Origin: Escherichia phage PBECO4
Sequence record: KC295538
Strand: one strand, 5' to 3'
Length of the DNA: 64,000 bases
Below the pieces are notes generated by a model that saw nothing but the letters and a program-made list of their open reading frames with translations, had not been told where the DNA came from and searched no databases. A program made the translations under genes and the position numbers. Positions 1 to 64,000 of this stretch are shown piece by piece (positions within the stretch are counted from its first letter, which is position 1; every line of letters starts with the position of its first letter).

Positions 1-165
1 CCACATATCGTTGTTGGTGTTGCGTCCCTAATAGTACACCCAACTTAGCTTCACACTCTAATAACAATCTGGTTTTGTATGGTAGACTTTGGAATCCTAT
101 AGTAGCATCTAATTTGGTAATTGCATAGTTGATTCGGATGAATCTTTCTTGCAATGTGATGTTGA

Positions 166-429
166 TCATTTCTTAGTACACCTCAGTGGTTGGGTCATTT
201 GATGAAAGTACAGCTTACCTCTGATTTCCAGTAGCAACTCCGCGATTAAGCGATTTACTTCTGTATCTTGATAGTTTGTTCCTAAGAATACACCCATCTT
301 TAACTCACGCATCATAATCATTTTCTTACTGTGTTGAATTTCTGGGTTGTGATAGATTGTATTACGTTTGTGCGTAATTTTTGTCATACGCTCGGTATAT
401 TCATCTTTACTTAAATTGATCATTTGCAT
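166..429 (-). CDS. small protein, family A (LGTNYQ-motif tandem paralog)
   Basis: Track ORF 166..456 trimmed to ATG at 429 (MQMINLSK..); N-term ..EY..R and C-term LGTNYQ motif shared with 16 neighbouring ORFs. Confidence 0.6.
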   Translation of the reverse strand: MQMINLSKDEYTERMTKITHKRNTIYHNPEIQHSKKMIMMRELKMGVFLGTNYQDTEVNRLIAELLLEIRGKLYFHQMTQPLRCTKK

Positions 430-458
430 GTTAATTACCCTTACATTTATTTTCAATA

Positions 459-698
459 CTATTCTTTAGTTTGTAGATATAGTTTTCTTCCAATGTATCT
501 CTTAAGTGCGATTATGTATTCATCTACATAATACTCCTGATAGTTTGTTCCTATGAATGCACCCACCTTTAACTCAAGTTTCATAATCATCTTATTTCCG
601 TGTTTAATGACTTCTCCGTGATGGATTTCATTAAGTCCAGGTGCAATTTTTACCAGGCGTTCTTTATATTTTGCTTGAGATAATTTAATCATTTTCAT
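459..698 (-). CDS. small protein, family A paralog
   Basis: Track ORF 459..725 starts on TTG; trimmed to ATG 698 (MKMIKLSQ..); FIGTNYQ motif. Confidence 0.6.
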   Translation of the reverse strand: MKMIKLSQAKYKERLVKIAPGLNEIHHGEVIKHGNKMIMKLELKVGAFIGTNYQEYYVDEYIIALKRYIGRKLYLQTKE

Positions 699-699
699 G

Positions 700-930
700 T
701 TAATTACCCTTACATTTATTTTCAATACTATTCATGAGTTCTATAAGATAGTTTTCTACCTTACCTTCCTGATAGTTAGTCCCTAGGAAGTTGCACAACA
801 CGGCTTCTATGATTTTGATTTTCCTGATATCAGGCTTCAATCTTTTGTTATTGAATATTTGAATCCTTATATCTCTGGATGCATTTAAACGTTTTTGATA
901 TTCATGGTAAGTTAAATTAATCATTTTCAT
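700..930 (-). CDS. small protein, family A paralog
   Basis: MKMINLTYHEY.. and FLGTNYQ motif; stop abuts next start. Confidence 0.6.
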   Translation of the reverse strand: MKMINLTYHEYQKRLNASRDIRIQIFNNKRLKPDIRKIKIIEAVLCNFLGTNYQEGKVENYLIELMNSIENKCKGN

Positions 931-1145
931 TTACGTTTAACCTCTCGCTGGAGGGCATCAATTAACATCAGTACAGCATTCTCTTGATAGTTTGTTCCTA
1001 AGACTGAAAGCATCTTTATCTCATTTACTAAAATCAACTTCTTTGAGGGTTCAATAATGTGACTATCATAAACGGCCTTACGTGCTGGATAAGTTTTCGC
1101 CAGTATAACATAAAATTCGTCTTTACTTAAATTAATCATTTGCAT
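927..1145 (-). CDS. small protein, family A paralog
   Basis: MQMINLSKDEF.. and VLGTNYQ motif; 4-nt overlap with neighbour. Confidence 0.6.
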   Translation of the reverse strand: MQMINLSKDEFYVILAKTYPARKAVYDSHIIEPSKKLILVNEIKMLSVLGTNYQENAVLMLIDALQREVKRK

Positions 1146-1354
1146 TTACTTTTAACCTCTTTCTGTAGAGCGTCAATCCATAGATCTACATACATTTGTT
1201 GATAGTTTGTGCCTAAGAGTGCACCTACATAGAGTTCAGTTACTAGTGCGTGCTTAAGGTTAGCTTGGATGCTCTTATCGCTTGATAAGATTTTCCTTCT
1301 GCTGGTGCATGTTTTCAGGAGTCTGATGTATTCAAAGCCTTGTAATTTTCTCAT
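1136..1354 (-). CDS. small protein, family A paralog
   Basis: LLGTNYQ motif; overlaps neighbours. Confidence 0.6.
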   Translation of the reverse strand: MRKLQGFEYIRLLKTCTSRRKILSSDKSIQANLKHALVTELYVGALLGTNYQQMYVDLWIDALQKEVKSKCK

Positions 1355-1566
1355 TCTTTTGATATCACCTTGTTACGTAAGGCACTTAACAATACGTCAG
1401 TGTAGATGTTTTGATAGTTTGTCCCTACGAAAGCACCCAACTTCATTTCAGCTATTATAACACATTTGTCCTCTTGTGCAATAGATTTGTTTAACACAAT
1501 ACTATACACTTTTGATTTGATAGTTTGTAACCTCCAATGATACTGATACTCATTAAGGATTATCAT
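1351..1566 (-). CDS. small protein, family A paralog
   Basis: FVGTNYQ motif; ATGA-type overlap. Confidence 0.6.
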   Translation of the reverse strand: MIILNEYQYHWRLQTIKSKVYSIVLNKSIAQEDKCVIIAEMKLGAFVGTNYQNIYTDVLLSALRNKVISKE

Positions 1567-1801
1567 TCTCTTTCCTCCAGATTTCGGTTCTCATGTGTTG
1601 GCAGTGTGCTTCGATGAACATATCTATTGATTTGGCAATTGCGTTTTTATCAGTGCCTGTCATCAGTACAAGCATCTCTGCCTCACTATGAATTAAACGC
1701 ATGATATCATAGGGTAATATTTCAGATACAGTGTCATAGTGTTTCTGTGCCAGTGTCTGCAATAGTTTACAATACATTTTGTGATTTAGTCTTTGTCGCA
1801 T
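1553..1801 (-). CDS. small protein, divergent family A member
   Basis: Same size and position in array; motif degraded to LMTGTDKN. Confidence 0.45.
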   Translation of the reverse strand: MRQRLNHKMYCKLLQTLAQKHYDTVSEILPYDIMRLIHSEAEMLVLMTGTDKNAIAKSIDMFIEAHCQHMRTEIWRKENDNP

Positions 1802-2058
1802 TGTTTATTCCATTCTTTTTTGGCTCTATGGGTTTTATATTGGATTTGGTTTCTCAATGCTGCCAGGTATCGTAGAATGAACAGTTCTTGATAGTTTGTT
1901 CCAATGAATTTCATAAGATAAACATCACCGTTGATAACATCCAATTCAGGTGCACCATGTAATGTATAGTTTTTTCTAAGGGTGTTAAGAATAGAGAAGA
2001 GGGCGGTTTGATACTCAGAGCTTGATAAAGTTTTCATATTTTTCCACAATTCGTTCAT
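1786..2058 (-). CDS. small protein, family A paralog
   Basis: FIGTNYQ motif; start may be internal ATG at 2037. Confidence 0.55.
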   Translation of the reverse strand: MNELWKNMKTLSSSEYQTALFSILNTLRKNYTLHGAPELDVINGDVYLMKFIGTNYQELFILRYLAALRNQIQYKTHRAKKEWNKQCDKD

Positions 2059-2272
2059 TTAGTTTTATCTGTATAAGATCCATTAGTTGTTCAAGATAAT
2101 CGGTACAATATTTCTCTTGATATTGGGTTCCCACAAAGTACAGCAACCATAGCTCATGAACTTTAACTTTCATCTCGTTCCATGAAAGTGCATCGTCATC
2201 GTAGATTACTCTTGCTTCTGGGGTGAGCTTTCGAATTCTAAGTGAATATTCATCGTTCGTCAAGTGTTTCAT
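2015..2272 (-). CDS. small protein, family A paralog
   Basis: MKHLTNDEY.. and FVGTQYQ motif. Confidence 0.6.
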   Translation of the reverse strand: MKHLTNDEYSLRIRKLTPEARVIYDDDALSWNEMKVKVHELWLLYFVGTQYQEKYCTDYLEQLMDLIQIKLNERIVEKYENFIKL

Positions 2273-2426
2273 TTACATTTATCCCTTATTAGATTTGTGA
2301 GTGCAACTATGTGTTCATGGATATAAAAATTCTGATGAGAAGTTCCAAGAAAGTACAACATCCCTCCCTCACTCTGCTCGACTTCTAGTTTAGTATCGAG
2401 TTGGTCAGATATGTTAATGAAAACCA
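2268..2426 (-). CDS. short family A paralog (52 aa, below track cutoff)
   Basis: Own translation of minus strand: MVFINISDQ...MLYFLGTSHQNFY..; fills the only gap in the array. Confidence 0.4.
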
Positions 2427-2651
2427 TTAGTTCTTTTCCTTTCTTTCTATTTGTTTCATAAGAACATTGATATACTCACCCGCAAACCTATTCTGATACT
2501 GCGTCCCCATGAATTCCAACATCCATACTTCAGCAACCTTTTCTTCAATTTCAGTCCATTGTAAGTACATCATAGTGAAGTAAATGGTGTTCTCTTTTTT
2601 TCTGGCACTCTTAGCACGGGCCTCGTATTCAAAGTTATTAATGATGTTCAT
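2427..2651 (-). CDS. small protein, family A paralog
   Basis: Track ORF 2427..2684 trimmed to ATG 2651 (MNIINNFEYEAR..); FMGTQYQ motif. Confidence 0.55.
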   Translation of the reverse strand: MNIINNFEYEARAKSARKKENTIYFTMMYLQWTEIEEKVAEVWMLEFMGTQYQNRFAGEYINVLMKQIERKEKN

Positions 2652-2865
2652 TACATTTGTCCATAATGTAATTCTTGAGTGCAACTATGTGTGCAATAAC
2701 ATACTCTTCCTGGAAGTTCGTCCCCAGTACAGCCATCATGCGTTTATCGGTGGTGTTTATCCTGTGTTCCCTTACACATAAACCTTCTTTGTGAGGAAGT
2801 GTAAAATATTTGTTTATTGCAGCAACGATAATTTTATTCTTCTCGGAGTTACTTAAATGTTTCAT
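2638..2865 (-). CDS. small protein, family A paralog
   Basis: MKHLSNSE.. and VLGTNFQ motif. Confidence 0.6.
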   Translation of the reverse strand: MKHLSNSEKNKIIVAAINKYFTLPHKEGLCVREHRINTTDKRMMAVLGTNFQEEYVIAHIVALKNYIMDKCNEHH

Positions 2866-3074
2866 AGTTTACTCCTGATATAATTCTGAAGTGCAATTAA
2901 GTATTCCCCTACATAATACACCTGAAAGTCTGTATCAAGGAATGCACCCATAAGTAAATCTTTTTCTAATACCCTTGATAAGTTAAGGTCTGCATTTGAA
3001 AGGTATATAAGTAAGATTTCACCCTGTGCGGAATTGAAACGTTTCTTATATTCTTCTGGTGTTAAAAAAATCAT
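2862..3074 (-). CDS. small protein, family A paralog
   Basis: MIFLTPEEYKKR.. and FLDTDFQ motif; 4-nt overlaps. Confidence 0.6.
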   Translation of the reverse strand: MIFLTPEEYKKRFNSAQGEILLIYLSNADLNLSRVLEKDLLMGAFLDTDFQVYYVGEYLIALQNYIRSKL

Positions 3075-3286
3075 AATTTGCTCCTGATATATTTCTCAAG
3101 AGATGACAAATACTTTTCCTCATAATACTTCTGATAGTCTGTTCCTAAGAATGCACCCAATAGTATATCATTTTCCAATACCTCGGCTAAGTTTAAATCA
3201 GAAGTCTCTTCGTATATTATGAGGATTTCAAGTTGTCTGGCAGCGATGCGTTCAGTATATTGATATGAGTTTTCTATAATAATCAT
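3071..3286 (-). CDS. small protein, family A paralog
   Basis: FLGTDYQ motif; close paralog of 2862..3074. Confidence 0.6.
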   Translation of the reverse strand: MIIIENSYQYTERIAARQLEILIIYEETSDLNLAEVLENDILLGAFLGTDYQKYYEEKYLSSLEKYIRSKL

Positions 3287-3492
3287 AATTTACTCTTTAT
3301 ATCTTGAATTAAAAATCGAATCCATTCTTCAACATAATCTTCCTGATGGTTTGTGTTCAGTACAGCCAACATGCGGATCTCTGCTCTTGCAACTTCAATT
3401 TCAGTTTTAGGAAGGTCTTTGCTGATATCCACCATTAAGTCCATGTATTTCAAGATAAGACCGTATGATTGGGTTCGTGTTATAGTTTTCAT
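3283..3492 (-). CDS. small protein, family A paralog
   Basis: VLNTNHQ motif; overlaps neighbours. Confidence 0.55.
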   Translation of the reverse strand: MKTITRTQSYGLILKYMDLMVDISKDLPKTEIEVARAEIRMLAVLNTNHQEDYVEEWIRFLIQDIKSKL

Positions 3493-3689
3493 TGTTTCCT
3501 CGTGGACAATATTTTATTTTTCAATGTATCCATATATTGAATCACCCATCTTTCCTGATAGTTAGTTCCCAAAGTAATCAAAAGGTATAACTCCATTCGT
3601 TCTACGTGTGTGTCTGTATTATAAATCTTTGTGAAGTTTTTACGTAACAGTGATTGATATTCTTCTTTATTTAAAATACGCATTTTCAT
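3489..3689 (-). CDS. small protein, family A paralog
   Basis: MKMRILNKEEY.. and TLGTNYQ motif. Confidence 0.6.
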   Translation of the reverse strand: MKMRILNKEEYQSLLRKNFTKIYNTDTHVERMELYLLITLGTNYQERWVIQYMDTLKNKILSTRKQ

Positions 3690-3883
3690 AGTTTACTCGT
3701 TATATCTTCAATTAAATACCAAATCCAATCGTTGACATACCTTTCCTGAAAGTTAGTTCCAATGAATAGTGCCATAATTAATTCACGCTTATAGGCAATA
3801 CCACGGTCATGGGACTTATACATTATCATAGCCATGTTATTGATAAGTCTTTCGTGGTGCTGTTCTTTAGTTAAAATACGCAT
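3686..3883 (-). CDS. small protein, family A paralog (first gene of array)
   Basis: MRILTKEQHHER.. and FIGTNFQ motif. Confidence 0.6.
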   Translation of the reverse strand: MRILTKEQHHERLINNMAMIMYKSHDRGIAYKRELIMALFIGTNFQERYVNDWIWYLIEDITSKL

Positions 3884-3969
3884 AGGATAAAATCCATAGG
3901 TTCATATGTGAAAAAACATCATACCCCATGTGAGGCATGATGTCAAGATGTTTTGTTCATATAAATGCA

Positions 3970-4335
3970 TTATACTTCAAATGAAATATTCCCAGTAGCA
4001 CGTGAGTCTTTACAATTCTCAATAGTAGTACATCCCAATTTTTGTATTTCACGTACCAATTCAATAGGAAGTTTAAAATCCCATTTCTTCGCTTCTTTTG
4101 CGAACGCTTTCTCGGACAGTACAACTAAGTTTTTTATACGAATCAATGAATAGATATCTGCATATTGATTTTCATCAATAGAAAATACCATTTCGTTATT
4201 GTTGCTAACAACTGATACAAGGGTGTCAGGTGCTTCAGTGATATCAGCAATGAATGATTTTATAGTAGATGTAGGTTTAAAAAACAACCATTCTACATTA
4301 AAGGAAGTACCACATTTATTAGATGATGGATTCAT
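3970..4335 (-). CDS. hypothetical protein (121 aa)
   Basis: Track ORF; sits upstream of array A, downstream of AT-rich promoter region. Confidence 0.55.
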   Translation of the reverse strand: MNPSSNKCGTSFNVEWLFFKPTSTIKSFIADITEAPDTLVSVVSNNNEMVFSIDENQYADIYSLIRIKNLVVLSEKAFAKEAKKWDFKLPIELVREIQKLGCTTIENCKDSRATGNISFEV

Positions 4336-4618
4336 AGTTCGGTGACCTCTAAAGTTGAGTTAATGTAACTAACATATAAAATATGAATGAAATATAATAT
4401 AGACTATATATTATCAGAATTATATAAAAAGTCAAGCCCCTATCACTCCTTTTTTCGAAGTCGCTAAGGTTACCCGCCCTTTAGCCCCCTACGCATTTTG
4501 CCATAGTCCAATCCCTTTTATTTCAAAAAAGTCAAGGGATTACCTATGCATTTTTTTAACGCATAATTTTAAAAACGCCTTGACTTTTTTCTGAATCAGT
4601 ACTAGATCCCTTTACGCA
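4336..4618. promoter_or_regulatory. AT-rich intergenic region with three TTGACT boxes, two in inverted orientation; probable promoter region for leftward operon
   Basis: aaaaagtcaag at ~4427 and ~4524, inverted copy ccttgactttttt at ~4587; no ORF. Confidence 0.35.
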
Positions 4619-4828
4619 TTAATCCTTCGTTACGCTAACGATTATCTGTGTATCCCCGTAGTCCTGCCATACTTCCACGCCATCGGTCGCCCTGGTTAGT
4701 CGTGCTGTCATCTGCTTAATGGTCTTAGGCTTTAGTGGAACCTGTTGCAGTACTGTACGCATAGCATCATTGACGTTATCATGTACGCCTGCAATAGTAC
4801 CTAGAACGCTGTATACTGTATAGAACAT
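4619..4828 (-). CDS. hypothetical protein
   Basis: Track ORF. Confidence 0.5.
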   Translation of the reverse strand: MFYTVYSVLGTIAGVHDNVNDAMRTVLQQVPLKPKTIKQMTARLTRATDGVEVWQDYGDTQIIVSVTKD

Positions 4829-4896
4829 ATGTATGTACTCCTGATATAGTTAAGGCCGCTACAAGGCGGCCTATGATGTTTGGTGATGTGTAACGC

Positions 4897-5298
4897 TTAC
4901 AGTCCTAAGATAGTGCGTGCTTCGTTACGTTCCGTACACAGCTGCATGATGTGAGCAAGTAAGTCCTTGCTAATGTATCCGTTGTCCATAGCTTCACGGA
5001 TAGATACATCATAAGCACCGAACCCCGTGCGAACGATACGCACATCATTCAGGTTAGTATTATAGATACCGCCGAGATCAACGGCTTCGAATACTACATC
5101 AACAGAATATTCATTGTTGCCATCGTGGAAGTTTTCCAGTGCAATAGTATTGGATACCGCCCAACGTTTGCAGTTTCCAATGATGCGGCACTGTTCCGGT
5201 TGGATAGTGCCATTACTTACAGCGTACTCCAGTGCATCTTTACCGAAAGTCCGAGCCAGTACTAAAACGTCAGCGAAGGAATTGATTGAGAAGGTCAT
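4897..5298 (-). CDS. hypothetical protein
   Basis: Track ORF 4897..5331 trimmed to ATG 5298 (MTFSINSF..) with AAGGAG 8 nt upstream; promoter+hairpin upstream. Confidence 0.65.
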   Translation of the reverse strand: MTFSINSFADVLVLARTFGKDALEYAVSNGTIQPEQCRIIGNCKRWAVSNTIALENFHDGNNEYSVDVVFEAVDLGGIYNTNLNDVRIVRTGFGAYDVSIREAMDNGYISKDLLAHIMQLCTERNEARTILGL

Positions 5299-5387
5299 GA
5301 TAAAACTCCTTAATTTAGGAGGGAGAACCATTTCCCCCTCTCTATGTAAAACATTATACTTGATTCTAAGTACTATGCAAGTACTTT
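5299..5387 (-). promoter_or_regulatory. sigma70-like promoter (TTGCAT-N16-TATAAT) + 5' UTR hairpin
   Basis: Minus strand reads ttgcatagtacttagaatcaagtataat then hairpin gagggggaaatggttctccctc then SD. Confidence 0.6.
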
Positions 5388-5720
5388 TTACATTTTAATT
5401 CCTGGATTCAGGTAACGGTGAGATCCATATTCTGGATAGGTTTCGTTCCAGTACTGTAAATCGATAGTACCTTTCGCGTTAATCTTGTCTACCAGCTTAT
5501 TCATCTTAGCGTATACTACGTCAGCATCGATGCGTTTAAAGCCAGTAGCTTTAGTGAAGTAGTAGTGATTTGCTTCACTATCATTAAGGATATACCGAGC
5601 ACCGTTTGCAGTCTGTGCGATAATGATTGAGTATTCTACTTCCCGATCCAGACCGTCGATGAATACAGATGAAACATTGGTACGGATGAAAGCTTTAACG
5701 ATAGCGATTGAAGTACTCAT
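5388..5720 (-). CDS. hypothetical protein
   Basis: Track ORF; own promoter upstream. Confidence 0.6.
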   Translation of the reverse strand: MSTSIAIVKAFIRTNVSSVFIDGLDREVEYSIIIAQTANGARYILNDSEANHYYFTKATGFKRIDADVVYAKMNKLVDKINAKGTIDLQYWNETYPEYGSHRYLNPGIKM

Positions 5721-5923
5721 TTTGAATCTCCTAACTTTGTGGGCCGTCGCACCATTGCCGCCCTACGAGATACATTATTGCAGTACTGATATACTTTGTC
5801 AATACTTTTTTATTAATAGTTTTAGTTCCACCAGCAGATAGTTACTCACCGTTATTAACTATATATTTTGGATACACTTATGCACCCTGTGGGCTGATTT
5901 GTTTCTATGCGTATATAATAGCA

Positions 5924-5951
5924 AAGGGACTGACCGGAGTCAATCCCTTTT
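5924..5951. terminator. TTGACT-containing hairpin flanked by A-run and T-run (bidirectional terminator-like, copy 1 of 12)
   Basis: aaagggactgaccggagtcaatcccttttt; same element recurs 11 more times. Confidence 0.5.
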
Positions 5952-5964
5952 TTATTCTTTTTTG

Positions 5965-6165
5965 TTAGATGATTCTCCAATCATCAACGATCATGGTAAG
6001 ATACCGAACCAGTGATTCGAGTGATTCGTGTTCTCGATAGTCTGCCGCACCGCCAGCGGTACAAGTACAGCCGATTAAGCCGTTTTGCAATTCCTTAATC
6101 TGTACATCGATAAGGTTGGCTTTAGCTTCTTTCAGTACTTCAACCAGGGCGAGAGCGATAGACAT
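5965..6165 (-). CDS. hypothetical protein
   Basis: Track ORF; promoter+hairpin at 6166..6255. Confidence 0.6.
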   Translation of the reverse strand: MSIALALVEVLKEAKANLIDVQIKELQNGLIGCTCTAGGAADYREHESLESLVRYLTMIVDDWRII

Positions 6166-6255
6166 AATGTTTTACTCCAAACTATTGGCGGGAGAACTAT
6201 TCCCCCGCTCTATGTAAAACATTATACATTACTGGTTAGTACTGTCAAATAGTTT
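6166..6255 (-). promoter_or_regulatory. sigma70-like promoter + 5' UTR hairpin
   Basis: tgtcaa/attata on + strand (TTGACA/TATAAT on minus), hairpin gcgggagaactattcccccgc. Confidence 0.6.
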
Positions 6256-6513
6256 TTATGAAATATCTTCGATGTAGTCGGCCCATTTCATTTTTTCAGT
6301 ACTGTCAATGGCTACCGGATTATTTGGATCAAACCATTCACCATTACCGCAATACATACCAACGGCTACGGTTTTATAGCCATCCTGGGCCGTACACCAC
6401 GACATTGCACGATAGATATGGCCTTTAACTGGTTGCAGTACTGGTAACGTTTTATGGTCTTCTACGTAGGCCATAGCTTGAGGATTTACCCGATATTGTG
6501 TGAATTGTTCCAT
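6256..6513 (-). CDS. hypothetical protein
   Basis: Track ORF; TTGACA-N17-TGTAAT upstream (6514..6589). Confidence 0.6.
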   Translation of the reverse strand: MEQFTQYRVNPQAMAYVEDHKTLPVLQPVKGHIYRAMSWCTAQDGYKTVAVGMYCGNGEWFDPNNPVAIDSTEKMKWADYIEDIS

Positions 6514-6589
6514 TATGTTTCCCCTTGTAGTTAGTAAAGTTATTACATCAGTACTATCAAGCTATGTCAATAGTACTGAAATAAAACTT

Positions 6590-6814
6590 TTAGATTAGAT
6601 TATTGAGGCCGTCAATGGTAGACTCACTTTCTTCTTTCTCCCATTGTCGGTAGTACTTCCATGCTTCATGATAGGTGGCGATTAGTTCATCTTTTTGATC
6701 CTGGTTACATGCCAGTACTGAATCACGGTGAGCGGTGTTATAGATAGAATCGAATGATTTCTTCTCTTCTGCCAGGTTAGCTACTTCCCGCATCAGTTCA
6801 TCAAAGTTAGCCAT
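6590..6814 (-). CDS. hypothetical protein
   Basis: Track ORF; own promoter+hairpin. Confidence 0.6.
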   Translation of the reverse strand: MANFDELMREVANLAEEKKSFDSIYNTAHRDSVLACNQDQKDELIATYHEAWKYYRQWEKEESESTIDGLNNLI

Positions 6815-6881
6815 TTTATTACTCCTTTTAGTGGGGGAGGATATCTCCCCCTATGCAAAACATTATACTTTGTTTTAGTTA
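6815..6881 (-). promoter_or_regulatory. sigma70-like promoter + 5' UTR hairpin
   Basis: hairpin gggggaggatatctccccc; atgcaaaacattatac motif. Confidence 0.55.
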
Positions 6882-7145
6882 TTATGCAAGTACTTTTTTC
6901 ATATAAACATTAAATTCTACACCGCCGTAACCTTCCACGATGATATGTTTTGCGTTATCACGTTTGCACATAGTGAAACCATCGTTTACGTGTTTTGCAT
7001 TTTCCAGGGCGACATCACCGATAGCGGCACATACAGCACTAATAACGATATTCCGCAAAGTACTGGTATCATTAGCGGTCATAGTAGTTTGCATGATTAC
7101 GTTGTCGTATACGTGTGCATTGATAGTGATTTCGATAGTGTTCAT
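6882..7145 (-). CDS. hypothetical protein
   Basis: Track ORF. Confidence 0.6.
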   Translation of the reverse strand: MNTIEITINAHVYDNVIMQTTMTANDTSTLRNIVISAVCAAIGDVALENAKHVNDGFTMCKRDNAKHIIVEGYGGVEFNVYMKKVLA

Positions 7146-7231
7146 GGTGTATCTCCTGGACTGGCGGGAGAACTATTCCCCCGCTCTATGTAAAACATTA
7201 TACGTTAATCTAACTACAATGCAAGTACTTT
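7146..7231 (-). promoter_or_regulatory. sigma70-like promoter + 5' UTR hairpin
   Basis: hairpin gcgggagaactattcccccgc; atgtaaaacattatac. Confidence 0.55.
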
Positions 7232-7423
7232 TTAAATTTTATTTCCGATATAGTCTGGCCTGTTCTTTTCGGTCATACGCTTAAGCATTTTTTGCATATG
7301 GCTTATTGCTTGTAGTGTATCCTCTTCCAGGGATGAATCGAGATAATCAGGATCATTCTTCACCTTGCAATGATTATGATAGCGTAGTACTGCCAGTACT
7401 TTTTTAACTTCTTCAACTGTCAT
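7232..7423 (-). CDS. hypothetical protein
   Basis: Track ORF; overlaps upstream gene by 4 nt. Confidence 0.55.
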   Translation of the reverse strand: MTVEEVKKVLAVLRYHNHCKVKNDPDYLDSSLEEDTLQAISHMQKMLKRMTEKNRPDYIGNKI

Positions 7424-7692
7424 AATAAGTACTCCACTTCGTTAGCTTTCAGGTTAGTATCAATCATCAATGGTTTTTTGTAGTTCACAAAACGATTAGT
7501 TTTTTCGATAGCGAATCCCATATAATCCAGCTTACTAACAGTACATTCATTCTTAAAAACTTCTTTCGCTGCATCGATGGCTGATTGCATGGATAACCGA
7601 CCATCTAAATTAATGTTTCCAAATGATCCACCAGCAGAAGTAGGATTACCGTTCATATCTTTAATGATCATAGTAGCGGAGTAGCTGGACAT
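7420..7692 (-). CDS. hypothetical protein
   Basis: Track ORF; promoter+hairpin at 7693..7776. Confidence 0.6.
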   Translation of the reverse strand: MSSYSATMIIKDMNGNPTSAGGSFGNINLDGRLSMQSAIDAAKEVFKNECTVSKLDYMGFAIEKTNRFVNYKKPLMIDTNLKANEVEYLL

Positions 7693-7776
7693 AATTTTGT
7701 TTCCTTTTAGTATCGGGGAGAACTATTCTCCCCTTGATGTAAACTATTATACAGTACTAATATACTTTGTCAATAC
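7693..7776 (-). promoter_or_regulatory. consensus sigma70-like promoter + 5' UTR hairpin
   Basis: Minus strand TTGACA (7773..7768), 16-nt spacer ending AGTACTG, TATAAT (7751..7746); hairpin ggggagaa-cta-ttctcccc 7714..7733. Confidence 0.65.
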
Positions 7777-7998
7777 TTAATTACGTTTAAAATGATATGT
7801 GCCTTTATCATCCTGTACGCCCCATACTGATTTACCATCAACACCAGTGAAGCCGGATTGTAATTCAATATGGAAACCATTATTATCAACTACAAAAACT
7901 TTTTTATTTTCATCCCGATAACATTGATATTCTGAATCAACATTAAAGGCCGCATCATTCAGAAGATTGGAAGCGTAAATGCAAGTCATTGTAGTCAT
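7777..7998 (-). CDS. hypothetical protein
   Basis: Track ORF 7777..8073 trimmed to ATG 7998 (MTTMTCIY..) with AAGGA SD; extension is translated promoter/hairpin. Confidence 0.6.
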   Translation of the reverse strand: MTTMTCIYASNLLNDAAFNVDSEYQCYRDENKKVFVVDNNGFHIELQSGFTGVDGKSVWGVQDDKGTYHFKRN

Positions 7999-8179
7999 GA
8001 TTTTATTCCTTATTGCCAGGGAGAACCGTTTCCCCCTCTCGATATAAAACATTATACTTGATTCTAAGTACAATGCAAGTACTTTTTTAAAATAGTTTTC
8101 AGTACTGAATACTTATATAATAGATACACTTCCGCACCCTATGGGTCAGTGAGTTATCTCTCAATGAATATATAATAGC

Positions 8180-8210
8180 AAAGGGACTGACCGGAGTCAA
8201 TCCCTTTTTT
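8180..8210. terminator. TTGACT-containing hairpin element (copy 2)
   Basis: aagggactgaccggagtcaatccctttttt. Confidence 0.5.
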
Positions 8211-8218
8211 AATCTTTT

Positions 8219-8803
8219 TTATCGTGTTATAGTTACGGCTTTTACATCACGCTTTTTATAGTACTGATTCCAGATATTGCGGGTTAAACCGTAATCAAGT
8301 ACTTTAATAAGGCCGTTGCGATCCTGGCCGATATTCTGTTTTCTGATATCTCTTATCGTTAGTGTTGACAGTGTATCATCAACGTGTTGTAGTGCATCAG
8401 CAAAGCGGTGCTGGCGTTCAATAGCATTACGTTTAATATTGTACTTTAATTCGTTGCACGCGTTAACGTGCTTCACACTGCCTTTACTTGCAGTACTCAA
8501 CCGATCCATAACAATAAACATATTATCAGGATCGCTTAAATGCATATGCACTTTAGCGAAGAACTGTTTCAACTGAGGGCGGTCATAGTCTAAAAAATTC
8601 CATACCCTACATTCTGTTTCATTTTGTTCTACACCCGCATCACAATTCGCGACCTTGATCACTAACCGATCATTTAAAGCGAAAACTATACGGGAAGAAC
8701 CCGCACCGATGATCTCCAGACCAGCTAACCGACAAGCTGAAAGGATCTCTTTGTTGGTTTCCATTGCTGACAGGGTACGGATGAATTTAGTATAATTACG
8801 CAT
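8219..8803 (-). CDS. protein kinase-like protein (Hanks-type fold)
   Basis: IGAGSSRIVF glycine loop, VIKV lysine, IRDIRKQNIG catalytic-loop-like, LDYG (DFG-like); start trimmed to ATG 8803 with AAGGAG. Confidence 0.55.
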   Translation of the reverse strand: MRNYTKFIRTLSAMETNKEILSACRLAGLEIIGAGSSRIVFALNDRLVIKVANCDAGVEQNETECRVWNFLDYDRPQLKQFFAKVHMHLSDPDNMFIVMDRLSTASKGSVKHVNACNELKYNIKRNAIERQHRFADALQHVDDTLSTLTIRDIRKQNIGQDRNGLIKVLDYGLTRNIWNQYYKKRDVKAVTITR

Positions 8804-8834
8804 TGCATGTTCTCCTTGAGTTAATGAAACTATC

Positions 8835-9134
8835 TTACAGTACTTTACTATCAATGGCAACTACTTTTTTTACACTAACCGCGTGAATCACTTCCTTAGT
8901 GTTTTTAGTACTGAATACTTTCGCCGTGCCTTGTTCTACTGCAATACGATAACGACCGTTAACATCAACCATATTAATAAAGTCCGGTGTACTAAACCGA
9001 GTAGTTTTACATTTCAGTACTGTTAACAGTTCCACCAGCGATGTGGTTTCTTTGATACGTTTTTCTAAAGTAATCATTTTGTTTTCCCCGTGTTGGTATG
9101 TACATATAGTACTAAAACATTTGAGTACTGTCAA
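8835..9134 (-). CDS. hypothetical protein
   Basis: Track ORF. Confidence 0.55.
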   Translation of the reverse strand: MTVLKCFSTICTYQHGENKMITLEKRIKETTSLVELLTVLKCKTTRFSTPDFINMVDVNGRYRIAVEQGTAKVFSTKNTKEVIHAVSVKKVVAIDSKVL

Positions 9135-9385
9135 CGTGATATTAGTTTTATTTTCTTATTATATTGTTGATGTTCATAAAGGTTTATCTTTCCTGTGTTC
9201 TCTATTACTATTCTGTTGTTAGTGTCTACATCGATTACACGCAGTTTTCCGTTGCTTAACTTCCTTGGTAATAGGTTACCATTAATAAACTCATTAGCAA
9301 GCTGTACGGCCTTTGTGATGATTCTCTGAGGTGCTTTATAGTGTACCCGCAAGATATTATCTTTAGATAGTTGTACCTTAATCAT
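9131..9385 (-). CDS. hypothetical protein
   Basis: Track ORF; 4-nt overlap with downstream gene. Confidence 0.55.
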   Translation of the reverse strand: MIKVQLSKDNILRVHYKAPQRIITKAVQLANEFINGNLLPRKLSNGKLRVIDVDTNNRIVIENTGKINLYEHQQYNKKIKLISR

Positions 9386-9400
9386 TTTAGTTTATCCTAT

Positions 9401-9425
9401 AAAAAAGGCGGGAACTGATCCCGCC
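9401..9425 (-). terminator. rho-independent terminator (minus strand)
   Basis: ggcgggaactgatcccgcc hairpin preceded on + by AAAAAA (U-run on minus), just 3' of gene 9448..9843. Confidence 0.6.
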
Positions 9426-9447
9426 GTGTTGTTAGTACTGCAAGTTA

Positions 9448-9843
9448 TTAGATAACCTGTCGGCGTTTACTATATACTGTTACACGATTACCCTTACGGT
9501 CGTGTCGGATCTCTTTCTGGTTGCGTACCAGTTCACTTGGACGCTTCAGGTTTGCCAGGTGATCCGCGTGAGTCCAAGCGGTATGGTTTGTCTGTACTTT
9601 GATATCAGAATCAGCGATAAACTCATCTTGTGCATCAAGTATTGACGCCAGTAAATCCGCTCGTTTTAGTTCTGCTGCTGTTAGTACTGGCTCCGGTGAA
9701 TTCACAATATCAGAGATCTCTTTGAACTGTACGGCCCAGCGTTGACCTTTCGGTGCATCTTTGCCCATGTCTTTAAATGTTTCGCCTTCCTCGCGTGCAA
9801 CAATACGGGCAGCTTCACGGGTAGCGTAGAATTTAGTAATCAT
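9448..9843 (-). CDS. hypothetical protein, paralog of 22341..22607
   Basis: Shared FATRE.ARI.AR..G.TFKDMG and DRKGNRVTVY segments. Confidence 0.6.
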   Translation of the reverse strand: MITKFYATREAARIVAREEGETFKDMGKDAPKGQRWAVQFKEISDIVNSPEPVLTAAELKRADLLASILDAQDEFIADSDIKVQTNHTAWTHADHLANLKRPSELVRNQKEIRHDRKGNRVTVYSKRRQVI

Positions 9844-9938
9844 GGTATACATCCTATTAGTTGAGTTAGTACTACAAGTTAGAGTCTATTATAAAGTACT
9901 ATCTGGGCAATGTCAAATAGTACTTTAAATGGATTCTA

Positions 9939-10262
9939 TTACATGTCTTTCTTACGTTTTACATCGTGGTAGCGAACTGTTATTTCTTTGTTGATCTCTT
10001 CCTCGATGCGGTGAATAACTGTTTCTTTCGGGTTGAAACCTATAACGGTTTCTTTAATGATCTCCAAGCCCGTGTATTCTCCTTGTGTACCGTAACCGTA
10101 AGTAAAGGTTTCATGTCCCAGGTCTTCCCAGCGGTCGCCAATTAACGCGGACACGTAGCAAGAGTGGTAAGTGTTACCGTTCCGATCAGTCCAGCGATTA
10201 ACTTTAATGTCAAAGGAGGTTACAATTTTCAGTTCTACTTTCTGGGTAAGGATCATAGCCAT
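9939..10262 (-). CDS. hypothetical protein, paralog of 16709..17032
   Basis: Shared RWTD..GNTYHSC.VS, FTYGY, C-terminal DVKRKKD. Confidence 0.6.
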   Translation of the reverse strand: MAMILTQKVELKIVTSFDIKVNRWTDRNGNTYHSCYVSALIGDRWEDLGHETFTYGYGTQGEYTGLEIIKETVIGFNPKETVIHRIEEEINKEITVRYHDVKRKKDM

Positions 10263-10352
10263 TTTTATTTCTCTCTCTCTTTGTTAGGAGGGGAACCGTT
10301 TCCCCTCGCTTGATGTAAACTATTATACAGTACTAAGATACTTTGTCAATAC
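10263..10352 (-). promoter_or_regulatory. sigma70-like promoter + 5' UTR hairpin
   Basis: tgtcaa/attata on +; hairpin gaggggaaccgtttcccctc. Confidence 0.6.
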
Positions 10353-10535
10353 TTATTTTTTGGAAAGTTTACGCATTAATTCTACGCTTTCTTGTGAACG
10401 TTTTGCTACCTGGCAATCTGTATGGGTAGTAAACATTTTTGTATAGTCTGACGGTTTGCCACCGAACCGAGCGGCACGCTCACGGGCACTTGGAACTAAT
10501 ACGATTTCTTTCTTACAGATAGTGCACTTAGCCAT
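10353..10535 (-). CDS. small Cys-containing protein (possible zinc ribbon)
   Basis: CTICKK...HTDC in 60 aa; own promoter+hairpin. Confidence 0.5.
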   Translation of the reverse strand: MAKCTICKKEIVLVPSARERAARFGGKPSDYTKMFTTHTDCQVAKRSQESVELMRKLSKK

Positions 10536-10620
10536 TTTTATTTCTCTCTCTTTGTTAGGAGGGGAACCATTCCCCCCTTGATGTAAACTATTATACAGTA
10601 CTAAGATACTTTGTCAATAC
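10536..10620 (-). promoter_or_regulatory. sigma70-like promoter + 5' UTR hairpin
   Basis: Near-identical copy of unit 10263..10352. Confidence 0.6.
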
Positions 10621-10896
10621 TTAATTATTGTAAATGCAGTGAATAGTGATAAAGTTTTTACGACCGTAAACCTGCAAATCAATATCAATGTAGTGCTTAT
10701 CAAGTACATCCTCGACGCTTAACGCGGTGTCGTGAATATCTTCGTAGAATTGAGGATCTACAATCTTGCTTAAGTCATCCGGCGTTAACTTATCGTTAAG
10801 CCATTGAACCGCCTGGATATCTGCTTCACGTTTCCAGTCTTCCAGGTTAGTAGTCAGTACTTGCTCGATTTCGTTAGCTGTCAGTAGAATCCGCAT
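10621..10896 (-). CDS. hypothetical protein
   Basis: Track ORF. Confidence 0.55.
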   Translation of the reverse strand: MRILLTANEIEQVLTTNLEDWKREADIQAVQWLNDKLTPDDLSKIVDPQFYEDIHDTALSVEDVLDKHYIDIDLQVYGRKNFITIHCIYNN

Positions 10897-11093
10897 TTTT
10901 ATGTTTCCTTATCAGTAGTTGATGTAAGTATTATACTCGTTTACTTTCTATTGTCAATCTTTTTTTATCAGGGGAGTTTTTCGTATGTCTTACTCCTGGA
11001 CTACTTAACGGGGTTACTTGTTTTGTTCCCCGTCCTGATGTAAAACATTATACTTGATTCTAAGTACAATGCAAGTACTTTTTAAAAATAGTT

Positions 11094-11258
11094 TTACTTA
11101 CTCATATTAACAGGCTTGAACGGTGGCAATGTAAGATCATGCGGGGTTAAACTATCATGCTTTGCCCACATACCGGAATCCCTACGGAATAATACCTTAT
11201 TGTTTTTTATACGATAAAAGTTACCATTATCAGTGTTTTTGTACCATATCATTTTCAT
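11094..11258 (-). CDS. hypothetical small protein (54 aa)
   Basis: Own translation MKMIWYKNTDNGNF..; GGAG SD; promoter motif upstream. Confidence 0.4.
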   Translation of the reverse strand: MKMIWYKNTDNGNFYRIKNNKVLFRRDSGMWAKHDSLTPHDLTLPPFKPVNMSK

Positions 11259-11398
11259 TTACTCCTGGTTATGTCGTTATTAAACATTATACGGGGTTAT
11301 AGATAGTTTTCAAGTATATTTCAGTACTAGCCACCAGCATATAATAGATACATTTATGCACCCTATGGGCTGATTTTTTTCTATGCGTATATAATAGC

Positions 11399-11430
11399 AA
11401 AGGGACTGACCGGAGTCAATCCCTTTTTTA
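11399..11430. terminator. TTGACT-containing hairpin element (copy 3)
   Basis: agggactgaccggagtcaatccctttttt. Confidence 0.5.
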
Positions 11431-11437
11431 ATTCTTT

Positions 11438-11587
11438 TTAAACTTCTTTCGGGTTGCGATATGTGATAGCGTTCGGGTACATTTGTTTAATGTTATTCCA
11501 TGCCTGGTTAACATTGTAACCACTTGAGCGAATCAGTTGGTTACTACCGACACCTTGAAACACTACTTCGAATAAGAATTCTTTCAT
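11438..11587 (-). CDS. hypothetical small protein (49 aa)
   Basis: Own translation MKEFLFEVVFQG..; ATGA overlap with upstream ORF. Confidence 0.4.
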   Translation of the reverse strand: MKEFLFEVVFQGVGSNQLIRSSGYNVNQAWNNIKQMYPNAITYRNPKEV

Positions 11588-11757
11588 GCTTTCACCTCGC
11601 TATCTGCTTTACCTTTACGCCAGGACATTACTAATTGTTCGCGTTGCCATAAATCGAGTGATACAAAAAGTTTTGCGGTATCACTTTTAGGATACTCGCC
11701 AGTAGTACCTAACCGATAAAACAGATCTTTCAGTACTGATAATTCTACTTGAATCAT
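11584..11757 (-). CDS. hypothetical small protein (57 aa)
   Basis: Own translation MIQVELSVLKDLFYRLG..; translationally coupled. Confidence 0.4.
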   Translation of the reverse strand: MIQVELSVLKDLFYRLGTTGEYPKSDTAKLFVSLDLWQREQLVMSWRKGKADSEVKA

Positions 11758-11863
11758 TTTATTACTCCTGATTGATTTAATACTTCTACTATTGCATGAA
11801 TGATCATAAGTACAGCTAAAACAATAATCATCGGATTCATTTGCATAAGCTGTACTCCTTCTA

Positions 11864-12076
11864 TTAATCTTTCAGCCAATGATCTTGAATGAATTTTTCA
11901 CAGAATCCCTGTTTCATGGATTCCAACAGGCGTTCGCGGTGAGCGTTTGCGAATTGCTCAGTACTATGCGTTACGCCAGGCTGATAACGTGATACCCCAT
12001 CCGGTCCGATGTATTGTACATCCCACGGTTTTTCGTTAGTATCAGACCATTTACGAACGATTAGTTGACCTTGCAT
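11864..12076 (-). CDS. hypothetical protein
   Basis: Track ORF; promoter+hairpin 12077..12159. Confidence 0.6.
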   Translation of the reverse strand: MQGQLIVRKWSDTNEKPWDVQYIGPDGVSRYQPGVTHSTEQFANAHRERLLESMKQGFCEKFIQDHWLKD

Positions 12077-12159
12077 TTTTCTTTCCTCTCAGTGGGGAGA
12101 ATCATTTCTCCCCTTCATGTAACTTATTATACAGTACTAGATTATCTTGTCAATAGTTT
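12077..12159 (-). promoter_or_regulatory. sigma70-like promoter + 5' UTR hairpin
   Basis: ggggagaatcatttctcccc hairpin; tgtcaa/attata. Confidence 0.6.
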
Positions 12160-12483
12160 TTATTCACCTTGTTTGAATTTAGTTTTCTCCATTGATTCCA
12201 TGATTGCAACCAATACGCCGTGGATCTCGCTTAACGCGGAATCACTGAAAGCATTAATGAATAGTCGATCATTCTCGCGAATATTTTTAATGTACTTTTC
12301 AGCAGTAGTTGCGAATTCATTCAACGGTAGATCAAATGCTTTATCCCATGATGGATGGCGTAATTGTAACAGTACTGGATTATCACGATCACCAGGGGAA
12401 AACGTACCAGTGATGAAACATACGCCCGGAATACTTTCGAACTGGCAACGGACTTCCTTTGTGATAGTAGTATGAATGTACAT
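12160..12483 (-). CDS. hypothetical protein
   Basis: Track ORF. Confidence 0.55.
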   Translation of the reverse strand: MYIHTTITKEVRCQFESIPGVCFITGTFSPGDRDNPVLLQLRHPSWDKAFDLPLNEFATTAEKYIKNIRENDRLFINAFSDSALSEIHGVLVAIMESMEKTKFKQGE

Positions 12484-12510
12484 TTATTGTTATCCTCTAT
12501 TAAATTAATA

Positions 12511-12705
12511 TTACAGTTTATGAATCAATTCTTTATCTAAGCGATAGCGTACATTATTAATAGTAACGGCATTGTTTTTAATGCTACGCTGTACAGGTCC
12601 ACCAGCAATAACAAATGTTGCTTTATTACCCCGAACAATGATAGCACTTCCAGGATTACCGAAATCATCTTGTACTAAAATACTTGATAAGTTTTCCATT
12701 TTCAT
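12511..12705 (-). CDS. hypothetical protein
   Basis: Track ORF; promoter+hairpin upstream. Confidence 0.55.
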   Translation of the reverse strand: MKMENLSSILVQDDFGNPGSAIIVRGNKATFVIAGGPVQRSIKNNAVTINNVRYRLDKELIHKL

Positions 12706-12780
12706 TTCCTCTTAGTAGGGGAAGATGTTTCCCCTTGATGTAAGTACTATAACACTACTGGATAGTACTGTCAATACTTT
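12706..12780 (-). promoter_or_regulatory. promoter + 5' UTR hairpin
   Basis: hairpin aggggaagatgtttcccct; tgtcaa -35. Confidence 0.5.
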
Positions 12781-13038
12781 TTATCTCATAGATCTATGCC
12801 AACAATTACGCGGGGGACGTTTAAAAGTACTATCATGATCCTCCTGGCAAGTTATGCAGTACTTACATCCCTTAACGGCCTGGCGTCGTTTCTCAGGGAT
12901 TATATCGCCGCAGTCGAGGCAATGTATCAGTGATTCTATTTGTGCGTTAATTTGCTTTCTAGCGTGGTTAACGGCGGCCTGAATCACTGCGTTAATCTCG
13001 TCTTGTTCGGCCCCATCTTTCGCGAATCCTACAGCCAT
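12781..13038 (-). CDS. TraR/DksA-family C4 zinc finger protein
   Basis: C-x2-C-G-x2-IP-x2-RR-x5-C-x2-C spacing (HCLDCGDIIPEKRRQAVKGCKYCITCQ) matches the DksA/TraR zinc finger. Confidence 0.6.
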   Translation of the reverse strand: MAVGFAKDGAEQDEINAVIQAAVNHARKQINAQIESLIHCLDCGDIIPEKRRQAVKGCKYCITCQEDHDSTFKRPPRNCWHRSMR

Positions 13039-13369
13039 TATTTTAACCTCATTATAAAAATACTATAGTACTGTAATGCGACAATAATATTACTTGTTCT
13101 TACTTTTTCCAATCCACATGATACCACATATTCATCCCCATATGTGCGGAACGATACACCATGAAAATTTTTATACACTTGCACTACTAATCATAACCTT
13201 TCGTCTAACCAACTGCATAGAATTATACTACTTTACGCAAATTGATCAAGTATTGATCAGATCATTTTTTGATCAATATTATACAGTTACATTTGTGCAC
13301 CCTATGGGTTAGTGACGTTCTCGTCTTGATGTAAGTATTATGCCAGTACTTGATGATATTGTCAATAGT

Positions 13370-13567
13370 TTATTTTAATTTTTTTCTGTCATTGATTAAT
13401 GCTTTCAGTACTATACTAATGATTTGCAATGATTCATCAATGACTATAAAATTATTCTCTTTCATTAGATGATAGTTACCATTGATTGTATATTCTAAGG
13501 AGTACTGTTTACGTTTAATTTTTGATAATGTTTCTATTTGTTTTTGTACTGATTTCATGCTAATCAT
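13370..13567 (-). CDS. hypothetical protein
   Basis: Track ORF. Confidence 0.5.
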   Translation of the reverse strand: MISMKSVQKQIETLSKIKRKQYSLEYTINGNYHLMKENNFIVIDESLQIISIVLKALINDRKKLK

Positions 13568-13672
13568 TGTTAAACGTCCTGTAACGCATTCTAACGAGAT
13601 AAACGGTTTAGTACTGGCATTGTATAGGGTAATGAATTAAAGCCCACCAGCGTTAACCAGTGGGCTATAATC

Positions 13673-13816
13673 TTACATCTTGCGGATAATCTTAACAGTA
13701 TCTTTCACCGATTTACCGTCTTGCTGGCATTGCTCGATCATTGCGTATTGTTCTGCTGTAAGATCCTCGCCAGTTTTTGCCAGTACTGCGTCGATGAATG
13801 AATCCAGTGCGATCAT
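13673..13816 (-). CDS. hypothetical small protein (47 aa)
   Basis: Own translation MIALDSFIDAVLAKTGEDL..; promoter-like region upstream. Confidence 0.4.
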   Translation of the reverse strand: MIALDSFIDAVLAKTGEDLTAEQYAMIEQCQQDGKSVKDTVKIIRKM

Positions 13817-13915
13817 TTTGTTTCTCTCTTAGGTTAAGTTAACTACTGTTTATAAAACTTATTATACAGTACTATCAAACGTTGTCAATATCTTTAATAG
13901 TACTGGTAATATATT

Positions 13916-14095
13916 TTAGCGGTAATCGTCGTATGCTTTATTCACCTGGCGAATGTAACTTTCAAAGGCTTCGTCTACCGTTTCATACTCCCGAACATAA
14001 TCACCATAGGAAACTACATACATACCTTTTTGATCTTCAAACGACATGATGATAGAATCCAGGCCGATGATTTCAGTTTTTGCGATGATAGCCAT
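13916..14095 (-). CDS. hypothetical protein
   Basis: Track ORF trimmed to ATG 14095 (MAIIAKTE..). Confidence 0.55.
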   Translation of the reverse strand: MAIIAKTEIIGLDSIIMSFEDQKGMYVVSYGDYVREYETVDEAFESYIRQVNKAYDDYR

Positions 14096-14178
14096 TTTTA
14101 ATTCCTTAGTAGTGTAGTTGATAAAAGTTATTATGCCAGTACTATCAATCAGTGTCAATAGTACTGTGATAATATTTT

Positions 14179-14391
14179 TTAGTTAATAATAGTCAGTGTA
14201 AAATTGTAATCCCCTGCCTGGTATAGTACTTTATCGCCGAACGTTCCAACACGTTTCATATTGCAATAGATACCCATAACACTTTTTACATCTTTGATAT
14301 TCCGAACGCCAGTAATATCCTTGTTTAAATGATCGTGATCAGAAAATAAAACTTGTTTTGCATTTTTCAGTACAGTGCAGATATTAGCCAT
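14179..14391 (-). CDS. hypothetical protein
   Basis: Track ORF; promoter+hairpin 14392..14485. Confidence 0.6.
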   Translation of the reverse strand: MANICTVLKNAKQVLFSDHDHLNKDITGVRNIKDVKSVMGIYCNMKRVGTFGDKVLYQAGDYNFTLTIIN

Positions 14392-14485
14392 TTTGTTTTC
14401 TCTCTGTTAGTGGGGAGAATCATTTCTCCCCTTCATGTAACTTATTATACAGTACTATAATCTATTGTCAAACTATTTTTTTATA
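14392..14485 (-). promoter_or_regulatory. sigma70-like promoter + 5' UTR hairpin
   Basis: ggggagaatcatttctcccc hairpin identical to that at 12077..12159. Confidence 0.6.
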
Positions 14486-14827
14486 TTATTCGAAATCTTC
14501 TGGACCGGACTGATAATCATCTTCACCGTATGCACTTTCTAACTTCTCGCCAGTGTGATCATCAGTTAGTGAATCATCCTCATAATTCACGTCTACGCCT
14601 ACAATGTAAAACTGGCTATCGTCTGGATCATTGAAATTAATTTTCTGAATGTTTACAATAACTGTATTGATGCCCAGGACACAGCCATCAGCCGTTACAA
14701 AGTACTGATAGTTTTCACAACCGCCTGAATTGAAACCGTAATTGATTTCGGCCCGACCATCATTTAAACGCAGTGCCTGGGCGATGATTTCGTTTTCAAA
14801 GTTAGATTGAGCAATTGAGATAGTCAT
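14486..14827 (-). CDS. hypothetical acidic protein
   Basis: Track ORF; D/E-rich C-terminus. Confidence 0.6.
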   Translation of the reverse strand: MTISIAQSNFENEIIAQALRLNDGRAEINYGFNSGGCENYQYFVTADGCVLGINTVIVNIQKINFNDPDDSQFYIVGVDVNYEDDSLTDDHTGEKLESAYGEDDYQSGPEDFE

Positions 14828-15019
14828 GATTCGTTTCCTTATTACTAGGGGAAACCGTTTCCCCTTTCGATGTAAAACATTATACGCTTATTGAGATAGT
14901 TTGCAAGTACTTTTTATCAAATACTTTAAAATAGTTTTCAGTACTCAAACATTATACAATAGATACACTCCTGCACCCTGTGGGCTAGTGAGCTATCTCT
15001 CAATGATTATATAATAACA

Positions 15020-15049
15020 AAATGGCTGACCGAAGTCAACCACTTTTTT
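15020..15049. terminator. TTGACT-containing hairpin element (copy 4, variant)
   Basis: aatggctgaccgaagtcaaccacttttttc. Confidence 0.45.
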
Positions 15050-15052
15050 CAT

Positions 15053-15187
15053 TTATTTTTTAGCTTTAAGTACTGCGGCCTTTCGTGTCATGCCTTGCTT
15101 GATGTATTCCTGTACTTTCGCTTTACGTGCTTTAGCTTTATCTGCTTTAGTTTTAGGAGTACTGTAAACTATACCGTTAGGATTCAT
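15053..15187 (-). CDS. hypothetical small basic protein (44 aa)
   Basis: Own translation MNPNGIVYSTPKTKADKAKARKAK.. Confidence 0.35.
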   Translation of the reverse strand: MNPNGIVYSTPKTKADKAKARKAKVQEYIKQGMTRKAAVLKAKK

Positions 15188-15273
15188 TTAAATCACCATA
15201 AAGAATAGATAGGTTACTAACAACGCCGCGATCAATGCACCGACCAGGGCCGAACTGTAATAAGCTAAGGATC

Positions 15274-15426
15274 TCATTTTTTAGCCTGAAAATAATGTTT
15301 AATTTGTGCGGCGGTCAGTGCACAATTACGCAGGAAGTTTTCTGTATAACTGCGGCGAGTATTAAAAGAGAATTGACCTTTACCGTTACCGATAGTTACA
15401 TCCATCCGAGCGTTGTATTGTTTCAT
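15274..15426 (-). CDS. hypothetical small protein
   Basis: Track ORF 15274..15456 trimmed to MKQYNARMDV.. Confidence 0.5.
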   Translation of the reverse strand: MKQYNARMDVTIGNGKGQFSFNTRRSYTENFLRNCALTAAQIKHYFQAKK

Positions 15427-15507
15427 TTTGTATCTCCTGTTATCGGGGAGAATCATTTCTCCCCTTCATGTAAAACATTATACAGTACTAAAAACTAATT
15501 GCAAGTA
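15427..15507 (-). promoter_or_regulatory. sigma70-like promoter (TTGCAA -35) + 5' UTR hairpin
   Basis: ggggagaatcatttctcccc; ttgcaagtatt on +. Confidence 0.6.
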
Positions 15508-15750
15508 TTATTTTAAACTTTGTGCGACTAATTTCGCACGGTCAATCATATACTGCCATTTTTGGATCTCTTCTGGCAGAAAACGATATTCACCAATAAC
15601 AATAGTGATACACTTTTCAGCTTGGTCAATGTATGTAGTATCAATCTCGACTTGAACGGGTACACGTTCGCCGTATTCAGTCCCTGGGATAATGCAATCA
15701 TTATCATAAGTTACAGTAGTAGTAGTGTCTTTGATTAAAATTGTTTCCAT
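15508..15750 (-). CDS. hypothetical protein
   Basis: Track ORF. Confidence 0.6.
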   Translation of the reverse strand: METILIKDTTTTVTYDNDCIIPGTEYGERVPVQVEIDTTYIDQAEKCITIVIGEYRFLPEEIQKWQYMIDRAKLVAQSLK

Positions 15751-15819
15751 TATACTTTCCTCGTTAGGTGTAAGGGGAACGTTTTCCCCTTCATGTAAAA
15801 CATTATACAGTACTGAAAA
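15751..15819 (-). promoter_or_regulatory. sigma70-like promoter + 5' UTR hairpin
   Basis: aggggaacgttttcccct hairpin. Confidence 0.55.
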
Positions 15820-16029
15820 CTAATTGCAAGTACTTTCCGAAAGTAAATGCTCATACGCTGCATTAACTACATTTTCAATAACCGACTGTACAGAAAGATC
15901 CCCCACGTCCTGGCTATAGTAGAAATTGCTTACAGTGGTGTCATCGTATGCAAATACTTTACCAGGTACTGCATCAATCACATACATATTAACCTTTAAG
16001 ATGTCGATCTTATCCTGTACAGTAAGCAT
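15820..16029 (-). CDS. hypothetical protein
   Basis: Track ORF. Confidence 0.55.
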   Translation of the reverse strand: MLTVQDKIDILKVNMYVIDAVPGKVFAYDDTTVSNFYYSQDVGDLSVQSVIENVVNAAYEHLLSESTCN

Positions 16030-16034
16030 ATTAA

Positions 16035-16307
16035 TTAACCTTTTAAGTACTGGCTTAAGTAGTCTTTTTGATCTTCGGTGATTGCAGTCATCTTCCCTAG
16101 TACTGGATTGATGATATAATCCCCTGTAACGTCCTGTAACGCATTCTCAGGCGGTTTAACGGCTGGGGTAGCCATAGCCATTGCCTGGACTTGTTCGACG
16201 CTGTAACGCTCATAAAGGCGGCATTCTTCCGGTGTTAACATAGCATCAGTACGCTTCATCGGTTTAATGATGCTTTCGATCTCATTCAGTACTTGATTAA
16301 CGTTCAT
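16035..16307 (-). CDS. hypothetical protein
   Basis: Track ORF. Confidence 0.55.
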   Translation of the reverse strand: MNVNQVLNEIESIIKPMKRTDAMLTPEECRLYERYSVEQVQAMAMATPAVKPPENALQDVTGDYIINPVLGKMTAITEDQKDYLSQYLKG

Positions 16308-16358
16308 GGTATAATCCCCAATATAAGCGGCCTAAATCGACCGCTAACGATGTTTTGA

Positions 16359-16628
16359 TTAATAGGTGTAAGGTTGACGCTCAAACAATGATTGTACGCT
16401 GTACGCCCCGCTAATGGGCTTCGCTGGCAAATCAATTTTATATTGTTCACGCTTAAAGATAATAAAACGGCAATTGTTTTTAACATCAAAATTGATTGAA
16501 CGTTCCAGGAGTTTTCCATCGTGCACAAATACAAGATAACCGCTTGGTACTTGTTTTGTAGAACTGGTTGCAACCATAGACCGACGAACATGTGTACCTG
16601 CATCGATTAAAGTACTGATATTTTTCAT
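16359..16628 (-). CDS. hypothetical protein
   Basis: Track ORF; preferred over overlapping 16304..16603 frame. Confidence 0.5.
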   Translation of the reverse strand: MKNISTLIDAGTHVRRSMVATSSTKQVPSGYLVFVHDGKLLERSINFDVKNNCRFIIFKREQYKIDLPAKPISGAYSVQSLFERQPYTY

Positions 16629-16708
16629 TTTACTATCCTCTTAAGTTGATTTAATTTCTTTCCCCTATGCAGACACTGTATCAAAGTATCTGCATAAAGT
16701 AAAGCTAA

Positions 16709-17032
16709 TTAAAGATCTTTTTTACGTTTTACATCCTGTACAGTACAATGCAACGGGATAGACAAATCATTACACAAACGAGTAAGGGAGGTTTCAACAG
16801 TATCAAGCCCGTCTACTGATTCCTTTAAGAGATCAAACGCCGTTTGTTGATATGCATCTTCATAGCCATAAGTAAATGATTCAACCGCCAGATCATTCAA
16901 ACCGTTATCCAGTTCAACGCTTACATGACAAGAATGATAAGTATTGCCATATGAATCAGTCCAACGTTTACCGTCAACATTGATTGCATGGATTGCAGCC
17001 AGGGAAACGGTATTGATGATAGTTTTAGCCAT
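16709..17032 (-). CDS. hypothetical protein, paralog of 9939..10262
   Basis: Shared RWTD.YGNTYHSCHVS, FTYGY, DVKRKKDL. Confidence 0.6.
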   Translation of the reverse strand: MAKTIINTVSLAAIHAINVDGKRWTDSYGNTYHSCHVSVELDNGLNDLAVESFTYGYEDAYQQTAFDLLKESVDGLDTVETSLTRLCNDLSIPLHCTVQDVKRKKDL

Positions 17033-17123
17033 TTTAGTATTCCTTAAATTAATATGTGTCGTCTTGATAAAATCTATTATGCCAGTACTATCAAACTATG
17101 TCAATAGTACTGTGATAATATTT

Positions 17124-17336
17124 TTACTTACTTTCTTTCGCTGCTTTATATGTTGCCACTGCCATAACCACATCAGCACGAACAAAGTTTTTAACCGTGT
17201 CACTGTAATAATTGATCGCATCATCTATATCTGCGAACGTCCGATACATACCGCACCAAGATACTTTATAACCTTCTTTCACTTCTGCCAGTTTAACGAT
17301 AGTCTTGTTAACTTTGATTTTAGTAATGATAGCCAT
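17124..17336 (-). CDS. hypothetical protein
   Basis: Track ORF trimmed to ATG 17336 (MAIITKIKV..). Confidence 0.55.
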   Translation of the reverse strand: MAIITKIKVNKTIVKLAEVKEGYKVSWCGMYRTFADIDDAINYYSDTVKNFVRADVVMAVATYKAAKESK

Positions 17337-17423
17337 TTTAGTTTCCTCATTATCAGGGAGAACCATTTCTCCCCTTGATGTAATGTATTATACTTTATTC
17401 GATTTACTTTGCAAGTACTTTTT
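17337..17423 (-). promoter_or_regulatory. sigma70-like promoter + 5' UTR hairpin
   Basis: gggagaaccatttctcccc hairpin. Confidence 0.55.
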
Positions 17424-17651
17424 TTAATTTAATTCATCCAGGCAAAGGATACGCTCAACGCCCAAATCAGTTAAACTAATCGACGGCACTTGATAGGTTT
17501 CAATGTATGCTACACTTGCCCACTGACCGAACTCATTAACGGCCCAGGTATTCATTGCATTTTGCAATTCCGCACCTGCCTTGTTAGTAATGACTGCAAC
17601 TACTTGTTCGTTGCCAGTAGTACCAGATACGCGAGTAATGATAATAGCCAT
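17424..17651 (-). CDS. hypothetical protein
   Basis: Track ORF trimmed to ATG 17651 (MAIIITRVSG..). Confidence 0.55.
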   Translation of the reverse strand: MAIIITRVSGTTGNEQVVAVITNKAGAELQNAMNTWAVNEFGQWASVAYIETYQVPSISLTDLGVERILCLDELN

Positions 17652-17888
17652 TGTTTTGATTCCTTTGATTTGGAAGGAGAACCGTTTCCCCCTCTCGATG
17701 TAAAACATTATACGCTAATCTCTTAATCGTGCAAGTACTTTTTATTACTTTTTGCAAAATACTTTAAACGCTCTCAATCGCATTCTAACGACCTTAACGC
17801 CACCAGCTAGGGCGATGTATCAGATAATCAGTTTAATGCGTTAGAATCGATTCTAGGCGGTGCTGGTGGACTGGAATACTACAGACAC

Positions 17889-17915
17889 AAAAAAGCCCAC
17901 TGTTTAAGGTGGGCT
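17889..17915 (-). terminator. rho-independent terminator (minus strand)
   Basis: agcccactgtttaaggtgggct hairpin with A-run on + (U-run on minus), 3' of gene 17937..18419. Confidence 0.6.
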
Positions 17916-17936
17916 AGTGATTCAGTACTTTAATTG

Positions 17937-18419
17937 TTATGCTTCAACTTTGCGATGAGCTTCGATCCATTCCTCGCGAGTCATACCGCTTTCTTTGATA
18001 GCGTCCAGTACTACCGCAATGCAGTTACCGCGTACAGGAATCATATGTTCTTCCCCGTTATCAAGTACTACAGTAACACGTTCTTGAATCCATTTTTTAG
18101 GTTTAGATTCTGGCTTATCTTCACCATACTTAACCGCCAGGGCTTTATGTGCCATTTCTACAACTACTTCCAGATCCAATCCAGCCACCGCCGCCTGGAT
18201 ACTTTCGATTGTTGCTTGCAGTTCGGCTTCACGGGCTTTTTTCTGTTCTTCCAGTTCTGCTACCTTTTTGGCTTGCAGTTCTTTAGCTTCACTGTACGCA
18301 ATGTTAAAATTGTTGCGTACTGCTTTCATGGTATCGTTATCCAGGTCAGCCAACAATTCAGCAGCAATAACAGTATCGTTTGAAATCAGTGCTTTCAGGA
18401 ATGATTTTACATTAGCCAT
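17937..18419 (-). CDS. hypothetical protein (predicted coiled-coil segment)
   Basis: Track ORF trimmed to MANVKSF..; central AKELQAKKVAELEEQKKAREAELQ heptad-like stretch. Confidence 0.6.
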   Translation of the reverse strand: MANVKSFLKALISNDTVIAAELLADLDNDTMKAVRNNFNIAYSEAKELQAKKVAELEEQKKAREAELQATIESIQAAVAGLDLEVVVEMAHKALAVKYGEDKPESKPKKWIQERVTVVLDNGEEHMIPVRGNCIAVVLDAIKESGMTREEWIEAHRKVEA

Positions 18420-18623
18420 TTTATAAATCCTCAATTAAAGTTTAGTTTACGTTTATTAGTGTATCAAAGTTTTATCGACGTGTCCAGTTTTTCGTTCGAC
18501 TTACTGGCGGTCTACTTAGTGCTCCCCGTCTTGATGTAATACATTCTACGCCTTTTTGTGGTAATGTCAACTACTATTTTAAAACTATTTTTAAAGTATG
18601 CAGTACTACGATAATACAAAAAC

Positions 18624-18650
18624 AAAAAAGCCCACTGTTTAAGGTGGGCT
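18624..18650 (-). terminator. rho-independent terminator (minus strand)
   Basis: Second copy of agcccactgtttaaggtgggct with A-run. Confidence 0.6.
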
Positions 18651-18667
18651 AGTGATTCAGTACTATA

Positions 18668-18967
18668 TTATAAACAGTTAATTACTCCGGTGTGCGTTAC
18701 TTTCTCAGTATCCATAACCGTGACCGATCCACGCTTAGTACTTACATCGTAATAAATTGTCGTGCTACCTTTTTCGTCTTCTTCATGGAACGGGCCGCTT
18801 TTAAATGCTTCTGGCTGGATCTCTAAATCCTTTAAAACAATCTCGCCAGTACTTTCATCTGTCATCGCAACAGTGCACTGAATGAATTTTTCACTACTTA
18901 CATCTAACGACGCATTAACAGCGAAAGAGGAAACAGATAAAGCCAGGGCGATGATTGCAATTTTCAT
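18668..18967 (-). CDS. small secreted protein (signal peptide)
   Basis: MKIAIIALALSVSSFAVNA N-terminus. Confidence 0.6.
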   Translation of the reverse strand: MKIAIIALALSVSSFAVNASLDVSSEKFIQCTVAMTDESTGEIVLKDLEIQPEAFKSGPFHEEDEKGSTTIYYDVSTKRGSVTVMDTEKVTHTGVINCL

Positions 18968-19051
18968 TTGATTATCCTTAGTTACCAGGGGGAACCGCTC
19001 CCCCGTGCGATGTAAAATATTGTACAGTACTAAAAACTAATTGCAAGTACT
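18968..19051 (-). promoter_or_regulatory. sigma70-like promoter + 5' UTR hairpin
   Basis: agggggaaccgctccccct hairpin. Confidence 0.55.
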
Positions 19052-19288
19052 TTATGATTTTTTATAAAACATTTCGGCAGTAATATTTTTACCCGTTGGT
19101 TGTACTTTATCCAGAATTTTTTGATGCCCTGGCCGTCCAAATGAATATGATCCGTAAACCGTAAACCAGTAGTTACCCTCAGTGTTTACATGTACAGCAC
19201 AATAGGGAACGCCCCGCGATTCATCACCAATAAAGTGTGATACCGTTCCCGTTACATTAGCAGACGTTGATTTGATTTGTTCAAGCAT
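19052..19288 (-). CDS. hypothetical protein
   Basis: Track ORF. Confidence 0.55.
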   Translation of the reverse strand: MLEQIKSTSANVTGTVSHFIGDESRGVPYCAVHVNTEGNYWFTVYGSYSFGRPGHQKILDKVQPTGKNITAEMFYKKS

Positions 19289-19397
19289 TTTCTTATTCCT
19301 TAGTTACCAGGGGGAACCGCTCCCCCTATGCAAAACATTATACGCGTTTAAAAACTAATAGCAAGTATTTTAATAAAAAGTATTTGAAAAATAATTG

Positions 19398-19426
19398 TTG
19401 ACAACTGCATCCAGTACTGGCATAAT
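19398..19426 (+). promoter_or_regulatory. + strand sigma70-like promoter (TTGACA-N17-CATAAT) driving a short noncoding transcript
   Basis: ttgaca 19398..19403, cataat 19421..19426; downstream box ctaacccaccgggtgc; no + strand ORF. Confidence 0.45.
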
Positions 19427-19500
19427 TACTACATCAAGACGAAACAGTCACTAACCCACCGGGTGCCGAGATCCGTCTATTAAATGATTCAGTACTTAAC

Positions 19501-19524
19501 AATAAAGGGGATCAATCGATCCCC
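19501..19524 (-). terminator. hairpin terminator (minus strand; may also stop the + strand transcript)
   Basis: ggggatcaatcgatcccc with flanking A/T runs immediately 3' of gene 19531..19752. Confidence 0.5.
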
Positions 19525-19530
19525 TATGTA

Positions 19531-19752
19531 TTACTTAGTAAGGTATAAACAGAAGTCACCTTTATTTGCTACGCCGCCAGTGTAACGCGATGAATAGTTA
19601 GAAACGTCCTGGACTTCTGCTATTACCAGTGTATCATCATTCAATTCGTCGCAGAAGCAAACGGCTGGATCTTTTACGCCGATCTTGTCGGCATGTTCCC
19701 GCATAGATTTAACCAGTGCTTCCAGTTGAGAAAGAGTAGTGATATTAGCCAT
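19531..19752 (-). CDS. hypothetical protein
   Basis: Track ORF trimmed to ATG 19752 (MANITTLSQ..). Confidence 0.55.
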   Translation of the reverse strand: MANITTLSQLEALVKSMREHADKIGVKDPAVCFCDELNDDTLVIAEVQDVSNYSSRYTGGVANKGDFCLYLTK

Positions 19753-19836
19753 TGTATTTTCCTCATTACCAGGGAGAACCATTTCTCCCCTCTATGTAAA
19801 CTATTATACAGTACTGAAAACTAATTGCAAGTACTT
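19753..19836 (-). promoter_or_regulatory. sigma70-like promoter + 5' UTR hairpin
   Basis: gggagaaccatttctcccc hairpin. Confidence 0.55.
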
Positions 19837-20025
19837 TTAATTAAATTCCATAAAATCATTCTCAACGTGCACAACAATTTGATTGTTTTTAAAGTCCGCA
19901 GCGAACTCGATGCAATCATAAACCGCTTTTTGTGTTACAATGCTATGAGTACCAATCGGATTAATAGGGGATTGAATTGTTTCAATCTCGTTCCCTTGCT
20001 CATTAACAATTAAAATATTAAACAT
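19837..20025 (-). CDS. hypothetical protein
   Basis: Track ORF. Confidence 0.5.
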   Translation of the reverse strand: MFNILIVNEQGNEIETIQSPINPIGTHSIVTQKAVYDCIEFAADFKNNQIVVHVENDFMEFN

Positions 20026-20081
20026 CGCTGTTACTCCTGGGTAGTGTTAACTCGATATAAAGTATTATACGCCTTTATTGC

Positions 20082-20324
20082 TTAGTGTCCAGTACTTTTT
20101 AAAACATATTCATAAACACTACGCACATCATTGATCATCGCCTGGCGGTTAGCAGGTAACGCACCAGGATCGCCACTATCCCAGGCATTGATAAAACTCC
20201 CCAAATCATGAAAGATTTTATTCTGTAAGCCGATTAACTGCAATTCTTTTTCTTCAAGCTCTTTGATACGGTCAATTAAAAGACTCATTAGATAATCCTC
20301 AGTACTTAATTGTAAGATCCGCAA
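20082..20324 (-). CDS. hypothetical protein
   Basis: Track ORF. Confidence 0.5.
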   Translation of the reverse strand: MRILQLSTEDYLMSLLIDRIKELEEKELQLIGLQNKIFHDLGSFINAWDSGDPGALPANRQAMINDVRSVYEYVLKSTGH

Positions 20325-20632
20325 CGGTTACAATAGTGCCCGTCTTCCTCGTCATCGTCAACGAATTGACCGACGAAATTATCTACTTTCTCTTTGAGAT
20401 TCTGATAATTGTTTTCAACTTCCTTTAGACGTTCCTGGTAGTATTCCAGGGCTTGCACATACGCCGCCTCAGCCGTTTTCGCTCTTAAGGCTAAATTCAT
20501 GCCACGCGTTTCATCGTACATCCAAAAGCCATCGGTGCACTCACTGATTGACAATGATTTGGTTAACACTTTATAGTCAATTACTTTGCTCATTAGATAA
20601 TCCTCAGTAAAGGCGGGAACCACACCCGCCAT
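20306..20632 (-). CDS. hypothetical protein
   Basis: Track ORF; C-terminal CNRC. Confidence 0.5.
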   Translation of the reverse strand: MAGVVPAFTEDYLMSKVIDYKVLTKSLSISECTDGFWMYDETRGMNLALRAKTAEAAYVQALEYYQERLKEVENNYQNLKEKVDNFVGQFVDDDEEDGHYCNRCGSYN

Positions 20633-20649
20633 TGATTCAGTACTGAATG

Positions 20650-20889
20650 TTACATTCCAACCATTGCAGCACGGATCGCCGTAGTGCTATACTTGAATCC
20701 GTCCGGTGTTGTAGTAGTACCGTTGGCTTTTAATCTGCGGTACATACATTGGGCCGCAATATCTTTAGTTTTACATTGTGCGATGCAACTTTGAGCAAGC
20801 CGATATAATGACTCACCGTTATTAATCCACAATGAAACATTCCAATGAGTTTTGTTTTTGTGCCCGTTGTAAGTTTTAGTAGTAGCCAT
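20650..20889 (-). CDS. hypothetical protein, paralog of 22698..22937
   Basis: Shared GHKNKTHWNVSLWINN..LYRLAQ and C-terminal TPDGFKYSTTAIRAAMVGM. Confidence 0.6.
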   Translation of the reverse strand: MATTKTYNGHKNKTHWNVSLWINNGESLYRLAQSCIAQCKTKDIAAQCMYRRLKANGTTTTPDGFKYSTTAIRAAMVGM

Positions 20890-20985
20890 TTTTAAATCCT
20901 CGTTTAATTGAGCGGGAGAACCATTCCCCCGCCTCGATATAAAGTATTATACGCTTTTAAACTTAGTTTGCAAGTACTTTTTAAA
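20890..20985 (-). promoter_or_regulatory. sigma70-like promoter + 5' UTR hairpin
   Basis: gcgggagaaccattcccccgc hairpin. Confidence 0.55.
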
Positions 20986-21597
20986 TTAATATGCGATTGA
21001 TTCTACTACGTCATCAATAACATTGAATTGATACTCGTTACCCTCGATCAGTGCCGTGATGTTCTCAGTAGTGAATTGATCCTCATATGCATTCTCTAAA
21101 TCACGGTACAACTTGCGGGACAATTCACGAATAGTATCAGTGAGTAGTTCCTCAAGCTCATTAACTAACGTTTCTTGTTTTGCGGTTAAATCAGTGTAAG
21201 CCGATTCAATGTACCCGCTTACAGTATTCTCATGCGAGTAGTGGGAGTGCGAACGCTTTACACTCATCGCCAAATCATCTTCATTCAGCAAGTGACGGAT
21301 TGAGCGATACTTAGTTAATGCTCTTACCTTGCGTAAAAACTTCACTGCGTCAACGTGGTCAGTACTGATTGATGCACCGTCACCCTGGGACCAAAAACCA
21401 CTGAATTGTATTTCAGCTTCATTAATGCCATATTCCGGTAGTACTGTTTCTTTATAGTATTCAATTTCACTTTCAGAAAAATAATTGTCGTTTGAGTTTT
21501 TTTCACGTTCCCGAACCAGTTCGATAGCTGACGTTTGTTGTTCTGCGTTCAATTCAGAAAAATCCATAACGAAAGTAGTAGTAGTGATAGTTTTCAT
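20986..21597 (-). CDS. hypothetical acidic protein (203 aa)
   Basis: Track ORF. Confidence 0.6.
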   Translation of the reverse strand: MKTITTTTFVMDFSELNAEQQTSAIELVREREKNSNDNYFSESEIEYYKETVLPEYGINEAEIQFSGFWSQGDGASISTDHVDAVKFLRKVRALTKYRSIRHLLNEDDLAMSVKRSHSHYSHENTVSGYIESAYTDLTAKQETLVNELEELLTDTIRELSRKLYRDLENAYEDQFTTENITALIEGNEYQFNVIDDVVESIAY

Positions 21598-21819
21598 TTT
21601 GTAACCCTCATTCAGTAGTTGATGTAAGTATTATACGCTTTTAAAAACATTTGTCAAACTATTTTATCAGGGGAGTTTTTCGTGTGCCTTACTCCTGGGC
21701 TACTTAACGGGAAGTTACTTATTTCGTTCCCCGTCCTGATGTAAAACATTATACGCCTTTAAACATAGTTTGCAAGTACTTTTTAAAAATAGTTTTCAGT
21801 ACTGAATATTAAAAAAGTA

Positions 21820-21848
21820 TTGACAGCATTATCAAGTACTGGCATAAT
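21820..21848 (+). promoter_or_regulatory. + strand sigma70-like promoter (TTGACA-N17-CATAAT) driving a short noncoding transcript
   Basis: ttgaca 21820..21825, cataat 21843..21848; downstream ctaacccaccgggtgc box then atagatacactcccgcaccctatgggct box. Confidence 0.45.
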
Positions 21849-22022
21849 ATACCACATGACAACAGCTAACCCACCGGGTGCACAATTGTAACTATACTAA
21901 ACTAATTTTTCTATAGATACACTCCCGCACCCTATGGGCTACGGCTTATCTGCCAATGAATACATTATGCCAGTACTGACAAAATAAGTCAATACCGGCA
22001 ATTGTAAAGATTTGTAAACTAC

Positions 22023-22253
22023 TTATACTGCAATCGCGTCCAGGCTATAATAATAATAAGTGCCGTATTGGTGTACTTTATTACCTTTTATTTCAGTACT
22101 GAATGAATCCGAACGATTTGCATATGATGTTAATTTAAAGTACTTTGATTTGCTGATACGTTGCCATACACCACAGATCCGCTGTAAGTAAGTAGTTTTA
22201 TTCGTGGTAGTATCTTTTACGGTTTTAACTTCAGTCATATACATATTAGTCAT
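22023..22253 (-). CDS. hypothetical protein
   Basis: Track ORF. Confidence 0.55.
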   Translation of the reverse strand: MTNMYMTEVKTVKDTTTNKTTYLQRICGVWQRISKSKYFKLTSYANRSDSFSTEIKGNKVHQYGTYYYYSLDAIAV

Positions 22254-22340
22254 TTTTATTACTCCAGGTTATAGGCGGGAAGAGTTCCCGCTCTCGATGT
22301 AAAACATTATACGCCTTTAAACATAGTTTGCAAGTACTTT
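22254..22340 (-). promoter_or_regulatory. sigma70-like promoter + 5' UTR hairpin
   Basis: gcgggaagagttcccgc hairpin. Confidence 0.55.
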
Positions 22341-22607
22341 TTATTCAAGTACTGCAATCTTTTTAGTACGGTACACGGTCACGCGGTTGCCCTTTCGGTC
22401 GAGCTTTATTTCTACCACTCGACGCGATACACTATCGGGACTTTTTAAGGCCGCTAACCAGTACTGTAATGATCTGGCTGTACTACGCTTTACAATGGCC
22501 CAACGTTTACCACGTTCCGATTGTACGCCCATATCTTTAAACGTTGCCCCGTCCTGGCGTGCGGCGATCCGAGCTTGTTCACGCGTCGCAAAATACTTAA
22601 TATTCAT
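22341..22607 (-). CDS. hypothetical protein, paralog of 9448..9843
   Basis: Trimmed to ATG 22607 (MNIKYFATREQARIAARQDGATFKDMG..). Confidence 0.6.
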   Translation of the reverse strand: MNIKYFATREQARIAARQDGATFKDMGVQSERGKRWAIVKRSTARSLQYWLAALKSPDSVSRRVVEIKLDRKGNRVTVYRTKKIAVLE

Positions 22608-22697
22608 GCTGTTGCCCTTATCGTTGGTGTATGAATAAAACACTATTATAAAGTACTATCGCAAAAAATGATAGTACTTTAAATAAATTCTATTCTA

Positions 22698-22937
22698 TTA
22701 CATTCCAACCATCGCCGCACGGATCGCAGTAGTGCTATACTTAAAGCCGTCCGGTGTTTTATCTTGTCCAGTCTGTTCTAAAAATAGCATCATATGACGG
22801 GCCGCATCATTACGATTAGTATTGGCGGCAATAAAGTCCTGGGCCAACCGATACAATCCCTCATCGTTATTAATCCAAAGGCTTACATTCCAATGAGTTT
22901 TGTTTTTGTGACCTAAGAACATTTTTGATTTAGCCAT
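22698..22937 (-). CDS. hypothetical protein, paralog of 20650..20889
   Basis: Trimmed to ATG 22937 (MAKSKMFLGHKNKTHWN..). Confidence 0.6.
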   Translation of the reverse strand: MAKSKMFLGHKNKTHWNVSLWINNDEGLYRLAQDFIAANTNRNDAARHMMLFLEQTGQDKTPDGFKYSTTAIRAAMVGM

Positions 22938-23019
22938 TTTTTTAATCCTCTTATATAGTGGGGAACTATTCCCCACCTGATGTAAAGTATTATACGCTTT
23001 TAAATTTAGTTTGCAAGTA
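22938..23019 (-). promoter_or_regulatory. sigma70-like promoter + 5' UTR hairpin
   Basis: gtggggaactattccccac hairpin. Confidence 0.55.
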
Positions 23020-23253
23020 CTATTTTTTCAGTACTGGTAAACCTTTGATCTCACCTGGCTGTACTTCCTCAAAGGCGACCGCCATCATACGGCTATCATC
23101 TTCCTTACATTCTTCCATCGCATCACAAAAATGATTAATAACGTCCGGTGCAACGTCAACCACATCAAACAAGCCAACCTCAGTGCAACGGCTTAAAGCG
23201 TTTAATAGGTCAGTCAGTGCAACGGATTGAGAAACAGTTAAAATAGTACTCAT
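23020..23253 (-). CDS. hypothetical acidic protein
   Basis: Track ORF. Confidence 0.55.
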   Translation of the reverse strand: MSTILTVSQSVALTDLLNALSRCTEVGLFDVVDVAPDVINHFCDAMEECKEDDSRMMAVAFEEVQPGEIKGLPVLKK

Positions 23254-23347
23254 ACAATTAATCTCTTAATTATAGTGGGGAACTATTCCCCACCTGATGT
23301 AAAACATTATACGCTTTTAAACTTAGTTTGCAAGTACTTTATTAAAC
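23254..23347 (-). promoter_or_regulatory. sigma70-like promoter + 5' UTR hairpin
   Basis: Same hairpin as 22938..23019. Confidence 0.55.
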
Positions 23348-23710
23348 TTATTTGTAAATTTTGCCACTGTCAGCCCATACCAGGAAACGAGGCATATTAT
23401 CCCATGCATCTTGTTTTAAATTTAAACCGTGCAATTCCTCAGTAGTTGCCATCCCTGGTACTGGCTTACTACACACCGCGAAATTTTCGCCCATATACTG
23501 ATAAACCATCGTCAAATCATTTGAGATCATCTTATGGATCATCGCATCAAGCATCACGGTAGCGGCGTATTGTTCACGCTTAAGCGGCAGCATTTTAATC
23601 AGTTCGCGGTATGCGTCAATGTGAGTTTTAACCGTTGCCGCCGGAAGATCTTTCATCTCGTCGCGGAAGTTAACCAGGTTAGCAATAATTTTGGTGATTT
23701 GAGTTGCCAT
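23348..23710 (-). CDS. hypothetical protein
   Basis: Track ORF trimmed to ATG 23710 (MATQITKIIA..). Confidence 0.6.
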   Translation of the reverse strand: MATQITKIIANLVNFRDEMKDLPAATVKTHIDAYRELIKMLPLKREQYAATVMLDAMIHKMISNDLTMVYQYMGENFAVCSKPVPGMATTEELHGLNLKQDAWDNMPRFLVWADSGKIYK

Positions 23711-23800
23711 CGTTTTAATCTCTCTTAAAGTGTAGCGGGAACACTTCCCGCTCTCGATGTAAAACATTATACGCTTTTATCAGTACGGTGCAAGTACTTT
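23711..23800 (-). promoter_or_regulatory. sigma70-like promoter + 5' UTR hairpin (last unit before noncoding hub)
   Basis: gcgggaacacttcccgc hairpin. Confidence 0.55.
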
Positions 23801-23825
23801 CTACAAATACTTTTAAAATAGTTTT

Positions 23826-23917
23826 CTTTCTATATAGGAGTACTATTATTCAGTACTGAATCAATCCAGGGGAACTATCTTTCTATATAGGAGTACTATT
23901 ATTCAGTACTGAATCAA
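23826..23917. repeat. 39-bp direct repeat x2
   Basis: ctttctatataggagtactattattcagtactgaatcaa at 23826..23864 and 23879..23917. Confidence 0.7.
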
Positions 23918-24069
23918 CCAAATCACTACTACACCCCATAAAACGGCCTCAGACGCATTCTAACGCATTAATACACCTAAGCTATACATTTGCACCACTC
24001 CCAACAATCCAGGGCGTTACGGGCCGTTTAAACGCGTTAAATTATTTTCAATTATTTTGTTTTTAGGTA

Positions 24070-24097
24070 TTGACTTGATCCTGAAAAAGCGTATAAT
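24070..24097 (+). promoter_or_regulatory. + strand promoter (TTGACT-N16-TATAAT)
   Basis: ttgact 24070..24075, tataat 24092..24097; downstream gggtgcgg ... ccgcaccc long-range inverted repeat. Confidence 0.45.
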
Positions 24098-24284
24098 TAC
24101 TACATAGACGCGAGAAAGCGGAAACCCCAGAGGGTGCGGAATTACGCCCAAAATTCAAGATATAAAAAAAGGATACACTCCCGCACCCTAGCAGGTAAAC
24201 GCACTTTCTCAGTACTGAATTATAGTACCATAGTCCGGCCCAGGATGGCAAGCAAATTAATTAAAACTTTTTTCATCCAGGGTA

Positions 24285-24312
24285 TTGCTTTATTTTTCCA
24301 GTACTGTATAAT
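24285..24312 (+). promoter_or_regulatory. + strand promoter with TTGCTTTA box upstream of TATAAT (resembles a T4 MotA-box middle promoter)
   Basis: tattgctttat 24283..24293, tataat 24307..24312; downstream cccaccgggtgc box. Confidence 0.35.
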
Positions 24313-24533
24313 AGTTCCATCAAGTCGAGAAAGACTCAAGCCCACCGGGTGCATAGTTACGCCCAAAATTCAGTACTGAAAAAATTTTTAAAAATATCCG
24401 TCCAGGCCGTTGACATTGCCCCCAGTTTATAAGATAATGATTCCAGATTCAGAAAAATCTAACTCCAGATACTGCGGGGAAACTATCCCCACGCGGTAGG
24501 GGAACTATTGGAAAAAACAAAATAAAATTTTGA

Positions 24534-24680
24534 TTTAGCCGTCTATACTTCCAGACGTGTAACCATCTAGCCGTTTAGCCGTCCAAACGTCTAGCCATCC
24601 AGCCATCCAGAAATCTAGCCGTTTAGCCGTCTAGATGGATAGCCATCTTTACTTCCAGACTTCTGGAGGGCTAGACATAT
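24534..24680. repeat. iteron-like cluster of ~8 short direct repeats (TAGCCGT/TAGCCAT) flanked by tacttccagac repeats
   Basis: ctagccgtttagccgtc, ctagccatccagccatccag, ctagccgtttagccgtctag; tacttccagac at ~24546 and ~24651. Confidence 0.6.
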
Positions 24681-25705
24681 CTACGTCCAAAATCCACCCA
24701 GGGTAACTACGCCCAAAATCCGTCAGTACTATACCATAGATCTATCTTTTGAAAGGGAGTATTCAGTACTGCCACAATAGCCCTCACTATGTTACCCTAG
24801 GAGGATGAAGACTATCATGTAGTACTGAATACTGTTAGAGGGAATCCACCAGCTTGTGCTGGTGGCATAATGCTTTAGATTAAAATCAGTACTGACACCA
24901 TTCTGTTAATATCAGTACTGTTATTACGATTTTCATATGAGGTTCAAAAAGATGTACCACCACAGGAGGAACTATCTTTTCTGTACTGTCTCACGACAGG
25001 AGGTAGAGTAAATGAATTGTTCGCAGCAACTCATCACCCTATGTAGAACATTATACAGTACTGAATCATAATGTCAATAGCTTTCTTTCATTATTCAGTA
25101 CTGATATTCTTGAGAACTACCCGACTACAAACATCATTATATCCCACAAATCATAAACGTCCCAACGTAAATTTCAACTTTCGAAGATCCAACTTTTATT
25201 TCATAGGTACTCCAAAATTTTTAGGATCGAGATTTAGGATGGAGTACTAACCAACTTTTTGCTGGAGCCTCAAGGGGTAATGGAATTTTACCCCGAAGGG
25301 TAAAGGGGTAATTGAAATTAAGGTGAAAGTAATAATTCAGTACTAATCATTGCGTGATTACTTTTGATTACATTTGATGTAATTTGAAAAATGGAAAAGG
25401 AGCTTGGAAACTACAAAGTACGGCAGACTTCCTCTGCCTACTTAGTGGCATATCAGTACTGAATCCTTCCCGTGCATTCTTGAGCATTCTTGTCTATACT
25501 AATCAGTACTGAATCATATATAATCATTCTGTGATTCTACGGTGCTCATATAAATGTTTATATATGATTACTTATGACTACCTATGATTACGGGGTTTAG
25601 CCTGGGGAGAATCCTAGTGATCGCATTTGTCCAGGCTGAATTTTAACAATTCGCCTGTACATAAAGGTTGTTCACTAGGAGCTTCCCCTGTCTACTTGTG
25701 TTTAA

Positions 25706-25897
25706 TTACTTCCTATATATAAGCATTAAGATATAGTAGTACTGATTATACTGTACATTCTCTTTAATATTATAAGGGTCTATAGCAATCTCGGTACATC
25801 TGTTAAATGCATATCTATTAAATGCCAGTGGAATTATAGATCTAATCCATACTTGTTCATTTTCTTTTAGTTTACTTATATAGAAGTTTTTATACAT
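25706..25897 (-). CDS. small protein, family B tandem paralog
   Basis: ~60 aa; N-term M.KEFY-like, C-term hydrophobic ..LIYRK; one of ~17 tandem copies. Confidence 0.55.
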   Translation of the reverse strand: MYKNFYISKLKENEQVWIRSIIPLAFNRYAFNRCTEIAIDPYNIKENVQYNQYYYILMLIYRK

Positions 25898-25912
25898 AGT
25901 ATTCTCTATTAA

Positions 25913-26095
25913 TTAATATGATAGTACTAGTGTTAGTACTGAGCACAATTGTTCTTTGTAGTTCTTAGGGTATATAGAATCTTTTATGCACTCATTGAAG
26001 TGCCATAGGTATAATCTTGGGTCGCATTCTTTATATATTCTTACGGGGACGAATGTTAGTTTTCGTATATAGAATTCTTTATGTTCTTTATTCAT
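25913..26095 (-). CDS. small protein, family B paralog
   Basis: MNKEHKEFYIRKL.. Confidence 0.55.
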   Translation of the reverse strand: MNKEHKEFYIRKLTFVPVRIYKECDPRLYLWHFNECIKDSIYPKNYKEQLCSVLTLVLSY

Positions 26096-26096
26096 A

Positions 26097-26285
26097 TTAG
26101 TACCTGAATATAAGTAGGATTATGTTATAGTACTGGTTAGTACTGCAATGATTCTCTATACATCGATTAACAGTTATGGAATAGCTATATCTGGCGTAAG
26201 CATTATCCAGCGGGATTTTACATTGAGCACTTAGAGAAAGTACAGTAGGTAGTGTATTCAAATAGAAGTCTTTGTAATTATTCAT
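26097..26285 (-). CDS. small protein, family B paralog
   Basis: MNNYKDFYLNTL.. ..LLIFRY. Confidence 0.55.
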   Translation of the reverse strand: MNNYKDFYLNTLPTVLSLSAQCKIPLDNAYARYSYSITVNRCIENHCSTNQYYNIILLIFRY

Positions 26286-26487
26286 ACAGGAATAGTATAC
26301 CTATGATACCTGAGTACAGGTTAGTACTGTTACCATCTTCGTTTGCGTTTAAAGTCATTTGAATACAATTATTGTAGCATACTCTGCCGAAAAATGTATT
26401 AGTACTTAAAGGTGGAGTAGTCCTTAGAAACATTTGTTCTGAGGGGCTTATGTATTTGGAGTAGAATTCTTTATGTTCTTTATTCAT
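26278..26487 (-). CDS. small protein, family B paralog
   Basis: MNKEHKEFYSKYISPSEQ.. ; near-duplicate of 29118..29327. Confidence 0.55.
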   Translation of the reverse strand: MNKEHKEFYSKYISPSEQMFLRTTPPLSTNTFFGRVCYNNCIQMTLNANEDGNSTNLYSGIIGILFLYE

Positions 26488-26492
26488 ATTAG

Positions 26493-26678
26493 TTAGTGTC
26501 TGTATATAAGTAATAGTAAGAATACGTACTGCACATCTTCATCTTTAGTATTGAGTACTGTACGTATTGCGTCATTAAACAAGAATATAGTACTTGGGTC
26601 ATGAAAATTTAAAGGGGTTCTGGGTACGGCATGTTTGTAGTTCCCTTTAACAAATTGTGTGTAGTATTCTCTATGCAT
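26493..26678 (-). CDS. small protein, family B paralog
   Basis: MHREYYTQF.. ..LLLIYRH. Confidence 0.55.
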   Translation of the reverse strand: MHREYYTQFVKGNYKHAVPRTPLNFHDPSTIFLFNDAIRTVLNTKDEDVQYVFLLLLIYRH

Positions 26679-26679
26679 A

Positions 26680-26865
26680 TTAGTACCTATATATTAGGGC
26701 GAGAATGTAGTACAATTCATATGGAATGTAATTTGGGGTGATCGCACACTGTGTATGGTAAATGAATTGTTCGGTATTTTTCTTATCCTTGATATCTATT
26801 GGGATTTGTGGTATAAGCATTTTGGAGTTTAGATCGAGATGGCTTAAGTAGAATTCTTTATGCAT
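26680..26865 (-). CDS. small protein, family B paralog
   Basis: MHKEFYLSHL.. ..LALIYRY. Confidence 0.55.
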   Translation of the reverse strand: MHKEFYLSHLDLNSKMLIPQIPIDIKDKKNTEQFIYHTQCAITPNYIPYELYYILALIYRY

Positions 26866-26874
26866 ATTGTTCTC

Positions 26875-27063
26875 TTAGAATACGAAAGCTAGGTACAGGG
26901 TATGATACAGTACTCGATGATAGCTGTCAAAATCTAGTATACATGCTTTAGTGCACATAGTAAAGTACACTTTATCGTTTTGTGCATTGATACCGCGAGG
27001 TTTATCTAATAGATTAGTTCTGAGGTACATTGGGAAATATTTTGTGTAGTATTCTTTATGCAT
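26875..27063 (-). CDS. small protein, family B paralog
   Basis: Trimmed to MHKEYYTKYF.. Confidence 0.5.
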   Translation of the reverse strand: MHKEYYTKYFPMYLRTNLLDKPRGINAQNDKVYFTMCTKACILDFDSYHRVLYHTLYLAFVF

Positions 27064-27064
27064 A

Positions 27065-27247
27065 TTAGTACCTGAATATAAGTAGGATAGTGTTATATAG
27101 CTGGTCATAACTACTACTATTTTCTATACTTCGTTCTATGCAGTTATTGAATCCCAGTACTGCCAAATCGTTATCCAGGGGGACTTTGTATCTGGTGTAG
27201 TGTTCAAAAATGCTGGGGAGAAATTGTGTGTAGTATTCTTTGTGCAT
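27065..27247 (-). CDS. small protein, family B paralog
   Basis: MHKEYYTQFL.. ..LLIFRY. Confidence 0.55.
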   Translation of the reverse strand: MHKEYYTQFLPSIFEHYTRYKVPLDNDLAVLGFNNCIERSIENSSSYDQLYNTILLIFRY

Positions 27248-27248
27248 A

Positions 27249-27434
27249 TTAGTACTTATATATTAGTAAAAGGATGTGATACAGTACTCGATTATAGTCT
27301 TCAATATATATCGAGGATTTAGTGCACTGAATGAAGTAGTCTTTTTCGTAGTTTTTTTCTATACCCAATGCAACGTTTGGTACAAGGTGTTGGAGATACA
27401 TTGGGAGTTTCTCTATGTAGTATTCTTTATACAT
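27249..27434 (-). CDS. small protein, family B paralog
   Basis: MYKEYYIEKL.. ..LLIYKY. Confidence 0.55.
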   Translation of the reverse strand: MYKEYYIEKLPMYLQHLVPNVALGIEKNYEKDYFIQCTKSSIYIEDYNRVLYHILLLIYKY

Positions 27435-27443
27435 ATATTATCC

Positions 27444-27641
27444 TTAGTACTGGAACGCAAGGTACAGGGTGTGGTACAGTTGTACTTGATAATTGTTTTC
27501 ATTAGCTTCTTCATTAAGTACTTGTTCAGTACATGTACGGAAGTAATCAGCTTCATATATACAGTCAATACCGCGAGGTTCATCTTCTAATAGATTTCCT
27601 TGTAGAAACTTTGGTAGTTCTTTTATGTAGAATTCTTTATA
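27444..27641 (-). CDS. small protein, family B paralog
   Basis: Trimmed to MYKEFYIKELPKF.. Confidence 0.5.
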   Translation of the reverse strand, partial: YKEFYIKELPKFLQGNLLEDEPRGIDCIYEADYFRTCTEQVLNEEANENNYQVQLYHTLYLAFQY

Positions 27642-28308
27642 CATAGTTTGTAATATACGTAATGAGGTGATGCATTTTCTTATTAGTACTGATAATTTCC
27701 TGTACATGTTTTGTCAGATTGTACGCGTTTTTATAGAGTGCTGGATTATCGATTACAGTACTGTACATGAATAGTTCTTCCTCGGATAATTCTTTGCCTT
27801 GTAATTCTTTGAGGAATTGTAGTACTGTATCAGTTTCTTCTGTACGTTGTGCTTGCCAGAAGTGCATATTCTCGTGTACTTTTTCTGCATCAGTAGAGTA
27901 TATGCCACCCATTTGGAATTGTGCTGTATTGACATCGTGGGAGGTGTTACAATTCCCGAAGAAGTATGTATTCCCGAAGTATAGCATTAAAGTGCACGGG
28001 GTATTATCCAACTGCATATTGATGATGAAGGATGCGTTCTTTAGTACCTTTGTGCTCGTATTAGTACTCAATACTTTTAAATCAGTATTATAGATATTCA
28101 TATAATGAACAGCTATATTATTTTTCTTCATGTACAATTCAAGGTTCTTTGATACGTTAACTCCATTTGTACTGGATTTTTCCTTTTTATTTCGTTTCTT
28201 TAGTACATTCGGGTGATACGTATATGCAGATGTAACTGATTCTGCCTGAATACTATTGAGGTACTTAAAGTGCTTAAGGTATTGTTTGCTGTGTGCATTA
28301 AGTTTCAT
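27637..28308 (-). CDS. hypothetical protein (223 aa) embedded in family B array
   Basis: Track ORF; overlaps next start; no family motif. Confidence 0.55.
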   Translation of the reverse strand: MKLNAHSKQYLKHFKYLNSIQAESVTSAYTYHPNVLKKRNKKEKSSTNGVNVSKNLELYMKKNNIAVHYMNIYNTDLKVLSTNTSTKVLKNASFIINMQLDNTPCTLMLYFGNTYFFGNCNTSHDVNTAQFQMGGIYSTDAEKVHENMHFWQAQRTEETDTVLQFLKELQGKELSEEELFMYSTVIDNPALYKNAYNLTKHVQEIISTNKKMHHLITYITNYV

Positions 28309-28325
28309 TTGGTTTCCTTTATATA

Positions 28326-28502
28326 GATGCCAGGGCGAGGATTTCCCTGTAGGGATTATCTTGTGTTAGTACAGCATAAATGCAGCTATTGAGATTAATA
28401 TTTTTAGTACTTTTTGTTCCTAGTTTGTAGTACTTCACGAAGGTGTCGTACATGAAACGGTCTTTTATGGTTATACGTTCTCTATAGAATTGTTGCATAG
28501 TA
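28326..28502 (-). CDS. short family B-like paralog (58 aa)
   Basis: Own translation MQQFYRERITIKDRFMYDTF.. Confidence 0.35.
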
Positions 28503-28506
28503 TTCC

Positions 28507-28689
28507 TTAAATAGCGATTAGTTTCATTACTTCTCTGTATGTGTACTTTTCGTTTTGTGCATCTCTTGTGACGACATATAGGAAGGTGTGTTTATCTTTT
28601 TTGTTCCCGCAATTGTAGAAAATATTGAACTTATTGAAGTTGAATCTTTCGGCGTGTTGTAGTTTAGTTAAATAGAATTCTATGTTCAT
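28507..28689 (-). CDS. small protein, family B paralog
   Basis: MNIEFYLTKL.. Confidence 0.5.
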   Translation of the reverse strand: MNIEFYLTKLQHAERFNFNKFNIFYNCGNKKDKHTFLYVVTRDAQNEKYTYREVMKLIAI

Positions 28690-28697
28690 TTTCTTCC

Positions 28698-28883
28698 TTA
28701 CATTTCAATAAGTTTCAGTACTGCTCGGTACGTGTACTTAGTTGTCAGTGCTTCTTTAATAGAAATACAGAAGTAATGTTGTTTGTCTCTTATACTGCCG
28801 CGTTTGTAGTACCACACATGGGAGTTGTGACTGTACTTGTCTCTGTCGGATAGTTGTTGGTAGTAGTAGCTTATATGATTCAT
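28698..28883 (-). CDS. small protein, family B paralog
   Basis: MNHISYYYQQL.. ; paralog of 28507..28689 (..TKYTYR.V.KLI..). Confidence 0.5.
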   Translation of the reverse strand: MNHISYYYQQLSDRDKYSHNSHVWYYKRGSIRDKQHYFCISIKEALTTKYTYRAVLKLIEM

Positions 28884-28930
28884 TGTAATTAGCCTTACTA
28901 TGTTAAAGTACTCGGTCCCTGGTGTACCTT

Positions 28931-29125
28931 TTAGAACTTAAAGATGAGGTTCAGGATAGAGCGGTACTTAGTTGCAGGGAACGTATGTTCTATTGCATAA
29001 CGTGTCACCATCCTGAAATCGTAATTATAATACAGATTATCCTTTCTCATAGGTGGTGCTAAAGAGAATGATAGCTGTTCTTGTTTGGGTAGTTTACTAC
29101 AATAGAAATCTTTATGATTATTCAT
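28931..29125 (-). CDS. small protein, family B paralog
   Basis: MNNHKDFYCSKL.. Confidence 0.5.
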   Translation of the reverse strand: MNNHKDFYCSKLPKQEQLSFSLAPPMRKDNLYYNYDFRMVTRYAIEHTFPATKYRSILNLIFKF

Positions 29126-29327
29126 AGAAATATATTAGTCCTATTAAACCTGAGTACATAATATTTTTGTTATTACATTCGATTGCTTCTATAGTACTAC
29201 GTATACAATTATTAAAGCAATCTCTGGCGTGTGGTGTATCTATACTTAAAGGTGATACACTCCTTAGAAACAATTGTTCTTCGTTGCTAAGGTATTTGGT
29301 GTAGAATTCTTTATGTTCAGTATTCAT
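29118..29327 (-). CDS. small protein, family B paralog
   Basis: MNTEHKEFYTKYLSNEEQ.. Confidence 0.55.
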   Translation of the reverse strand: MNTEHKEFYTKYLSNEEQLFLRSVSPLSIDTPHARDCFNNCIRSTIEAIECNNKNIMYSGLIGLIYFYE

Positions 29328-29328
29328 A

Positions 29329-29532
29329 TTAGTACTCGATTAAAAGGGCAAGGATATAATAGTATTGCATACTTTCTGCCCCTTGTAAAGCATTTCTTAT
29401 GATATTACTCCTGTACGAGTTCAGGAGTTTAGGACAACGTTTGTAGTGTATAAAAGTATTTTGTGTATACAGTAGGCTTTCTCGTAGACCTTTTGTTGGT
29501 AGTGCATCGATGTAGTACTGTTCAATGTTCAT
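29329..29532 (-). CDS. small protein, family B paralog
   Basis: MNIEQYYIDAL.. Confidence 0.5.
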   Translation of the reverse strand: MNIEQYYIDALPTKGLRESLLYTQNTFIHYKRCPKLLNSYRSNIIRNALQGAESMQYYYILALLIEY

Positions 29533-29756
29533 ATAGATAGCAGTACTAAGATTTTTGATAATTGTTTATTGCTATCCCCGCAGATGTTGCTGTGTAAAAT
29601 ACTCACAATGAGGGTATCAATTGCATTGTTCATCATAAGGGTGCATCCTGGACTATTATAATTTTTTAGCTCAATTAGCCACGAACTATCCGCGAGAAAT
29701 TCCCCGTACTCTAGTTCATTTAGAGTATTGAGGTAGTACTTAAGAGTATTTGTCAT
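29529..29756 (-). CDS. small protein, family B paralog (first gene of array)
   Basis: MTNTLKYYLNTL..; TTGACA-N17-TACTAT promoter upstream on minus strand. Confidence 0.5.
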   Translation of the reverse strand: MTNTLKYYLNTLNELEYGEFLADSSWLIELKNYNSPGCTLMMNNAIDTLIVSILHSNICGDSNKQLSKILVLLSI

Positions 29757-29858
29757 GTGTAGTTCTCCTTATATTCCTTCTATAGTACACCAGTACTGAA
29801 AGGATGTCAAGGGTTTTCTTTATGGGGTAAATATGATATAATGAATAAGGAGGGAAAT
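29757..29858. promoter_or_regulatory. divergent promoter region between family B array (minus) and RCC1-like array (plus)
   Basis: Minus: ttgacatcctttcagtactggtgtactat; plus: gatataatg + aaggaggg SD before ATG 29859. Confidence 0.5.
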
Positions 29859-31061
29859 ATGTTACCTTTTGGAAGAATGGTTAAGTACGCAAATATTGCA
29901 CCAGGTCCAGAACCTGTAGAGTTCTCAGATGTTTTACAACAACATTATACAAACTGTATGTATCTACATAACCCAACTAATACTTTATATGGTTATGGTA
30001 GTAATAACATGTATCAATTTGGTCTTGGGAATTCAGCAGCAGTTTCGTCATTTACAGTACTTGCAAGGAACTGTGCAGCCTTTTGGCTTGGTGTTCAAGG
30101 TTCGTTGATGATTGATTTGGATAATAAAATATACTACACTGGGTCTGTGGCTGCATTTTCTGATTATGGAGATGCAACACCTGTTAATGGTTATTTGACA
30201 ACATGGACTGATGTTACTGTTGCATTTAATAAAATAGGTGTTATGGCTAATATGATCAAGAGTGTATATATAGGTGAAAGTACTAGAATATTATTAACCG
30301 ATGGTAGAGTAATTGCGTGTGGAAGAAATACCAATGGTGAATGTGGCTCTGGTAATAAAAATTCCATCCCTACACTCACAGTTATGACTAATATGGGTGA
30401 AGTTACACATATGGCATGTTCATTACAAGGAACGCACTATATCAAATCAAATAAAGATGCATGGTTTTGTGGTAAGGATAACTTTGGTGAAAGTGGATGT
30501 GGTGGTAGTTCTGTTGTATATTTGAACAAATTCGTGATTAGTAATGTAGAACATATTAGTACTACATACGATGTTACTTGGTGGTTTACTACTGGTGGGT
30601 CTGTATATTATAGCGGGGCTAACAGTACTGGACAAGCGGGTAATGGTACGACTACATCGGTAAATCAGCTAACACCAATTAGGAACACATCGGTCACGGT
30701 TGATGTAAGTAAGTACAGTACTTTTATTTGTCCAAGTAATATGGGAAATGCATCAATTGGTGCACCTATGGCACAATACGCACCATATGTTAGAAGTAGT
30801 GGTGCTAACTCATATGGTCAAGAAGGTAATGGAACTAATACATTAGTTAGAACTTGGAATATTTTTAATCTTAGTGCAATAAGTGGTGGTTATGAAAATG
30901 TTCTTATGGCATCTAAAGATTGGAGCAGAACCATAATAATTACTAAAGATTATAAATTATATGCATGTGGTGGCTGGAATGGAAATGGTGGTAGATTGCC
31001 AGATGGCACTTATAGTATTACTACACTAACATTAATGCCAACGCAGTTATGGCAACAATAG
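29859..31061 (+). CDS. RCC1-like repeat beta-propeller protein, paralog 1
   Basis: Starts MLPFGRMVKYANIAPGP after AAGGAGGG SD; repeated G.N..GQ.G-type motifs (YQFGLGN, TGQAGNGTT, YGQEGNGTN). Confidence 0.7.
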   Translation: MLPFGRMVKYANIAPGPEPVEFSDVLQQHYTNCMYLHNPTNTLYGYGSNNMYQFGLGNSAAVSSFTVLARNCAAFWLGVQGSLMIDLDNKIYYTGSVAAFSDYGDATPVNGYLTTWTDVTVAFNKIGVMANMIKSVYIGESTRILLTDGRVIACGRNTNGECGSGNKNSIPTLTVMTNMGEVTHMACSLQGTHYIKSNKDAWFCGKDNFGESGCGGSSVVYLNKFVISNVEHISTTYDVTWWFTTGGSVYYSGANSTGQAGNGTTTSVNQLTPIRNTSVTVDVSKYSTFICPSNMGNASIGAPMAQYAPYVRSSGANSYGQEGNGTNTLVRTWNIFNLSAISGGYENVLMASKDWSRTIIITKDYKLYACGGWNGNGGRLPDGTYSITTLTLMPTQLWQQ

Positions 31062-31069
31062 GAGGGAAT

Positions 31070-32179
31070 ATGTTACCTTTTGGAAGAATAATTAGGTATG
31101 GAAATATTGTCCCTGGTCCTAAAAAAATAATTAAAGTTGGTGCTTCTACACAAGGTCAATTCTTATTGACTGATTCACATGATTTATATTACATAGGTAG
31201 AAATCAAGGTGGTGAATCTGGAAATGGTAATACCAACACGGTGTCTTCGTGGACATTAGTAAGTGCAGATGTTTCTAATTTTTTCGTGGGTGATCGTACA
31301 CTTGTTATTATTAAAAATGATAATACTATATGGACATCAGGTCAAACGTACTGGTTCTCATCTTCTACAACTACTTCTTACAGTACTGTATTAGTTGAAA
31401 GGACTAGTTGGTTTACCAATGCTATACCAGTCAGTGAAATTGCTAATATTGTATGCACAAATGGTTTAATATTTGTACTTAGCACTAATTCAGTACTCTA
31501 TGGTGCAGGAGATAATGGATATCGTGGTTCTTTGGGTATTGGTTCATCATCAATTTACACATTAACTCAATGTGCTACGAACGTTCGTAAAGTAATGACC
31601 AATGCGAATGATAGTATGTATCTTACATTAGATAATAAGCTATATAGTTCTGGATGGAATAGTAGTGGGCAGCATGGTACGGGGAACCAAACACAAATTA
31701 ACACTTGGGGATTGCGTAGTTCTGGTGTAATCGATGCAGCCATTGGTGGTAATGCATTAAATTACTATAATGGTACATCATATTTCGTATGTGGTCAAAC
31801 TCCAAACTTTCTTAGTTCAGGTACGACTACATTCCGTGCAGTTCCTTTAAGTACTTTGCCTAATAGTTCTCCGTTGTTTATGACGAATTCACCTGCCTTA
31901 AATACTGCTACACAAATGGTAATTACTAGTACATATCAGAAGGGTGTTGGGGCGAACCGTGGTTTGGGATTAAACAATTCTCAAACTGGTGCTATATATA
32001 GTGCTACCAATTTACAATTACCCGTTGAAGTTAGTGAGATTAGGGATGTTCTTTTTAGTGATGGTTTGACATCGATATTAACCAAAAATGGAGACGTGTA
32101 TAGTACTGGATCGTATTACGCCATTCCAGGTGCAATCGAGGATGTTGCAGTCTTTACTAAAATTGATTTACCAAAATAA
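31070..32179 (+). CDS. RCC1-like repeat beta-propeller protein, paralog 2
   Basis: MLPFGRIIRYGNIVPGP; SGQHGTGN, RGSLGIG motifs; coupled to paralog 1 with no cassette. Confidence 0.7.
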   Translation: MLPFGRIIRYGNIVPGPKKIIKVGASTQGQFLLTDSHDLYYIGRNQGGESGNGNTNTVSSWTLVSADVSNFFVGDRTLVIIKNDNTIWTSGQTYWFSSSTTTSYSTVLVERTSWFTNAIPVSEIANIVCTNGLIFVLSTNSVLYGAGDNGYRGSLGIGSSSIYTLTQCATNVRKVMTNANDSMYLTLDNKLYSSGWNSSGQHGTGNQTQINTWGLRSSGVIDAAIGGNALNYYNGTSYFVCGQTPNFLSSGTTTFRAVPLSTLPNSSPLFMTNSPALNTATQMVITSTYQKGVGANRGLGLNNSQTGAIYSATNLQLPVEVSEIRDVLFSDGLTSILTKNGDVYSTGSYYAIPGAIEDVAVFTKIDLPK

Positions 32180-32185
32180 CATAAT

Positions 32186-32210
32186 GCCAGTACTCTGTAC
32201 TGGCTTTCTT
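32186..32210 (+). terminator. cassette hairpin + T-run (terminator) preceding TATAAC/SD of next paralog
   Basis: gccagtactctgtactggc followed by tttctt. Confidence 0.55.
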
Positions 32211-32249
32211 ATTTGTATTAAATATAGTATAACAAATAAAGGAGGGAAT

Positions 32250-33389
32250 ATGTTACCTTTTGCAAGAATGGTTAAGTACGGGAATATCGCACCTGAACTG
32301 ATTCTACCTAAAAACAGGTTACAATGTTCTGCTGATGCCAAATTTTATTTACACACAAATGGTAATCTATATTGGTTTGGTTCTTCAGCATATGGACAAA
32401 GTGGTAATGGTTCATTGGACTCTTCAACTGAATGGACTCTTGTCAACTCAAATGTTACACGATATTGGGGTGGGGTACAAGGAACAATTGCTATAAAGAA
32501 AGATGGTACTATTTGGTACACTGGTAGACGTACTGTTATTCCAATACTATCTTCAAACACTAACGGCGTTTGGGTTGATATAACACAGAACTTTACTGAT
32601 TTCGGTGTCAGTGCAGATGATATTGATAGTGTTGTGATATCTTCGTGTATGCGTGTATTTTTAAAAAATGGAAAGTGGTTCTACTGTGGTGCTGGTACTG
32701 GTGGTGTTTTTGGGAATGGATCAACTTCAAGCGTTTCACGATTCACCTATAGTACAATAGAAAATGTTATCAGTGCTGGTTGTGCAATATATAGTACTGG
32801 ATTAGTACTAAATGATGGTTCATATTGGTATGCAGGTAGAACGTTTGTATCAGGAACGACGACACAAAACTTGCTCACATTTACACAAGATACTTCGATT
32901 AGTAATGCAATTAAAGCAGTCAATACAAATGAAACTTCTTATATATTTCTTAATGATGGTAATGTTAAAGTTGCATCTATTAACGACTATGGACAAGCAG
33001 GTACAGGAAATAGGTCAGTAGCCCCAATGAGTACATTAATTCCAAATTTATCATTCCAAGGAGAAGTGGAGTTGGTGGGTGAGCTTGGGACAAACCTTAC
33101 CGGACCATCCTGTATAATTAATAATAATAATAAGTTATTTTCATGTGGCCTTAATTCAAATGGTCAATGTGGTATTGGTACAACTGATATGTATATAACA
33201 TCATTCGCTGAAATGGATCTTACTGCATTAGAAGGTAGTAATCTTAGTAGTTTTTGTAAGAGCTATTCTTATACGATGTTAGTTGACGAATATAATAATT
33301 TATACACATGTGGTGTACCCAATCTTACTGGAATGTCTTCAACTACTGTACCAACAAGGGTTCCTGATTCACTTCTACCGTGGAAATAA
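32250..33389 (+). CDS. RCC1-like repeat beta-propeller protein, paralog 3
   Basis: MLPFARMVKYGNIAPE; YGQSGNGS, NDYGQAGTGN, NSNGQCGIGT. Confidence 0.7.
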   Translation: MLPFARMVKYGNIAPELILPKNRLQCSADAKFYLHTNGNLYWFGSSAYGQSGNGSLDSSTEWTLVNSNVTRYWGGVQGTIAIKKDGTIWYTGRRTVIPILSSNTNGVWVDITQNFTDFGVSADDIDSVVISSCMRVFLKNGKWFYCGAGTGGVFGNGSTSSVSRFTYSTIENVISAGCAIYSTGLVLNDGSYWYAGRTFVSGTTTQNLLTFTQDTSISNAIKAVNTNETSYIFLNDGNVKVASINDYGQAGTGNRSVAPMSTLIPNLSFQGEVELVGELGTNLTGPSCIINNNNKLFSCGLNSNGQCGIGTTDMYITSFAEMDLTALEGSNLSSFCKSYSYTMLVDEYNNLYTCGVPNLTGMSSTTVPTRVPDSLLPWK

Positions 33390-33395
33390 TATAAT

Positions 33396-33420
33396 GCCAG
33401 TACACTGTACTGGCTTTCTT
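33396..33420 (+). terminator. cassette hairpin + T-run
   Basis: gccagtacactgtactggc tttctt. Confidence 0.55.
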
Positions 33421-33460
33421 ATTTGTATTAAATATAGTATAATGAATAAAGGAGGGAAAT

Positions 33461-34609
33461 ATGTTACCTTTTGCAAGAATGATGAATTATGGGAATATTG
33501 CCCCTGGTAAGGATAGGCGTTTTAAAATATATTCAAGTGATTCTATGTATCTTCATGATACTTATACTAATAAGTTGTATGCATCTTCTGCGACGAATTG
33601 GGGTACTGGAACAGGTGTAGCATCGAGTAAATTTATTCTTTGTGCGGAGAATGTTAAACGAGTTCTATTGGAAGATAACAGTAGTAGTTGTCAATTGTAT
33701 GAAGAGAAAGGTACTGGAAAAGTTTTTATCACTGGTAACACGAAGGCATTCACTGGTGTAACTGATACAAAAACTTTGTGGACGGACTGTACTACGTGGA
33801 TAACATCAGGTGGTATTAATGTTTCTGATATAAAATACATGAGTAGTTTTAATGATATGAAGGTGAATTTGATAACAAACGATGGTACGTTGTATTGTTG
33901 TGGAGTTAACAATAACTCGAACCTATCATCATTTGGTGATGGTACAAACATTAATTCTTTTAACACATTCAAAAGGGTAGATACTATAACTTCGGTCAAA
34001 AAGGCAGTTGGTAACATATACCTAAAAGAAGATAATACTTTATGGGGTTGTGGTTTTAACTATTACTATCAGTTAGGTACAGGTAATCAAACTTCTATTA
34101 CTGGGGTGACGATGATTTCTTCAGATGTTATAGATTTTGATGTAAGTTATCAGAGTACATTTTTTATTAAATCGGATAATAATTTGTACGCTTGTGGTAA
34201 ACAGTTCGGTGCACAATACGGGAACGAATTTGGCACAGGTGGTACTTCTTCATCTACCGATATACAATACAAAACTCCGACATTATTGAGTTCAGGAGTT
34301 TATACTCTATATACTTGTGTTAGTAACATGGCATCACATATAGTTAAAGGTGATGAAGTTCTATACGCATCTGGGTCGAATGGATTTGGTCAATTAGGTG
34401 TTGGTAATAATATTAATCAGTACTCATATACTCCTTCGTATACTTCGTTTAATAGTTCGTGTAATTTGGTACGCACTCCATCTGGTTCACTTATACTTAC
34501 GGACACTGAGAAATTATATTATTGTGGGTATGCTATGGTAGTAATGGGGGGAATTGCTGGACAAAACATTCTTAGTTATACAGAAGTTGATATGTCATTT
34601 ATACAATGA
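33461..34609 (+). CDS. RCC1-like repeat beta-propeller protein, paralog 4
   Basis: MLPFARMMNYGNIAPGK; YYQLGTGNQ, NGFGQLGVGNN. Confidence 0.7.
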   Translation: MLPFARMMNYGNIAPGKDRRFKIYSSDSMYLHDTYTNKLYASSATNWGTGTGVASSKFILCAENVKRVLLEDNSSSCQLYEEKGTGKVFITGNTKAFTGVTDTKTLWTDCTTWITSGGINVSDIKYMSSFNDMKVNLITNDGTLYCCGVNNNSNLSSFGDGTNINSFNTFKRVDTITSVKKAVGNIYLKEDNTLWGCGFNYYYQLGTGNQTSITGVTMISSDVIDFDVSYQSTFFIKSDNNLYACGKQFGAQYGNEFGTGGTSSSTDIQYKTPTLLSSGVYTLYTCVSNMASHIVKGDEVLYASGSNGFGQLGVGNNINQYSYTPSYTSFNSSCNLVRTPSGSLILTDTEKLYYCGYAMVVMGGIAGQNILSYTEVDMSFIQ

Positions 34610-34615
34610 TTTAAT

Positions 34616-34640
34616 GCCAGTACACTGTACTGGCTTTCTT
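34616..34640 (+). terminator. cassette hairpin + T-run
   Basis: gccagtacactgtactggc tttctt. Confidence 0.55.
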
Positions 34641-34680
34641 ATTTGTATTAAATATAGTATAATGAATAAAGGAGGAATTT

Positions 34681-44543: not shown

Positions 44544-44887
44544 TCCTCCGGTATCTTGTTTCGAAGTTCAATCATAACACAACATAGTTTAATGAACAAG
44601 TAAAAAACTACACATATCATACCCAATGTACCGTAAACTGCGGAAAATGCGGGTAGTACCTTTCCTGTGAGTGTTGCCACAATACATGCCATCAATGTTG
44701 ATGCAAACATCGATTGATTAATGACAGAATTCATAAAATCTTCACCTTTACGTTTATAGAATTGTCTTTTAAAATACCATCCTAGAAACATAACTACCCA
44801 AAATGTTACATAAGTTGTTAAAATAATCCCTGCAAGTGAATGTGCAACTGGACTACTCCTTAAAAACTCAAGATAAGCTTCAAACAT
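44540..44887 (-). CDS. small integral membrane protein, family C paralog
   Basis: Hydrophobic; tail ..LRNKIPEE. Confidence 0.55.
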   Translation of the reverse strand: MFEAYLEFLRSSPVAHSLAGIILTTYVTFWVVMFLGWYFKRQFYKRKGEDFMNSVINQSMFASTLMACIVATLTGKVLPAFSAVYGTLGMICVVFYLFIKLCCVMIELRNKIPEE

Positions 44888-45225
44888 TAGAAGTCTCCGC
44901 GAATTTTATCTCTACCATGAATAATGAGATGGATTAAGTATACACCTAACCAAATGAACAACCCCAAGAATACAATATATTGTGAGATTGAGTTCAAGTG
45001 AGGATTAGCACAATAAATTAAGTGTGCCATAAGACCAACAATTGCAAACAAACCTTGAACAAGTGTGTAAAGAATTAGTGATGAATTCCTTACTGGATAC
45101 AGTTTAAAAACAATTTTCTTTTTAAAATACCATAGTACTACAACTAGTGCATGATAAAAGAAAAAACCAAAAAGATAAATCAAAGTAATACTAATCATTG
45201 TATCTGATTTAAAAAATTCTAACAT
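44887..45225 (-). CDS. small integral membrane protein, family C paralog
   Basis: Hydrophobic; tail ..GRDKIRGDF. Confidence 0.55.
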   Translation of the reverse strand: MLEFFKSDTMISITLIYLFGFFFYHALVVVLWYFKKKIVFKLYPVRNSSLILYTLVQGLFAIVGLMAHLIYCANPHLNSISQYIVFLGLFIWLGVYLIHLIIHGRDKIRGDF

Positions 45226-45290
45226 TGGAAATCCTCTGATATTAAACTTCTGTTATAGTACTACACGTTGTTAGTACTGTCAATATTGAA

Positions 45291-46061
45291 TTAAATTTTT
45301 TCAAGGAACAAGTTTTCGCACTGTTCTTCCCAATCGTATGGGTTGTTGTTATATACTGCCGAAATCAACAGTGGCATACGCAGTGAAGGTGAACGAAGAG
45401 AATCTTCGTGCTTCAACATCCAGTTCAGAATTGCTTTACTACCATTACGGTTAATACCCTTAGATTCTAAAATGTTAGTCTTATTCATCACGTTCTCAAT
45501 GTGAATCATGATATCGCTTTTGGTCTGAATCTGTAAGTCAACGTATACAGAACGAGACATAAGAGCAGCATAGTGAGCAGACATTTTCGTTTTAGCTTTA
45601 GAATCTAATGCTAAATCTTTGTTAGTAATGAATACAATACGACCGTTGAAATCAAAGCTGTTAGGGATACCGTTGGTGCTCAGGTACTTAGAGCTAGTCA
45701 TATAAGACACGGTACGCTTACCACTATCTAGTACTGCTTTGAGCAGGTTCATACCGTCTTCTGAATCAAAGATGCTGTCCATATCATCCAGTACTAATAC
45801 GTTGGTGCTATGACGATTCTTGTACAGAACTTCGTACAGAGCCAGAGTAGTCATTTTACCACTGATGGTAGCTACGTTCCATTCTGCTGCGTCATGAGCT
45901 TTCTGGAGGCGTTTAGACAGGGTGTAAGTCTTACCAACACCAGGAGCACCACTGACAACCATACTTTTTACAGTACTGCTATCGTCGAGCAAACACTCAA
46001 GAGCAACCATCATGGAGTTGAAGTTTTTCTGAATTTGAATGCTACGTGCTTCTCTGGTCAT
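45291..46061 (-). CDS. P-loop NTPase (Walker A/B ATPase)
   Basis: Walker A GAPGVGKT and Walker B-like VLVLDDMD; promoter with TTGACT-hairpin unit upstream. Confidence 0.65.
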   Translation of the reverse strand: MTREARSIQIQKNFNSMMVALECLLDDSSTVKSMVVSGAPGVGKTYTLSKRLQKAHDAAEWNVATISGKMTTLALYEVLYKNRHSTNVLVLDDMDSIFDSEDGMNLLKAVLDSGKRTVSYMTSSKYLSTNGIPNSFDFNGRIVFITNKDLALDSKAKTKMSAHYAALMSRSVYVDLQIQTKSDIMIHIENVMNKTNILESKGINRNGSKAILNWMLKHEDSLRSPSLRMPLLISAVYNNNPYDWEEQCENLFLEKI

Positions 46062-46096
46062 TTCGTTATCCTCATCAGTTGATGAAATAATTATAG

Positions 46097-46125
46097 CAAA
46101 AAGGGCTGACCGAAGTCAACCCTTT
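46097..46125. terminator. TTGACT-containing hairpin element (copy 5), TATAAT follows on minus strand
   Basis: aaaaagggctgaccgaagtcaaccctttttat; minus strand gggTTGACTtcggtcagccctttttgcTATAAT. Confidence 0.55.
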
Positions 46126-46236
46126 TTATAAACATATTTAATACACACAATTACCCATATCAATATTTTTACCATTATAGGTAATAATATATTTTATCTT
46201 ATTAGGTTTAATAACAAAAACTTTTAATTTTTGTAT

Positions 46237-46464
46237 TCAATTTATCATTTGAAAAATAGTATACGAACCACTTCCATCTTTAAATACTTCTTGACTTTCA
46301 AACATAAACTTCTTTCCATCTATTTTTGCTGTTTGTGTTGTTACATCCAAATACAAATTGTAGATAGTGTCAGTTTTTGTGGATTTACATGTTGTTGATG
46401 CTTCAGTTTTTGCATTCACTGTTGTTGATAAACACATTAACAAAACTAACATTAACTTTTTCAT
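46237..46464 (-). CDS. small secreted protein (signal peptide)
   Basis: MKKLMLVLLMCLSTTVNA. Confidence 0.6.
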   Translation of the reverse strand: MKKLMLVLLMCLSTTVNAKTEASTTCKSTKTDTIYNLYLDVTTQTAKIDGKKFMFESQEVFKDGSGSYTIFQMIN

Positions 46465-46484
46465 TTTAATTAACCTCTTTTGTT

Positions 46485-47624
46485 TTACAAAATTACTTCA
46501 CCAAAAATACCATTGATATCACGTTCAATGATGTATTCACCTTCATGTTCAGCTAAGAACTTTTTAATGGCTTCGTTAACTTTAGGACGATGAATGTTGT
46601 TGAATGTTTCAGTGCAACCATCTCCCTTTTCATAATAACCTTTATTATATAGTTTACCACATAACGCAATTGTATGTATTATTATTTCCAATTCTCTAGC
46701 AAGTTTCCCACCCACATTCTTATGAAATAAAATGGAAATTTCATTACTCCAAAAATTATCTACTTTATATATTTTTTTATAAGATAAGTTTTGTGGACTT
46801 AATCTTGCTTTAATAGTTTTGTTTGTAATACCAGCTTTATCCGAATTTTTTGCATAATCATTGTGAATATAAAATCTTCCAGGCTTGGAAGTTTTAAATC
46901 CTTTTACTGCACACGTGGGACAACCAGAACCAGACAGATGTGAATTTGGTGTTTGTTGAAATTCACCATGTTCTTTGCATATTATAATAGAGGTTACTTG
47001 GTTGTTAATGTAGTCATATAAAGAATAATCATACTTATTTCCGTGTATAAGATGTGATTTTTTTATAAATTCACCTAAAGTTTGTTTTAAAGTTTGTTTC
47101 GTGCATTCTTGACAACCAATTTTACCAGTAGCTAAGTCAGTAATTGTGGGTTTTTTTATATCACCACAATCATTACATACTACTTCAATTTTAGTTCTAC
47201 TAGGAAGTGTAGAGTTAAACGAAGTTATTCCACTATAAGTAAATTTATCATAACCATATTTTTTGTTGATGACACTAATATGATTAATGGTGTAATATGG
47301 AATATTAATAATATTGTAAAAAATCTTCCCATTAAATCCCTGCCTAATAAAATTCGTGCAGGTGGCTCCAATAACTAACATACCATCGTTATTCACTACA
47401 AGTTTGGTTTTTGATTTAGATATATAATCTTGTGATCTATTGATATAGAATCCAAGAACTCTTGGATCATTTATTTCACCCATAATACTAATAGGATCTT
47501 GAGCAATGTTGGATTTTTTTACAAAATTTATATCTTCGGCTTTCATCCACTCAAAAAGCATTCCATGCTCTTCATAAAAATAAACTTTTTCACCATCTTC
47601 ATTAAAATAGTACTGTTCAAACAT
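46485..47624 (-). CDS. Cys-rich protein with putative zinc-binding motifs (possible nuclease-like; function unknown)
   Basis: CNDCGD...GCQEC and CKEHGEF..HLSGSGCPTC clusters in 379 aa. Confidence 0.5.
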   Translation of the reverse strand: MFEQYYFNEDGEKVYFYEEHGMLFEWMKAEDINFVKKSNIAQDPISIMGEINDPRVLGFYINRSQDYISKSKTKLVVNNDGMLVIGATCTNFIRQGFNGKIFYNIINIPYYTINHISVINKKYGYDKFTYSGITSFNSTLPSRTKIEVVCNDCGDIKKPTITDLATGKIGCQECTKQTLKQTLGEFIKKSHLIHGNKYDYSLYDYINNQVTSIIICKEHGEFQQTPNSHLSGSGCPTCAVKGFKTSKPGRFYIHNDYAKNSDKAGITNKTIKARLSPQNLSYKKIYKVDNFWSNEISILFHKNVGGKLARELEIIIHTIALCGKLYNKGYYEKGDGCTETFNNIHRPKVNEAIKKFLAEHEGEYIIERDINGIFGEVIL

Positions 47625-47853
47625 TACTTAAAACTCCTTTCCAGTACTGAACCCGTCCAGCACCATTAATCTTAGCTTGAATCTTATCTTTTTCGACAAG
47701 ACCTTCTTTGAAATCTATGGACGTATTATCGCACTTAATTACATCTAAGTCAAGTACTTCTTGTGTACTTAATGAAGTATTATCTGCAATTTGTTGTAAA
47801 GTAATTACATCAGTACCGAAGAATTCAGCTAATCGTATAAAAGATAGTTTCAT
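47617..47853 (-). CDS. hypothetical protein
   Basis: Track ORF; overlaps downstream gene start. Confidence 0.55.
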   Translation of the reverse strand: MKLSFIRLAEFFGTDVITLQQIADNTSLSTQEVLDLDVIKCDNTSIDFKEGLVEKDKIQAKINGAGRVQYWKGVLSNV

Positions 47854-47887
47854 TTGTTACCTCTTGTGTTGATGAAATAATTATAGC

Positions 47888-47915
47888 AAAAAGGGCTGAC
47901 CGAAGTCAACCCTTT
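47888..47915. terminator. TTGACT-containing hairpin element (copy 6)
   Basis: aagggctgaccgaagtcaacccttt. Confidence 0.5.
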
Positions 47916-47918
47916 ATG

Positions 47919-48278
47919 TTATTCTAATTCACTCATAGTACTAATAGTTAATCCCATTTCTTCTGCAATGTTGCATAACAGACCAACTGCATTGCGAAGA
48001 ATATCAGTGTTATCCACCGAGAATGATGAGTTTTCATTTACCGTTGAAGACTCAATGTAGTACTCAAAATAACGAGAAGTTGAACGCACAACTTTAACAC
48101 CTTCATACTTCTGTAGTTCAGAGTTGATACGCTCGATGAGCGAATCTTCCAGTACTCGATAGTCACCATTCATTCCACGTTTCCATCCATCAGCAGGACG
48201 GAAATAAAAAGTTTTTGTACGTTGAATTGTTGAGATTGTTAGTGGGTTGTATTCCGCGATTTCACTTAAAGATGCCAT
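47919..48278 (-). CDS. hypothetical protein
   Basis: Track ORF. Confidence 0.55.
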   Translation of the reverse strand: MASLSEIAEYNPLTISTIQRTKTFYFRPADGWKRGMNGDYRVLEDSLIERINSELQKYEGVKVVRSTSRYFEYYIESSTVNENSSFSVDNTDILRNAVGLLCNIAEEMGLTISTMSELE

Positions 48279-48340
48279 ATTGTATTCCTCATTTTCTTTG
48301 TTACATGATACTGAAAGATAAAACTGGTGTCAATGTTTTT

Positions 48341-48775
48341 TTAGATCATAGAACGATAATACTCAGGTAACTCAACATCAGTAAATTTATACCACTTAGG
48401 CTTCATCTGGAGCTTCTCAATCAAACGCTCACGAGAGGTTTTAATTTCTGATTCAGATGGTACGTAATCATTACAAAACTCAGCAGGGAAGCTGCTAATG
48501 TCGTTTACTTCAGTGTTTTGAATCTTCATACCACGACGCAAACATTCGTTGACAATATCGATATGACGCTTCTGTAAGTACAGCAACTTGTCGTAAAAGA
48601 ATGTCACATGACCTGAACCCAACAGATAAGTACTGTTAATTTTGAAATCACGTACACGCTTACGTGCTTGAACGTGTTTTTGTACAGCACCAAATACACG
48701 TGGGAGTTCACGATATTCAGCCATCAGGTGTTGGTCAGCAAGTTCTTTAACGTGTACTAAGTTAATGCGTGTCAT
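48341..48775 (-). CDS. denV: endonuclease V (pyrimidine dimer DNA glycosylase/AP lyase), T4 DenV homolog
   Basis: N-terminus [27 protein letters not shown] and [10 protein letters not shown] segment match T4 endonuclease V as I recall it; similar length. Confidence 0.85.
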
Positions 48776-48822
48776 GTATTCATCCTCTCGTTTCGATGAA
48801 ATGATTATAGCAAAAAGGGCTG

Positions 48823-48850
48823 ACCGAAGTCAACCCTTTTCTTTATTCAA
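48823..48850. terminator. TTGACT-containing hairpin element (copy 7)
   Basis: aaaaagggctgaccgaagtcaaccctttt. Confidence 0.5.
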
Positions 48851-49112
48851 TGATCCCCAACTTCACAATCTCATACCCGTCCAGATAGCCATATGAACAC
48901 TCAGGAGTTTCATAGGATGAACCATCATGGATACCCTGGCATTGACTTTTAGAATTCTCAAGAAGTCGTTGCAGTACTGATACGTCCTCAAGAACGTAAC
49001 ACAAGGATACATCTGGGTCTTCCACGATACAGTACTCCAACATATCAAACGTATCAATCGAAATTTCAACCTTGGCAAATCGTTTCTTTTCTTTATTATA
49101 CAGTGCGTACAT
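48843..49112 (-). CDS. hypothetical protein
   Basis: Track ORF 48843..49130 trimmed to MYALYNKEKK.. Confidence 0.5.
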   Translation of the reverse strand: MYALYNKEKKRFAKVEISIDTFDMLEYCIVEDPDVSLCYVLEDVSVLQRLLENSKSQCQGIHDGSSYETPECSYGYLDGYEIVKLGIIE

Positions 49113-49113
49113 A

Positions 49114-49485
49114 TTAATCTCCATAATCAAGTTTAACTAACTTACCACCCAGATACCCAAAGTTTTCTGGCTTCACATCTGAATAGAAGAAGTCAGTACT
49201 TAACTCTGAATTTAATGCTAAAGCACACAACTCCACCCAAAATAAACCCCTATGTTGCACTGGCTTACAACGTTTCTGTACTGTTATTAAACCAGTGCAT
49301 GATGACCACAAAGTAGGGCAGATACCACTATCACTACGATTGGAGTACTGCATCCATGAACGTTCATTGAGGTTAGCTATCATTCCAGTTAGGAATAACT
49401 TCCAGCTTTTGAAGGTTGGAATCTTAATAGCGTATTCCCCAATGAGGATAACAGTTCGGGTTGCACCTTTCAAGTCTATGTTCAT
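49114..49485 (-). CDS. minimal protein kinase-like protein
   Basis: YAIKIP (VAIK-like), DVKPENFG (catalytic loop-like), KLDYGD (DFG-like). Confidence 0.5.
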   Translation of the reverse strand: MNIDLKGATRTVILIGEYAIKIPTFKSWKLFLTGMIANLNERSWMQYSNRSDSGICPTLWSSCTGLITVQKRCKPVQHRGLFWVELCALALNSELSTDFFYSDVKPENFGYLGGKLVKLDYGD

Positions 49486-49487
49486 AT

Positions 49488-49664
49488 TAATAAGAATCAG
49501 ATTCCCAGTACTCGATTGCTTCTTTCAGCAATTCTTTAGCACGTTGTTTTGCAATGCGAGCGGGAAACTGATATGTGTACATTAACTGACGCTTCACTTC
49601 ATTCAGTGAAAGCTGTTCATGGTACAGTGCATCCATCAGTCGATTACGAGTACGTAGTTTCATA
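49488..49664 (-). CDS. hypothetical small protein (58 aa)
   Basis: Own translation MKLRTRNRLMDALYHEQLSL.. Confidence 0.35.
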
Positions 49665-49674
49665 TAAGTTATCC

Positions 49675-50229
49675 TTATTTCAAAGAATCATAGTAAGCAG
49701 TGTCAAAGATTGGAGTCATAATAACATAGTCAATACGGTCAATGTAAGTTGAACTCCACATTTCTGGTTTGTCATATAACTGACGCTCGCGTTCATTCAT
49801 ACGAGTCAGTACTTCTTCCAATTTACTACGTGAATCCATCAATGTATTACTCGAACCATAAGTGAAGTACTCAGTCCAATGATATTCATATTCAGTACTG
49901 ATAGATTGAATAGTACCATCTTTGAAATGAGCTAAGGCATAACCTTTCTCTACAAAGTTATCAGGTGGAAGAACACCATCTGGATTAGTTTTCAATGCTT
50001 GTGCTAACTTTTCTTTAATTTCAGTTAACGTGCATACTGAACGAATGTTCTTCAGGTTTGATACTTGAAAATCACTGTACTTTCCAAAGAAAAATACACG
50101 CCAATCTTTAGGTTCATTATCAGATACGGTAGCATCAGGGTGATGGGCGAGTAAACGAAGAAGGCCAGCTTTGTGACCGTTAATGTAGATTTCATGGATG
50201 TGGTTAGCAGTTTTCTTAAAAGTAATCAT
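49675..50229 (-). CDS. hypothetical protein (184 aa)
   Basis: Track ORF. Confidence 0.6.
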   Translation of the reverse strand: MITFKKTANHIHEIYINGHKAGLLRLLAHHPDATVSDNEPKDWRVFFFGKYSDFQVSNLKNIRSVCTLTEIKEKLAQALKTNPDGVLPPDNFVEKGYALAHFKDGTIQSISTEYEYHWTEYFTYGSSNTLMDSRSKLEEVLTRMNERERQLYDKPEMWSSTYIDRIDYVIMTPIFDTAYYDSLK

Positions 50230-50305
50230 GGTAGTTCCTCGATTGTAGGGATGAGAAGTTCATCCCCTTGATAAGCATTATACAGTACTGAATGTGTTTG
50301 TCAAC

Positions 50306-50701
50306 TCAAAATAAATTCATTTCATGTGCGTATTGTGGTTCAAGATAAGATAAGTTTTTGAAACTGTCTTTCAATTCTGCATCATCTACGTACACAGTAC
50401 CAGGTACATTCCCCATAGTGAAGCCAACCCAAACAGTCATGTTTCCAGTTCCTAAGCGGGGCATTGATAGCGTCCCGTCAGGTGAAACATCAAACGCTAC
50501 ACTAAAGTCATCCGTTACAACTTCCGAACCATTTTCCAGAATAATACAACCACGTTCTTTAAGCTTCTGAATGTGGATAGCAGCCTCTACAGCACGTTTA
50601 AAGTTATAATAAGACTCTTTATCCTCGAACATTGATTGTTTAACCAGACGCTTGTTTAGCTCGGTTACTTTGTGCATTTGACGCATTACTTCAACTCCCA
50701 C
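50306..50701 (-). CDS. hypothetical protein
   Basis: Track ORF. Confidence 0.55.
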   Translation of the reverse strand: MGVEVMRQMHKVTELNKRLVKQSMFEDKESYYNFKRAVEAAIHIQKLKERGCIILENGSEVVTDDFSVAFDVSPDGTLSMPRLGTGNMTVWVGFTMGNVPGTVYVDDAELKDSFKNLSYLEPQYAHEMNLF

Positions 50702-50940
50702 AGTTGTAGAATTTCATAAGAGCCTGGTGGTGCTGGATTGATAATCTCAGGGTATTCAGTACTGTTAGGATTACCACCAGCATTGAACTCAGCAAGTAAT
50801 AATTCGAGTTCATTCCTATCATGTACAACAAACACGCAATATCCAGTTCCTTCTTCAAGAACTGTAGTTGACCCCGCACAATCCCATACGGTATCAATAC
50901 ATAATAATTCTTTAGTGTTTTTATTACGCAACGCAAACAT
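50686..50940 (-). CDS. hypothetical protein
   Basis: Track ORF; preferred over overlapping 50691..50993. Confidence 0.5.
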   Translation of the reverse strand: MFALRNKNTKELLCIDTVWDCAGSTTVLEEGTGYCVFVVHDRNELELLLAEFNAGGNPNSTEYPEIINPAPPGSYEILQLWELK

Positions 50941-50949
50941 ATATGTCTC

Positions 50950-51294
50950 CTATCGATTCGGCATATTCTTTCGTAGTCGCAAGAGAAATTCAACCACTGA
51001 CCATGTTGTAATGAAGGCTATATAAGTTGCAAGGAATCCAGTAAGAATAAATGCAACCAGCGTACTACCATTTGGGGAATCAGTTTTAATGCCGATGACA
51101 CCATCGGCTACAGTGAAACATGTAGCCATTAATGTGTAACCTACGTACAACACAAAGAAAAACTCATTCTCCATTGAAGGATAGAAACGGTTAAACACTT
51201 TATAAAATTTAAAGTACAGTAGGATTATACCAACAAAGGCATAGAATGTAAACAGTGTTGTTATAATATATGAGATTAGGTTCAAATTATACAT
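50950..51294 (-). CDS. small integral membrane protein, family C-like paralog
   Basis: Trimmed to MYNLNLISY..; tail ..LRKNMPNR. Confidence 0.55.
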   Translation of the reverse strand: MYNLNLISYIITTLFTFYAFVGIILLYFKFYKVFNRFYPSMENEFFFVLYVGYTLMATCFTVADGVIGIKTDSPNGSTLVAFILTGFLATYIAFITTWSVVEFLLRLRKNMPNR

Positions 51295-51295
51295 A

Positions 51296-51643
51296 TCAAC
51301 GCTCCGGTAGATTATCACGTAATGTTTTAATTCGATGATACATTTTCATACCAATATTACCAAAGATACCATATCCAAGTACTAAAATGTATGCAATAAG
51401 CATAGTAATAATTACTATAGTGCCAAAACTATAATGTACACTACTGATACCCATTGTAGTTTCAACGATTATTTGAGAAACTGAAAGAATCAAAAGTACA
51501 ACTACAATTGGATGATTTGGGTACATTCGGTTGAACAACGTTTTGTACTTAAAGAAGCACAGTACTCCACCGAATAAGAAGTAAACAATGTAAATGCAAG
51601 CAACAGCATAGGCAAACATGTTAGTGTAATAAATCATTACCAA
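51296..51643 (-). CDS. small integral membrane protein, family C-like paralog
   Basis: Hydrophobic; tail ..LRDNLPER. Confidence 0.55.
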   Translation of the reverse strand: MVMIYYTNMFAYAVACIYIVYFLFGGVLCFFKYKTLFNRMYPNHPIVVVLLILSVSQIIVETTMGISSVHYSFGTIVIITMLIAYILVLGYGIFGNIGMKMYHRIKTLRDNLPER

Positions 51644-51646
51644 TCC

Positions 51647-51985
51647 TTACTTTTCAGGGATATTAGAACGCCATATATCAATGCGATGAACTAGTCCAAA
51701 GAACAACCATACTGGAACGGCAGCTATCATAACAACAAATGAAAACCCAGTCAAGACCGATACCAGATTTAATTCATCAGTACTATACCCACATATCAGT
51801 ACTTCTAATATTCCCCACGTACATGCACAAAACATCAAGAATGAAATTGGGGCATCATAGTAGATACGTTCATATAAAGTAGTGTATCGGAAGAATGCAA
51901 TAATGTAGCAAAACATATAATACACCCAAACCAAAGATACTACATAAAATGATACTTTGTTTATTAATTCAAAATATTGTTCCAT
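51647..51985 (-). CDS. small integral membrane protein, family C-like paralog
   Basis: Hydrophobic; tail ..WRSNIPEK. Confidence 0.55.
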   Translation of the reverse strand: MEQYFELINKVSFYVVSLVWVYYMFCYIIAFFRYTTLYERIYYDAPISFLMFCACTWGILEVLICGYSTDELNLVSVLTGFSFVVMIAAVPVWLFFGLVHRIDIWRSNIPEK

Positions 51986-51987
51986 TT

Positions 51988-52269
51988 TTACCCCAATATA
52001 TATTCAGAGAGTAATGTATTAGCTTCATCTTTGTTCTTAAGGTAATACATGTAATATAGATTCGGTTCACCATCTTTAGCACTCAAATCGAAGTACTTTA
52101 AACTATGTACTTTCATAGTAAAAACAAATAATGACTTAAAACCAATCTCACCGTACTTAATAAACAGTTCATCCAAATGAATGTAACTTTTTGATTTGGA
52201 TAATTCTTTAACGTCTGCATCAATTTCAGATAAAAGATGCTTACCTATTAAGTTTTCAAATGAACGCAT
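51988..52269 (-). CDS. hypothetical protein
   Basis: Track ORF. Confidence 0.55.
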   Translation of the reverse strand: MRSFENLIGKHLLSEIDADVKELSKSKSYIHLDELFIKYGEIGFKSLFVFTMKVHSLKYFDLSAKDGEPNLYYMYYLKNKDEANTLLSEYILG

Positions 52270-52331
52270 GATTTTTATCCTTTACCGCAATTTTTATGGT
52301 TTATTAAGAATACACCAGAATATCAGTTCTG

Positions 52332-52973
52332 TCAATAAAAAACTGGATCTTCTTCAGTAATTGGTATTTCTCTACGTACATCACACGAAAGAGGATCAGT
52401 AATGAATACATTCCCATCTTTATCCATCATCACATTACTTGAATGAATGTCTGGTACAAAACGCCCGTGAAACTCTTTCATGATGTTAGCAGCGACCGTC
52501 GCAATAGCAATCTCTTCAGAATTTCCACGCATATCATTCACTGAAGTAGCGTACTGACCAGCATGTGCATAAGAATATAAATCTCCAATTTTAGTACTAA
52601 CAAAGTCATCATAATTATTTTTTTGTTTAATTATAGGATAGTACTTGTCCATCTCATACCATCCAAAGTTTCCTTGTTCGTTTGCACTGTAGATCACTGG
52701 AAGAAACTTGGTTCCTGCGTTTTCAATGCAGTACTTTGCATAAGCACGAAAACCATCCCAGCGTGAAGTGGTTACTTTAAATGCACGCCCAGGATAGTTT
52801 TTATGTTCAACTACTACAGAGTACATCCCCATTCCAAGCAAAGTAAGTCCAGCAGCTTTAACTTGTGGAAAGATTACGCGTTCAGCATAAGGAATATCAA
52901 ACTCCATCGCACAACGAGTTTTTGATGGACGCAAAATGTCAATTAAAGTTTTGAATATTTCTTGCTTAGTCAT
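52332..52973 (-). CDS. atypical kinase-like protein (phosphotransferase fold)
   Basis: LGMGMYSVVV glycine loop-like, RAFKV lysine, DIHSSNVMMDKDGNVFITD resembling D.H..N...IID of APH/Kdo-kinase-type enzymes; start trimmed to MTKQEIF.. Confidence 0.45.
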   Translation of the reverse strand: MTKQEIFKTLIDILRPSKTRCAMEFDIPYAERVIFPQVKAAGLTLLGMGMYSVVVEHKNYPGRAFKVTTSRWDGFRAYAKYCIENAGTKFLPVIYSANEQGNFGWYEMDKYYPIIKQKNNYDDFVSTKIGDLYSYAHAGQYATSVNDMRGNSEEIAIATVAANIMKEFHGRFVPDIHSSNVMMDKDGNVFITDPLSCDVRREIPITEEDPVFY

Positions 52974-53010
52974 TACTTTATCCTCTGTAGTTAATATCAA
53001 CATCATAACA

Positions 53011-53037
53011 AAAAAGGCTGACCGAAGTCAACCCTTT
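53011..53037. terminator. TTGACT-containing hairpin element (copy 8)
   Basis: aaaaaaggctgaccgaagtcaaccctttt. Confidence 0.5.
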
Positions 53038-53042
53038 TATTA

Positions 53043-53489
53043 TCATTTACAGTTTTCTATAACTATTGCACGTTTTAGTATTTTACTTTCATAAACATAC
53101 TTAAGATGACCTTCTTCACGAATACGATTGAACACATATCCTAGTTTATCTTTTAGTACTGAAGCGGTATCAATGTCAAGATTAACTTCAACCCCTCCTG
53201 TTAATTTAACTTTATATGTAAAGCTAAAAGCATCACCAGATTCAACCAATGGGACTACTTGTTCATACGTATTCAACATAACTCGTTCATCATTAACTAA
53301 ATTATATATTACTATATCACAAGTTTTTACCCCAATTTCCTCTAATGTAGGAGCATTATCTACTATAACATCTTTTACTGTATTTGCAACCTGTTTAGCA
53401 TCTGCTGCATATACATTAAAACTAAAAAGTACTAAAATAATACTTAAAAAAATACTTTTTCTATTATATATCCTTATTTTATTTTACAT
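53043..53489 (-). pseudogene. signal-peptide protein interrupted by in-frame TAA at codon 2 (track ORF 53043..53279 is the downstream remnant)
   Basis: Minus strand ATG (53489..53487) TAA (53486..53484) then open frame NKIRIYNRKSIFLSIILVLFSFNVYAADAK.. continuous with MLNTYEQ.. at 53279. Confidence 0.4.
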
Positions 53490-53580
53490 GTCATATCGGG
53501 TTGTGCTGGTTTATTATTTTTAAACGGATTAGGTTTTTTATTCTTTCTTTTTATCTTTTAAAGGTTTTTTGTCTTCTTTT

Positions 53581-53799
53581 TTATTCTTTATCTTTGTCTT
53601 TTTTATTTTTATCAGGTTCAGAGGGAGTATTACATTGTGCTGGGGGTTGATTAGTTGGAGTACAGCTATTGTCTGATGGGAGTATTACTTCTTTACAATT
53701 GTAAAATAGTAAACTTTTATTTGTGGTTAAATTATGAAAACGATAGTTACGTTCATTATTATAATAAATTGTTTTAGTACTTTCAATGTCATTGCACAT
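53581..53799 (-). CDS. hypothetical protein
   Basis: Track ORF; K/D-rich tail. Confidence 0.45.
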   Translation of the reverse strand: MCNDIESTKTIYYNNERNYRFHNLTTNKSLLFYNCKEVILPSDNSCTPTNQPPAQCNTPSEPDKNKKDKDKE

Positions 53800-53809
53800 T
53801 GCTACTGAA

Positions 53810-54061
53810 TCACCGGAACTCTTTTTCTATTCCCATTACATCAGTCTTACGCTCAGATAGTATACCTGAAGTATATGAATCTTTGTTGTCAAACGCATTA
53901 AATCCAATAGTTCTGTCGGTGTCGTGTATTATTCCTTTTGTGTATGAGGTAGTATAGAACTCCCCATTTCTGAAATCCTGCCTTGCTACTGAGCAATGAT
54001 AATCTGCACCATAAGCAGTACTGGAAAATAATACAATTCCAAATATAATATATTTTTTCAT
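53810..54061 (-). CDS. small secreted protein (signal peptide)
   Basis: MKKYIIFGIVLFSSTAYGADYHC. Confidence 0.55.
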   Translation of the reverse strand: MKKYIIFGIVLFSSTAYGADYHCSVARQDFRNGEFYTTSYTKGIIHDTDRTIGFNAFDNKDSYTSGILSERKTDVMGIEKEFR

Positions 54062-54098
54062 TGTAATCCCTCTTCTTAATTCCTCTTTTGTATTTACA

Positions 54099-54127
54099 AA
54101 AAAAGGCTGACCGAAGTCAACCTTTTA
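54099..54127. terminator. TTGACT-containing hairpin element (copy 9)
   Basis: aaaaggctgaccgaagtcaacctttt. Confidence 0.5.
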
Positions 54128-54132
54128 AATGT

Positions 54133-55644
54133 TTATTTTTTATCCTTTCCAACACCACTGTCGTACTCTTTGAATGAGTTATCAAGTGTAGTTAGTGCAT
54201 ACTCATATGCTTCTGGTGATTCAATGTCAACATCATCTGCACCATTTACTAAATCAGCCCACGCCTTTTGAAGTTTACGAGCATTGTTACCAACATTATC
54301 TTTAATCCAACTAATGTTTTTGTTGATACTTTTACGATCAGCACCTGCTTTTTTGCCAATCTCGGATATCCACATCATTAGCTTTTGAAGTTCATGAATT
54401 GATTTATCGGTCATTTCAAGATGTTCTTCTTCCATACCTTCGGAATCAGATGAACCAACGTCAATTCCATGTTTAGCTAATAGTTTACCAAGTTCAAAGA
54501 ATGCAGCTTCAGCAGGGAAGTCATAACCTTTCTCTTTGTAGTTATTCCATGCACTATCAAACTCGTCAACAAAACGGTTAGCATAATCTGGATTTTTAAC
54601 TAATGCTTTATATACTGCAATTGCATGTTCAAAACCTTCTTTATCTGACCCAAACTCTTCCATCTCAGGACGATGAATGTATCCATCCATATCAACGGTA
54701 TCAGGTAGTTCTTCTTGCTCAGGCTCAACATCTTTCTGTTCAACTGCACCCTCTTCATCTGCACGCTTTAGATAACCATCTGGTGTTACCTTCTCACCAT
54801 GTTCTGCTTCATACTTTTTCATAGTGTTGAATGCAGCATCCATAGCTGTTACGAAGCGACTTTTCTCACCTTGTACATAAGATTTAAGTGCACTGTTAAC
54901 TGCATCTGATACGAGCTTAACCTTATCGTCTTTACCTTCTAAACGGTTTTCAAGTTTAGCCAGTACATTCTTGACTTGCTGGGCATTAGCACGGTCCGCT
55001 TTACCAATATTATCAAAAGTTTTAAGAATACCATCAAGACTTGCTTCACCCTGTTCAGGTTCTTTGGAATCTTCTTTGTGTGTACCTTCAAGTGCACGCA
55101 TGATAGTACTGAATACTTCAGTTGGTTCAGTGCTCTTATTACCTTTCATTACATCAAGTACAGCTTGTGCTTTACCTTTGAGTTCTTCTTTAGGAACTGC
55201 CTGTAGTGCTTTGACAATACCCTGAATCAACTGTGGTTTGTTAGCAAAGATCTTACCTAAGTTATCTGATAACTCTTTAACAGGGTTAGCAGCTTTAGGT
55301 ACTTCTGCTTTTGGTTCTTCTTTAGGAACTGCTTGTTCTTTCTCAGCACGTTCCATATCAGCTAGGCGTTGTTTTTGTGTAGCATTAAGAAGTCCCAATG
55401 AATTAACATAACGTAGCTTTTCTAGCTCAGTCATGTTCTCAGTACTCTTAACTTCACCTGCTTCTGCGTTTGCTTTACCAGCTAGACCAGTTCCTTGGTT
55501 ACGTGACCCACGTGAACCTTGACCTGCTTGATAACTATTTGGACGGCGGTTGCGTTCACTCCATTTATCAGAGTGACCAGCCATGTTACCACCATTTTTA
55601 TCAGTAAAATTACTTGGCATTTGATTTCTCTCCATAGATTTCAT
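54133..55644 (-). CDS. large hydrophilic protein (503 aa), paralogous segment shared with 55890..56273
   Basis: Charged K/E-rich; shared YVNSLGLL / YLDSLGLL and ..KALQAVPKEELKGKA / ..KLKVTPKEHFKATV segments. Confidence 0.6.
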   Translation of the reverse strand: MKSMERNQMPSNFTDKNGGNMAGHSDKWSERNRRPNSYQAGQGSRGSRNQGTGLAGKANAEAGEVKSTENMTELEKLRYVNSLGLLNATQKQRLADMERAEKEQAVPKEEPKAEVPKAANPVKELSDNLGKIFANKPQLIQGIVKALQAVPKEELKGKAQAVLDVMKGNKSTEPTEVFSTIMRALEGTHKEDSKEPEQGEASLDGILKTFDNIGKADRANAQQVKNVLAKLENRLEGKDDKVKLVSDAVNSALKSYVQGEKSRFVTAMDAAFNTMKKYEAEHGEKVTPDGYLKRADEEGAVEQKDVEPEQEELPDTVDMDGYIHRPEMEEFGSDKEGFEHAIAVYKALVKNPDYANRFVDEFDSAWNNYKEKGYDFPAEAAFFELGKLLAKHGIDVGSSDSEGMEEEHLEMTDKSIHELQKLMMWISEIGKKAGADRKSINKNISWIKDNVGNNARKLQKAWADLVNGADDVDIESPEAYEYALTTLDNSFKEYDSGVGKDKK

Positions 55645-55676
55645 TTTTTTCTCTATGTCTATATTTATAGTATAAA

Positions 55677-55704
55677 GAAAAGGCTGACCGAAGTCAACCT
55701 TATT
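55677..55704. terminator. TTGACT-containing hairpin element (copy 10)
   Basis: aaaaggctgaccgaagtcaacctta. Confidence 0.5.
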
Positions 55705-55710
55705 TTGTTA

Positions 55711-55824
55711 CTTAGATTGTTCTTGTGCAGGTGGATTTACTTTTTGATCCACTACATAGAATACACCACCAACCAGTACTGCGGCGATGAGTGCAGCAAC
55801 TACAAATTTTAAACCTTGCATATA
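55711..55824 (-). CDS. small hydrophobic peptide (37 aa)
   Basis: Own translation MQGLKFVVAALIAAVLVGGVFYVV..; bracketed by two hairpin elements. Confidence 0.35.
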
Positions 55825-55860
55825 TGATACCTCAGTTATATTGAGAAGTTATGATACAAC

Positions 55861-55888
55861 AAAGGGCTGACCTTAGTCAACCCTTTTT
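55861..55888. terminator. TTGACT-containing hairpin element (copy 11, variant loop)
   Basis: aaagggctgaccttagtcaaccctttttat. Confidence 0.5.
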
Positions 55889-55889
55889 A

Positions 55890-56273
55890 TTACTTCTTGA
55901 ACTTATGTTTTTCACTTTCGATTGCATTCACGATTTCATCATGAATTTTACGAAGATTGTGAGTTTTCTTGAGAGAATCATGCAATGCACGGAATGCAGA
56001 GTGTACAGTTGCTTTAAAGTGCTCTTTAGGAGTTACTTTAAGTTTCTCGATAATATCACGTACATAGATTGGGTGATCCTCAAACACACGATTAAGCTCA
56101 TGACCTAGTGATTCTAGGCTAAATGCTTTTTCACGGGATGGACGATCATGTGCAAGACTTTGGTCTGGTTTTAGAAGACCTAGTGAATCTAGATACTTGT
56201 GCTTATGTGCATTGTCTAGACCAGAAATATCAACATCATGTGATGGATCTTTCTTATTCCATTTATCAACCAT
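55890..56273 (-). CDS. hypothetical protein, paralog of N-terminal part of 54133..55644
   Basis: DKW, LDSLGLL, PKEHFKA shared motifs. Confidence 0.55.
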   Translation of the reverse strand: MVDKWNKKDPSHDVDISGLDNAHKHKYLDSLGLLKPDQSLAHDRPSREKAFSLESLGHELNRVFEDHPIYVRDIIEKLKVTPKEHFKATVHSAFRALHDSLKKTHNLRKIHDEIVNAIESEKHKFKK

Positions 56274-56388
56274 TTTTATAACTCCTATAAGAGATAAATT
56301 TTACTATAATATTTATAGTTCCGTTGTCATTTATATCGAATGACATAAAACATTATATCATAATAAGAATGGTTGTCCCAAAGTTAAA

Positions 56389-56832
56389 TTAGTACTGACC
56401 AAGTTCAGATGTAAAAATAAATGCATCCATGTCTTCCAACGTAAGTTTTAAGTCTGGTACATACTTAAGAATAACGCACTCTGGCTTCTTAATAGCAGCT
56501 TGATAAGCAGCAATGGCAAGGGATTCCAATTGCTGTGCTGTATAATTTTTACGTTCTGCATTAAAAACTTTGTTTTTGATATCACCACCTGGGAGTTTTT
56601 CAAACTCACGCATAACTGCGGTAAGAACATCGTCAGCAGTGTTACTATATACCCATTGGGGTAATTGCATTACATTATAAATCACACCACTATCATCCAT
56701 CAAAGAGATCCATTTGTACCCATCACTAGCACTGAACAAACGCCCTTTTAGTACTGTGTTATTAGTTAAATTTACAAATGCAAAAATATCTTGTTCGTTA
56801 AGTTCAATACTATTAACATTTACCCAACTCAT
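56389..56832 (-). CDS. hypothetical protein
   Basis: Track ORF trimmed to MSWVNVNSIELNEQ.. Confidence 0.55.
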   Translation of the reverse strand: MSWVNVNSIELNEQDIFAFVNLTNNTVLKGRLFSASDGYKWISLMDDSGVIYNVMQLPQWVYSNTADDVLTAVMREFEKLPGGDIKNKVFNAERKNYTAQQLESLAIAAYQAAIKKPECVILKYVPDLKLTLEDMDAFIFTSELGQY

Positions 56833-56845
56833 TACGATTCCCCAT

Positions 56846-57442
56846 TCATAAATCACGAACAATATTCATTAAACACAATTTAGGTTTTATAGCATTCAAC
56901 ACCCATATGCATTCTTTGTAAGTAGCTATTATATCATCTAAATGCTCAGTTACAATGCTTTCTTGAAAATATTCTTCATCATTGAGCTTTGCTAATTTAG
57001 TAACATCACACGTAGGCACTATAGGTCTGGATTGTACACCCATTCCATTATTGATATTAGTGAAATGTACAAAATGGTACTTCACTACACCTTTATCTAG
57101 ATTTATTATACATGACAAATTTTCCAACTCAGTTAGTTTTTTATTACAAGTAACATTAATGAAACCAGCATTATAGGCTCTATAATCATCTACTGATATC
57201 TCAAAATCATTACGTTCAAATATAAGTGAAATGAGTTGGTCCAGTGGTTTGACATTCATATATTTTAATGAATTTACGTATGATACTTCAATCTTAGATG
57301 AAATTATCTTTTTACTAAGTGCAGTTAAATCTTTGTTAGATTTAACTGTTAAAACAATAGGTTTAAACCTAGAACTTTTGTTCTTTTTTGATACTTTAAA
57401 ACGACCTTTACGATTCATAATTTCCTCAATTAATAATTTCAC
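56846..57442 (-). CDS. hypothetical protein (198 aa)
   Basis: Track ORF. Confidence 0.55.
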   Translation of the reverse strand: MKLLIEEIMNRKGRFKVSKKNKSSRFKPIVLTVKSNKDLTALSKKIISSKIEVSYVNSLKYMNVKPLDQLISLIFERNDFEISVDDYRAYNAGFINVTCNKKLTELENLSCIINLDKGVVKYHFVHFTNINNGMGVQSRPIVPTCDVTKLAKLNDEEYFQESIVTEHLDDIIATYKECIWVLNAIKPKLCLMNIVRDL

Positions 57443-57647
57443 ATTTAACGTGTGGTTTATATAGCATAATTAACCCATTTTTAAGTACAATGATTGTTGC
57501 TCTGTTAGTAATCGAAACGTTTTTAATTATACTTTTTTTATATGTTTCAACATATTTCTCTTCATAATTTATACATTTAACATATTCTTTTTGTTTAGCA
57601 CTTACAACAGTACTGAATAATATCAGTACAAGTACTATATATTTCAT
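57426..57647 (-). CDS. small secreted protein (signal peptide)
   Basis: MKYIVLVLILFSTVVSAKQ. Confidence 0.5.
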   Translation of the reverse strand: MKYIVLVLILFSTVVSAKQKEYVKCINYEEKYVETYKKSIIKNVSITNRATIIVLKNGLIMLYKPHVKCEIIN

Positions 57648-57699
57648 TACTATACCTTATAAACAAAAAGGAATTCATTTAAGAATTCCTATTTTACAA

Positions 57700-57993
57700 T
57701 CATTTATCTAACATACCATTGTGCAAACGTTCATATACTTCAGTTCGACGCAAATTAACAATATCTTCTGCGTATTTTAATGTAAATGCCCATGCTTTTG
57801 GATGTACGTTAAGCTTCATACGAATTCGATTTTTCATCAACTCTCCACTTAAACGAATAAATTCGTGTACACCACGACTACCGTATTCAGTAATTAAATC
57901 ATTAATGTACATATCACGAAGAGTTTCATCTGCACATTCTTTAACCATTTCTACGTCAGCGACGATGCTTTCATTAACTGAAGTACTGATCAT
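57700..57993 (-). CDS. hypothetical protein
   Basis: Track ORF. Confidence 0.55.
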   Translation of the reverse strand: MISTSVNESIVADVEMVKECADETLRDMYINDLITEYGSRGVHEFIRLSGELMKNRIRMKLNVHPKAWAFTLKYAEDIVNLRRTEVYERLHNGMLDK

Positions 57994-58005
57994 TTTTAAT
58001 TTACC

Positions 58006-58272
58006 TTATTTAAATTCGACTGTAATTTTATCACCTTCAACTACGAACTTACAGTTGTAGCGACGTGCCATATCCATGTACATATGCTCAGAGTACCAAG
58101 GAACATCAATAATCGGATGCTCTGCATATTGTAAAACTTCACGGTCGCCCACTGTAGTAATGATGAAAGGAATGTTCATCTCTCGTAAAAACAGTTCAGC
58201 ACCAGGAGAACGATTAATAAATTCAGTATCATTACGTAAAGTAAATCCATTATATTGTAATTTAAGCTTCAT
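58006..58272 (-). CDS. hypothetical protein
   Basis: Track ORF. Confidence 0.55.
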   Translation of the reverse strand: MKLKLQYNGFTLRNDTEFINRSPGAELFLREMNIPFIITTVGDREVLQYAEHPIIDVPWYSEHMYMDMARRYNCKFVVEGDKITVEFK

Positions 58273-58286
58273 ATGTTATCCTCTAT

Positions 58287-58631
58287 TCAATACCATTCTT
58301 TAAAACCATTAAGTTCGGCTACGTGAGTGATTATAACACATATAACATTCAGGTCAAGTATAATTTGATCATAATTTAATTTTATACGATCATCATTATA
58401 TGCTCTAAAAACTACATCGTAATCAAAGAAATTTGCGTTTTCATCATTCATTGAAACGATTCGGTATCTACGTCTTCCATCTGTATTGAATATAGTTAAA
58501 CACTGTTGAAACTTTCTCATTAACTGTTTAGATAGGATATTATAATATTCAATATCTTTTTGTGAATTACGTGGGTCATCAGGAAGATAGAATGAAACAA
58601 ATTTCTTTAATTCTATTTGAGTTTTATCCAT
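58287..58631 (-). CDS. hypothetical protein
   Basis: Track ORF; overlaps upstream gene. Confidence 0.55.
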   Translation of the reverse strand: MDKTQIELKKFVSFYLPDDPRNSQKDIEYYNILSKQLMRKFQQCLTIFNTDGRRRYRIVSMNDENANFFDYDVVFRAYNDDRIKLNYDQIILDLNVICVIITHVAELNGFKEWY

Positions 58632-59064
58632 ATATTACCTCATTTGTTTCTCTTTTACTTTGTCGGAACTCATCCTTTGCTTCCTTAACTGACATGATAC
58701 GAACTAATTTAGCACTACCGCAATAGTACTGAACCTGATTACGACCAATGTCTACATGGTGGTCTGGAACTTCATATACAGATATAGCAAACCCAGCACG
58801 ATGCAATTTACCTAAGTCCATAGTGAAGAATCTGAACAAATCTTTCAAACTTTGACAGCCAAATACCCATCCACTTTTGATTGAATAAATCCCATCCTCA
58901 GTTGGTTCAGGTTGGAATTGAGAAGGTGTAGTCATGAGCAAACGGTCAAATCCATTTTTAGTACTGTATCTGGTTGAATACCGTGCAAACGGACCTACAG
59001 TTCGTGCAGGATCTAAGTTAGGTTCAATGTAACTAAATTTAAGTTCAAAACGATATACATACAT
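58624..59064 (-). CDS. hypothetical protein
   Basis: Track ORF; hairpin element upstream. Confidence 0.55.
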   Translation of the reverse strand: MYVYRFELKFSYIEPNLDPARTVGPFARYSTRYSTKNGFDRLLMTTPSQFQPEPTEDGIYSIKSGWVFGCQSLKDLFRFFTMDLGKLHRAGFAISVYEVPDHHVDIGRNQVQYYCGSAKLVRIMSVKEAKDEFRQSKRETNEVIYG

Positions 59065-59100
59065 AATTAAAATCCTCTAATTTATTAAGAGAATTATAAC

Positions 59101-59127
59101 AAAAAAGGCTGACCGAAGTCAACCTTT
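59101..59127. terminator. TTGACT-containing hairpin element (copy 12)
   Basis: aaaaaaggctgaccgaagtcaaccttt. Confidence 0.5.
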
Positions 59128-59310
59128 GTTTTGAAGTTCTTGAACTAATTGTCGTACTTCGTTAATATTTTTACACTGCTTTACAGTGAAGTAATCATAC
59201 TTACGACCATAGGTTCTTGGGTCATCACCTTCCATATACTGCTGCACATCAAAGATTTGTAAGTAGGGATGCTGCATAACACGAATATTATCACTTTGAT
59301 AAATCAACAT
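59119..59310 (-). CDS. hypothetical protein
   Basis: Track ORF 59119..59364 trimmed to MLIYQSDNIRV.. to avoid overlap. Confidence 0.45.
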   Translation of the reverse strand: MLIYQSDNIRVMQHPYLQIFDVQQYMEGDDPRTYGRKYDYFTVKQCKNINEVRQLVQELQNKG

Positions 59311-59314
59311 AATA

Positions 59315-59665
59315 TCAATCCTTATATTTACACAAGCCACCAAAACTAGTTTCTTTAGCACCACGACGCATCATAACTAATTTAGCATATTGTGTGCCAT
59401 TACTATCTTCATATACATCTACTTCAATAAACGCTAAGAAGTTAGGGTCTGTGTCGTTAGAAAACTCAGTGAAGCTAATGTCGCCTACTGTATGCTCTTT
59501 AACAAACGTATATGATTGTCCATCAATATATACAATATCTCGATCGTCACTATCACCTTGATAGATATGTTTAATATTACCATCTGTACAAACTAAACCT
59601 TCCAATGGTTCAGCATATGACAATCCACACATTAACATACATACAAAAAATAAAATAATTTTCAT
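59315..59665 (-). CDS. small secreted protein (signal peptide)
   Basis: MKIILFFVCMLMCGLSYAEP. Confidence 0.55.
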   Translation of the reverse strand: MKIILFFVCMLMCGLSYAEPLEGLVCTDGNIKHIYQGDSDDRDIVYIDGQSYTFVKEHTVGDISFTEFSNDTDPNFLAFIEVDVYEDSNGTQYAKLVMMRRGAKETSFGGLCKYKD

Positions 59666-59667
59666 GA

Positions 59668-60045
59668 TTATTTTCCTCCAACGTTAAGTGATTTCTTGTA
59701 CTGATATTCTTTATAAGTACTATACCATATATCACCAACGTAAATCAAGTACCACGTAGCAGGATAAAGAGCCAATCCAGTACTGATGTATACGAACTTT
59801 TGGTCAAGGACATCAAATACATACAGAAGGAAAGTTACTCCCATAATGCAAGAACAAATTAACCACAAGTTATAAGCAATCGAATCGCAAGCAAAAATAG
59901 AATCAAGCTTAGAAATTAGGACATATTTGTTTGTTAAAATGAAATGAATTACTGCAACTAAACAATATCCTGCCATAAAAATAGAAATTAAAAAAGACAG
60001 AATAATTGGAATATTCAACAACAAAAGTAAAATAGTGTTTACCAT
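59668..60045 (-). CDS. small integral membrane protein
   Basis: Hydrophobic multi-pass profile. Confidence 0.55.
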   Translation of the reverse strand: MVNTILLLLLNIPIILSFLISIFMAGYCLVAVIHFILTNKYVLISKLDSIFACDSIAYNLWLICSCIMGVTFLLYVFDVLDQKFVYISTGLALYPATWYLIYVGDIWYSTYKEYQYKKSLNVGGK

Positions 60046-60055
60046 TTTTTAAGTC

Positions 60056-60415
60056 CTATATTTCACAGTGTAAGTTCAATTTATCTATATCTAGGTCACG
60101 GCGTACCGATGAGTCCAAGTAAATTACTATATAGATATCACCATTACCAGTTCTTGGGTCTACAATTAATATTACGTTTGCTAATGTACCAGAATCATCT
60201 CTATAAGTCGAGATTTTTTTATTACCGATAATACTTTCTACTTTAAAACGATAAATCACACCATCAACAACTATATTTTTACCATTTCTAGGGTCGTTAG
60301 TCAATACATGCCACGTTCCCTTAGTACTACGACAATATGTTTCTGCTGCTGCACCATAACTAAAACATGAAAATAATGCACACACAAGTGCTATTAATTT
60401 TATATAACTCTTCAT
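60056..60415 (-). CDS. small secreted protein (signal peptide)
   Basis: MKSYIKLIALVCALFSCFSYGAAAE. Confidence 0.55.
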   Translation of the reverse strand: MKSYIKLIALVCALFSCFSYGAAAETYCRSTKGTWHVLTNDPRNGKNIVVDGVIYRFKVESIIGNKKISTYRDDSGTLANVILIVDPRTGNGDIYIVIYLDSSVRRDLDIDKLNLHCEI

Positions 60416-60493
60416 AACAAACCTCTAACGAGAAATACTTCTGTACTATATATATGTACAGAAGTATTTAATACTATAGAGATATTTTCACTG

Positions 60494-60820
60494 TTACATC
60501 TTATTCGTGAACTTGAATTTGATAATATCAATCCAAATTTTAACATTTCCTGCAAATAGTGCTTTGATTAGCCACATAATTGCAACAAAGTTCTCAACTA
60601 AATCCAAAGTTTTAACTACTGCACCGAGTGGGAAGATAAAACTCAAAACCCATACAATTACTGAAACCACAACGACTGCATAGAAAATACGCACAATCGG
60701 TGAATCAAGCATAAACAACTCAGAGAACTCTTTTTTATCATTATCATCAGTAATAAAGCATTCGTAAACCAGAAGCCAAATCAGAATTAAAGACGGAATT
60801 GAAATTAGTACTGATAGCAT
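60494..60820 (-). CDS. small integral membrane protein
   Basis: Hydrophobic profile. Confidence 0.55.
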   Translation of the reverse strand: MLSVLISIPSLILIWLLVYECFITDDNDKKEFSELFMLDSPIVRIFYAVVVVSVIVWVLSFIFPLGAVVKTLDLVENFVAIMWLIKALFAGNVKIWIDIIKFKFTNKM

Positions 60821-60877
60821 ATTTTTTACCTCAAGTTTAAGTGTTAAGTTTCAGACTACAGGAACCATTATACAGTA

Positions 60878-61120
60878 CTACGAACGTTTGTCAACATTTG
60901 TTTCTTCAATAAGCATAAGATAACTTAACACGAAGAGTAATACCGAAATAATATCAATAACCGTAAAGCTCACGGGAATAATAATAGACACTAGAACGAG
61001 TGCCACGTTTAGCAAGAATACAGTAGTGAGATCTACCATCGTTCGTCTAGTGGCTAATGCCACTAGTGTAGGATAGAACATAAACAATAGTGCAACAACA
61101 AAACTTAGTACTAGATACAT
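60878..61120 (-). CDS. small integral membrane protein
   Basis: Hydrophobic profile. Confidence 0.55.
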   Translation of the reverse strand: MYLVLSFVVALLFMFYPTLVALATRRTMVDLTTVFLLNVALVLVSIIIPVSFTVIDIISVLLFVLSYLMLIEETNVDKRS

Positions 61121-61791
61121 TTCTTTTTCACCTTAATAAAATTATAACACAAAACCACATCAACATCTGGCTCATCACACAAGTACTCAAAACGTTCTTT
61201 ACTTCGTTTAGTACCGATATACTCACCATTCTTATGCCAACGCCATCCACCATCCTTTGGTTGTTCAGACTTCAGTACTGGGTGATAGCACAAGACAATT
61301 TCTTCTGGACCTTCAATTAGGTTCTTGTACTTCTTCATAATCTGTTCAAGCGTATCTGCTACACCATAAGATGAATGCATAAGATAAGACTCAGGACGTG
61401 GACGTCCACTTGGTAGAATATCATCAGTACTATTAAAGATAGCACGGAAGTCTTCAGATGTGTATAGACTTCCATCTTCATGGATCATTGGGTATTCATC
61501 CACGACATCGTAATCAGTGAAGTGTTCAATTGCATGTGCAGGTCGATAACCTGCAAGGATACCTGCATGTTTAGTCTGGACAATAGTCATAACAGATGTA
61601 TTGTTGTTTACATTTGGATCATGAATTTCAGCCCAAAACGGATGATTTGGATCAAAAGTTGCATTTACCAATGTACACTCACCAATGTAGTCAAACATAG
61701 TTTCCTTGAAGTTTAAAGAAACTCCACGTAATGCCCAGTCAGGTGAAGTGATGAAATTAAGATTAACTAACATAAGTATCCTCAGATGCAA
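61111..61791 (-). CDS. hypothetical protein (226 aa)
   Basis: Track ORF. Confidence 0.6.
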   Translation of the reverse strand: MHLRILMLVNLNFITSPDWALRGVSLNFKETMFDYIGECTLVNATFDPNHPFWAEIHDPNVNNNTSVMTIVQTKHAGILAGYRPAHAIEHFTDYDVVDEYPMIHEDGSLYTSEDFRAIFNSTDDILPSGRPRPESYLMHSSYGVADTLEQIMKKYKNLIEGPEEIVLCYHPVLKSEQPKDGGWRWHKNGEYIGTKRSKERFEYLCDEPDVDVVLCYNFIKVKKKCI

Positions 61792-61805
61792 TTTTTTTGA
61801 TGTGG

Positions 61806-62021
61806 TTATTGTATCAAAGATGTATCGATTTGTACAACATTTATTGTAACTATTTCGTACATATAGTCAGGTGCATTGAACTCAGCATACCACTCAATGA
61901 TCTCACAAGCAGCATCAACTTGGTTGTTCGCATTAACACGTCTTGCATAGGTACTAGACATTTTATATCTACCATTTACATACACGTTATATACACCATG
62001 ACACCACCACATCTTAGTCAT
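61806..62021 (-). CDS. hypothetical protein
   Basis: Track ORF. Confidence 0.5.
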   Translation of the reverse strand: MTKMWWCHGVYNVYVNGRYKMSSTYARRVNANNQVDAACEIIEWYAEFNAPDYMYEIVTINVVQIDTSLIQ

Positions 62022-62232
62022 TTATACTAGGCCATACTTTGTATTGTAAGTTCTGGTATTGAAATTTACCAATTTCATTTTTCTTACGGAATGATTCATC
62101 TACTTGAATTTCCGCATCGTACTGACCATCAGCCTGTACAACGTACTTAAATTCTTCTACGTGTGAAAAACGTAGACCTTCACCTTCTGGTTTATAGACT
62201 TGTACTAAACCTTCAACTAGATATAAATTCAT
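62014..62232 (-). CDS. hypothetical protein
   Basis: Track ORF. Confidence 0.5.
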   Translation of the reverse strand: MNLYLVEGLVQVYKPEGEGLRFSHVEEFKYVVQADGQYDAEIQVDESFRKKNEIGKFQYQNLQYKVWPSIND

Positions 62233-62235
62233 TTA

Positions 62236-62457
62236 TCATTCCTCATCACTTTCAGTTAGTATAATGCTATGTACAGTTTCCACATAGCGGTGTGTTTTGG
62301 GTGTGTTATACTTTGTAATTTCATCAAACAATTTAAACAGTGCATCTACTTCACTAAGAGCACGAATGAATACATCCATCTTGGTGACTACTCTGGAAAA
62401 CCCGCGTATGTTATTAAATTCAGAGACGTGTTCATACACAACATAGTATCTATTCAT
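62236..62457 (-). CDS. hypothetical protein
   Basis: Track ORF. Confidence 0.5.
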   Translation of the reverse strand: MNRYYVVYEHVSEFNNIRGFSRVVTKMDVFIRALSEVDALFKLFDEITKYNTPKTHRYVETVHSIILTESDEE

Positions 62458-62972
62458 ATATTAAAAAGTTCCATGAATTCATTGAATAAAGAAGTTCTAA
62501 TGCACATAACAAATTCAAAATCAACATCTATGGTGTCAAGTAGTTTGAACAACTTTGGTACTAATGGATCATTCACCTCAAAGTTATGAATCAAACTTTG
62601 TTGAAACACATTTTCTTCAGTACTATAATCAATAACAAAATATTCAGCAATACCAGGTGGTGTGTAAACATCATATAAAATATGGCGGTGATGATTTGTT
62701 TTAGAACTAGGGGAATATATAAGTTCTATTTCATAAGATTTATCAGCACTGCGTGCGTAACAAACAATATCAGTACTCGTTATTTCTGAACCATCACTTC
62801 TCTCTGAAAAACAAACATCAGCATAGCGTTTTCCAGAGAGATTCAAAAGGTCATGAGTTGTTTTACCATAACAGAAATCAGTTTCAATGCGTATCACATC
62901 TTGATATTCAATTGGTCTTGTATCGCGGCGTTCACGATTAAACACTAATTTCAACAACTCATTAATATCCAT
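62454..62972 (-). CDS. hypothetical protein (172 aa)
   Basis: Track ORF. Confidence 0.6.
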   Translation of the reverse strand: MDINELLKLVFNRERRDTRPIEYQDVIRIETDFCYGKTTHDLLNLSGKRYADVCFSERSDGSEITSTDIVCYARSADKSYEIELIYSPSSKTNHHRHILYDVYTPPGIAEYFVIDYSTEENVFQQSLIHNFEVNDPLVPKLFKLLDTIDVDFEFVMCIRTSLFNEFMELFNI

Positions 62973-63172
62973 TATTTCGCCTCGATAACCTTAAGGTTAA
63001 CAAAATCACCTTTTACTTTCATGCATTTGAATTCAGTGCGAGTTTCATCCCCACTATCGCGAGGCCAATGAGTGGCAGAGTAGCACTGGTCTGGTGTTTT
63101 ATATACACCTTCACCAATAGTACGAGTGATTTCACCATTGGTGAGAACTACTGCGAGATATAAAGTAAACAT
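62972..63172 (-). CDS. hypothetical protein
   Basis: Track ORF 62972..63229 trimmed to MFTLYLAVVLTNGE.. Confidence 0.5.
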   Translation of the reverse strand: MFTLYLAVVLTNGEITRTIGEGVYKTPDQCYSATHWPRDSGDETRTEFKCMKVKGDFVNLKVIEAK

Positions 63173-63325
63173 GATATTCGCCTTAGAATAATTTATTAAT
63201 AATAATAGCACCCAACGCAAGAACTGCAATAATTACAGATACCCACATTACTGCATTCACTGTACCAGTAAGTTCTTTATCAAACTCCCTGCACTTCTTG
63301 CGGTAATCTTCCCACTCTTTGTTAT

Positions 63326-63541
63326 TCACACTGCCACTCCTAATAGGTCGGTAGCTTTCTTGAGTACTACGTCAATGGTTTCCAGTACTGCACCTTTGTG
63401 TTCAATTGATACAATATTATTATAAGTATCAAGGTCCAAGTACTCCATATATTCAGTTTTGAATACACGAACATCAGTACTAGTGATTTTAATATCACAA
63501 CCTTTATCCCAAATAACCTGCATCATTTCATTGGTAGTCAT
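63326..63541 (-). CDS. hypothetical protein
   Basis: Track ORF. Confidence 0.55.
   Translation of the reverse strand: MTTNEMMQVIWDKGCDIKITSTDVRVFKTEYMEYLDLDTYNNIVSIEHKGAVLETIDVVLKKATDLLGVAV

Positions 63542-64000: not shown

Follow-up and report, generated by a model that had tools for sequence, protein, structure and literature searches.

What is made from a sigma70 promoter that points rightward in a region where the phage genes are read leftward? The window analysed here, a 64-kb stretch of Asteriusvirus jumbo coliphage DNA (121Q/PBECO4/G17-like), contains the direct terminal repeat (DTR) of the phage, which is about 21 kb long and spans approximately 3.9-25.4 kb. The earlier note on this DNA described four such promoters, and their hexamers are indeed found at 19398, 21820, 24070 and 24285. 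It also stated that no + strand open reading frame goes with them; none of at least 40 aa lies downstream, with the exception of 24134-24379, an ORF broken by a frameshift in G17 and vB_Ec-M-J. The model we favour, with a probability of about one half, is that the four sites belong to a family of autonomous promoter-RNA modules of the DTR, in which the RNA itself would be the product, acting as a regulatory or protein-binding small RNA.

The box reported downstream of the promoters is present at all four sites (exact CCCACCGGGTGC at 19455, 21870 and 24341, variant CCCAGAGGGTGC at 24126), and seven further copies had been missed on the minus strand, with GGGTGC at 5887, 8139, 11363, 13302, 14978, 21932 and 24188, each behind its own promoter. 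The ccgcaccc at 24181, previously read as a downstream pairing partner, is actually the box of a convergent minus-strand copy, and GCACCCTATGGG at 21927 is likewise the box of such a copy and no independent element. With up to two mismatches, the box is matched 11 times in the window against 0.77 expected, a number reached by none of 100 shuffles. It is the invariant core of a larger module, for which a covariance model returns exactly 11 matches in the 64 kb at E <= 0.015, the next best having E = 1; all 11 lie within 5866-24368, thus inside the DTR (Table 1). Seven are on the gene strand and the four initial sites are antisense, and the same 7:4 split is found in Muenster and CBB. Since most family members point with the genes, antisense regulation, one of the functions first suggested, cannot define a family of which the four sites represent 4/11.

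Table 1. Modules and associated terminator hairpin in the window (promoter scores are matches out of 12)
Feature	Position	Strand	Covariance model	Promoter and predicted start	P1	Box	Remarks
Hairpin-less module	5870..5943	-	35.3 bits	-35 TTGACT within bidirectional terminator hairpin		5893-5882
Module	8122..8200	-	60.6 bits	-35 within terminator hairpin	UGAG-AGAUAA-CUCA	8145-8134	Followed by second promoter, serving next gene
Hairpin-less module	11346..11419	-	37.1 bits			11369-11358
Module	13285..13365	-	26.7 bits	TTGACA-N11-AGTACTGGCATAAT, same type as modules 1 and 2	GACG-AGAA-CGUC	13308-13297
Module	14961..15039	-	53.9 bits	-35 within terminator hairpin	UGAG-AGAUAG-CUCA	14984-14973
Module 1	19398..19478	+	38.5 bits, E 1e-8	TTGACA-17-CATAAT, 19398-19426, 11/12; -35 19398-19403; TGn-extended -10 19421-19426; start ~19433	GAC/GUC (19438-19440 with 19447-19449), loop GAAACA	CCCACCGGGTGC, 19455-19466	P2 region up to 19478
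Bidirectional hairpin AGGGGATCAATCGATCCCCT	19506..19525	both					Terminator call
Module 2, hairpin-less variant	21820..21893	+	19.9 bits, E 0.0016	TTGACA-17-CATAAT, 21820-21848, 11/12; -35 21820-21825; -10 21843-21848; start ~21856		21870-21881	Leader AUGACAACAGCUAA
Convergent partner of module 2	21915..21992	-	41.5 bits	-35 21992-21987; -10 21969-21964; start ~21957	UGGC-AGAUAA-GCCG	CCCATAGGGTGC, 21938-21927
Module 3	24070..24149	+	33.8 bits	TTGACT-16-TATAAT, 24070-24097, 11/12; -35 24070-24075; -10 24092-24097; start ~24104	CGC-GAGAAA-GCG	CCCAGAGGGTGC, 24126-24137	P2 GGGUG/CGCCC
Convergent partner of module 3	24164..24251	-	16.4 bits, partial	TTGCCA-18-TACTAT; start ~24215		CUGCUAGGGUGC, CCU:GGG variant	8-bp P2 then U7, predicted intrinsic terminator (scan 24189-24170)
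Module 4	24285..24364	+	47.4 bits	TTGCTT-16-TATAAT, 24285-24312, 9/12; start ~24319	AGUC-GAGAAA-GACU	24341-24352	P2 GGGUG/CGCCC

In a wider search, the covariance model gives 109 matches (99 distinct) in DTR loci of at least three named genera (Asteriusvirus, Alcyoneusvirus and Mimasvirus) and of further jumbo-phage contigs of IMG/VR. Phages of Klebsiella, Pectobacterium and Cronobacter and their relatives carry roughly 100 distinct module copies in their DTRs. In phage genomes of about 350 kb, matches to the box pattern are limited to one stretch of about 15-24 kb, which is the DTR, and no module match above chance was obtained in bacterial genomes; on the sequences searched, the family occurs nowhere but in the terminal repeats of Rak2-like jumbo phages. 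It is absent from Rfam and from the searchable literature. The Rfam 15 covariance models have zero matches in the whole window at gathering thresholds, and the four weak matches obtained at E <= 5 in 19300-25600, which bear the names RT-6 (on the strand opposite the promoters), IS102 and skipping-rope, are far below the gathering score and unrelated to the module RNA. ARAGORN finds no tRNA or tmRNA in the window.

The module starts with the sigma70 promoter, followed by a predicted transcription start at cAT, a small hairpin P1 of 3-5 bp with a purine-rich, GNRA-like or GNR(N)A-type loop, a YURR linker and the core CCCAYN-GGGUGC, then RRRRNU and YRYCY. The box is placed at about +22 to +34, AT-rich DNA lies 3' of it, and the conserved covarying segment runs from +1 to about +55, an RNA of about 50 nt from the transcript 5' end. 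A promoter scoring at least 9/12 stands at a fixed distance, the -10 ending 27 or 31-36 nt (mostly 32-34) upstream of GGGTGC, in 99 of 106 distinct boxes versus 8.8% of random positions.

The earlier note proposed a check of structure and covariation on the copies, and its outcome is a fully compensatory P1 and a P2 with wobble changes only. In pair counts taken from the alignment fitted to the covariance model itself, all four pairs of P1 show double-sided compensatory changes (e.g. GC41/CG24/AU6/GU3, none unpaired), and 95% of the P1 cells are paired versus 31-60% in slid controls. P1 has 11 G.U cells and 0 A.C cells, and the folding strand is therefore the sense strand. P2 (GGGUG/YRYCY) is 96.6% paired, its variation being solely between G-C and G.U and between U-A and U.G. 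GGGUG has two mutually exclusive partners, the upstream CCC in a mini-hairpin or the downstream YRYCY in P2. RNAalifold recovers P1 and the RCCC/GGGU mini-hairpin independently, and CC(C to U) goes together with (G to A)GG in two covariance-model matches: in L004 10433-10480 RNAalifold scores the change as U-A, and in L011 4522-4571, where the alignment puts it out of register, it was identified by eye. The P1 stem is missing in 25% of the copies; a single-stranded recognition element could tolerate this loss, but it weakens a strict-structure model.

These properties bear on a DNA-level operator, in which CCC-N3-GGG and its inverted pairs would be bound by a phage repressor that shuts off the promoters. 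A protein bound at +22 to +34 could block elongation, and the box does contain a short inverted repeat, pairs of boxes building larger palindromes. However, the asymmetric, invariant GGGTGC always faces the same way with respect to the promoter, P1 covaries rather than being conserved, P2 pairing needs wobble pairs that exist in RNA only, and the boxes of a pair, spaced by 56, 67, 74 or 78 bp, do not follow the helical register, all of which leaves this reading barely credible.

The promoter-early stem-loop (PeSL) terminator/promoter cassettes of T4-like phages (Arbiol et al. 2010, PMC2839356; Comeau et al. 2014, PMC4122927) suggest another alternative, which we consider improbable: the modules would be recombination or regulatory cassettes that shuffle small early genes, the RNA would have no function, and the transcribed segment would be kept alike by gene conversion or would aid promoter escape. 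Both systems combine a repeated, intergenic, near-consensus sigma70 early promoter with a stem-loop terminator, and both flank small ORFan genes in the plastic early region of a large myovirus. As in T4-type PeSLs (PMC4122927), a terminator hairpin encloses the -35 (TTGACT) at 5887, 8139, 11363 and 14978 and in many copies of the relatives, this hairpin being absent from the other seven window copies, and inversion could give both orientations. Gene conversion homogenises, however, and would not let P1 diversify into about 25 compensatory stem sequences while loop and box stay constant; the asymmetry between G.U and A.C shows selection on the sense RNA, and GGGUGC is more invariant than the promoter hexamers in about 100 copies from several genera. 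Furthermore, a PeSL consists of terminator and promoter, whereas in the module the first 50 nt or so of the transcript are conserved too, in the form of a covarying RNA structure with an invariant GGGUGC, a third of the modules are antisense, some form convergent pairs of fixed spacing, and the family occurs in the terminal repeat only.

In the case of the 19398 unit, the 19506-19525 hairpin terminates the minus-strand gene 19531-19782 and is likely the 3' end of a + strand RNA of about 95-100 nt. Folding of the 104-nt RNA gives z = -2.5. The orthologous unit (promoter, RNA and terminator) is found in G17, Muenster and RaK2, where the terminator hairpin is kept with compensatory changes and has + strand U-rich tails, the + strand U-tract of the window copy (UAUGUAUUACUU) being weak. 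Between E. coli and Klebsiella phages, the P1 pairs GAC/GUC become GCC/GGC, a compensatory change, and the terminator stem behaves likewise; the flanking proteins have no detectable relationship between these phages (E = 0.15). Since the unit is kept while its flanking proteins are not, it looks like a small-RNA gene of about 100 nt. Its own promoter, the lack of an ORF and a terminator within about 50-300 nt are found together for 19398(+), 24251(-) and Muenster 18441(+), which ends in a strong + strand terminator, and not for the gene-strand copies or 24285(+). The proposed ending of the transcripts at hairpins shared with converging genes holds for 19398 and fails for the three other sites: at 21820 and 24070 transcription would proceed into the module facing each of them, and no clear terminator follows 24285. 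The fixed promoter-RNA coupling, the covariation and the maintenance of the 19398 unit across genera lend comparative support to the small-RNA reading first suggested for these sites. The sibling small RNAs of enterobacteria (OmrA/B, Qrr1-5) are similarly paralogous short non-coding RNA genes with an invariant 5' segment and their own promoters, and some modules such as the 19398 unit share with them an A/U-rich stretch and an intrinsic terminator, but most module copies are without a terminator of their own.

Sites 21820 and 24070 are halves of convergent pairs in which the GGGTGC-to-GGGTGC offset is exactly 56 nt, both for module 2 and its partner, which is 82-85% identical in Klebsiella phages, and for module 3 and its partner. 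This offset is conserved in Asteriusvirus, CBB, GAP32 and IMG/VR contigs. Could such transcripts prime DNA synthesis? A short, G-rich 5' RNA would then stay on the AT-rich DNA 3' of the box as an R-loop and would serve as a primer or flag the DTR to be duplicated or processed, by analogy with T4 oriF/oriG, ColE1 RNA II or the transcription involved in T7 concatemer maturation. The presence of modules in either orientation and in the DTR only, the cluster of three + copies and one - copy within about 1.3 kb of the genome end, and the conserved 56-nt offset are in line with this view; T4 oriF/oriG, in a distant relative, likewise have AT-rich DNA that unwinds easily behind a promoter and can work in either orientation, but their promoters are MotA-dependent middle promoters, and they lack a conserved structured RNA. 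Eleven copies per DTR are many for origins, P1 covariation and the alternative pairing are unexplained by R-loop formation, there is no link to a helicase loader or iterons, and the pair spacing could be the mere abutting of two modules. We consider a priming role very improbable.

The main rival to the RNA-as-product reading is an antitermination leader of the nut or HK022 put type, an unlikely one in our opinion. A factor of phage or host origin, or RNA polymerase itself, would bind the nascent 5' RNA in cis, with P1 as a boxB-like hairpin beside the conserved single-stranded box; the elongation complex would then resist the numerous DTR terminators, and the antisense copies would, with the same small likelihood, drive read-through antisense transcription that helps to shut off early genes. 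Lambdoid boxB RNAs have a GNR(N)A pentaloop pattern, which is matched by the P1 loops (GCGAA, GAGAA, GAACA, GUGUA); in full, GCGAAA, GAGAAA, AGAACAA, AGAUAA and GUGUAA agree with GNR(N)A plus A, on stems of 3-5 bp that are absent in 25% of the copies. As in nut (boxA + boxB) and put, the RNA is promoter-proximal, always at the 5' end, and its small GNRA-like-loop hairpin adjoins a conserved single-stranded box in a terminator-rich region: intrinsic terminators abound in the DTR, many modules begin right after one, and 7/11 copies are in gene orientation. In contrast to nut and put, the modules lack boxA (CGCUCUUA / GCUCUUUAACAA with up to two mismatches, 7 versus 8.3 expected in the window and none at a module), the hairpin precedes the box, the stems have 3-5 bp and those of 3-4 bp are shorter than in boxB or put, and there are 11 copies in both orientations instead of two. 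No N-like protein was found, no credible DTR ORF having at least five Arg in its first 30 residues, a crude screen for N-type proteins that leaves room for other RNA-binding proteins. No gene lies ahead of a third of the copies, and copy 24188(-) uses its own P2 as a predicted terminator. Furthermore, a separate gene promoter is found downstream in all five co-oriented copies inspected (5887, 8139, 11363, 13302 and 14978), which makes the module dispensable for the gene. The gene-strand copies are without a terminator of their own, and their RNA would consequently be an mRNA 5' leader unless processed.

The model in which the RNA is the product combines these observations as follows. In the DTR, the first-entering, pre-early region, a strong host sigma70 promoter is fused at a fixed distance to a 5' RNA of about 50 nt, and the sibling small RNAs would be abundant and early-expressed in vivo. 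The module would not be a leader serving one particular downstream gene. The antisense copies would give discrete RNAs, of about 95-100 nt at 19398, ended by the bidirectional terminator, and of about 53 nt from 24251 on the minus strand, ended by P2 and U7; the gene-strand copies would yield read-through transcripts that start with the same module. These RNAs would act in trans, and their recognition, by a protein or by base-pairing, would involve the P1 loop and the GGGUGC core. In PA5oct, a distant relative, two DTR-encoded non-coding RNAs rank with the most abundant phage transcripts (PMC7318152), an example of high expression for RNAs of this location, but their sequences do not match the module motif. 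More tentatively, the modules may represent a new class of phage RNA device expressed within the first minutes from first-entering DNA, either decoy or regulatory small RNAs that would neutralise a protein or a defence of the host, or a two-state switch reprogramming host RNA polymerase, in which CCC:GGG and GGGUG:YRYCY would alternate in the nascent RNA; in both forms, the convergent pairs with the 56-nt offset, close to the genome end, would function as a dedicated composite unit.

In conclusion, our observations add a concrete non-coding component to the pre-early programme of Rak2-like jumbo phages (121Q, PBECO4, phAPEC6, RaK2, K64-1, GAP32 and CBB), which are under development for therapy and whose terminal repeats of about 20 kb have so far been annotated merely as strings of hypothetical proteins. 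Each repeat contains about 11 copies of a structured, promoter-fused RNA, whose covariance model is ready for use in annotation. The module is also a candidate element of host takeover, through a new RNA-protein or RNA-polymerase interaction. If the RNAs were anti-defence decoys or an antitermination device, they would add a new mechanism to what is known of a poorly understood group of phages.

The rightward promoters at 19398, 21820, 24070 and 24285 belong to a repeated element, the module, which combines a sigma70 promoter with the first ~50 nt of its RNA: a hairpin (P1), a linker, a box and a putative second helix (P2, GGGUG with YRYCY). The four promoters lie where the earlier note had placed them, with scores of 11/12, 11/12, 11/12 and 9/12, and a common box does follow them on the + strand, as exact CCCACCGGGTGC three times and as CCCAGAGGGTGC once; the downstream ccgcaccc taken at the time for a pairing partner is actually the box of a convergent minus-strand copy. 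With up to two mismatches allowed, the box has 11 matches in the window against 0.77 expected, a number reached in no shuffle; six of the 11 are on the minus strand, to which a listing of GGGTGC contexts adds a seventh minus-strand copy at 24188. A covariance model (R1), built from 15 gap-free copies and comprising four P1 pairs and five P2 pairs, found exactly 11 copies when run on every window position (E from 7e-15 to 0.015, with noise from E = 1) and 109 copies, 99 of them distinct, over 25 loci.

The layout is the same at all 11 sites: a strong promoter, a leader of ~20-28 nt and the box. The -10 element is TGn-extended in nine of these promoters, and in four the -35 TTGACT lies within a bidirectional terminator hairpin. 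A sigma70 promoter of at least 9/12 accompanies 99 of 106 distinct boxes; from the end of its -10 to GGGTGC there are 27 nt in the hairpin-less class and otherwise 31-36 nt, mostly 32-34. Random positions in these loci have such a promoter in only 8.8% of cases. The fixed distance places the motif always at the very 5' end of the predicted transcript. From the predicted start, the A of a conserved (T/A)CAT, the RNA runs through P1, the YURR linker, CCCAYN, GGGUGC, which is invariant, a purine-rich RRRRNU and YRYCY.

The stretch 19300-24500 is 94-98% identical by megablast to ~350-kb Asteriusvirus jumbo phages of Escherichia and Salmonella (121Q, G17, phAPEC6, vB_Ec-M-J), and in vB_Ec-M-J the matching DNA is within the annotated 21.5-kb direct terminal repeat (DTR), which starts at record position 1; the DTR of fEgEco12 measures 20,993 bp by PhageTerm and restriction digests (PMC13070987). 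The record starts of relatives, mapped onto the window, put the physical genome end at ~25.1-25.45 kb and therefore the DTR at roughly 3.9-25.4 kb. They fall at two points, ~25130 (fEgEco12, E9.1, CRJP21) and ~25450 (vB_Ec-M-J, BF17, ELP-22), owing either to indels in the region or to a differing definition of the termini. All the small DTR genes are on the minus strand and transcribed inward from the genome end, most of them with their own TTGCAA-16-TATAAT promoter.

Coordinates of the modules and of other repeated or related features (window positions)
Feature	Position	Strand	Remarks
Module sites (GGGTGC)	5887, 8139, 11363, 13302, 14978, 19461, 21876, 21932, 24132, 24188, 24347	both	
Terminator/promoter fusions	5925-5955, 8180-8212, 11400-11430, 15019-15046		bidirectional hairpin (A-run, stem, T-run) enclosing the next promoter's -35 TTGACT
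Second repeated leader	19300-19335, 19755-19795, 20905-20945, 22270-22300, 22955-22985, 23270-23300, 23735-23765	minus	
AGTACT (examples)	19412, 19809, 20638, 21797, 21971, 22094, 24210, 24299, 24371		
Exact 40-nt repeat	23825-23917		copies 53 bp apart; in ~1.7-kb non-coding stretch adjoining genome end
Array of 8-bp period (CGTCTAGC/CATCCAGC)	24540-24691		~12 or more units; same stretch
Degenerate promoterless box remnant (CCCAGGGTAACTACGCCCAAAAT)	24694-24719		same stretch
Paralogous small genes	20650-20889, 22698-22937	minus	common N-terminal sequence; Pfam scan of 20650-20889: DUF7249, E = 1e-13
Paralogous genes	9448-9843, 22341-22607	minus	proteins start xxKFYATREAARIxAR
GGGTGC(A/T)TTC...ACTATCAG coding stretch	564, 1438, 2949, 3158	minus	conserved in four genes just outside the DTR

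A 200-nt query from the 21820/21992 pair finds a minus-strand promoter and motif at 82-86% identity in the Klebsiella phages RaK2, K64-1 and Muenster, Pectobacterium phage CBB, Cronobacter phage GAP32 and others, often in stretches annotated as terminal repeats. Muenster and CBB each hold 11 DTR copies, seven with the genes and four against, as in the window; the pattern matches of CBB fall only in its two DTR copies, and a degenerate pattern scan places the motif of ~10 IMG/VR contigs of ~350 kb within a single 15-24 kb stretch of each. Mimicry of a host sequence is unlikely, with nine scattered single matches to such a pattern among 185,579 genomes of bacteria and archaea, close to our estimate for chance. 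In Muenster (locus L003), a promoterless box (CCCACTGGGTGC) occupies 30404-30415, at 22 nt from the genome terminus defined by PhageTerm, and the module closest to this terminus (29129-29152) has the first gene's ribosome-binding site in its P2 loop.

P1 is a hairpin of 3-5 bp whose stem varies by copy (UGAG/CUCA, UGGC/GCCG, GACG/CGUC, AGUC/GACU, CGC/GCG) and whose loop belongs to a small purine-rich set (GCGAAA, GAGAAA, AGAUAA, AGAACAA, GUGUAA). About a quarter of the copies, that of 21820 included, are devoid of the stem, keep an A-rich AUAGAAACAA-like stretch and have the box 5 nt nearer the promoter. Structure prediction and covariation, suggested in the earlier note as a check on the four copies, bear out P1: in the R1 alignment all four pairs change on both sides, two of them without unpaired cells (GC41/CG24/AU6/GU3 and CG31/AU22/GC19/UA2). 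P1 and P2 together are paired in 95.9% of the cells against 31-60% with slid partners (P1 alone, 94.9%), and 154 cells are double-sided against 50 in shuffles, none of 500 shuffles scoring as high; the alignment being fitted to the model, these figures lean towards the structure, but the raw sequences themselves also show how varied the stems are. The non-Watson-Crick cells of P1 comprise 11 G.U and no A.C, which identifies the folding strand as the transcribed sense strand. In P2, the 5' side is invariant and the 3' side varies only in ways that preserve pairing (U-A 69 and U.G 30; G.U 77 and G-C 21), with 96.6% of cells paired, or 88% when an unfitted MAFFT alignment is used (slid controls, 34-65%). 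RNAalifold pairs GGG(U) with the upstream (R)CCC instead of its P2 partner, the loop between them varying from 3 to 4 nt; CC(C→U) occurs together with (G→A)GG in two R1 matches, one scored as U-A by RNAalifold and the other, shifted in the alignment, read by eye. The two helices exclude each other, and the module RNA may accordingly be a two-state element.

Other readings of this segment were set aside. Only about one copy in two has a mini-ORF (SD-like GGGUG and RUG-UAU-CUA-UAG), a long-range helix of the P1 loop (AGAUA/UAUCU) is preferred when some of the copies are folded singly and fails across the family, and the P2 loop contains a CsrA-type GGA in only 49% of the copies and a RegB-type GGAG in only 36%. 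GGGUGC...ACGCC resembles part of RNase P RNA, presumably by coincidence.

The RNA predicted at 19398 would start at ~19433, traverse the motif and end ~45 nt past the box at a hairpin, 19506-19525, which is also the terminator of the minus-strand gene 19531-19782; as a 104-nt RNA, this stretch folds with z = -2.5. Hairpins shared with converging genes had been proposed as the ends of all four transcripts, which holds for 19398 only: 21820 and 24070 are each opposed by a minus-strand module, and no terminator is evident after 24285 (in Muenster, a strong + strand terminator lies behind another antisense copy). The reported lack of + strand ORFs stands for three sites, with none of at least 40 aa downstream; at the remaining one there is an 81-aa ORF (24134-24379), frameshifted in close relatives, and a coding reading was rejected. 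The 19398 unit aligns with a + strand unit of G17, Muenster and RaK2 over promoter, motif, AGTACT and hairpin, with P1 changing from GAC/GUC to GCC/GGC, compensatory changes in the terminator stem and U-rich + strand tails, whereas no relationship is detectable between the neighbouring proteins (E = 0.15). The strongest argument for regarding this non-coding unit as a gene in its own right is that its conservation exceeds that of its coding neighbours.

An offset of exactly 56 nt between the two GGGTGC recurs in both convergent pairs of the window, in three of CBB and in others from GAP32, 121Q and several IMG/VR contigs; pairs of a second class are spaced by 67-78 nt. The transcript through each window pair folds as an imperfect palindrome of ~110 nt (z = -4.5 and -3.8). 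The minus-strand partner at 24188 carries an 8-bp P2 followed by U7, an intrinsic terminator, giving a predicted RNA of ~53 nt. The 67-78-nt pairs of related phages enclose a palindrome, AATGATAATCATT / GAGAATGATAATCATT (loci L003, ~27990-28030; L005, ~8080-8105 and ~2820-2845; L009, ~1285-1305; L044, ~6090-6110), which we take to resemble the Fur box consensus and which is absent from the two window pairs. Just right of the 24285 site is a fifth strong + strand promoter (24410-24438, TTGACA-17-GATAAT, 11/12), without the box and followed by GGGGAAACTATCCCC and GGGGAACTATT, which resemble a second family of repeated leaders. In the latter, a TTGCAA-16-TATAAT promoter is followed by a GGGGAA-N3-5-UUCCCC-type hairpin, which in most small DTR genes immediately precedes the ribosome-binding site; in Rfam, one of the copies weakly matches 'skipping-rope' (E = 0.21).

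At the five co-oriented copies inspected (5887, 8139, 11363, 13302, 14978), the module directly follows the upstream gene's terminator and a separate promoter for the next gene comes within 60-90 nt, so that expression of the genes does not require the module promoter; the antisense copies are found in this same position between genes, only inverted. This terminator-rich setting and the boxB-like P1 loops would suit the main rival reading, a nut/put-like leader rendering RNA polymerase resistant to terminators, against which it counts that a third of the copies face no gene and that one terminates at its own P2; moreover, no boxA lies near any module and no obvious N-like arginine-rich protein was found among the DTR ORFs. 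The fusion of terminator and promoter, conserved in Klebsiella, Pectobacterium and Cronobacter phages, likens the modules to the PeSL cassette of T4-like phages, the closest thing described, from which they differ by a conserved structured transcribed segment, by their presence in both orientations and in convergent pairs of fixed spacing, and by their confinement to the terminal repeat. A purely PeSL-like recombination cassette (PMC4122927) would account for the fusion but leave the covariation unexplained. A priming or R-loop role and a DNA operator are possible and find little support.

The window is rich in other short repeats. AGTACT occurs 266 times against 21.6 expected, a 12-fold excess far above that of other palindromic hexamers, and may be a candidate binding or modification site for some factor; the 56 CAGTACTG palindromes occupy nearly all intergenic regions and also promoter spacers, and none is present in 1-4000. 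The E. coli Chi sequence GCTGGTGG is found 11 times against 0.65 expected, ten times in the terminal repeat (5828-24865) and once at 50774. Eight of these ten are on the minus strand, by our reasoning the orientation expected to halt any RecBCD that enters at the right genome end, and near the left end an inverted, back-to-back pair occupies 24846-24865; in related phages Chi also occurs within module promoter spacers.

tRNA and tmRNA searches of the window and Rfam searches were negative, and the searchable literature on the box sequence, on Asteriusvirus/RaK2 promoters and on transcriptomes had nothing relevant: the module is without an Rfam family and unmentioned there by sequence or topic. 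In PA5oct, a distant relative likewise dependent on host RNA polymerase, two DTR-encoded non-coding RNAs are among the most abundant phage transcripts (PMC7318152). The motif was not found in the DTR stretch that holds them (record positions 7000-24000).

In conclusion, the modules are a real, conserved and DTR-specific family, in which a tightly coupled promoter and a strand-specific structure at the RNA level are maintained independently of orientation. From these properties we infer that the RNA, or its making, would be the point of the module, and not the expression of a particular downstream gene. The reading that we favour, with a probability of about one half for the statement as a whole, is that the modules would produce sibling small RNAs, expressed early in infection, with the P1 loop and the invariant GGGUGC core as their recognition elements.

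Follow-up and report, generated by a model that had tools for sequence, protein, structure and literature searches.

The window analysed here, a 64,000-nucleotide stretch of the Escherichia phage PBECO4 genome (record KC295538), belongs to an Asteriusvirus (121Q/PBECO4-like jumbo coliphage, ~350 kb). Between the genes at 23348-23710 (-) and 25706-25897 (-), both of which encode small proteins annotated as hypothetical only, lies by far the largest annotated gap in this part of the genome, hereinafter the hub. The most likely start of the left flanking gene is 23710, not 23767.

23711..25705, no strand: non-coding terminal hub (ORF lists, four unannotated relatives, frameshifting indels)

The first-pass annotation had described this region as the only long stretch without a credible ORF. 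Indeed, no credible ORF was found in the hub, but the region is not the only ORF-poor stretch: others exist, and the genes here are tiny. The hub is conserved in the four relatives G17, phAPEC6, 121Q and A4, and the annotation is empty there in all four, whereas the two longer hub ORFs, 24134-24379 (+) and 25071-25250 (+), are disrupted by 1-nt indels among close relatives. That the hub codes for small proteins overlooked by annotation is therefore extremely improbable, even though some records have 6-13 hypothetical proteins under the region by automatic annotation and a GGAGG-N8-ATG start with a 19-codon ORF is present at 25013; the ATG of this ORF is missing in A4 and EJP2. A scan of the window for tRNA and tmRNA genes found none, and a motif scan of the hub showed DnaA boxes, Fur boxes, IHF sites and GATC to be absent or at chance level. 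BlastN comparison of the hub with 5,426 E. coli genomes yielded no match, so the hub is not DNA of host origin. The features of the hub listed in the first-pass annotation were all recovered at or near where it had placed them. In the literature, the ends of these 350-kb phages have been mapped, but we found no description of the content of the 2-kb gene-free end block.

The position of the hub becomes clear from relatives with resolved termini. The physical ends of G17, fEgEco12 and vB_Ec-M-J map exactly to window positions 25442 and 4467, which delimit a predicted direct terminal repeat (DTR); the hub comprises the right-hand 1.7 kb of this 21-kb repeat and 263 bp beyond it.

4467..25442, no strand: predicted DTR, 20,976 bp (homology to G17, fEgEco12, vB_Ec-M-J)
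25411..25448, no strand: imperfect palindrome across the end, core GGCAGA-CTTCC-TCTGCC (fold z-score -2.6)
25355..25388, + strand: TGATTAC-type repeats recurring every ~10 bp, immediately within the end (repeat search)
25555..25591, + strand: further TGATTAC-type repeats, beyond the DTR (repeat search)
25598..25694, no strand: inverted repeat (arms 23 nt, spacer 51 nt), shortly past the stop codon of the gene at 25706-25897 (-)

Published DTR sizes in relatives are 20,993 and 20,668 bp (20,668 bp in Sharanji), the 20,668-bp DTR of G17 maps onto that of the window, and the ends of fEgEco12 were determined with PhageTerm and checked with restriction digests. By homology, the virion DNA end, i.e., the packaging cut, is located at 25442/25443. 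The earlier suggestion of a packaging site is thus supported by three relatives with ends at exactly 25442, and agrees with six linear records in which the tandem array described below starts 763-773 bp from the record start. The end lies after 25442, within the palindrome at 25411-25448, which is identical in G17, phAPEC6, 121Q and ph0011. TGATTAC was dropped as a window-wide motif given the lack of overall enrichment (17 found vs 15 expected), and its clustering is seen only around the end. The terminase might be guided by the palindrome together with the TGATTAC repeats, which we regard as candidates; no motif common to both ends (4467 and 25442) was found. The concatemer junction of T7-type phages combines fixed ends, a 160-bp repeat, short repeat arrays and hairpin-forming sequence by the boundary. 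The PBECO4 end resembles it in the fixed ends, short repeat arrays, hairpin and near-end host-type promoters including an outward one, whereas the repeat is 21 kb here and 160 bp in T7, and the repeat-unit sequences differ. The DTR itself is crowded with small early genes, the majority of which have a sigma70-type promoter of their own; in PA5oct, a distant relative, early transcription is strong for many of the DTR genes and two abundant ncRNAs originate from the DTR (PMC7318152).

The hub contains promoters of both orientations, along with a terminator-like hairpin and a tandem duplication.

24070..24097, + strand: promoter A, TTGACT-16-TATAAT (invariant A/T-rich upstream block 24040-24069)
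24285..24312, + strand: promoter B, TTGCTT-16-TATAAT, with CAGTACTG in the spacer (sequence reading, relatives)
24410..24438, + strand: promoter C, TTGACA-17-GATAAT (scan, relatives)
25050..25077, - strand: perfect 12/12 consensus sigma70 promoter TTGACA-16-TATAAT, with CAGTACTG in the spacer (conserved in relatives)
23766..23798, - strand: early promoter of the first DTR gene, -10 at 23771-23766, -35 at 23793-23788 (sequence reading)
24887..24920, - strand: terminator-like hairpin formed by two CAGTACTG palindromes, then a T-rich run (the 25077 promoter lies ~125 nt upstream)
23825..23917, no strand: 53-bp tandem duplication, each copy with AGTACT and TCAGTACTGA (repeat search)

Promoters on the + strand had been listed and are present as strong sigma70-type promoters, but they number three rather than two (24070-24097, 24285-24312 and 24410-24438). 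The promoter at 25077-25050 (-) is the outermost of the inward-facing promoters, and that at 23766-23798, in which AGTACT abuts the -35 hexamer, has the design of class-1 promoters. A simple promoter scan did not exceed chance (17 found vs 16.2 expected), and promoter-like sites numbered 74 on the - strand vs 19 on the + strand. The hub promoter hexamers are fixed among relatives while the spacers vary, as with promoter C, which in 121Q keeps both hexamers but has a changed spacer. The view of the hub as a regulatory region is supported in the sense that host-type promoters and protein-binding motifs are densely clustered there.

The direct repeat previously given as 39 bp consists of two perfect 40-nt copies (23825-23864 and 23878-23917) and looks like a recent tandem duplication because its copy number varies among relatives. 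Of the approximately 20 palindromes claimed for the hub, 19 AGTACT cores were counted, along with 12 instances of CAGTACTG and 8 exact instances of TCAGTACTGA, but the motif occurs window-wide and carries no hub-specific signal: AGTACT is found 266 times in the window vs 22 expected (12-fold), and CAGTACTG 56 times vs 0.8 expected. Only the 8-mer CAGTACTG is enriched in the hub, with 12 of the 56 copies in 3% of the sequence. AGTACT often abuts early-promoter hexamers, and in this position, beside the -35 or the -10, it could be an operator-like site for some factor. A role as a pure promoter element was rejected: a -35 or -10 hexamer adjoins just ~40% of the copies in the DTR and none of the 41 located in 25.7-33 kb. 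Comparison with the E. coli LexA, ArgR, MetR and TrpR sites gave no convincing fit either. The GGGAACTAT boxes reported earlier are present (2 exact, 3 with one mismatch), and 4 of the 7 window copies of GGAACTAT fall in the hub compared with 0.2 expected by length share.

Each of the three outward + strand promoters precedes a conserved structured non-coding unit, and related elements occur farther inside the DTR.

24102..24199, + strand: unit A, candidate structured small RNA (homologues, pair counts, fold, covariance model)
24311..24414, + strand: unit B, truncated unit A paralogue with P1 and P3 only (covariance-model match of 32.8 bits, fold)
24470..24515, + strand: unit C, hairpin GCGGGG...CCCCaCGC, then a GGGGAACTATTGGAAAA box (sequence reading, fold)
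24682..24722, + strand: two more TACG(T/C)CCAAAAT motifs, one with a P3-like hairpin (motif search, fold)
21820..21943, + strand: extra promoter and unit-A-like element in the DTR, opposed by a - strand promoter at 21992 (covariance model)
19398..19535, + strand: extra promoter and truncated unit in the DTR (covariance model)

Unit A, homologues of which were identified in five jumbo-phage groups, is predicted to consist of the hairpin P1, the long-range helix P2 (GGGTGCGG/CCGCACCC) and, as an alternative, a small hairpin, P3 (GGGTG/CGCCC), with AAAATTC after it. The covariance model scores 109 bits on the + strand vs 27 bits on the - strand, and its further copies each lie just downstream of a + strand promoter. 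Fold z-scores of the units were -3.4 (unit A) and -3.3. Compensatory changes are seen in P1 and outer P2, with shift controls peaking at zero; P3 is paired in 98.5% of cells, with changes that are only G.U-compatible; and the inner stem of unit C is fully compensated in an Erwinia relative (CTAG/CTAG). Because the P2 core is almost invariant, P2 could equally be an inverted repeat at the DNA level. A search of positions 22000-28000 against Rfam 15 returned one sub-threshold, chance-level match, outside the units. The outward RNAs may be abundant early regulators. The ncRNAs of the PA5oct terminal repeat (PMC7318152) are likewise encoded in an early-transcribed long repeat, but they are 236-451 nt long and without described structure; their likeness to the units predicted here is one of position.

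Downstream of unit C, the cluster that had been called iteron-like proved to be an array with an 8-bp period, the units of which are MetJ-type met boxes and not iterons.

24537..24680, no strand: tandem MetJ met-box array (published matrix against shuffles, relatives, metB/metF control)

We scored the boxes with the matrix of Augustus & Spicer, using one quarter of the consensus score (3.1 bits) as the per-box threshold and defining an operator as at least two adjacent boxes in 8-bp register with a sum of at least the consensus (12.58 bits). Fourteen consecutive in-register boxes span 24537-24648, each scoring 3.8-10.7 bits and thus above the threshold, and the register persists more weakly to ~24680. 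The summed score is 102.8 bits vs a shuffle maximum of 22.1; the control operators, which were the sole sites in 7 kb of E. coli sequence, reached 31.2 (metB) and 24.9 bits (metF). Mean scores per box are 7.3 bits for the array, 7.8 for metB and 6.2 for metF, and the box pattern A1, G2, C4, T6, C7, T8 fits the DNA-binding matrix position by position. By the published matrix, the array is indistinguishable from a 14-box MetJ operator. Like the E. coli MetJ operators (consensus AGACGTCT), it shows the 8-bp period, the positional preferences and the per-box score, but it also differs from them in several respects. Most of its boxes have C, not A, at position 3, the minority base in natural boxes; 14-17 boxes are present here, with as many as 28 in one Aeromonas phage, against 2-5 in the natural operators, for which 4 is the E. 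coli figure; and the array sits at a phage chromosome end, 99 bp past the -10 of promoter C, where it overlaps no promoter and is followed by no gene. An operator overlapping the promoter of a repressed methionine-related gene was accordingly not found at the array. Two other identities were considered and rejected: as a Chi-like sequence (GCTGGATGG) the unit is an inexact Chi in the wrong orientation for the near end, and as a CsrA sponge (GGA repeats) it fails in that other phages conserve a different part of the unit than GGA.

Arrays of 7-28 boxes recur not only in relatives but also in T5-like Aeromonas phages and in PGT2, a T7-like phage. The octamers are common to jumbo myoviruses, T5-like siphoviruses and one T7-like podovirus (46 features), and in all three kinds of phage the array is located near the record ends (40-114 bp from the left end in PGT2). 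Distant BlastN matches of T5-like Vibrio, Aeromonas and Providencia phages are solely through the array. The array is absent from the Klebsiella relatives and from T5. MetJ is confined to five gammaproteobacterial orders, and metJ is annotated in E. coli K-12; the hosts are Enterobacterales, Vibrio or Aeromonas for 93 of the 94 records with the array, and one array-bearing phage was recorded on Xanthomonas, outside the MetJ orders. Literature searches on the array octamers, and on MetJ together with phage, retrieved nothing relevant.

A further group of sites concerns the exposed DNA ends.

24846..24865, no strand: back-to-back Chi pair as a hairpin, CCACCAGC-TTGT-GCTGGTGG (motif scan)

The + strand Chi of this pair (exact GCTGGTGG at 24858) lies 584 bp inside the 25442 end and is oriented for RecBCD entry there, and eight or nine - strand Chi sites face the opposite (4467) end. 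Altogether, 10 of the 11 Chi sites in the window are within the DTR, against ~0.07 to 0.17 expected per strand. The orientation of the DTR sites suits RecBCD entry from the ends; it also coincides with gene orientation. Chi may shield the end from RecBCD.

Taken together, these observations suggest that the hub is probably a non-coding control region at one chromosome end of Asteriusvirus, which combines the end itself, promoters, RNAs, Chi and an array that we propose to be a MetJ decoy. Under this scenario, host MetJ-SAM would bind the array cooperatively, and the array would serve as a DNA-only decoy or anchor, present in two copies per genome and multiplying with replication, that either titrates MetJ, with derepression of methionine/SAM genes, or forms a protein block near the end. 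The datA locus of E. coli is a chromosomal titration site that acts as a DnaA sink. The concept is the same, namely a cluster of binding sites that soaks up a regulator and does not control an adjacent gene, but datA resides on the host chromosome and acts on DnaA, whereas the array is virus-borne and its putative target is MetJ.

Other interpretations have to be weighed against this one. It is unlikely that a phage protein, such as a ribbon-helix-helix protein or the small terminase subunit, binds the array as a packaging site, with MetJ uninvolved. Ribbon-helix-helix proteins typically bind short tandem repeats, and the array is within ~1 kb of the record ends in many terminal-repeat phages, both of which would fit; however, jumbo, T5-like and T7-like phages would all need one and the same binding protein, the Klebsiella relatives have the hub layout without the array, and the host distribution tracks MetJ. 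Very doubtful is the notion that the array acts as RNA made from promoter C, its C-rich 8-nt repeats being a Rho loading site or a protein sponge: although promoter C is ~100 bp upstream and directed into the array, the + strand of which is C-rich and G-poor by eye, no obvious promoter was seen upstream of the PGT2 array, and the fit of the box pattern is to a matrix for binding to DNA. The proposal that the hub is or contains a replication origin, put forward in the first-pass annotation, was not upheld and appears quite improbable, whether it be through iterons or through R-loop priming from the outward promoters as at T4 oriF/oriG. In its favor, the GC skew flips at ~25.5-26 kb with a cumulative minimum at ~25-26 kb of the window, the strong promoters are followed by conserved sequence with G-rich RNA segments, and Rak2-like phages have a T4-type replication machinery according to the comparison in the CBB paper. 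However, no DnaA box (TTWTNCACA) was detected in the hub; the supposed iterons are 8-bp repeats that fit the MetJ matrix and are common to unrelated phage families; RNA units also occur at 19.4 and 21.8 kb and so are not unique to one site; and the skew is a doubtful origin marker, since its flip follows a paralogous gene family whose coding strand is poor in G and, beyond that family, the gene strand.

The comparison with T5 calls for closer consideration because the untranslated 'Repeat Region 3' of the T5 left terminal repeat is a candidate injection stop signal (Davison, bioRxiv 10.1101/866236). Like the hub, it is non-coding, spans 1.2-2 kb and occupies the far end of a long DTR with first-expressed genes, it overruns the repeat boundary to almost the same extent (~270 bp in T5, 263 bp here), and it is dense in direct repeats, inverted repeats and palindromes, all of them more conserved than the genes around them. 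Both regions also contain clustered sites for host proteins, which in T5 are DnaA boxes, paired within inverted repeats, and here are met boxes. The differences are that the hub lacks DnaA boxes, that the repeat is 21 kb here and 10 kb in T5, that no counterpart of the outward promoters and structured RNA units has been described in T5, and that two-step DNA transfer is not known for these phages. The hub might be the counterpart of the T5 stop, such that entry pauses after the repeat as MetJ binds and the early genes act before the remainder of the genome arrives. Beyond the matching layout, this idea gains from the proposal that protein-binding boxes constitute the stop signal (Davison, bioRxiv 10.1101/866236), from the Chi sites guarding the opposite end, which in this case would enter first and be exposed, and from a repeat element common to the Klebsiella relatives and T5 ('AAATGAGAATCATTATCATTTG', which recurs in Klebsiella phage Muenster but not in the window). 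We nevertheless hold it to be improbable: literature reports of two-step transfer in these phages were not found, the PGT2 array adjoins the left record end and not the far end of a long repeat, and the T5 mechanism itself is unproven. As a further difference, the window shows no sequence similarity to T5, no T5 (Tequintavirus) record being among the matches listed in a distant BlastN search.

Returning to the interpretation of the hub as a terminal control region with a MetJ decoy, a broader generalization can be offered, albeit tentatively. Terminal-repeat phages might carry, near their DNA ends, arrays of sites for global regulators of the host that function as protein-free takeover devices, soaking up or recruiting the regulator from entry onward and more strongly with replication. 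Such arrays would include MetJ boxes in Asteriusvirus, Eneladusvirus, GAP32-like phages, T5-like Vibrio and Aeromonas phages and some T7-like phages, Fur-box-like repeats in Klebsiella RaK2-like phages and T5, and DnaA boxes in T5; in PBECO4, the 14-box array would lead to derepression of methionine/SAM genes.

If confirmed, the array would represent a virus-borne MetJ super-operator that is common to three unrelated phage families and nearly confined to MetJ hosts, and hence a new viral route to rewire host metabolism by DNA alone. The long-unsolved T5 stop-signal region would then join a wider, comparable class of terminal regions. The Chi pattern hints at how these phages guard exposed DNA ends against RecBCD, and the promoter-driven structured RNAs, if confirmed as a new family, would be candidates for the first regulators in jumbo-phage infection.

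The non-coding span under study (the hub) is flanked on both sides by - strand genes. The left one most likely starts at 23710, as in the annotation of phage 121Q, which gives the hub limits of about 23711-25705. A megablast search matched this region to 42 phage records, 31 of them with at least 80% coverage, and every match listed is a jumbo phage with E. coli or Salmonella as its host; the relatives whose taxonomy was checked (121Q, G17, phAPEC6, ph0011, A4 and EJP2) belong to the genus Asteriusvirus. The region is unannotated in the four annotations compared (G17, phAPEC6, 121Q and A4), and 1-nt indels in the relatives interrupt the hub ORFs, in agreement with the first-pass annotation, which had found no credible ORF here. 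The hub and the adjacent features are as follows.

4467-25442, predicted direct terminal repeat
23734-23752, short GC hairpin
24070, 24285 and 24410, + strand, strong promoters A, B and C
24537-24680, array of repeats with an 8-bp period
24846-24865, double Chi, CCACCAGC-TTGT-GCTGGTGG
25077-25050, - strand, perfect promoter
25411-25448, imperfect palindrome (fold z-score -2.6)

In the linear record of G17, the first 20,668 bp recur exactly at the end, a repeat based on read coverage, and the right and left ends of this record correspond to window positions 25442 and 4467, respectively. For fEgEco12 and vB_Ec-M-J, both ends fall on the identical bases; those of fEgEco12 were determined with PhageTerm and checked by restriction digestion (repeat of 20,993 bp), and PhageTerm gave a repeat of 20,668 bp for Sharanji. 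These mapped ends lead us to predict, by homology, a direct terminal repeat at 4467-25442, of which the hub comprises the final 1.7 kb, together with 263 bp outside. Six linear records, including two from the three phages with mapped ends, have the array beginning 763-773 bp from the record start, as expected for an end at 25442. The end falls inside the imperfect palindrome, with TGATTAC repeats on both sides, and the surrounding sequence is identical in four relatives. We therefore consider the hub, with high confidence, to be the terminal control region of the repeat.

The first-pass annotation had proposed a replication origin, a packaging site or a regulatory switch; the genome end or packaging site and the regulatory function are supported, whereas the origin is not. 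No positive evidence for an origin was found in the hub: it contains no DnaA boxes and no recognizable initiator gene adjoins it. GC-skew analysis of the window reveals a local flip that is explained by gene content: the coding strand of the genes at 25706-29756 is G-poor. These genes form a tandem - strand array of more than a dozen paralogs of about 60 codons each, with starts such as MHKEYY... and ends such as ...LLLIYRY. An R-loop-primed origin at one of the outward promoters is a possible, less probable reading.

The repeat contains 10 of the 11 Chi sites (GCTGGTGG) of the window (5828, 7628, 9032, 11331, 12599, 13644, 17800, 17862, 24846 and 24858), where 0.07 to 0.17 per strand would be expected, an approximately 50-fold enrichment, and the other 43 kb only one. 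Eight of the sites in the repeat lie on the - strand, facing the 4467 end, which is the orientation recognized by RecBCD entering there, and the + strand site of the hub is located 584 bp from the 25442 end; the pattern in G17 is the same. Because the Chi orientation also coincides with gene direction, a role in end protection is something that we only infer. In a comparison of the window with G17, phAPEC6 and 121Q, the loop of the double Chi (24854-24857) reads TTGT or its reverse complement ACAA depending on the relative, as if it had been flipped between inverted arms; ACAA was seen in three relatives.

The setting of the hub is an early-gene block. The promoter scan yielded 74 sigma70-like sites on the - strand versus 19 on the + strand, many of them scoring 11-12 out of 12 and most located inside the repeat, 5' of small genes. 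For the hub promoters, the count from a simple scan is by itself at chance level; when seven relatives are aligned, however, their hexamers are fixed and the spacers variable. The strong + strand promoters of the hub, previously counted as two, number three, in addition to the perfect one on the - strand. In PA5oct, a distant relative, a 39-kb repeat carries many genes highly transcribed early and two abundant ncRNAs (PMC7318152). A recurrent - strand cassette, in which a terminator-like hairpin holds the -35 element and its T-run serves as the spacer before the -10 element (aaaGGGTTGACTtcGGTCAGCCCtttttgcTATAAT), occurs for example at 59122, 55880, 55697, 53031, 48833, 47909, 46119, 15039, 11419, 8200 and 5943 and resembles an intergenic signal that combines stop and restart. 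The short GC hairpin, located between promoter and ribosome-binding site (GCGGGAACACTTCCCGC), is also found in many - strand early-gene leaders and gives a weak, sub-threshold Rfam match to 'skipping-rope' (E = 0.2).

The description of the hub in the first-pass annotation is confirmed as a whole, with one important correction. The direct repeat is a 40-nt sequence present twice without mismatch, at a spacing of 53 bp, and its copy number differs between relatives; the GGAACTAT boxes are present (four of the seven window copies), as are the roughly 20 palindromes, with 19 AGTACT cores counted along with 12 copies of CAGTACTG and 8 of TCAGTACTGA. The correction is that AGTACT is distributed window-wide, with 266 copies versus 22 expected, and is absent from 1-4597, including the 4.5 kb preceding the repeat. 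The motif often abuts the -35 hexamer (AGTAC-TTGCAA) or the -10 hexamer (AGTACTG-TATAAT, AGTACTGG-CATAAT) on the 5' side, and the approximately 21-bp spacing of these two positions suggests that it is a candidate operator for some factor. Such positions next to a hexamer of a sigma70-like promoter account, however, for only about 40% of the repeat's copies and for no copy among the 41 in 25.7-33 kb.

Downstream of promoters A, B and C lie candidate structured RNA units, denoted accordingly. Unit A consists of the following elements.

P1, downstream of promoter A, a 5' hairpin
P2, a long-range helix (GGGTGCGG/CCGCACCC) with an outer CCC/GGG stem
P3, an alternative small hairpin (GGGTG/CGCCC) followed by AAAATTC

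Homologs with the same order of elements are found in Asteriusvirus, Alcyoneusvirus (Muenster, RaK2), Eneladusvirus (pEa_SNUABM_12, fHe-Yen9-03), GAP32 and Kaldavass; the length of the insert separating the two P2 arms differs among them, and whole units as extracted span 104 to 126 nt. In a 13-sequence alignment, P3 pairing is retained in 98.5% of cells, with G.U-compatible changes only, a pattern that favors a + strand RNA, and both sides have changed in P1 and outer P2; every shift control has its peak at zero. The covariation support is moderate given that RNAalifold by itself yields just the invariant 7-bp core. Compared with shuffled sequences, the folds of units A and C are better (z-scores of -3.4 and -3.3), and the inner stem of the unit C hairpin is GGGG/CCCC in the window versus CTAG/CTAG in the Erwinia phage; this hairpin is followed by an GGGGAACTAT box and then the array. 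The covariance model scores 109 bits on the + strand versus 27 on the - strand and recovers unit B (33 bits) and two extra + strand copies in the repeat (21844-21943 and 19425-19535), each copy being located just 3' of a + strand promoter already present in the independent promoter scan. No Rfam family matched the units. With moderate confidence, we interpret these outward-directed units as RNA genes. Inside the repeat, the promoters with unit-A-like elements (21820-21992 and 19398-19535, + strand) are antisense to early genes; a convergent - strand promoter opposes the 21.8-kb copy, which may lead to transcription of both strands at this site.

The 8-bp repeats that had been described as an iteron-like cluster are indeed present and match met boxes (AGACGTCT). 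When scored with the published matrix and thresholds, 24537-24648 comprises 14 consecutive boxes in one register (102.8 bits in total), which runs on, weaker, to about 24680. The maximum in 200 window shuffles was 22.1 bits, and the rest of the 64 kb contains one marginal site. A 7-kb control from E. coli K-12, scored with the same script, yielded just two sites, the metJ-metB operator and one immediately 5' of metF, with four boxes each and 7.8 and 6.2 bits per box, compared with 7.3 in the window array. The arrays of G17 and A4 differ from that of the window by an integral number of boxes (16 nt fewer and 8 nt more). In a distant blastn search, the array alone matches very different phages, namely jumbo phages (Eneladusvirus of Erwinia, Serratia and Yersinia; GAP32 and CBB), T5-like phages of Aeromonas, Vibrio and Providencia, and the T7-like phages PGT2, phiKT and KPV811, mostly less than 1 kb from a record end. 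The longest runs comprise 7-14 boxes in relatives, 9 in PGT2 and 28 (221 bits) in Aeromonas phage AhSzq-1; the matrix scan detected none in Klebsiella RaK2-like phages and T5. MetJ is confined to Enterobacterales, Pasteurellales, Vibrionales, Aeromonadales and Alteromonadales, and the hosts of the 94 array-bearing records are Enterobacterales, Vibrio and Aeromonas, with the single exception of Xanthomonas phage XbC2. XbC2 is assigned to the same genus as Cronobacter phage GAP32; its met-box-type array lies at 648-768, about 0.7 kb into the record, and its recorded host is outside the MetJ orders. At the sequence level, the array can be identified with good confidence as a putative MetJ-type super-operator; it would presumably bind MetJ and function accordingly, and a decoy mechanism is a more tentative proposal, of low to moderate confidence.

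The nearest described counterpart of the hub is Repeat Region 3 of T5, a 1.2-kb non-coding region at the end of the left terminal repeat, overrunning it by 270 bp, that is crowded with repeats and palindromes, contains DnaA boxes and has been proposed to be the injection stop signal (Davison, bioRxiv 10.1101/866236). The layout is common to both, although the window lacks DnaA boxes and sequence similarity to T5. In Klebsiella phage Muenster the layout of the hub is retained, with units A, B and C followed by an array and then the end; this array, however, consists not of met boxes but of Fur-box-like repeats that closely match a T5 repeat element. Sites with at most 4 mismatches to the Fur consensus GATAATGATAATCATTATC number seven in Muenster (1660-2200) and two in T5 (1075-1135), versus about 0.02 expected. 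Such repeats are also present in RaK2, being strongly enriched in the terminal non-coding regions of the Klebsiella RaK2-like phages (6-7 sites), and in AhSzq-1, with four in the 5.1 kb around its array versus 0.01 expected. This modular swapping of arrays between phages suggests a broader reading, in which the terminal regions would be collections of host-regulator sites.

Follow-up and report, generated by a model that had tools for sequence, protein, structure and literature searches.

The repressor MetJ is a ribbon-helix-helix dimer with SAM as its co-repressor, and it binds DNA cooperatively in such a way that each 8-bp box is occupied by one dimer and neighbouring dimers touch each other (structures 1CMA and 1MJ2). 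The MetJ operators of the hosts consist of two to five boxes and are typically found within approximately 75 bp of the start codon. ParG of TP228 and omega of pSM19035 occupy 7-12 contiguous units of 7-8 bp, both direct and inverted, with one dimer on each unit, and form a filament on the DNA. Iterons are repeats of approximately 17-22 bp in helical phase, and the origins built on them also have an initiator gene next to them, DnaA boxes and an A/T-rich element for unwinding. By the terminal repeat of phage T7 there are short blocks of imperfect direct repeats, SRL and SRR, in which a CCTAAAG-type heptamer is irregularly spaced. The injection stop signal region of phage T5 is Repeat Region 3 of the left terminal repeat (Davison, bioRxiv 10.1101/866236). 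MetJ is confined to the Enterobacterales, Pasteurellales, Vibrionales, Aeromonadales and Alteromonadales, and it is present in all non-symbiotic Enterobacterales (PMC3228920).

Here we describe an array of 8-bp units in Escherichia phage PBECO4 (record KC295538), of which a stretch of 64 kb, called the window below, was analysed. Judged from the letters and their comparison with known sites, the repeats probably represent operator boxes of the host repressor MetJ (met boxes, consensus AGACGTCT), arranged in a tandem array of great length. This reading is founded on the match to the met-box matrix, the phase of the units, the presence of 8-mers identical to those of host operators, the conservation of the array and the host range of the phages carrying it. 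Similarly to the host met operators (metA, metBL/metJ, metC, metE/metR, metF, metK and metNIQ), the array is made of tandem spacerless 8-bp units with the same consensus, and the T-A (CTAG-type) junction between the boxes is retained. However, it has approximately 16 boxes (up to 28 in phage AhSzq-1), which is far above the host numbers, and it is located in the terminal repeat of a virulent phage and not upstream of a methionine gene. The met-box operator is known as a type of site; the size of the array, its carrier and its position are new. Our search for literature connecting MetJ or met boxes with phages or terminal repeats gave no relevant paper, and the array is not mentioned in the parts of the CBB, fEgEco12 and XbC2 genome papers available to us. 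Provided that MetJ does bind them, these arrays would be larger than any natural MetJ site known so far and would represent an undescribed use of a host metabolic repressor by lytic phages.

An array of 8-bp units in a single phase

The first-pass annotation of the window had pointed out a cluster of about eight TAGCC(G/A)T repeats within 150 bp. The cluster is real: TAGCCRT occurs in seven exact plus-strand copies between 24536 and 24646 (26 in the whole 64-kb window), and Tandem Repeats Finder reports 12.4 copies of period 8 at 24536-24634 with the consensus TAGCCGTC. Self-identity of the array reaches 0.56-0.64 at lags 8, 16, 24, 32 and 40 and peaks at multiples of 8 only; it is 0.29-0.35 at lags 4, 12, 20, 28 and 36, and 0.15-0.22 at most other lags. 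The array also turned out to be longer and more regular than first described. It comprises 18 in-phase met-box-like units without spacers (24537-24680), 16 of which pass the MetJ box threshold (120 bits in total), and its core is formed by 14 consecutive passing boxes (24537-24648; 102.8 bits, 7.3 bits per box). Core boxes 1-7 are, in order, AGCCGTCT ATACTTCC AGACGTGT AACCATCT AGCCGTTT AGCCGTCC AAACGTCT, followed by boxes 8-14, AGCCATCC AGCCATCC AGAAATCT AGCCGTTT AGCCGTCT AGATGGAT AGCCATCT. The in-phase units from 24537 on include AGCCGTCT, AGACGTGT, AAACGTCT, AGCCATCC and AGACTTCT, and the column consensus of all 18 is AGACGTCT, with a tie between A and C at position 3. The direct repeat TACTTCCAGAC, which had been thought to bracket the cluster, is no separate element. 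Its two plus-strand copies, at 24546-24556 (within units 2-3) and 24650-24660 (within units 15-16), are 104 bp or 13 x 8 bp apart and are therefore two in-phase stretches of the array itself.

Boxes were scored with the met-box weight matrix and the thresholds of Augustus and Spicer (PMC3228920, Table 3), according to which a box has to reach a quarter of the consensus score (3.15 bits) and a site the full consensus score (12.58 bits). The passing boxes of the array score 3.8-10.7 bits and the site 102.8-120 bits. A MetJ operator has at least two abutting 8-bp boxes without a spacer; here 14 are consecutive, and 16 of the 18 in-phase units pass. The next-longest met-box run in the 64-kb window has two boxes, and shuffled windows gave three at most. 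The box threshold is passed by only 1.05% of all 65,536 8-mers, and AGCCGTCT ranks within the top 12. When 8-bp arrays of the same size and divergence were simulated from random units, at least 12 of 18 units passed in 0.025% of 40,000 trials and at least 14 of 18 in none. The fit of the array to the MetJ box model exceeds chance by several orders of magnitude. As a positive control, the identical scan recovered the metJ/metB, metF, metE/metR and metA operators of E. coli K-12 at the correct intergenic sites, with 3-4 boxes and 6.2-7.8 bits per box (7.3 in the phage array). No further run of three or more boxes was detected by the matrix scan in the scanned E. coli met loci or in the T5 terminal repeat.

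In 89 units taken from five Rak2-like phages, the distribution of bases agrees with the natural matrix at seven of the eight positions, minor bases included. Position 2, for instance, is G67/T17/A12 in these units and G67/T11/A19 in the natural matrix, and position 7 is C70/T19/A10 and C67/T19/A11, respectively. The sole departure is position 3, where A47/C49 stands against A87/C10. In the units of Demerecviridae, T at box position 5 amounts to 30%, compared to 4% in host boxes. A related but different binder could be the reason for the surplus of C at position 3 and, in Demerecviridae, of T at position 5. Nevertheless, the box variant with C at position 3 is a natural one, being present in host operators in the part of Table S1 available to us (PMC3228920). 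Examples from it are the E. coli operators of metK (agccatcc-agatgtta-atccatcc) and metR (agccgtcc-agatgttt-acacatcc) and the Yersinia metN operator (agccgtct-agacgcct-taacatcc). In the same part of the table, AGCCGTCT, AGCCATCC, AGCCGTCC, AAACGTCT, AGCCGTTT and AGCCATCT recur as 8-mers in predicted host operators, and AGCCGTCT, AGCCATCC, AAACGTCT, AGCCGTTT, AGCCATCT and AGACTTCT each occur at least 14 to 107 times among the matches listed (PMC3228920).

Surroundings of the array and the genome end

The 2.1 kb around the array are 90-98% identical to approximately 40 records of 121Q/PBECO4/phAPEC6-like jumbo coliphages and Salmonella phages, which represent the genus Asteriusvirus with genomes of approximately 350 kb. 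The array is located in an ORF-free gap of 1.9 kb (23768-25705) flanked by small minus-strand genes, with only ORFs of 44-81 aa, and gene annotation is absent from the gap in the phAPEC6 and G17 records as well. An A/T-rich tract of 27 bp (GGAAAAAACAAAATAAAATTTTGATTT, 24510-24536), read from the sequence, abuts the first box. Neither Rfam at gathering thresholds nor a tRNA scan gave any match in the whole window, no DnaA box was detected between 23000 and 26500, and Pfam assigned no DNA-binding, rep, par or ribbon-helix-helix domain to the ten ORFs flanking the gap.

The physical genome end is found at the hairpin GGCAGActtccTCTGCC (25422-25442, with the hairpin itself at 25422-25438), as position 1 of the vB_Ec-M-J record aligns to 25442. 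Alignment to records with terminal repeats places the direct terminal repeat of approximately 21 kb at about 4468-25442. In the vB_Ec-M-J record it is annotated at 1-21525, and for fEgEco12 the available part of the genome paper gives a terminal repeat of 20,993 bp, verified both with PhageTerm and by restriction digestion (PMC13070987). The records of vB_Ec-M-J, BF17, CRJP21, ELP-22, fEgEco12 and E9.1, which have direct terminal repeats, contain the array sequence twice, approximately 650-1050 bp from the record start. With record position 1 aligned to 25442 and the other boundary at approximately 4468, the array falls within the terminal repeat, at a distance of 762-905 bp from the physical end of the genome. 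A run of two boxes at 3938-3953 was considered as a marker of the other repeat boundary and rejected: the boundary maps to approximately 4468, and the run is treated as chance. The genome end at 25442 is flanked by the short tandem repeats TGATTACATT (3.3 copies, 25355-25387) and TATGATTACC (2.9 copies, 25563-25591), which are candidate terminase recognition elements. A run of minus-strand ORFs of approximately 60 aa just beyond the terminal repeat (25706-27434) resembles a tandem paralogue family, and so do nine consecutive plus-strand ORFs of 358-433 aa at 29841-40876.

A sigma-70-like promoter, TTGACA-17-GATAAT (11/12), was found by the promoter scan at 24410-24438 on the plus strand. It is aimed into the array, with 99 bp between the end of its -10 element and the first box, and a promoter-like site is visible in a similar place in XbC2. 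On the minus strand, a promoter with the perfect sigma-70-like consensus, TTGACA-16-TATAAT (12/12; 25050-25077), is located approximately 370 bp from the genome end and is aimed inward, through the array, at the genes of the terminal repeat. The array itself overlaps no promoter and there is no met gene nearby, so that the overlap with or adjacency to the promoter of a methionine or SAM gene, as in MetJ operators, is not seen here. Immediately 3' of the array, the motif CCACCCAGGGTAAC-TACGCCCAAAATCC-GTCAGTACT occupies 24692-24730 on the plus strand; its paralogues at approximately 24128-24165 and 24341-24378 each lie behind another plus-strand promoter-like site.

Three tandem plus-strand sigma-70-like promoters (24070-24200, 24284-24380 and 24410-24730; two identified by the scan and the middle one by eye) are each followed by a hairpin with a GAGAAAG loop and then by CCCAnnGGGT..TACGCCCAAAATYC..CAGTACTG. 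The first of these units is kept in XbC2 (2255-2315) and, reversed, in fENko-Kae01. The three promoter-hairpin units are candidate small RNA genes, and the met-box array is within the third. The palindrome CAGTACTG has 56 copies in the 64-kb window compared to 0.8 expected. It is densest at 23850-25510, and 11 copies fall in the non-coding gap that surrounds the array and to either side of the genome end. The terminal regions of XbC2 and fENko-Kae01 likewise have frequent palindromes containing AGTACT, and CAGTACTG may be a phage regulatory or promoter element.

Arrays in other phages and in bacteria

Conservation and copy number in relatives had been suggested as a check of the cluster. The array is kept in approximately 40 phage records, and the number of units within the genus Asteriusvirus ranges from 7 to 24: there are 7 in CMSTMSU, 12 in SHEFM2K, 16 in G17, 18 in the PBECO4 window, phAPEC6 and vB_Ec-M-J, 19 in 121Q and 24 in EJP2. 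Without exception, the array lengths within the genus differ by multiples of 8 bp. EJP2 has 70.6% identity over the region, and 21 of its 24 units pass, in a different order. In the other Rak2-like genera, represented by CBB, GAP32, XbC2 and Serratia phage BF, 13-14 of 15-16 units pass. The arrays of CBB and XbC2, for which termini are defined, and of BF, for which the record start was taken as the end, are 648-804 bp from the repeat start. Within one phase, units are found in both orientations (AGCCATCT and AGATGGCT), which fits a two-fold symmetric binder and not slippage of a directional repeat. Across these sequences, phase and box fit, rather than the exact sequence, appear to be the conserved feature. 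Met-box runs of more than two boxes are absent from the terminal repeat of Klebsiella phage fENko-Kae01 and from the left terminal repeat of T5, and the array is thus not universal.

BLAST with the array alone found unrelated phages, whose in-phase runs were then confirmed with the matrix. In the other Rak2-like phages, the Demerecviridae other than T5 and several Autographiviridae, the in-phase arrays have 6-28 boxes. Among the Demerecviridae, there are 28 boxes in Aeromonas phage AhSzq-1, where the array adjoins a DnaA box in a T5-like repeat region, 16 of 17 in Vibrio phage Pontus, also adjoining DnaA boxes, and 9 in pVp-1. Providencia phage PR1 of the same family has 9 nearly canonical boxes (9.8 bits per box) at 9620-9691 of the left terminal repeat (1-10461), that is, 770-841 bp from the repeat boundary. 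The phiKT-like Autographiviridae phage PGT2 has 9 boxes approximately 38-109 bp from the record start, E. coli phage PSK2 has 6 at 9-56 bp, and in Klebsiella phage NNA-G4 (Drulisvirus) 6 boxes extend across the inner edge of a 256-bp repeat, with the first 41 bp of the array falling in the left genome end. In all three phages the array is no more than approximately 110 bp away from the left end of the record, terminal repeats being annotated in NNA-G4 only. Further arrays were found in Pseudoalteromonas phage PH1 (21 of 27 boxes, intergenic) and near the record end of Vibrio phage D164 (19 of 21 boxes). The preferred units vary by lineage (AGCCGTCT, AGACTTCT, GGACGTCT, AGACGTCC, ATACATCT), and all of them fit the met-box matrix. 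Where the termini are known, the arrays are in or near terminal repeats.

The locus shares features with the injection stop region of T5: both are large, untranslated and dense in repeats, and both are within a long terminal repeat, approximately 1 kb or less from its boundary (in PBECO4, the 1.9-kb gap with the array 762-905 bp away). Moreover, the met-box arrays of AhSzq-1, Pontus and PR1 are in the corresponding region, with adjacent DnaA boxes in the first two. However, T5 has no met-box run, and the PBECO4 gap contains no DnaA box, whereas the T5-type signal has paired DnaA boxes along with the IRD'/IRC' and DRD repeats and a DNA transfer in two steps. Rak2-like phages are not known to transfer their DNA in this way. 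The array can also be likened to SRL and SRR of T7, both being short repeat blocks beside or inside a terminal repeat, but the one described here consists of phased 8-bp met boxes.

The hosts of the phages found by BLAST are Escherichia, Salmonella, Erwinia, Serratia, Yersinia, Cronobacter, Pectobacterium, Providencia, Klebsiella, Vibrio, Aeromonas and Pseudoalteromonas. They belong to four of the five MetJ-bearing orders, an argument that counts only approximately 6-8 independent phage lineages, and there is one exception: XbC2 was reported on Xanthomonas vesicatoria, of a genus without MetJ. According to the available part of its description, XbC2 has a G+C content of 37.5%, compared to approximately 65% for the Xanthomonas host, and shares more than 50% similarity with Enterobacterales phages. 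As for PBECO4 itself, its close relatives have E. coli and Salmonella as hosts, and metJ is present in the K-12 sequence, so that the host is expected to encode the repressor.

A degenerate four-box pattern was found at no fewer than 120 loci of many phyla in 185,579 bacterial genomes, mostly as pure repeats of a single unit and in some cases as inverted blocks. As 8-bp repeats with similar units are present in bacteria without MetJ, the 8-bp period alone is not diagnostic of MetJ, and the degenerate four-box scan is useless as a specificity test. Six MAG contigs of Gemmatimonadales, Gemmatimonadaceae and Anaerolineae have intergenic 8-bp tandem blocks with runs of GGACGGCT or GGATGGCT. In at least three of the six, a short spacer and then a reverse-complement run (AGCCGTCC or AGCCATCC) follow, which makes the blocks capable of forming hairpins in bacteria without MetJ. 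Pure 8-bp arrays were also seen at or near the ends of uncultured viral contigs, including IMGVR_UViG_3300008271_000012; among them are AGCCTTCC in 8-9 copies at both ends of one 54-kb contig, GGATGGCT in 8-13 copies and AGATGTCY in 36 copies. Such arrays could belong to terminal repeats in the manner described here, or else mark breakpoints of the assembly.

Possible binders and roles of the array

Several observations speak against MetJ. The share of C at position 3 is 49% compared to 10% in host boxes, the array is away from the promoter of any gene and hence is no classical operator, XbC2 was reported on Xanthomonas, and T5 and fENko-Kae01 do without the array. It is conceivable, if rather unlikely, that another ribbon-helix-helix protein, encoded by the phage or a different one of the host, binds here as in the ParG and omega arrays of type Ib plasmid partition and regulation. 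These arrays follow the same structural logic as MetJ; tandem units of 7-8 bp, both direct and inverted, are the usual targets of ribbon-helix-helix dimers, a slightly different specificity could explain why C is so common at position 3, and bacteria without MetJ have similar 8-bp arrays, some as inverted blocks. The unit length would also suit a type Ib partition site, but the unit sequence differs, no par or ribbon-helix-helix gene is present among the ten flanking ORFs, and the array resembles no plasmid sequence. A tblastn search of the window with E. coli MetJ gave only chance matches (E values of 0.28 or higher), which argues against a MetJ-like protein of the phage. Furthermore, a single protein would be needed by at least three unrelated families sharing almost no genes, and their lineage-specific units converge on the met-box matrix. 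The first-pass annotation had proposed binding sites of an initiator or partition protein; a binding-site array for a DNA-binding protein is indeed the best-supported reading, but iterons of a replication origin or a partition site are highly improbable. A cluster of direct repeats that adjoins a short A/T-rich tract, within a non-coding region of this size, would be in line with them. Nevertheless, the 8-bp units without spacers are far from the iteron size and phasing, the gap has no DnaA boxes and an A/T-rich tract of only 27 bp, no initiator, rep or par gene is among the ten flanking ORFs, and a BLAST search of 72,556 plasmids with the array had no hit. T7-like phages also have a like array, no more than approximately 110 bp from the left end of the record, a place where no origin is known.

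The position raises the question of a terminal element, either independent of proteins or related to the terminase, which would serve concatemer processing or packaging and resemble met boxes by coincidence. The arrays are near the end of the terminal repeat here and in CBB, XbC2, BF and PR1, and within approximately 110 bp of the left record end in PGT2, PSK2 and NNA-G4, and those of AhSzq-1 and Pontus are between direct repeats and DnaA boxes, as in Repeat Region 3 of T5. However, the actual cut is approximately 760 bp off, at a hairpin with GATTAC-type repeats of its own on both sides, T5 and fENko-Kae01 package alike without the array, and the units fit the met-box matrix far better than expected by chance, all of which makes such an element unlikely, although it is compatible with MetJ as a host factor. 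A structured RNA or single-stranded DNA element, in which the near-palindromic units fold into long hairpins, is very unlikely. The folding z-score is -3.7 for the plus strand and -4.4 to -6.6 for the minus strand, the arrays of seven other phages give -2.3 to -6.9, and a promoter-like site is aimed into the array; but any tandem run of near-palindromic boxes folds in this manner. The predicted pairings differ in every phage and the unit numbers vary freely, hence there is no conserved architecture, Rfam gave no match, and the podophage arrays, within approximately 110 bp of the left record end, are upstream of any promoter on the incoming DNA.

Returning to MetJ, approximately 16 host MetJ dimers with SAM would coat about 130 bp of the array as a continuous filament. 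The coated array could then serve in cis as a block or anchor of protein and DNA close to the genome end and might act on DNA entry, end protection, read-through transcription (insulation) or packaging. Such a block or anchor, speculative as it is, seems the most likely role, given that the array overlaps no promoter and that like arrays are at or near the ends of unrelated phages with terminal repeats, including the extreme left end of podophages and the T5-like injection stop region. Titration of MetJ, which would de-repress methionine and SAM synthesis, is less likely: host DNA is degraded early in infection by T5 and, by extension, its relatives, and a single infecting genome would bind only approximately 30 MetJ dimers. 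The idea of MetJ binding predicts phenotypes in metJ deletion hosts and in array deletions, as well as a dependence on SAM. The arrays provide a testable candidate function for the repeat-rich non-coding ends of phages with long terminal repeats, including the T5-type injection stop region, and they would be of use as a sequence marker of terminal repeats in Rak2-like, T5-like and some T7-like genomes.

More generally, we tentatively suggest that virulent terminal-repeat phages of MetJ-bearing gammaproteobacteria might recruit cooperative, metabolite-sensing host repressors to coat the DNA near the genome end, as a plug that would govern entry, end protection or packaging and be coupled to host metabolism. 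Recruitment of this kind at phage genome ends would be new if confirmed. In the place equivalent to that of the array, fENko-Kae01 and T5 have clusters of Fur-box-like sequences, and in AhSzq-1 and Pontus DnaA boxes are added.

The Fur-box-like repeats of fENko-Kae01 are at 700-800 and 1040, with matches of 16/19 to GATAATGATAATCATTATC at 775 and 781. In the injection stop region of T5, four overlapping Fur-box-like matches of 14-16/19 are found within 65 bp (9653-9718). The T5 sequence AATGAGAATCATTAT is what we take to be the core of the aerobactin (iucA) Fur site, and there are 10 Fur-box-like matches in 12 kb of T5, compared to 0.5 in shuffles.

Follow-up and report, generated by a model that had tools for sequence, protein, structure and literature searches.

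A lineage-restricted operon of 17 small paralogous genes beside the terminal repeat of an Asteriusvirus jumbo phage

The analysed window is a 64,000-nt stretch of the genome of Escherichia phage PBECO4 (KC295538), an Asteriusvirus (121Q/PBECO4-type E. coli jumbo phage) that is 99.6% identical to vB_EcoM_CRJP21. Between positions 25706 and 29756, its minus strand carries 17 adjoining small genes, referred to here as family B, and one gene for a protein of 223 aa (Table 1). A prior sequence-only reading had described a tandem array of about 17 small minus-strand genes, and the list of open reading frames (ORFs) contains exactly 17. Sense-strand ORFs of at least 58 aa numbered 19 at the array, against 0.48 +/- 0.67 (maximum 3) in 500 dinucleotide-preserving shuffles. 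The size range of that reading, 58-77 aa, had to be corrected to 59-75 aa, because two N-terminally extended ORFs with upstream in-frame ATGs (B07 and B10) have family-type starts at internal ATGs.

Table 1. Features of the family-B operon, listed by window position (one strand for all)
Feature	Position	Strand	Remarks
Promoter, sigma70-type	29782..29810	-	TTGACA, 17 nt, TACTAT; 10/12 consensus matches
Shine-Dalgarno AAGGAG	29765..29770	-	8 nt upstream of B17 start codon; strong
B17	29529..29756	-	75 aa; first gene; most divergent, probable family member; hhalign to B16 type 47%, E 2e-4, 62 columns
B16	29329..29532	-	67 aa; divergent subfamily; 4-nt overlap with B17
B15	29118..29327	-	69 aa; type G, universal
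B14	28931..29125	-	64 aa; type F, universal; 8-nt overlap with B15
47-nt spacer	28884..28930	-	sole long gap in array; between B14 and B13
B13	28698..28883	-	61 aa; subfamily Bb; C-terminus ..YTYRAVLKLIEM
B12	28507..28689	-	60 aa; subfamily Bb
B11	28319..28498	-	59 aa; subfamily Bb
Embedded 223-aa gene	27637..28308	-	PHROG 29152; E 8.6e-156 to phrog_29152
B10	27444..27644	-	66 aa; true start is internal ATG; 8-nt overlap with 223-aa gene
B09	27249..27434	-	61 aa
B08	27065..27247	-	60 aa; chosen for structure prediction
B07	26875..27063	-	62 aa; true start is internal ATG
B06	26680..26865	-	61 aa
B05	26493..26678	-	61 aa; type B, universal
32-nt direct repeat, upstream copy	26462..26493	-	perfect; ACTAATATGAATAAAGAACATAAAGAATTCTA = junction + first 9 codons
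B04	26278..26487	-	69 aa; two-gene cassette with B03, missing in 121Q and G17
B03	26097..26285	-	62 aa; 8-nt overlap with B04
32-nt direct repeat, downstream copy	26070..26101	-	start of B02
B02	25913..26095	-	60 aa
B01	25706..25897	-	63 aa; last gene; type A, universal
Weak terminator-like hairpin	25438-25422 (feature 25422..25442)	-	abuts terminal-repeat inner boundary, about 25442

Apart from the 47-nt spacer, the 18 genes are linked by overlaps or by gaps of no more than 15 nt, and the terminal codons of one gene (AGG TAC TAA t ATG, or TAAGGA) often form the ribosome-binding site for the next. The array is one polycistronic, translationally coupled operon, transcribed towards the terminal repeat. 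The pattern CTTGACA-N16-18-TAYWAT has a single match in the entire window, which is the operon promoter. Its hexamers and their spacing are identical in all eight phages compared, including the most divergent one, A4, and the Shine-Dalgarno sequence before B17 is likewise kept in all eight. The region as a whole shows no enrichment of promoter-like sites (24 versus 29.6 expected), so the argument for the operon promoter depends on this conservation.

The 223-aa gene occupies the same position in all eight phages and in one divergent metagenomic array, and homologues of its product are confined to this phage group. Its lack of relationship to family B, already stated in the sequence-only reading, was borne out (hhalign probability 1.8%, E 0.028). 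Despite having no detectable family-B homology, it is a conserved and integral member of the operon. An HExxH motif in the protein is not conserved among the homologues, and its AF2 model was unusable (pLDDT 38).

The profile of PHROG 11711, a group without annotated function, was matched over the full length by 12 of the 17 array proteins (best E 5e-28). B11-B13, B16 and B17 escape this profile and were tied to family B by profile-profile comparison only. An all-against-all phmmer comparison of the array members grouped 12 of them into one connected cluster and 3 into another. Full-length hhalign matches linked subfamilies Ba and Bb (probability 94%, E 1.3e-7) and Ba and the B16 type (probability 87%, E 3.9e-6), while reversed-sequence controls for this comparison gave E values of 0.007 or higher. 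The profile matches and profile-profile comparisons place 16 members demonstrably in one family; B17 is a probable member, with a moderate link to the B16 type. In the multiple alignment, the paralogues are mostly 15-40% identical. Two genes (26278-26487 and 29118-29327) had been called near-duplicates, which is an overstatement, as they are merely the closest pair, with 54% identity in protein and 74% in DNA.

A homologue search yielded 51 matches, every one from Asteriusvirus-type phages. An exhaustive HMM search of 1.84e9 protein representatives returned 32 matches, all of 59-69 aa apart from one TPR-like false positive, and detected no family-B protein outside Asteriusvirus-type sequences. 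As judged from these searches, the family is lineage-restricted, occurring in one phage genus only.

The N-terminal M(N/H/Y)KE(F/Y)Y motif was confirmed, and among 157 unique family sequences Tyr6 is invariant and the hydrophobic core conserved. The hydrophobic C-terminus noted in the sequence-only reading is also real, but not as a membrane segment. With a maximal 19-residue hydropathy of 1.18 or less, the proteins are, by sequence criteria, soluble, and they are rich in Tyr (11%, with TAC as the preferred codon). Gly, Ala and Val together make up 8.6% of residues, compared with 19.8% in neighbouring genes. Net charge spans -7 to +5, and pI 4.4-9.6. The AF2 model of B08 has four helices (pLDDT 89.3), so that a family-B protein is predicted to be a compact four-helix domain, and the N-terminal residues in the model belong to the folded domain and not to a detachable tag. 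The predicted fold has no known structural relatives, and no similarity of family B to characterised anti-defence, defence, antitoxin, anti-sigma or other host-targeting proteins was detected. The hypervariable parts are helix 2, the long loop and the outward-facing sides of helices 3 and 4. A conserved core beneath a variable surface is also compatible with relaxed constraint in the absence of diversifying selection, and overall dN/dS is below 1.

In the eight phages, 15-23 family-B copies are found per genome, representing at least 31 types, 7 of which are universal. Each type occurs once per genome, indicating old diversification and not recent amplification. The order of cassettes is kept across genomes that are about 85% identical in DNA. 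Phages 121Q and G17 are without the 392-nt cassette of B04 and B03 and have a single copy of the 32-nt repeat exactly there. Many other indels are near the size of cassette units (190, 198, 205 and 578 nt), and a clean junction repeat was found at one indel only. The genome comparison shows that the array changes as entire cassettes are gained or lost in register, at least once by recombination between conserved gene junctions. G17, BF17 and A4 have an extra V-type cassette where the array has the 47-nt spacer (167 nt extra in G17), and the spacer was probably left behind by the loss of a cassette. Salmonella and E. coli phages have almost the same repertoires, so no match between repertoire and host is visible.

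On its right, the G17 record ends with the sequence of its own position 20,668, which maps to window position 25442 and corresponds to the inner boundary of a 20,668-bp direct terminal repeat. This agrees with reported terminal redundancies of about 20 kb in G17 (PMC6563267) and 20,668 bp in Sharanji (PMC11895373). The operon lies 264 bp inside the unique region, counted from the boundary of this 20.7-kb repeat. The neighbouring repeat holds 27 sigma70-type promoter cassettes, not one of which falls within the array. It also encodes a zinc-finger protein of the DksA/TraR type and a weakly kinase-like protein. In PA5oct, a related jumbo phage that depends on host RNA polymerase, terminal-repeat genes are early genes (PMC7318152). 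From promoter type and position only, we infer that the operon would be expressed early. The earlier suggestion of an accessory locus gains support from the restriction to one genus, the presence or absence of cassettes, the host-type promoter and the adjacent terminal repeat.

The phAPEC6 virion contains 62 proteins, including RCC1-like proteins but no family-B protein, even though a protein of 4.66 kDa was detected (PMC7247149). On the basis of this list, family-B proteins are not virion proteins.

We tentatively propose that the family-B products are early, cytoplasmic and diversified binders of host proteins. Host RNA polymerase would transcribe the operon early, and the proteins would be stoichiometric cytoplasmic binders of proteins of the host or of competing phages, with a separate target, or variant of a target, for each paralogue. 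Such binding would most likely serve counter-defence or host takeover. The 223-aa protein may be a shared partner of the family-B proteins, or a separate effector in the same process.

Alternatively, family-B proteins could be partners dedicated to the RCC1-like beta-propellers, one or two per propeller paralogue, in the role of chaperones, adaptors, or assembly or specificity factors. In every Asteriusvirus record examined, the two arrays lie next to each other in divergent orientation with about 100 bp between them, both are expanded and diversified multigene families, and the RCC1-like proteins might need assembly factors because they are virion-associated in phAPEC6. However, Salmonella phage Munch, with about 15 RCC1 genes, and Yersinia phage fHe-Yen9-04, with at least 5, have RCC1 arrays but no family-B genes, and the confinement of family B to Asteriusvirus-type sequences in the exhaustive search also weighs against a partnership. 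The counts do not match either, with 17 small genes versus 9-10 RCC1 genes in the whole window. RCC1 genes tend to be equipped individually with a terminator hairpin and a promoter-like TAAATATAGTATAAT motif that lacks a -35 element, whereas one -35/-10 promoter serves the whole of family B. The propeller link raised in the sequence-only reading is weakened by these differences and by the contrast between virion and non-virion proteins, and we regard it as unlikely.

The array could also be mainly a by-product of recombination-prone junction repeats, consisting of paralogues that are dispensable and nearly neutral and that individually do little or nothing. The junction repeats could drive expansion and contraction, copy number varies from 15 to 23, an orthologue of at least 60% identity is absent from A4 for 7 of the 17 members, and dN/dS is close to 1 or higher in certain orthologue pairs. 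Yet all array ORFs are intact in all eight genomes, with no pseudogenes, and concatenated dN/dS is 0.49 versus BF17 and 0.28 versus A4. The seven universal types, the conserved order and the high-confidence predicted fold with its conserved core are further arguments against near-neutrality, as is the retention of the architecture, including the 223-aa gene, in the far more divergent metagenomic relative. The absence of within-genome duplicates of any type speaks against recent neutral amplification. This account, too, is unlikely.

T4 internal proteins carry an N-terminal capsid-targeting signal. By analogy, family-B proteins might be small internal capsid proteins ejected with the DNA, and the motif with its invariant Tyr6, common to all paralogues, might be such a signal. 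Their small size and diverse charge would be suitable, and in phAPEC6 the capsid encloses an inner body and a prohead protease is present (PMC7247149). The virion list of phAPEC6 argues against this possibility, as do the promoter, which is of the host early type and unlike the motif upstream of the virion RCC1 genes, and the placement of the N-terminus within the folded domain. We consider it very improbable. That the stretch is non-coding, with spurious ORFs produced by some repetitive DNA or RNA element, as the unusual GC skew for minus-strand genes, the repetitive junctions and the dense AGTACT sites (6.9 per kb) might suggest, is effectively refuted by the ORF excess, dN/dS below 1, ATG starts with Shine-Dalgarno sequences, the confident protein fold and an Rfam search without a match, the skew being explained by amino-acid composition and TAC preference.

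Several known systems resemble the proposed set of host-protein binders in part. The MGF100/110/360/505 families of ASFV and the poxvirus host-range families or "genomic accordions" are tandem, diverged paralogues near a genome terminus that vary between isolates by unequal recombination, and in these large eukaryotic DNA viruses the families antagonise innate immunity. Family B shares this arrangement, including variation in copy number and membership between isolates and change through unequal recombination. Unlike these families, it is non-homologous to them, encodes proteins of about 60 aa in one coupled operon with one promoter, and has each type once per genome; the innate-immunity function is not transferable. 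Anti-CRISPR and other phage anti-defence operons usually combine unrelated proteins with a helix-turn-helix repressor (Aca). Family B is similar in that its small, cytoplasmic proteins are packed behind one strong host-type promoter, are accessory and vary between related phages, but they are paralogues, the operon has no helix-turn-helix gene, and no similarity to known inhibitors is seen.

The pre-early genes of T5 and the host-takeover module of SPO1 are clusters of small genes without assigned function at or near a long terminal repeat with host-type promoters; such early clusters usually have many promoters and do not consist of paralogues. Like these and the PA5oct cluster (PMC7318152), family B consists of small genes beside a long terminal repeat with a host-type promoter. 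It differs in lying just outside the repeat, with one promoter and one family. In bacteria, orphan immunity arrays of contact-dependent inhibition and type VI secretion ("acquired interbacterial defence") comprise tandem sets of small, diversified binding proteins, every one of which should neutralise its own variant of a target. Family B is also tandem, diversified and small, but it is viral, shows no similarity in sequence or fold, and has no toxin genes nearby. Family B is an uncharacterised viral multigene family for which a counter-defence role is plausible.

Family B, the set of small minus-strand paralogues B01 to B17, is a real, expressed-looking, lineage-specific multigene family that forms a single operon bordering the terminal repeat. 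The census of the array agreed with the counts of the sequence-only reading, which had noted about 17 small minus-strand ORFs and one ORF of 223 aa; 17 and 1 were listed. The size range of 58-77 aa given there needed correction, as family-type starts yield proteins of 59-75 aa, and two ORFs (77 and 87 aa) are lengthened by upstream in-frame ATGs.

Window positions of features in and around the family-B array
Feature	Position	Strand	Remark
Family-B array	25706-29756	minus	17 small ORFs and one 223-aa ORF
B07	26875-27063	minus	family-type start
B10	27444-27644	minus	family-type start
Promoter TTGACA-17 nt-TACTAT	29810-29782	minus	upstream of B17
32-nt direct repeat, two copies	26462-26493 and 26070-26101		flanks B04+B03
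47-nt gap	28884-28930
AGTACT example	29791-29798		within family-B promoter spacer
RCC1-like paralogues, 9-10	29841-42100	plus	start of first gene probably 29859, not 29841
'Family A' array	166-3286	minus	second tandem array, ~13 paralogues of 70-90 aa
27 promoter cassettes	5293-25090	minus	~1 per small gene
TAGCCGTC imperfect tandem repeat	24536-24634		8-bp period, ~12 copies
Perfect TTGACA-16-TATAAT	25077-25050	minus	beside TAGCCGTC repeat
DksA/TraR-type C4 zinc-finger protein	12781-13038	minus	in terminal repeat; Pfam E 1.6e-10
213-aa protein	8219-8860	minus	weak protein-kinase match, below threshold

An AAGGAG Shine-Dalgarno sequence lies 8 nt before the ATG of B17, the first gene, and the promoter hexamers, their spacing and this Shine-Dalgarno sequence are identical in all eight phages compared (the window, 121Q, G17, A4, BF17, E9.1, ELP-22 and SD-15_S21). 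The genes follow each other at spacings of -8, -4, 1, 5, 8-10 or 15 nt, with a lone larger gap of 47 nt. All genes but one end in TAA, and the ribosome-binding site is often built from the last codons of the preceding gene (..AGG TAC TAA t ATG, or TAAGGA). The array contains none of the 27 promoter cassettes that recur in the neighbouring region. It is therefore best regarded as a single transcription unit whose 18 genes are translationally coupled. Searches of the operon for a helix-turn-helix (Aca-type) regulator gene, and of the array and its flanks for structured RNA with Rfam, returned nothing.

The neighbouring promoter cassettes consist of TTGCAA or TTGACA, about 17 nt (often with AGTACTG) and TATAATG, in most cases followed by a GC-rich hairpin, GGGGAGAA..TTCTCCCC, ahead of the gene; translation through them gives rise to false N-terminal extensions, for example 'MFYIERGKRF'. 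In the whole window the palindrome AGTACT is present 266 times, 12 times the expectation from base composition, and CAGTACTG occurs 56 times versus 0.79 in shuffles. Coding and non-coding DNA alike hold AGTACT sites, as do promoter spacers and the terminator hairpins of RCC1 genes, and their density peaks in the family-B array at 6.9 per kb. We found no literature on this motif.

Over 25500-30000 the sequence shares 99.6% identity with Escherichia phage vB_EcoM_CRJP21. It has matches in 34 phage records, which without exception are E. coli or Salmonella jumbo phages of the 121Q/PBECO4/G17 group (Asteriusvirus); every gene under the match is annotated there as 'hypothetical protein'. Where the array lies close to one end of a record, the query starts 20.2-22.6 kb away from it. 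At its right end the G17 record repeats, with full identity, G17 sequence up to position 20,668, a point that maps to window 25,442. A terminal redundancy of about 20 kb has been reported for G17 (PMC6563267), and the direct terminal repeat of Sharanji measures 20,668 bp (PMC11895373). This makes window 1-25,442 the counterpart of the 20,668-bp direct terminal repeat of Asteriusviruses. The unique region opens with the family-B operon, whose array starts 264 bp from the repeat boundary and which is transcribed in the direction of the repeat; transcription of the RCC1 array, a divergent neighbour encoding RCC1-like beta-propeller proteins, is directed away from it.

About 0.8 kb inside the boundary, in the ORF-poor stretch 23800-25700, lies the TAGCCGTC repeat, flanked on both strands by strong promoter-like sites. 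The cumulative GC-skew minimum, at about 24-26 kb, coincides with this region, which gave no Rfam match and could represent iterons, a replication origin or a terminus-related signal. The terminal repeat houses the 27 promoter cassettes, which are of host type, together with the zinc-finger protein and the kinase-like 213-aa protein listed in the table; both proteins would fit host-takeover functions.

All-against-all phmmer comparison connected B01-B10, B14 and B15 into a cluster of 12 ('Ba') and B11-B13 into a cluster of 3 ('Bb'); in the alignment of members, identity to the first one is 15-42%. After homologues from seven related phages had been added, profile-profile comparison (hhalign) linked Ba with Bb over 53 columns (probability 94%, E 1.3e-7) and with the type of B16 (87%, E 3.9e-6), while reversed-sequence controls gave E values of at least 0.007. 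With more homologues, B17 matched the B16 type over its full length (47%, E 2e-4), a moderate link. Taken together, the phmmer clusters and hhalign links support 16 members as demonstrably one family by these comparisons, with B17 probably the 17th. The sequence-only reading had named failure of the members to align as its refutation; they align over their full length beyond the reversed controls, B17 moderately so. Its pair of 'near-duplicates' (26278-26487 and 29118-29327) proved to be more distant, sharing 54% protein and 74% DNA identity. Twelve of the 17 members match PHROG 11711 over their full length (function not annotated; E <=0.01, best 5e-28); for the other five, no direct match to this PHROG was found and hhalign provides the link. 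A relation to 'family A', which is PHROG 4148 and carries a conserved GTNYQ motif, was dropped (hhalign probability 0.4%).

The family profile, run against 5.8 billion proteins in a word-indexed search, matched 51, all of Asteriusvirus type. Exhaustive HMM search of 1.84 billion cluster representatives gave 32 matches, all of 59-69 aa except a 242-aa TPR-like protein, which shares only a short 'KEFY..L' motif and which we treat as a false positive. No match to family B was obtained in Pfam, NCBIfam, PADLOC, PDB sequence profiles or PHROG functions. These searches mark family B, as judged by sequence, as a lineage-restricted orphan. Homology did not mark the locus as an anti-CRISPR or anti-defence operon: Pfam, PHROG functions, NCBIfam and PDB held no match to a known inhibitor. 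A TPR or alpha-solenoid repeat was rejected, as neither sequence nor fold matched repeat units significantly. The sequences are already public as hypothetical proteins, most of them in a PHROG of unassigned function. In the literature we found no description of the family, its operon, fold or cassette behaviour, and no Asteriusvirus transcriptome; the phAPEC6 paper comments only in a general way on arrays of related genes as support for genome growth through tandem duplication (PMC7247149).

Structure prediction, which the sequence-only reading had proposed as a check, gave a confident four-helix model. The AlphaFold2 model of B08, built from a 47-sequence alignment, has a pLDDT of 89.3 and a pTM of 0.72, with helices at residues 3-7, 12-17, 27-42 and 46-58. 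Foldseek found nothing in the PDB, and from predicted viral structures it retrieved nothing but the protein's own orthologue. The predicted family-B fold is confident, new and small. The hydrophobic C-terminus pointed out earlier stands as a description, without a membrane-spanning segment in any of the 17 members: in the model, the C-terminal helix is packed into the globular bundle. A membrane role as holin, spanin or tail-anchored protein was rejected on the same 17, in which the maximum 19-residue Kyte-Doolittle mean is at most 1.18.

Tyr6 does not vary in any of the 157 unique family sequences. Conservation extends to positions 5, 10, 33, 36, 37, 41, 50, 54, 56 and 57, which almost all hold hydrophobic or aromatic residues, the exceptions being Cys at 36 and Thr/Ile at 37. 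Helix 2, the loop 18-32 and the remaining positions of helices 3 and 4 are highly variable, and among the 17 members the pI ranges from 4.4 to 9.6 and the net charge from -7 to +5. A conserved core with a variable remainder corresponds to a fixed scaffold that bears a diversified surface.

The embedded 223-aa gene was correctly called unrelated to the paralogues. The idea that it is a family-B member with an insertion, or has a B-like C-terminal domain, was rejected (hhalign probability 1.8%, E 0.028). It matches PHROG 29152 and has homologues only in this phage group; no Pfam or PDB relatives were found, and its AlphaFold2 model (pLDDT 38) is too poor for fold comparison. A zinc metalloprotease reading fails because HENMH of the window becomes HDNMH, HDKMY or HNNMY in homologues. 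All eight phages have the gene at one and the same position, as does a far more divergent metagenomic array (L011), which makes it an integral part of the operon.

The array evolves by in-register gain and loss of cassettes. Family-B copy number is 15 in Salmonella phage SD-15_S21, 16 in 121Q, 17 in the window, G17 and A4, 21 in E9.1, 22 in BF17 and 23 in ELP-22. Clustering at about 60% identity yields 31 types across the eight phages, seven of them universal and each present once per genome. Gene order is a conserved frame in which cassettes are present or absent; in types, the window reads MLGFEOD|WKJCIBQPHA. The B04+B03 pair (392 nt) is absent from 121Q and G17. In the window this pair is flanked by a perfect 32-nt direct repeat, consisting of the gene junction and the first nine codons, of which 121Q and G17 keep exactly one copy. 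Because B02 and B04 are otherwise so diverged that phmmer gives no link, their identical 5' ends point to a recent recombination event there. Many of the remaining indels have lengths near those of cassette units (190, 198, 205, 578 nt). A junction repeat at every indel was rejected: a perfect repeat is seen only at B04+B03, and the other indels lie between diverged cassettes with ambiguous alignment. At the 47-nt gap, G17, BF17 and A4 carry an extra cassette, and we read the gap as a deletion scar.

Concatenated dN/dS is 0.49 versus BF17 and 0.28 versus A4, with a few pairs near 1, and all ORFs are intact in the eight genomes. Selection on the array is purifying but relaxed, and we consider it distinctly unlikely that the array consists of near-neutral products of recombination-prone repeats. 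Composition is also unusual: Tyr makes up 11% of family B versus 4.2% in neighbouring genes, Gly+Ala+Val 8.6% versus 19.8%, TAC is the preferred Tyr codon and GNN codons are few. This composition accounts for the positive GC skew of the array (+0.12 to +0.20 over 26000-30000) despite minus-strand transcription; other minus-strand genes in the window have the opposite skew.

That family-B proteins are partners of the RCC1 proteins receives equally little of our credence. The link to the propeller genes implied by the sequence-only reading holds for adjacency, which is kept within the genus. An obligatory coupling was rejected, since Munch and fHe-Yen9-04 have RCC1 arrays without family B, and functional dependence is therefore not supported. 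Upstream of several RCC1 genes there is a terminator hairpin (GCCAGTACACTGTACTGGC plus T-run), with a conserved TAAATATAGTATAATGAATAAAGGAGG leader and a TAAATATAGTATAAT motif that lacks a -35 element; this differs from the family-B promoter. In Yersinia phage fHe-Yen9-04 (L008), a different set of tandem genes of about 115 aa, annotated as membrane proteins, lies at 7926-10482 beside the RCC1 array, another small-paralogue array next to RCC1 genes in a different genus.

The virion proteome of the related phage phAPEC6 (62 proteins) includes the RCC1-like gp549, gp551 and gp003-010, and eight RCC1-like proteins are virion-associated there (PMC7247149). No small array protein was among the 62, though a protein of 4.66 kDa was detected (PMC7247149). 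This absence, indirect evidence from a related phage, speaks against a structural or internal virion role for family B, and packaging as internal proteins is highly improbable. A non-coding array has virtually no claim, as 19 sense-strand ORFs of at least 58 aa compare with 0.48 +/- 0.67 (maximum 3) in 500 dinucleotide-preserving shuffles.

Our preferred reading, held tentatively, is that the operon would be transcribed early by host RNA polymerase and that its products would act in the cytoplasm as diversified binders of host or rival-phage proteins, most likely in counter-defence or host takeover, with the 223-aa protein as a common partner or separate effector. In the related, host-RNA-polymerase-dependent phage PA5oct, terminal-repeat genes are early genes (PMC7318152). 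The explanations considered here leave a remainder to something else.

A bolder proposal, which we think rather unlikely, sees in the array a 'library' of inhibitors, modular and exchangeable, in which every 60-aa cassette would neutralise its own host defence or abortive-infection protein. The conserved gene junctions, made up of stop codon, ribosome-binding site, start codon and first 9 codons, would double as translational-coupling signals and in-register recombination sites, and co-infecting Asteriusviruses could gain, lose and swap cassettes with the operon intact. If true, phages would have, on a previously unseen fold, an equivalent of integron cassettes or of the African swine fever virus multigene families.

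Large eukaryotic viruses are known for a terminal multigene-family strategy. Here, tandem paralogues near a genome terminus vary in copy number and content, a likeness of architecture, not of homology. In its architecture the array is one more terminal multigene family of large viruses and no novel type of system.

Arrays of genes without an assigned role take up much of the genome of jumbo phages. This one is unusually clean, with 17-23 paralogues of a confidently folding 60-aa domain that has no known relative, and with a readable cassette history. If the proteins are diversified host inhibitors, as in our preferred reading, they would constitute a compact set of new small binders, possibly with new anti-defence activities, would explain in part the host range of phages proposed for E. 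coli and Salmonella therapy, and would provide a phage example of the strategy of large eukaryotic viruses. If they are dispensable, the locus still documents how junction repeats drive the expansion of jumbo-phage genomes.
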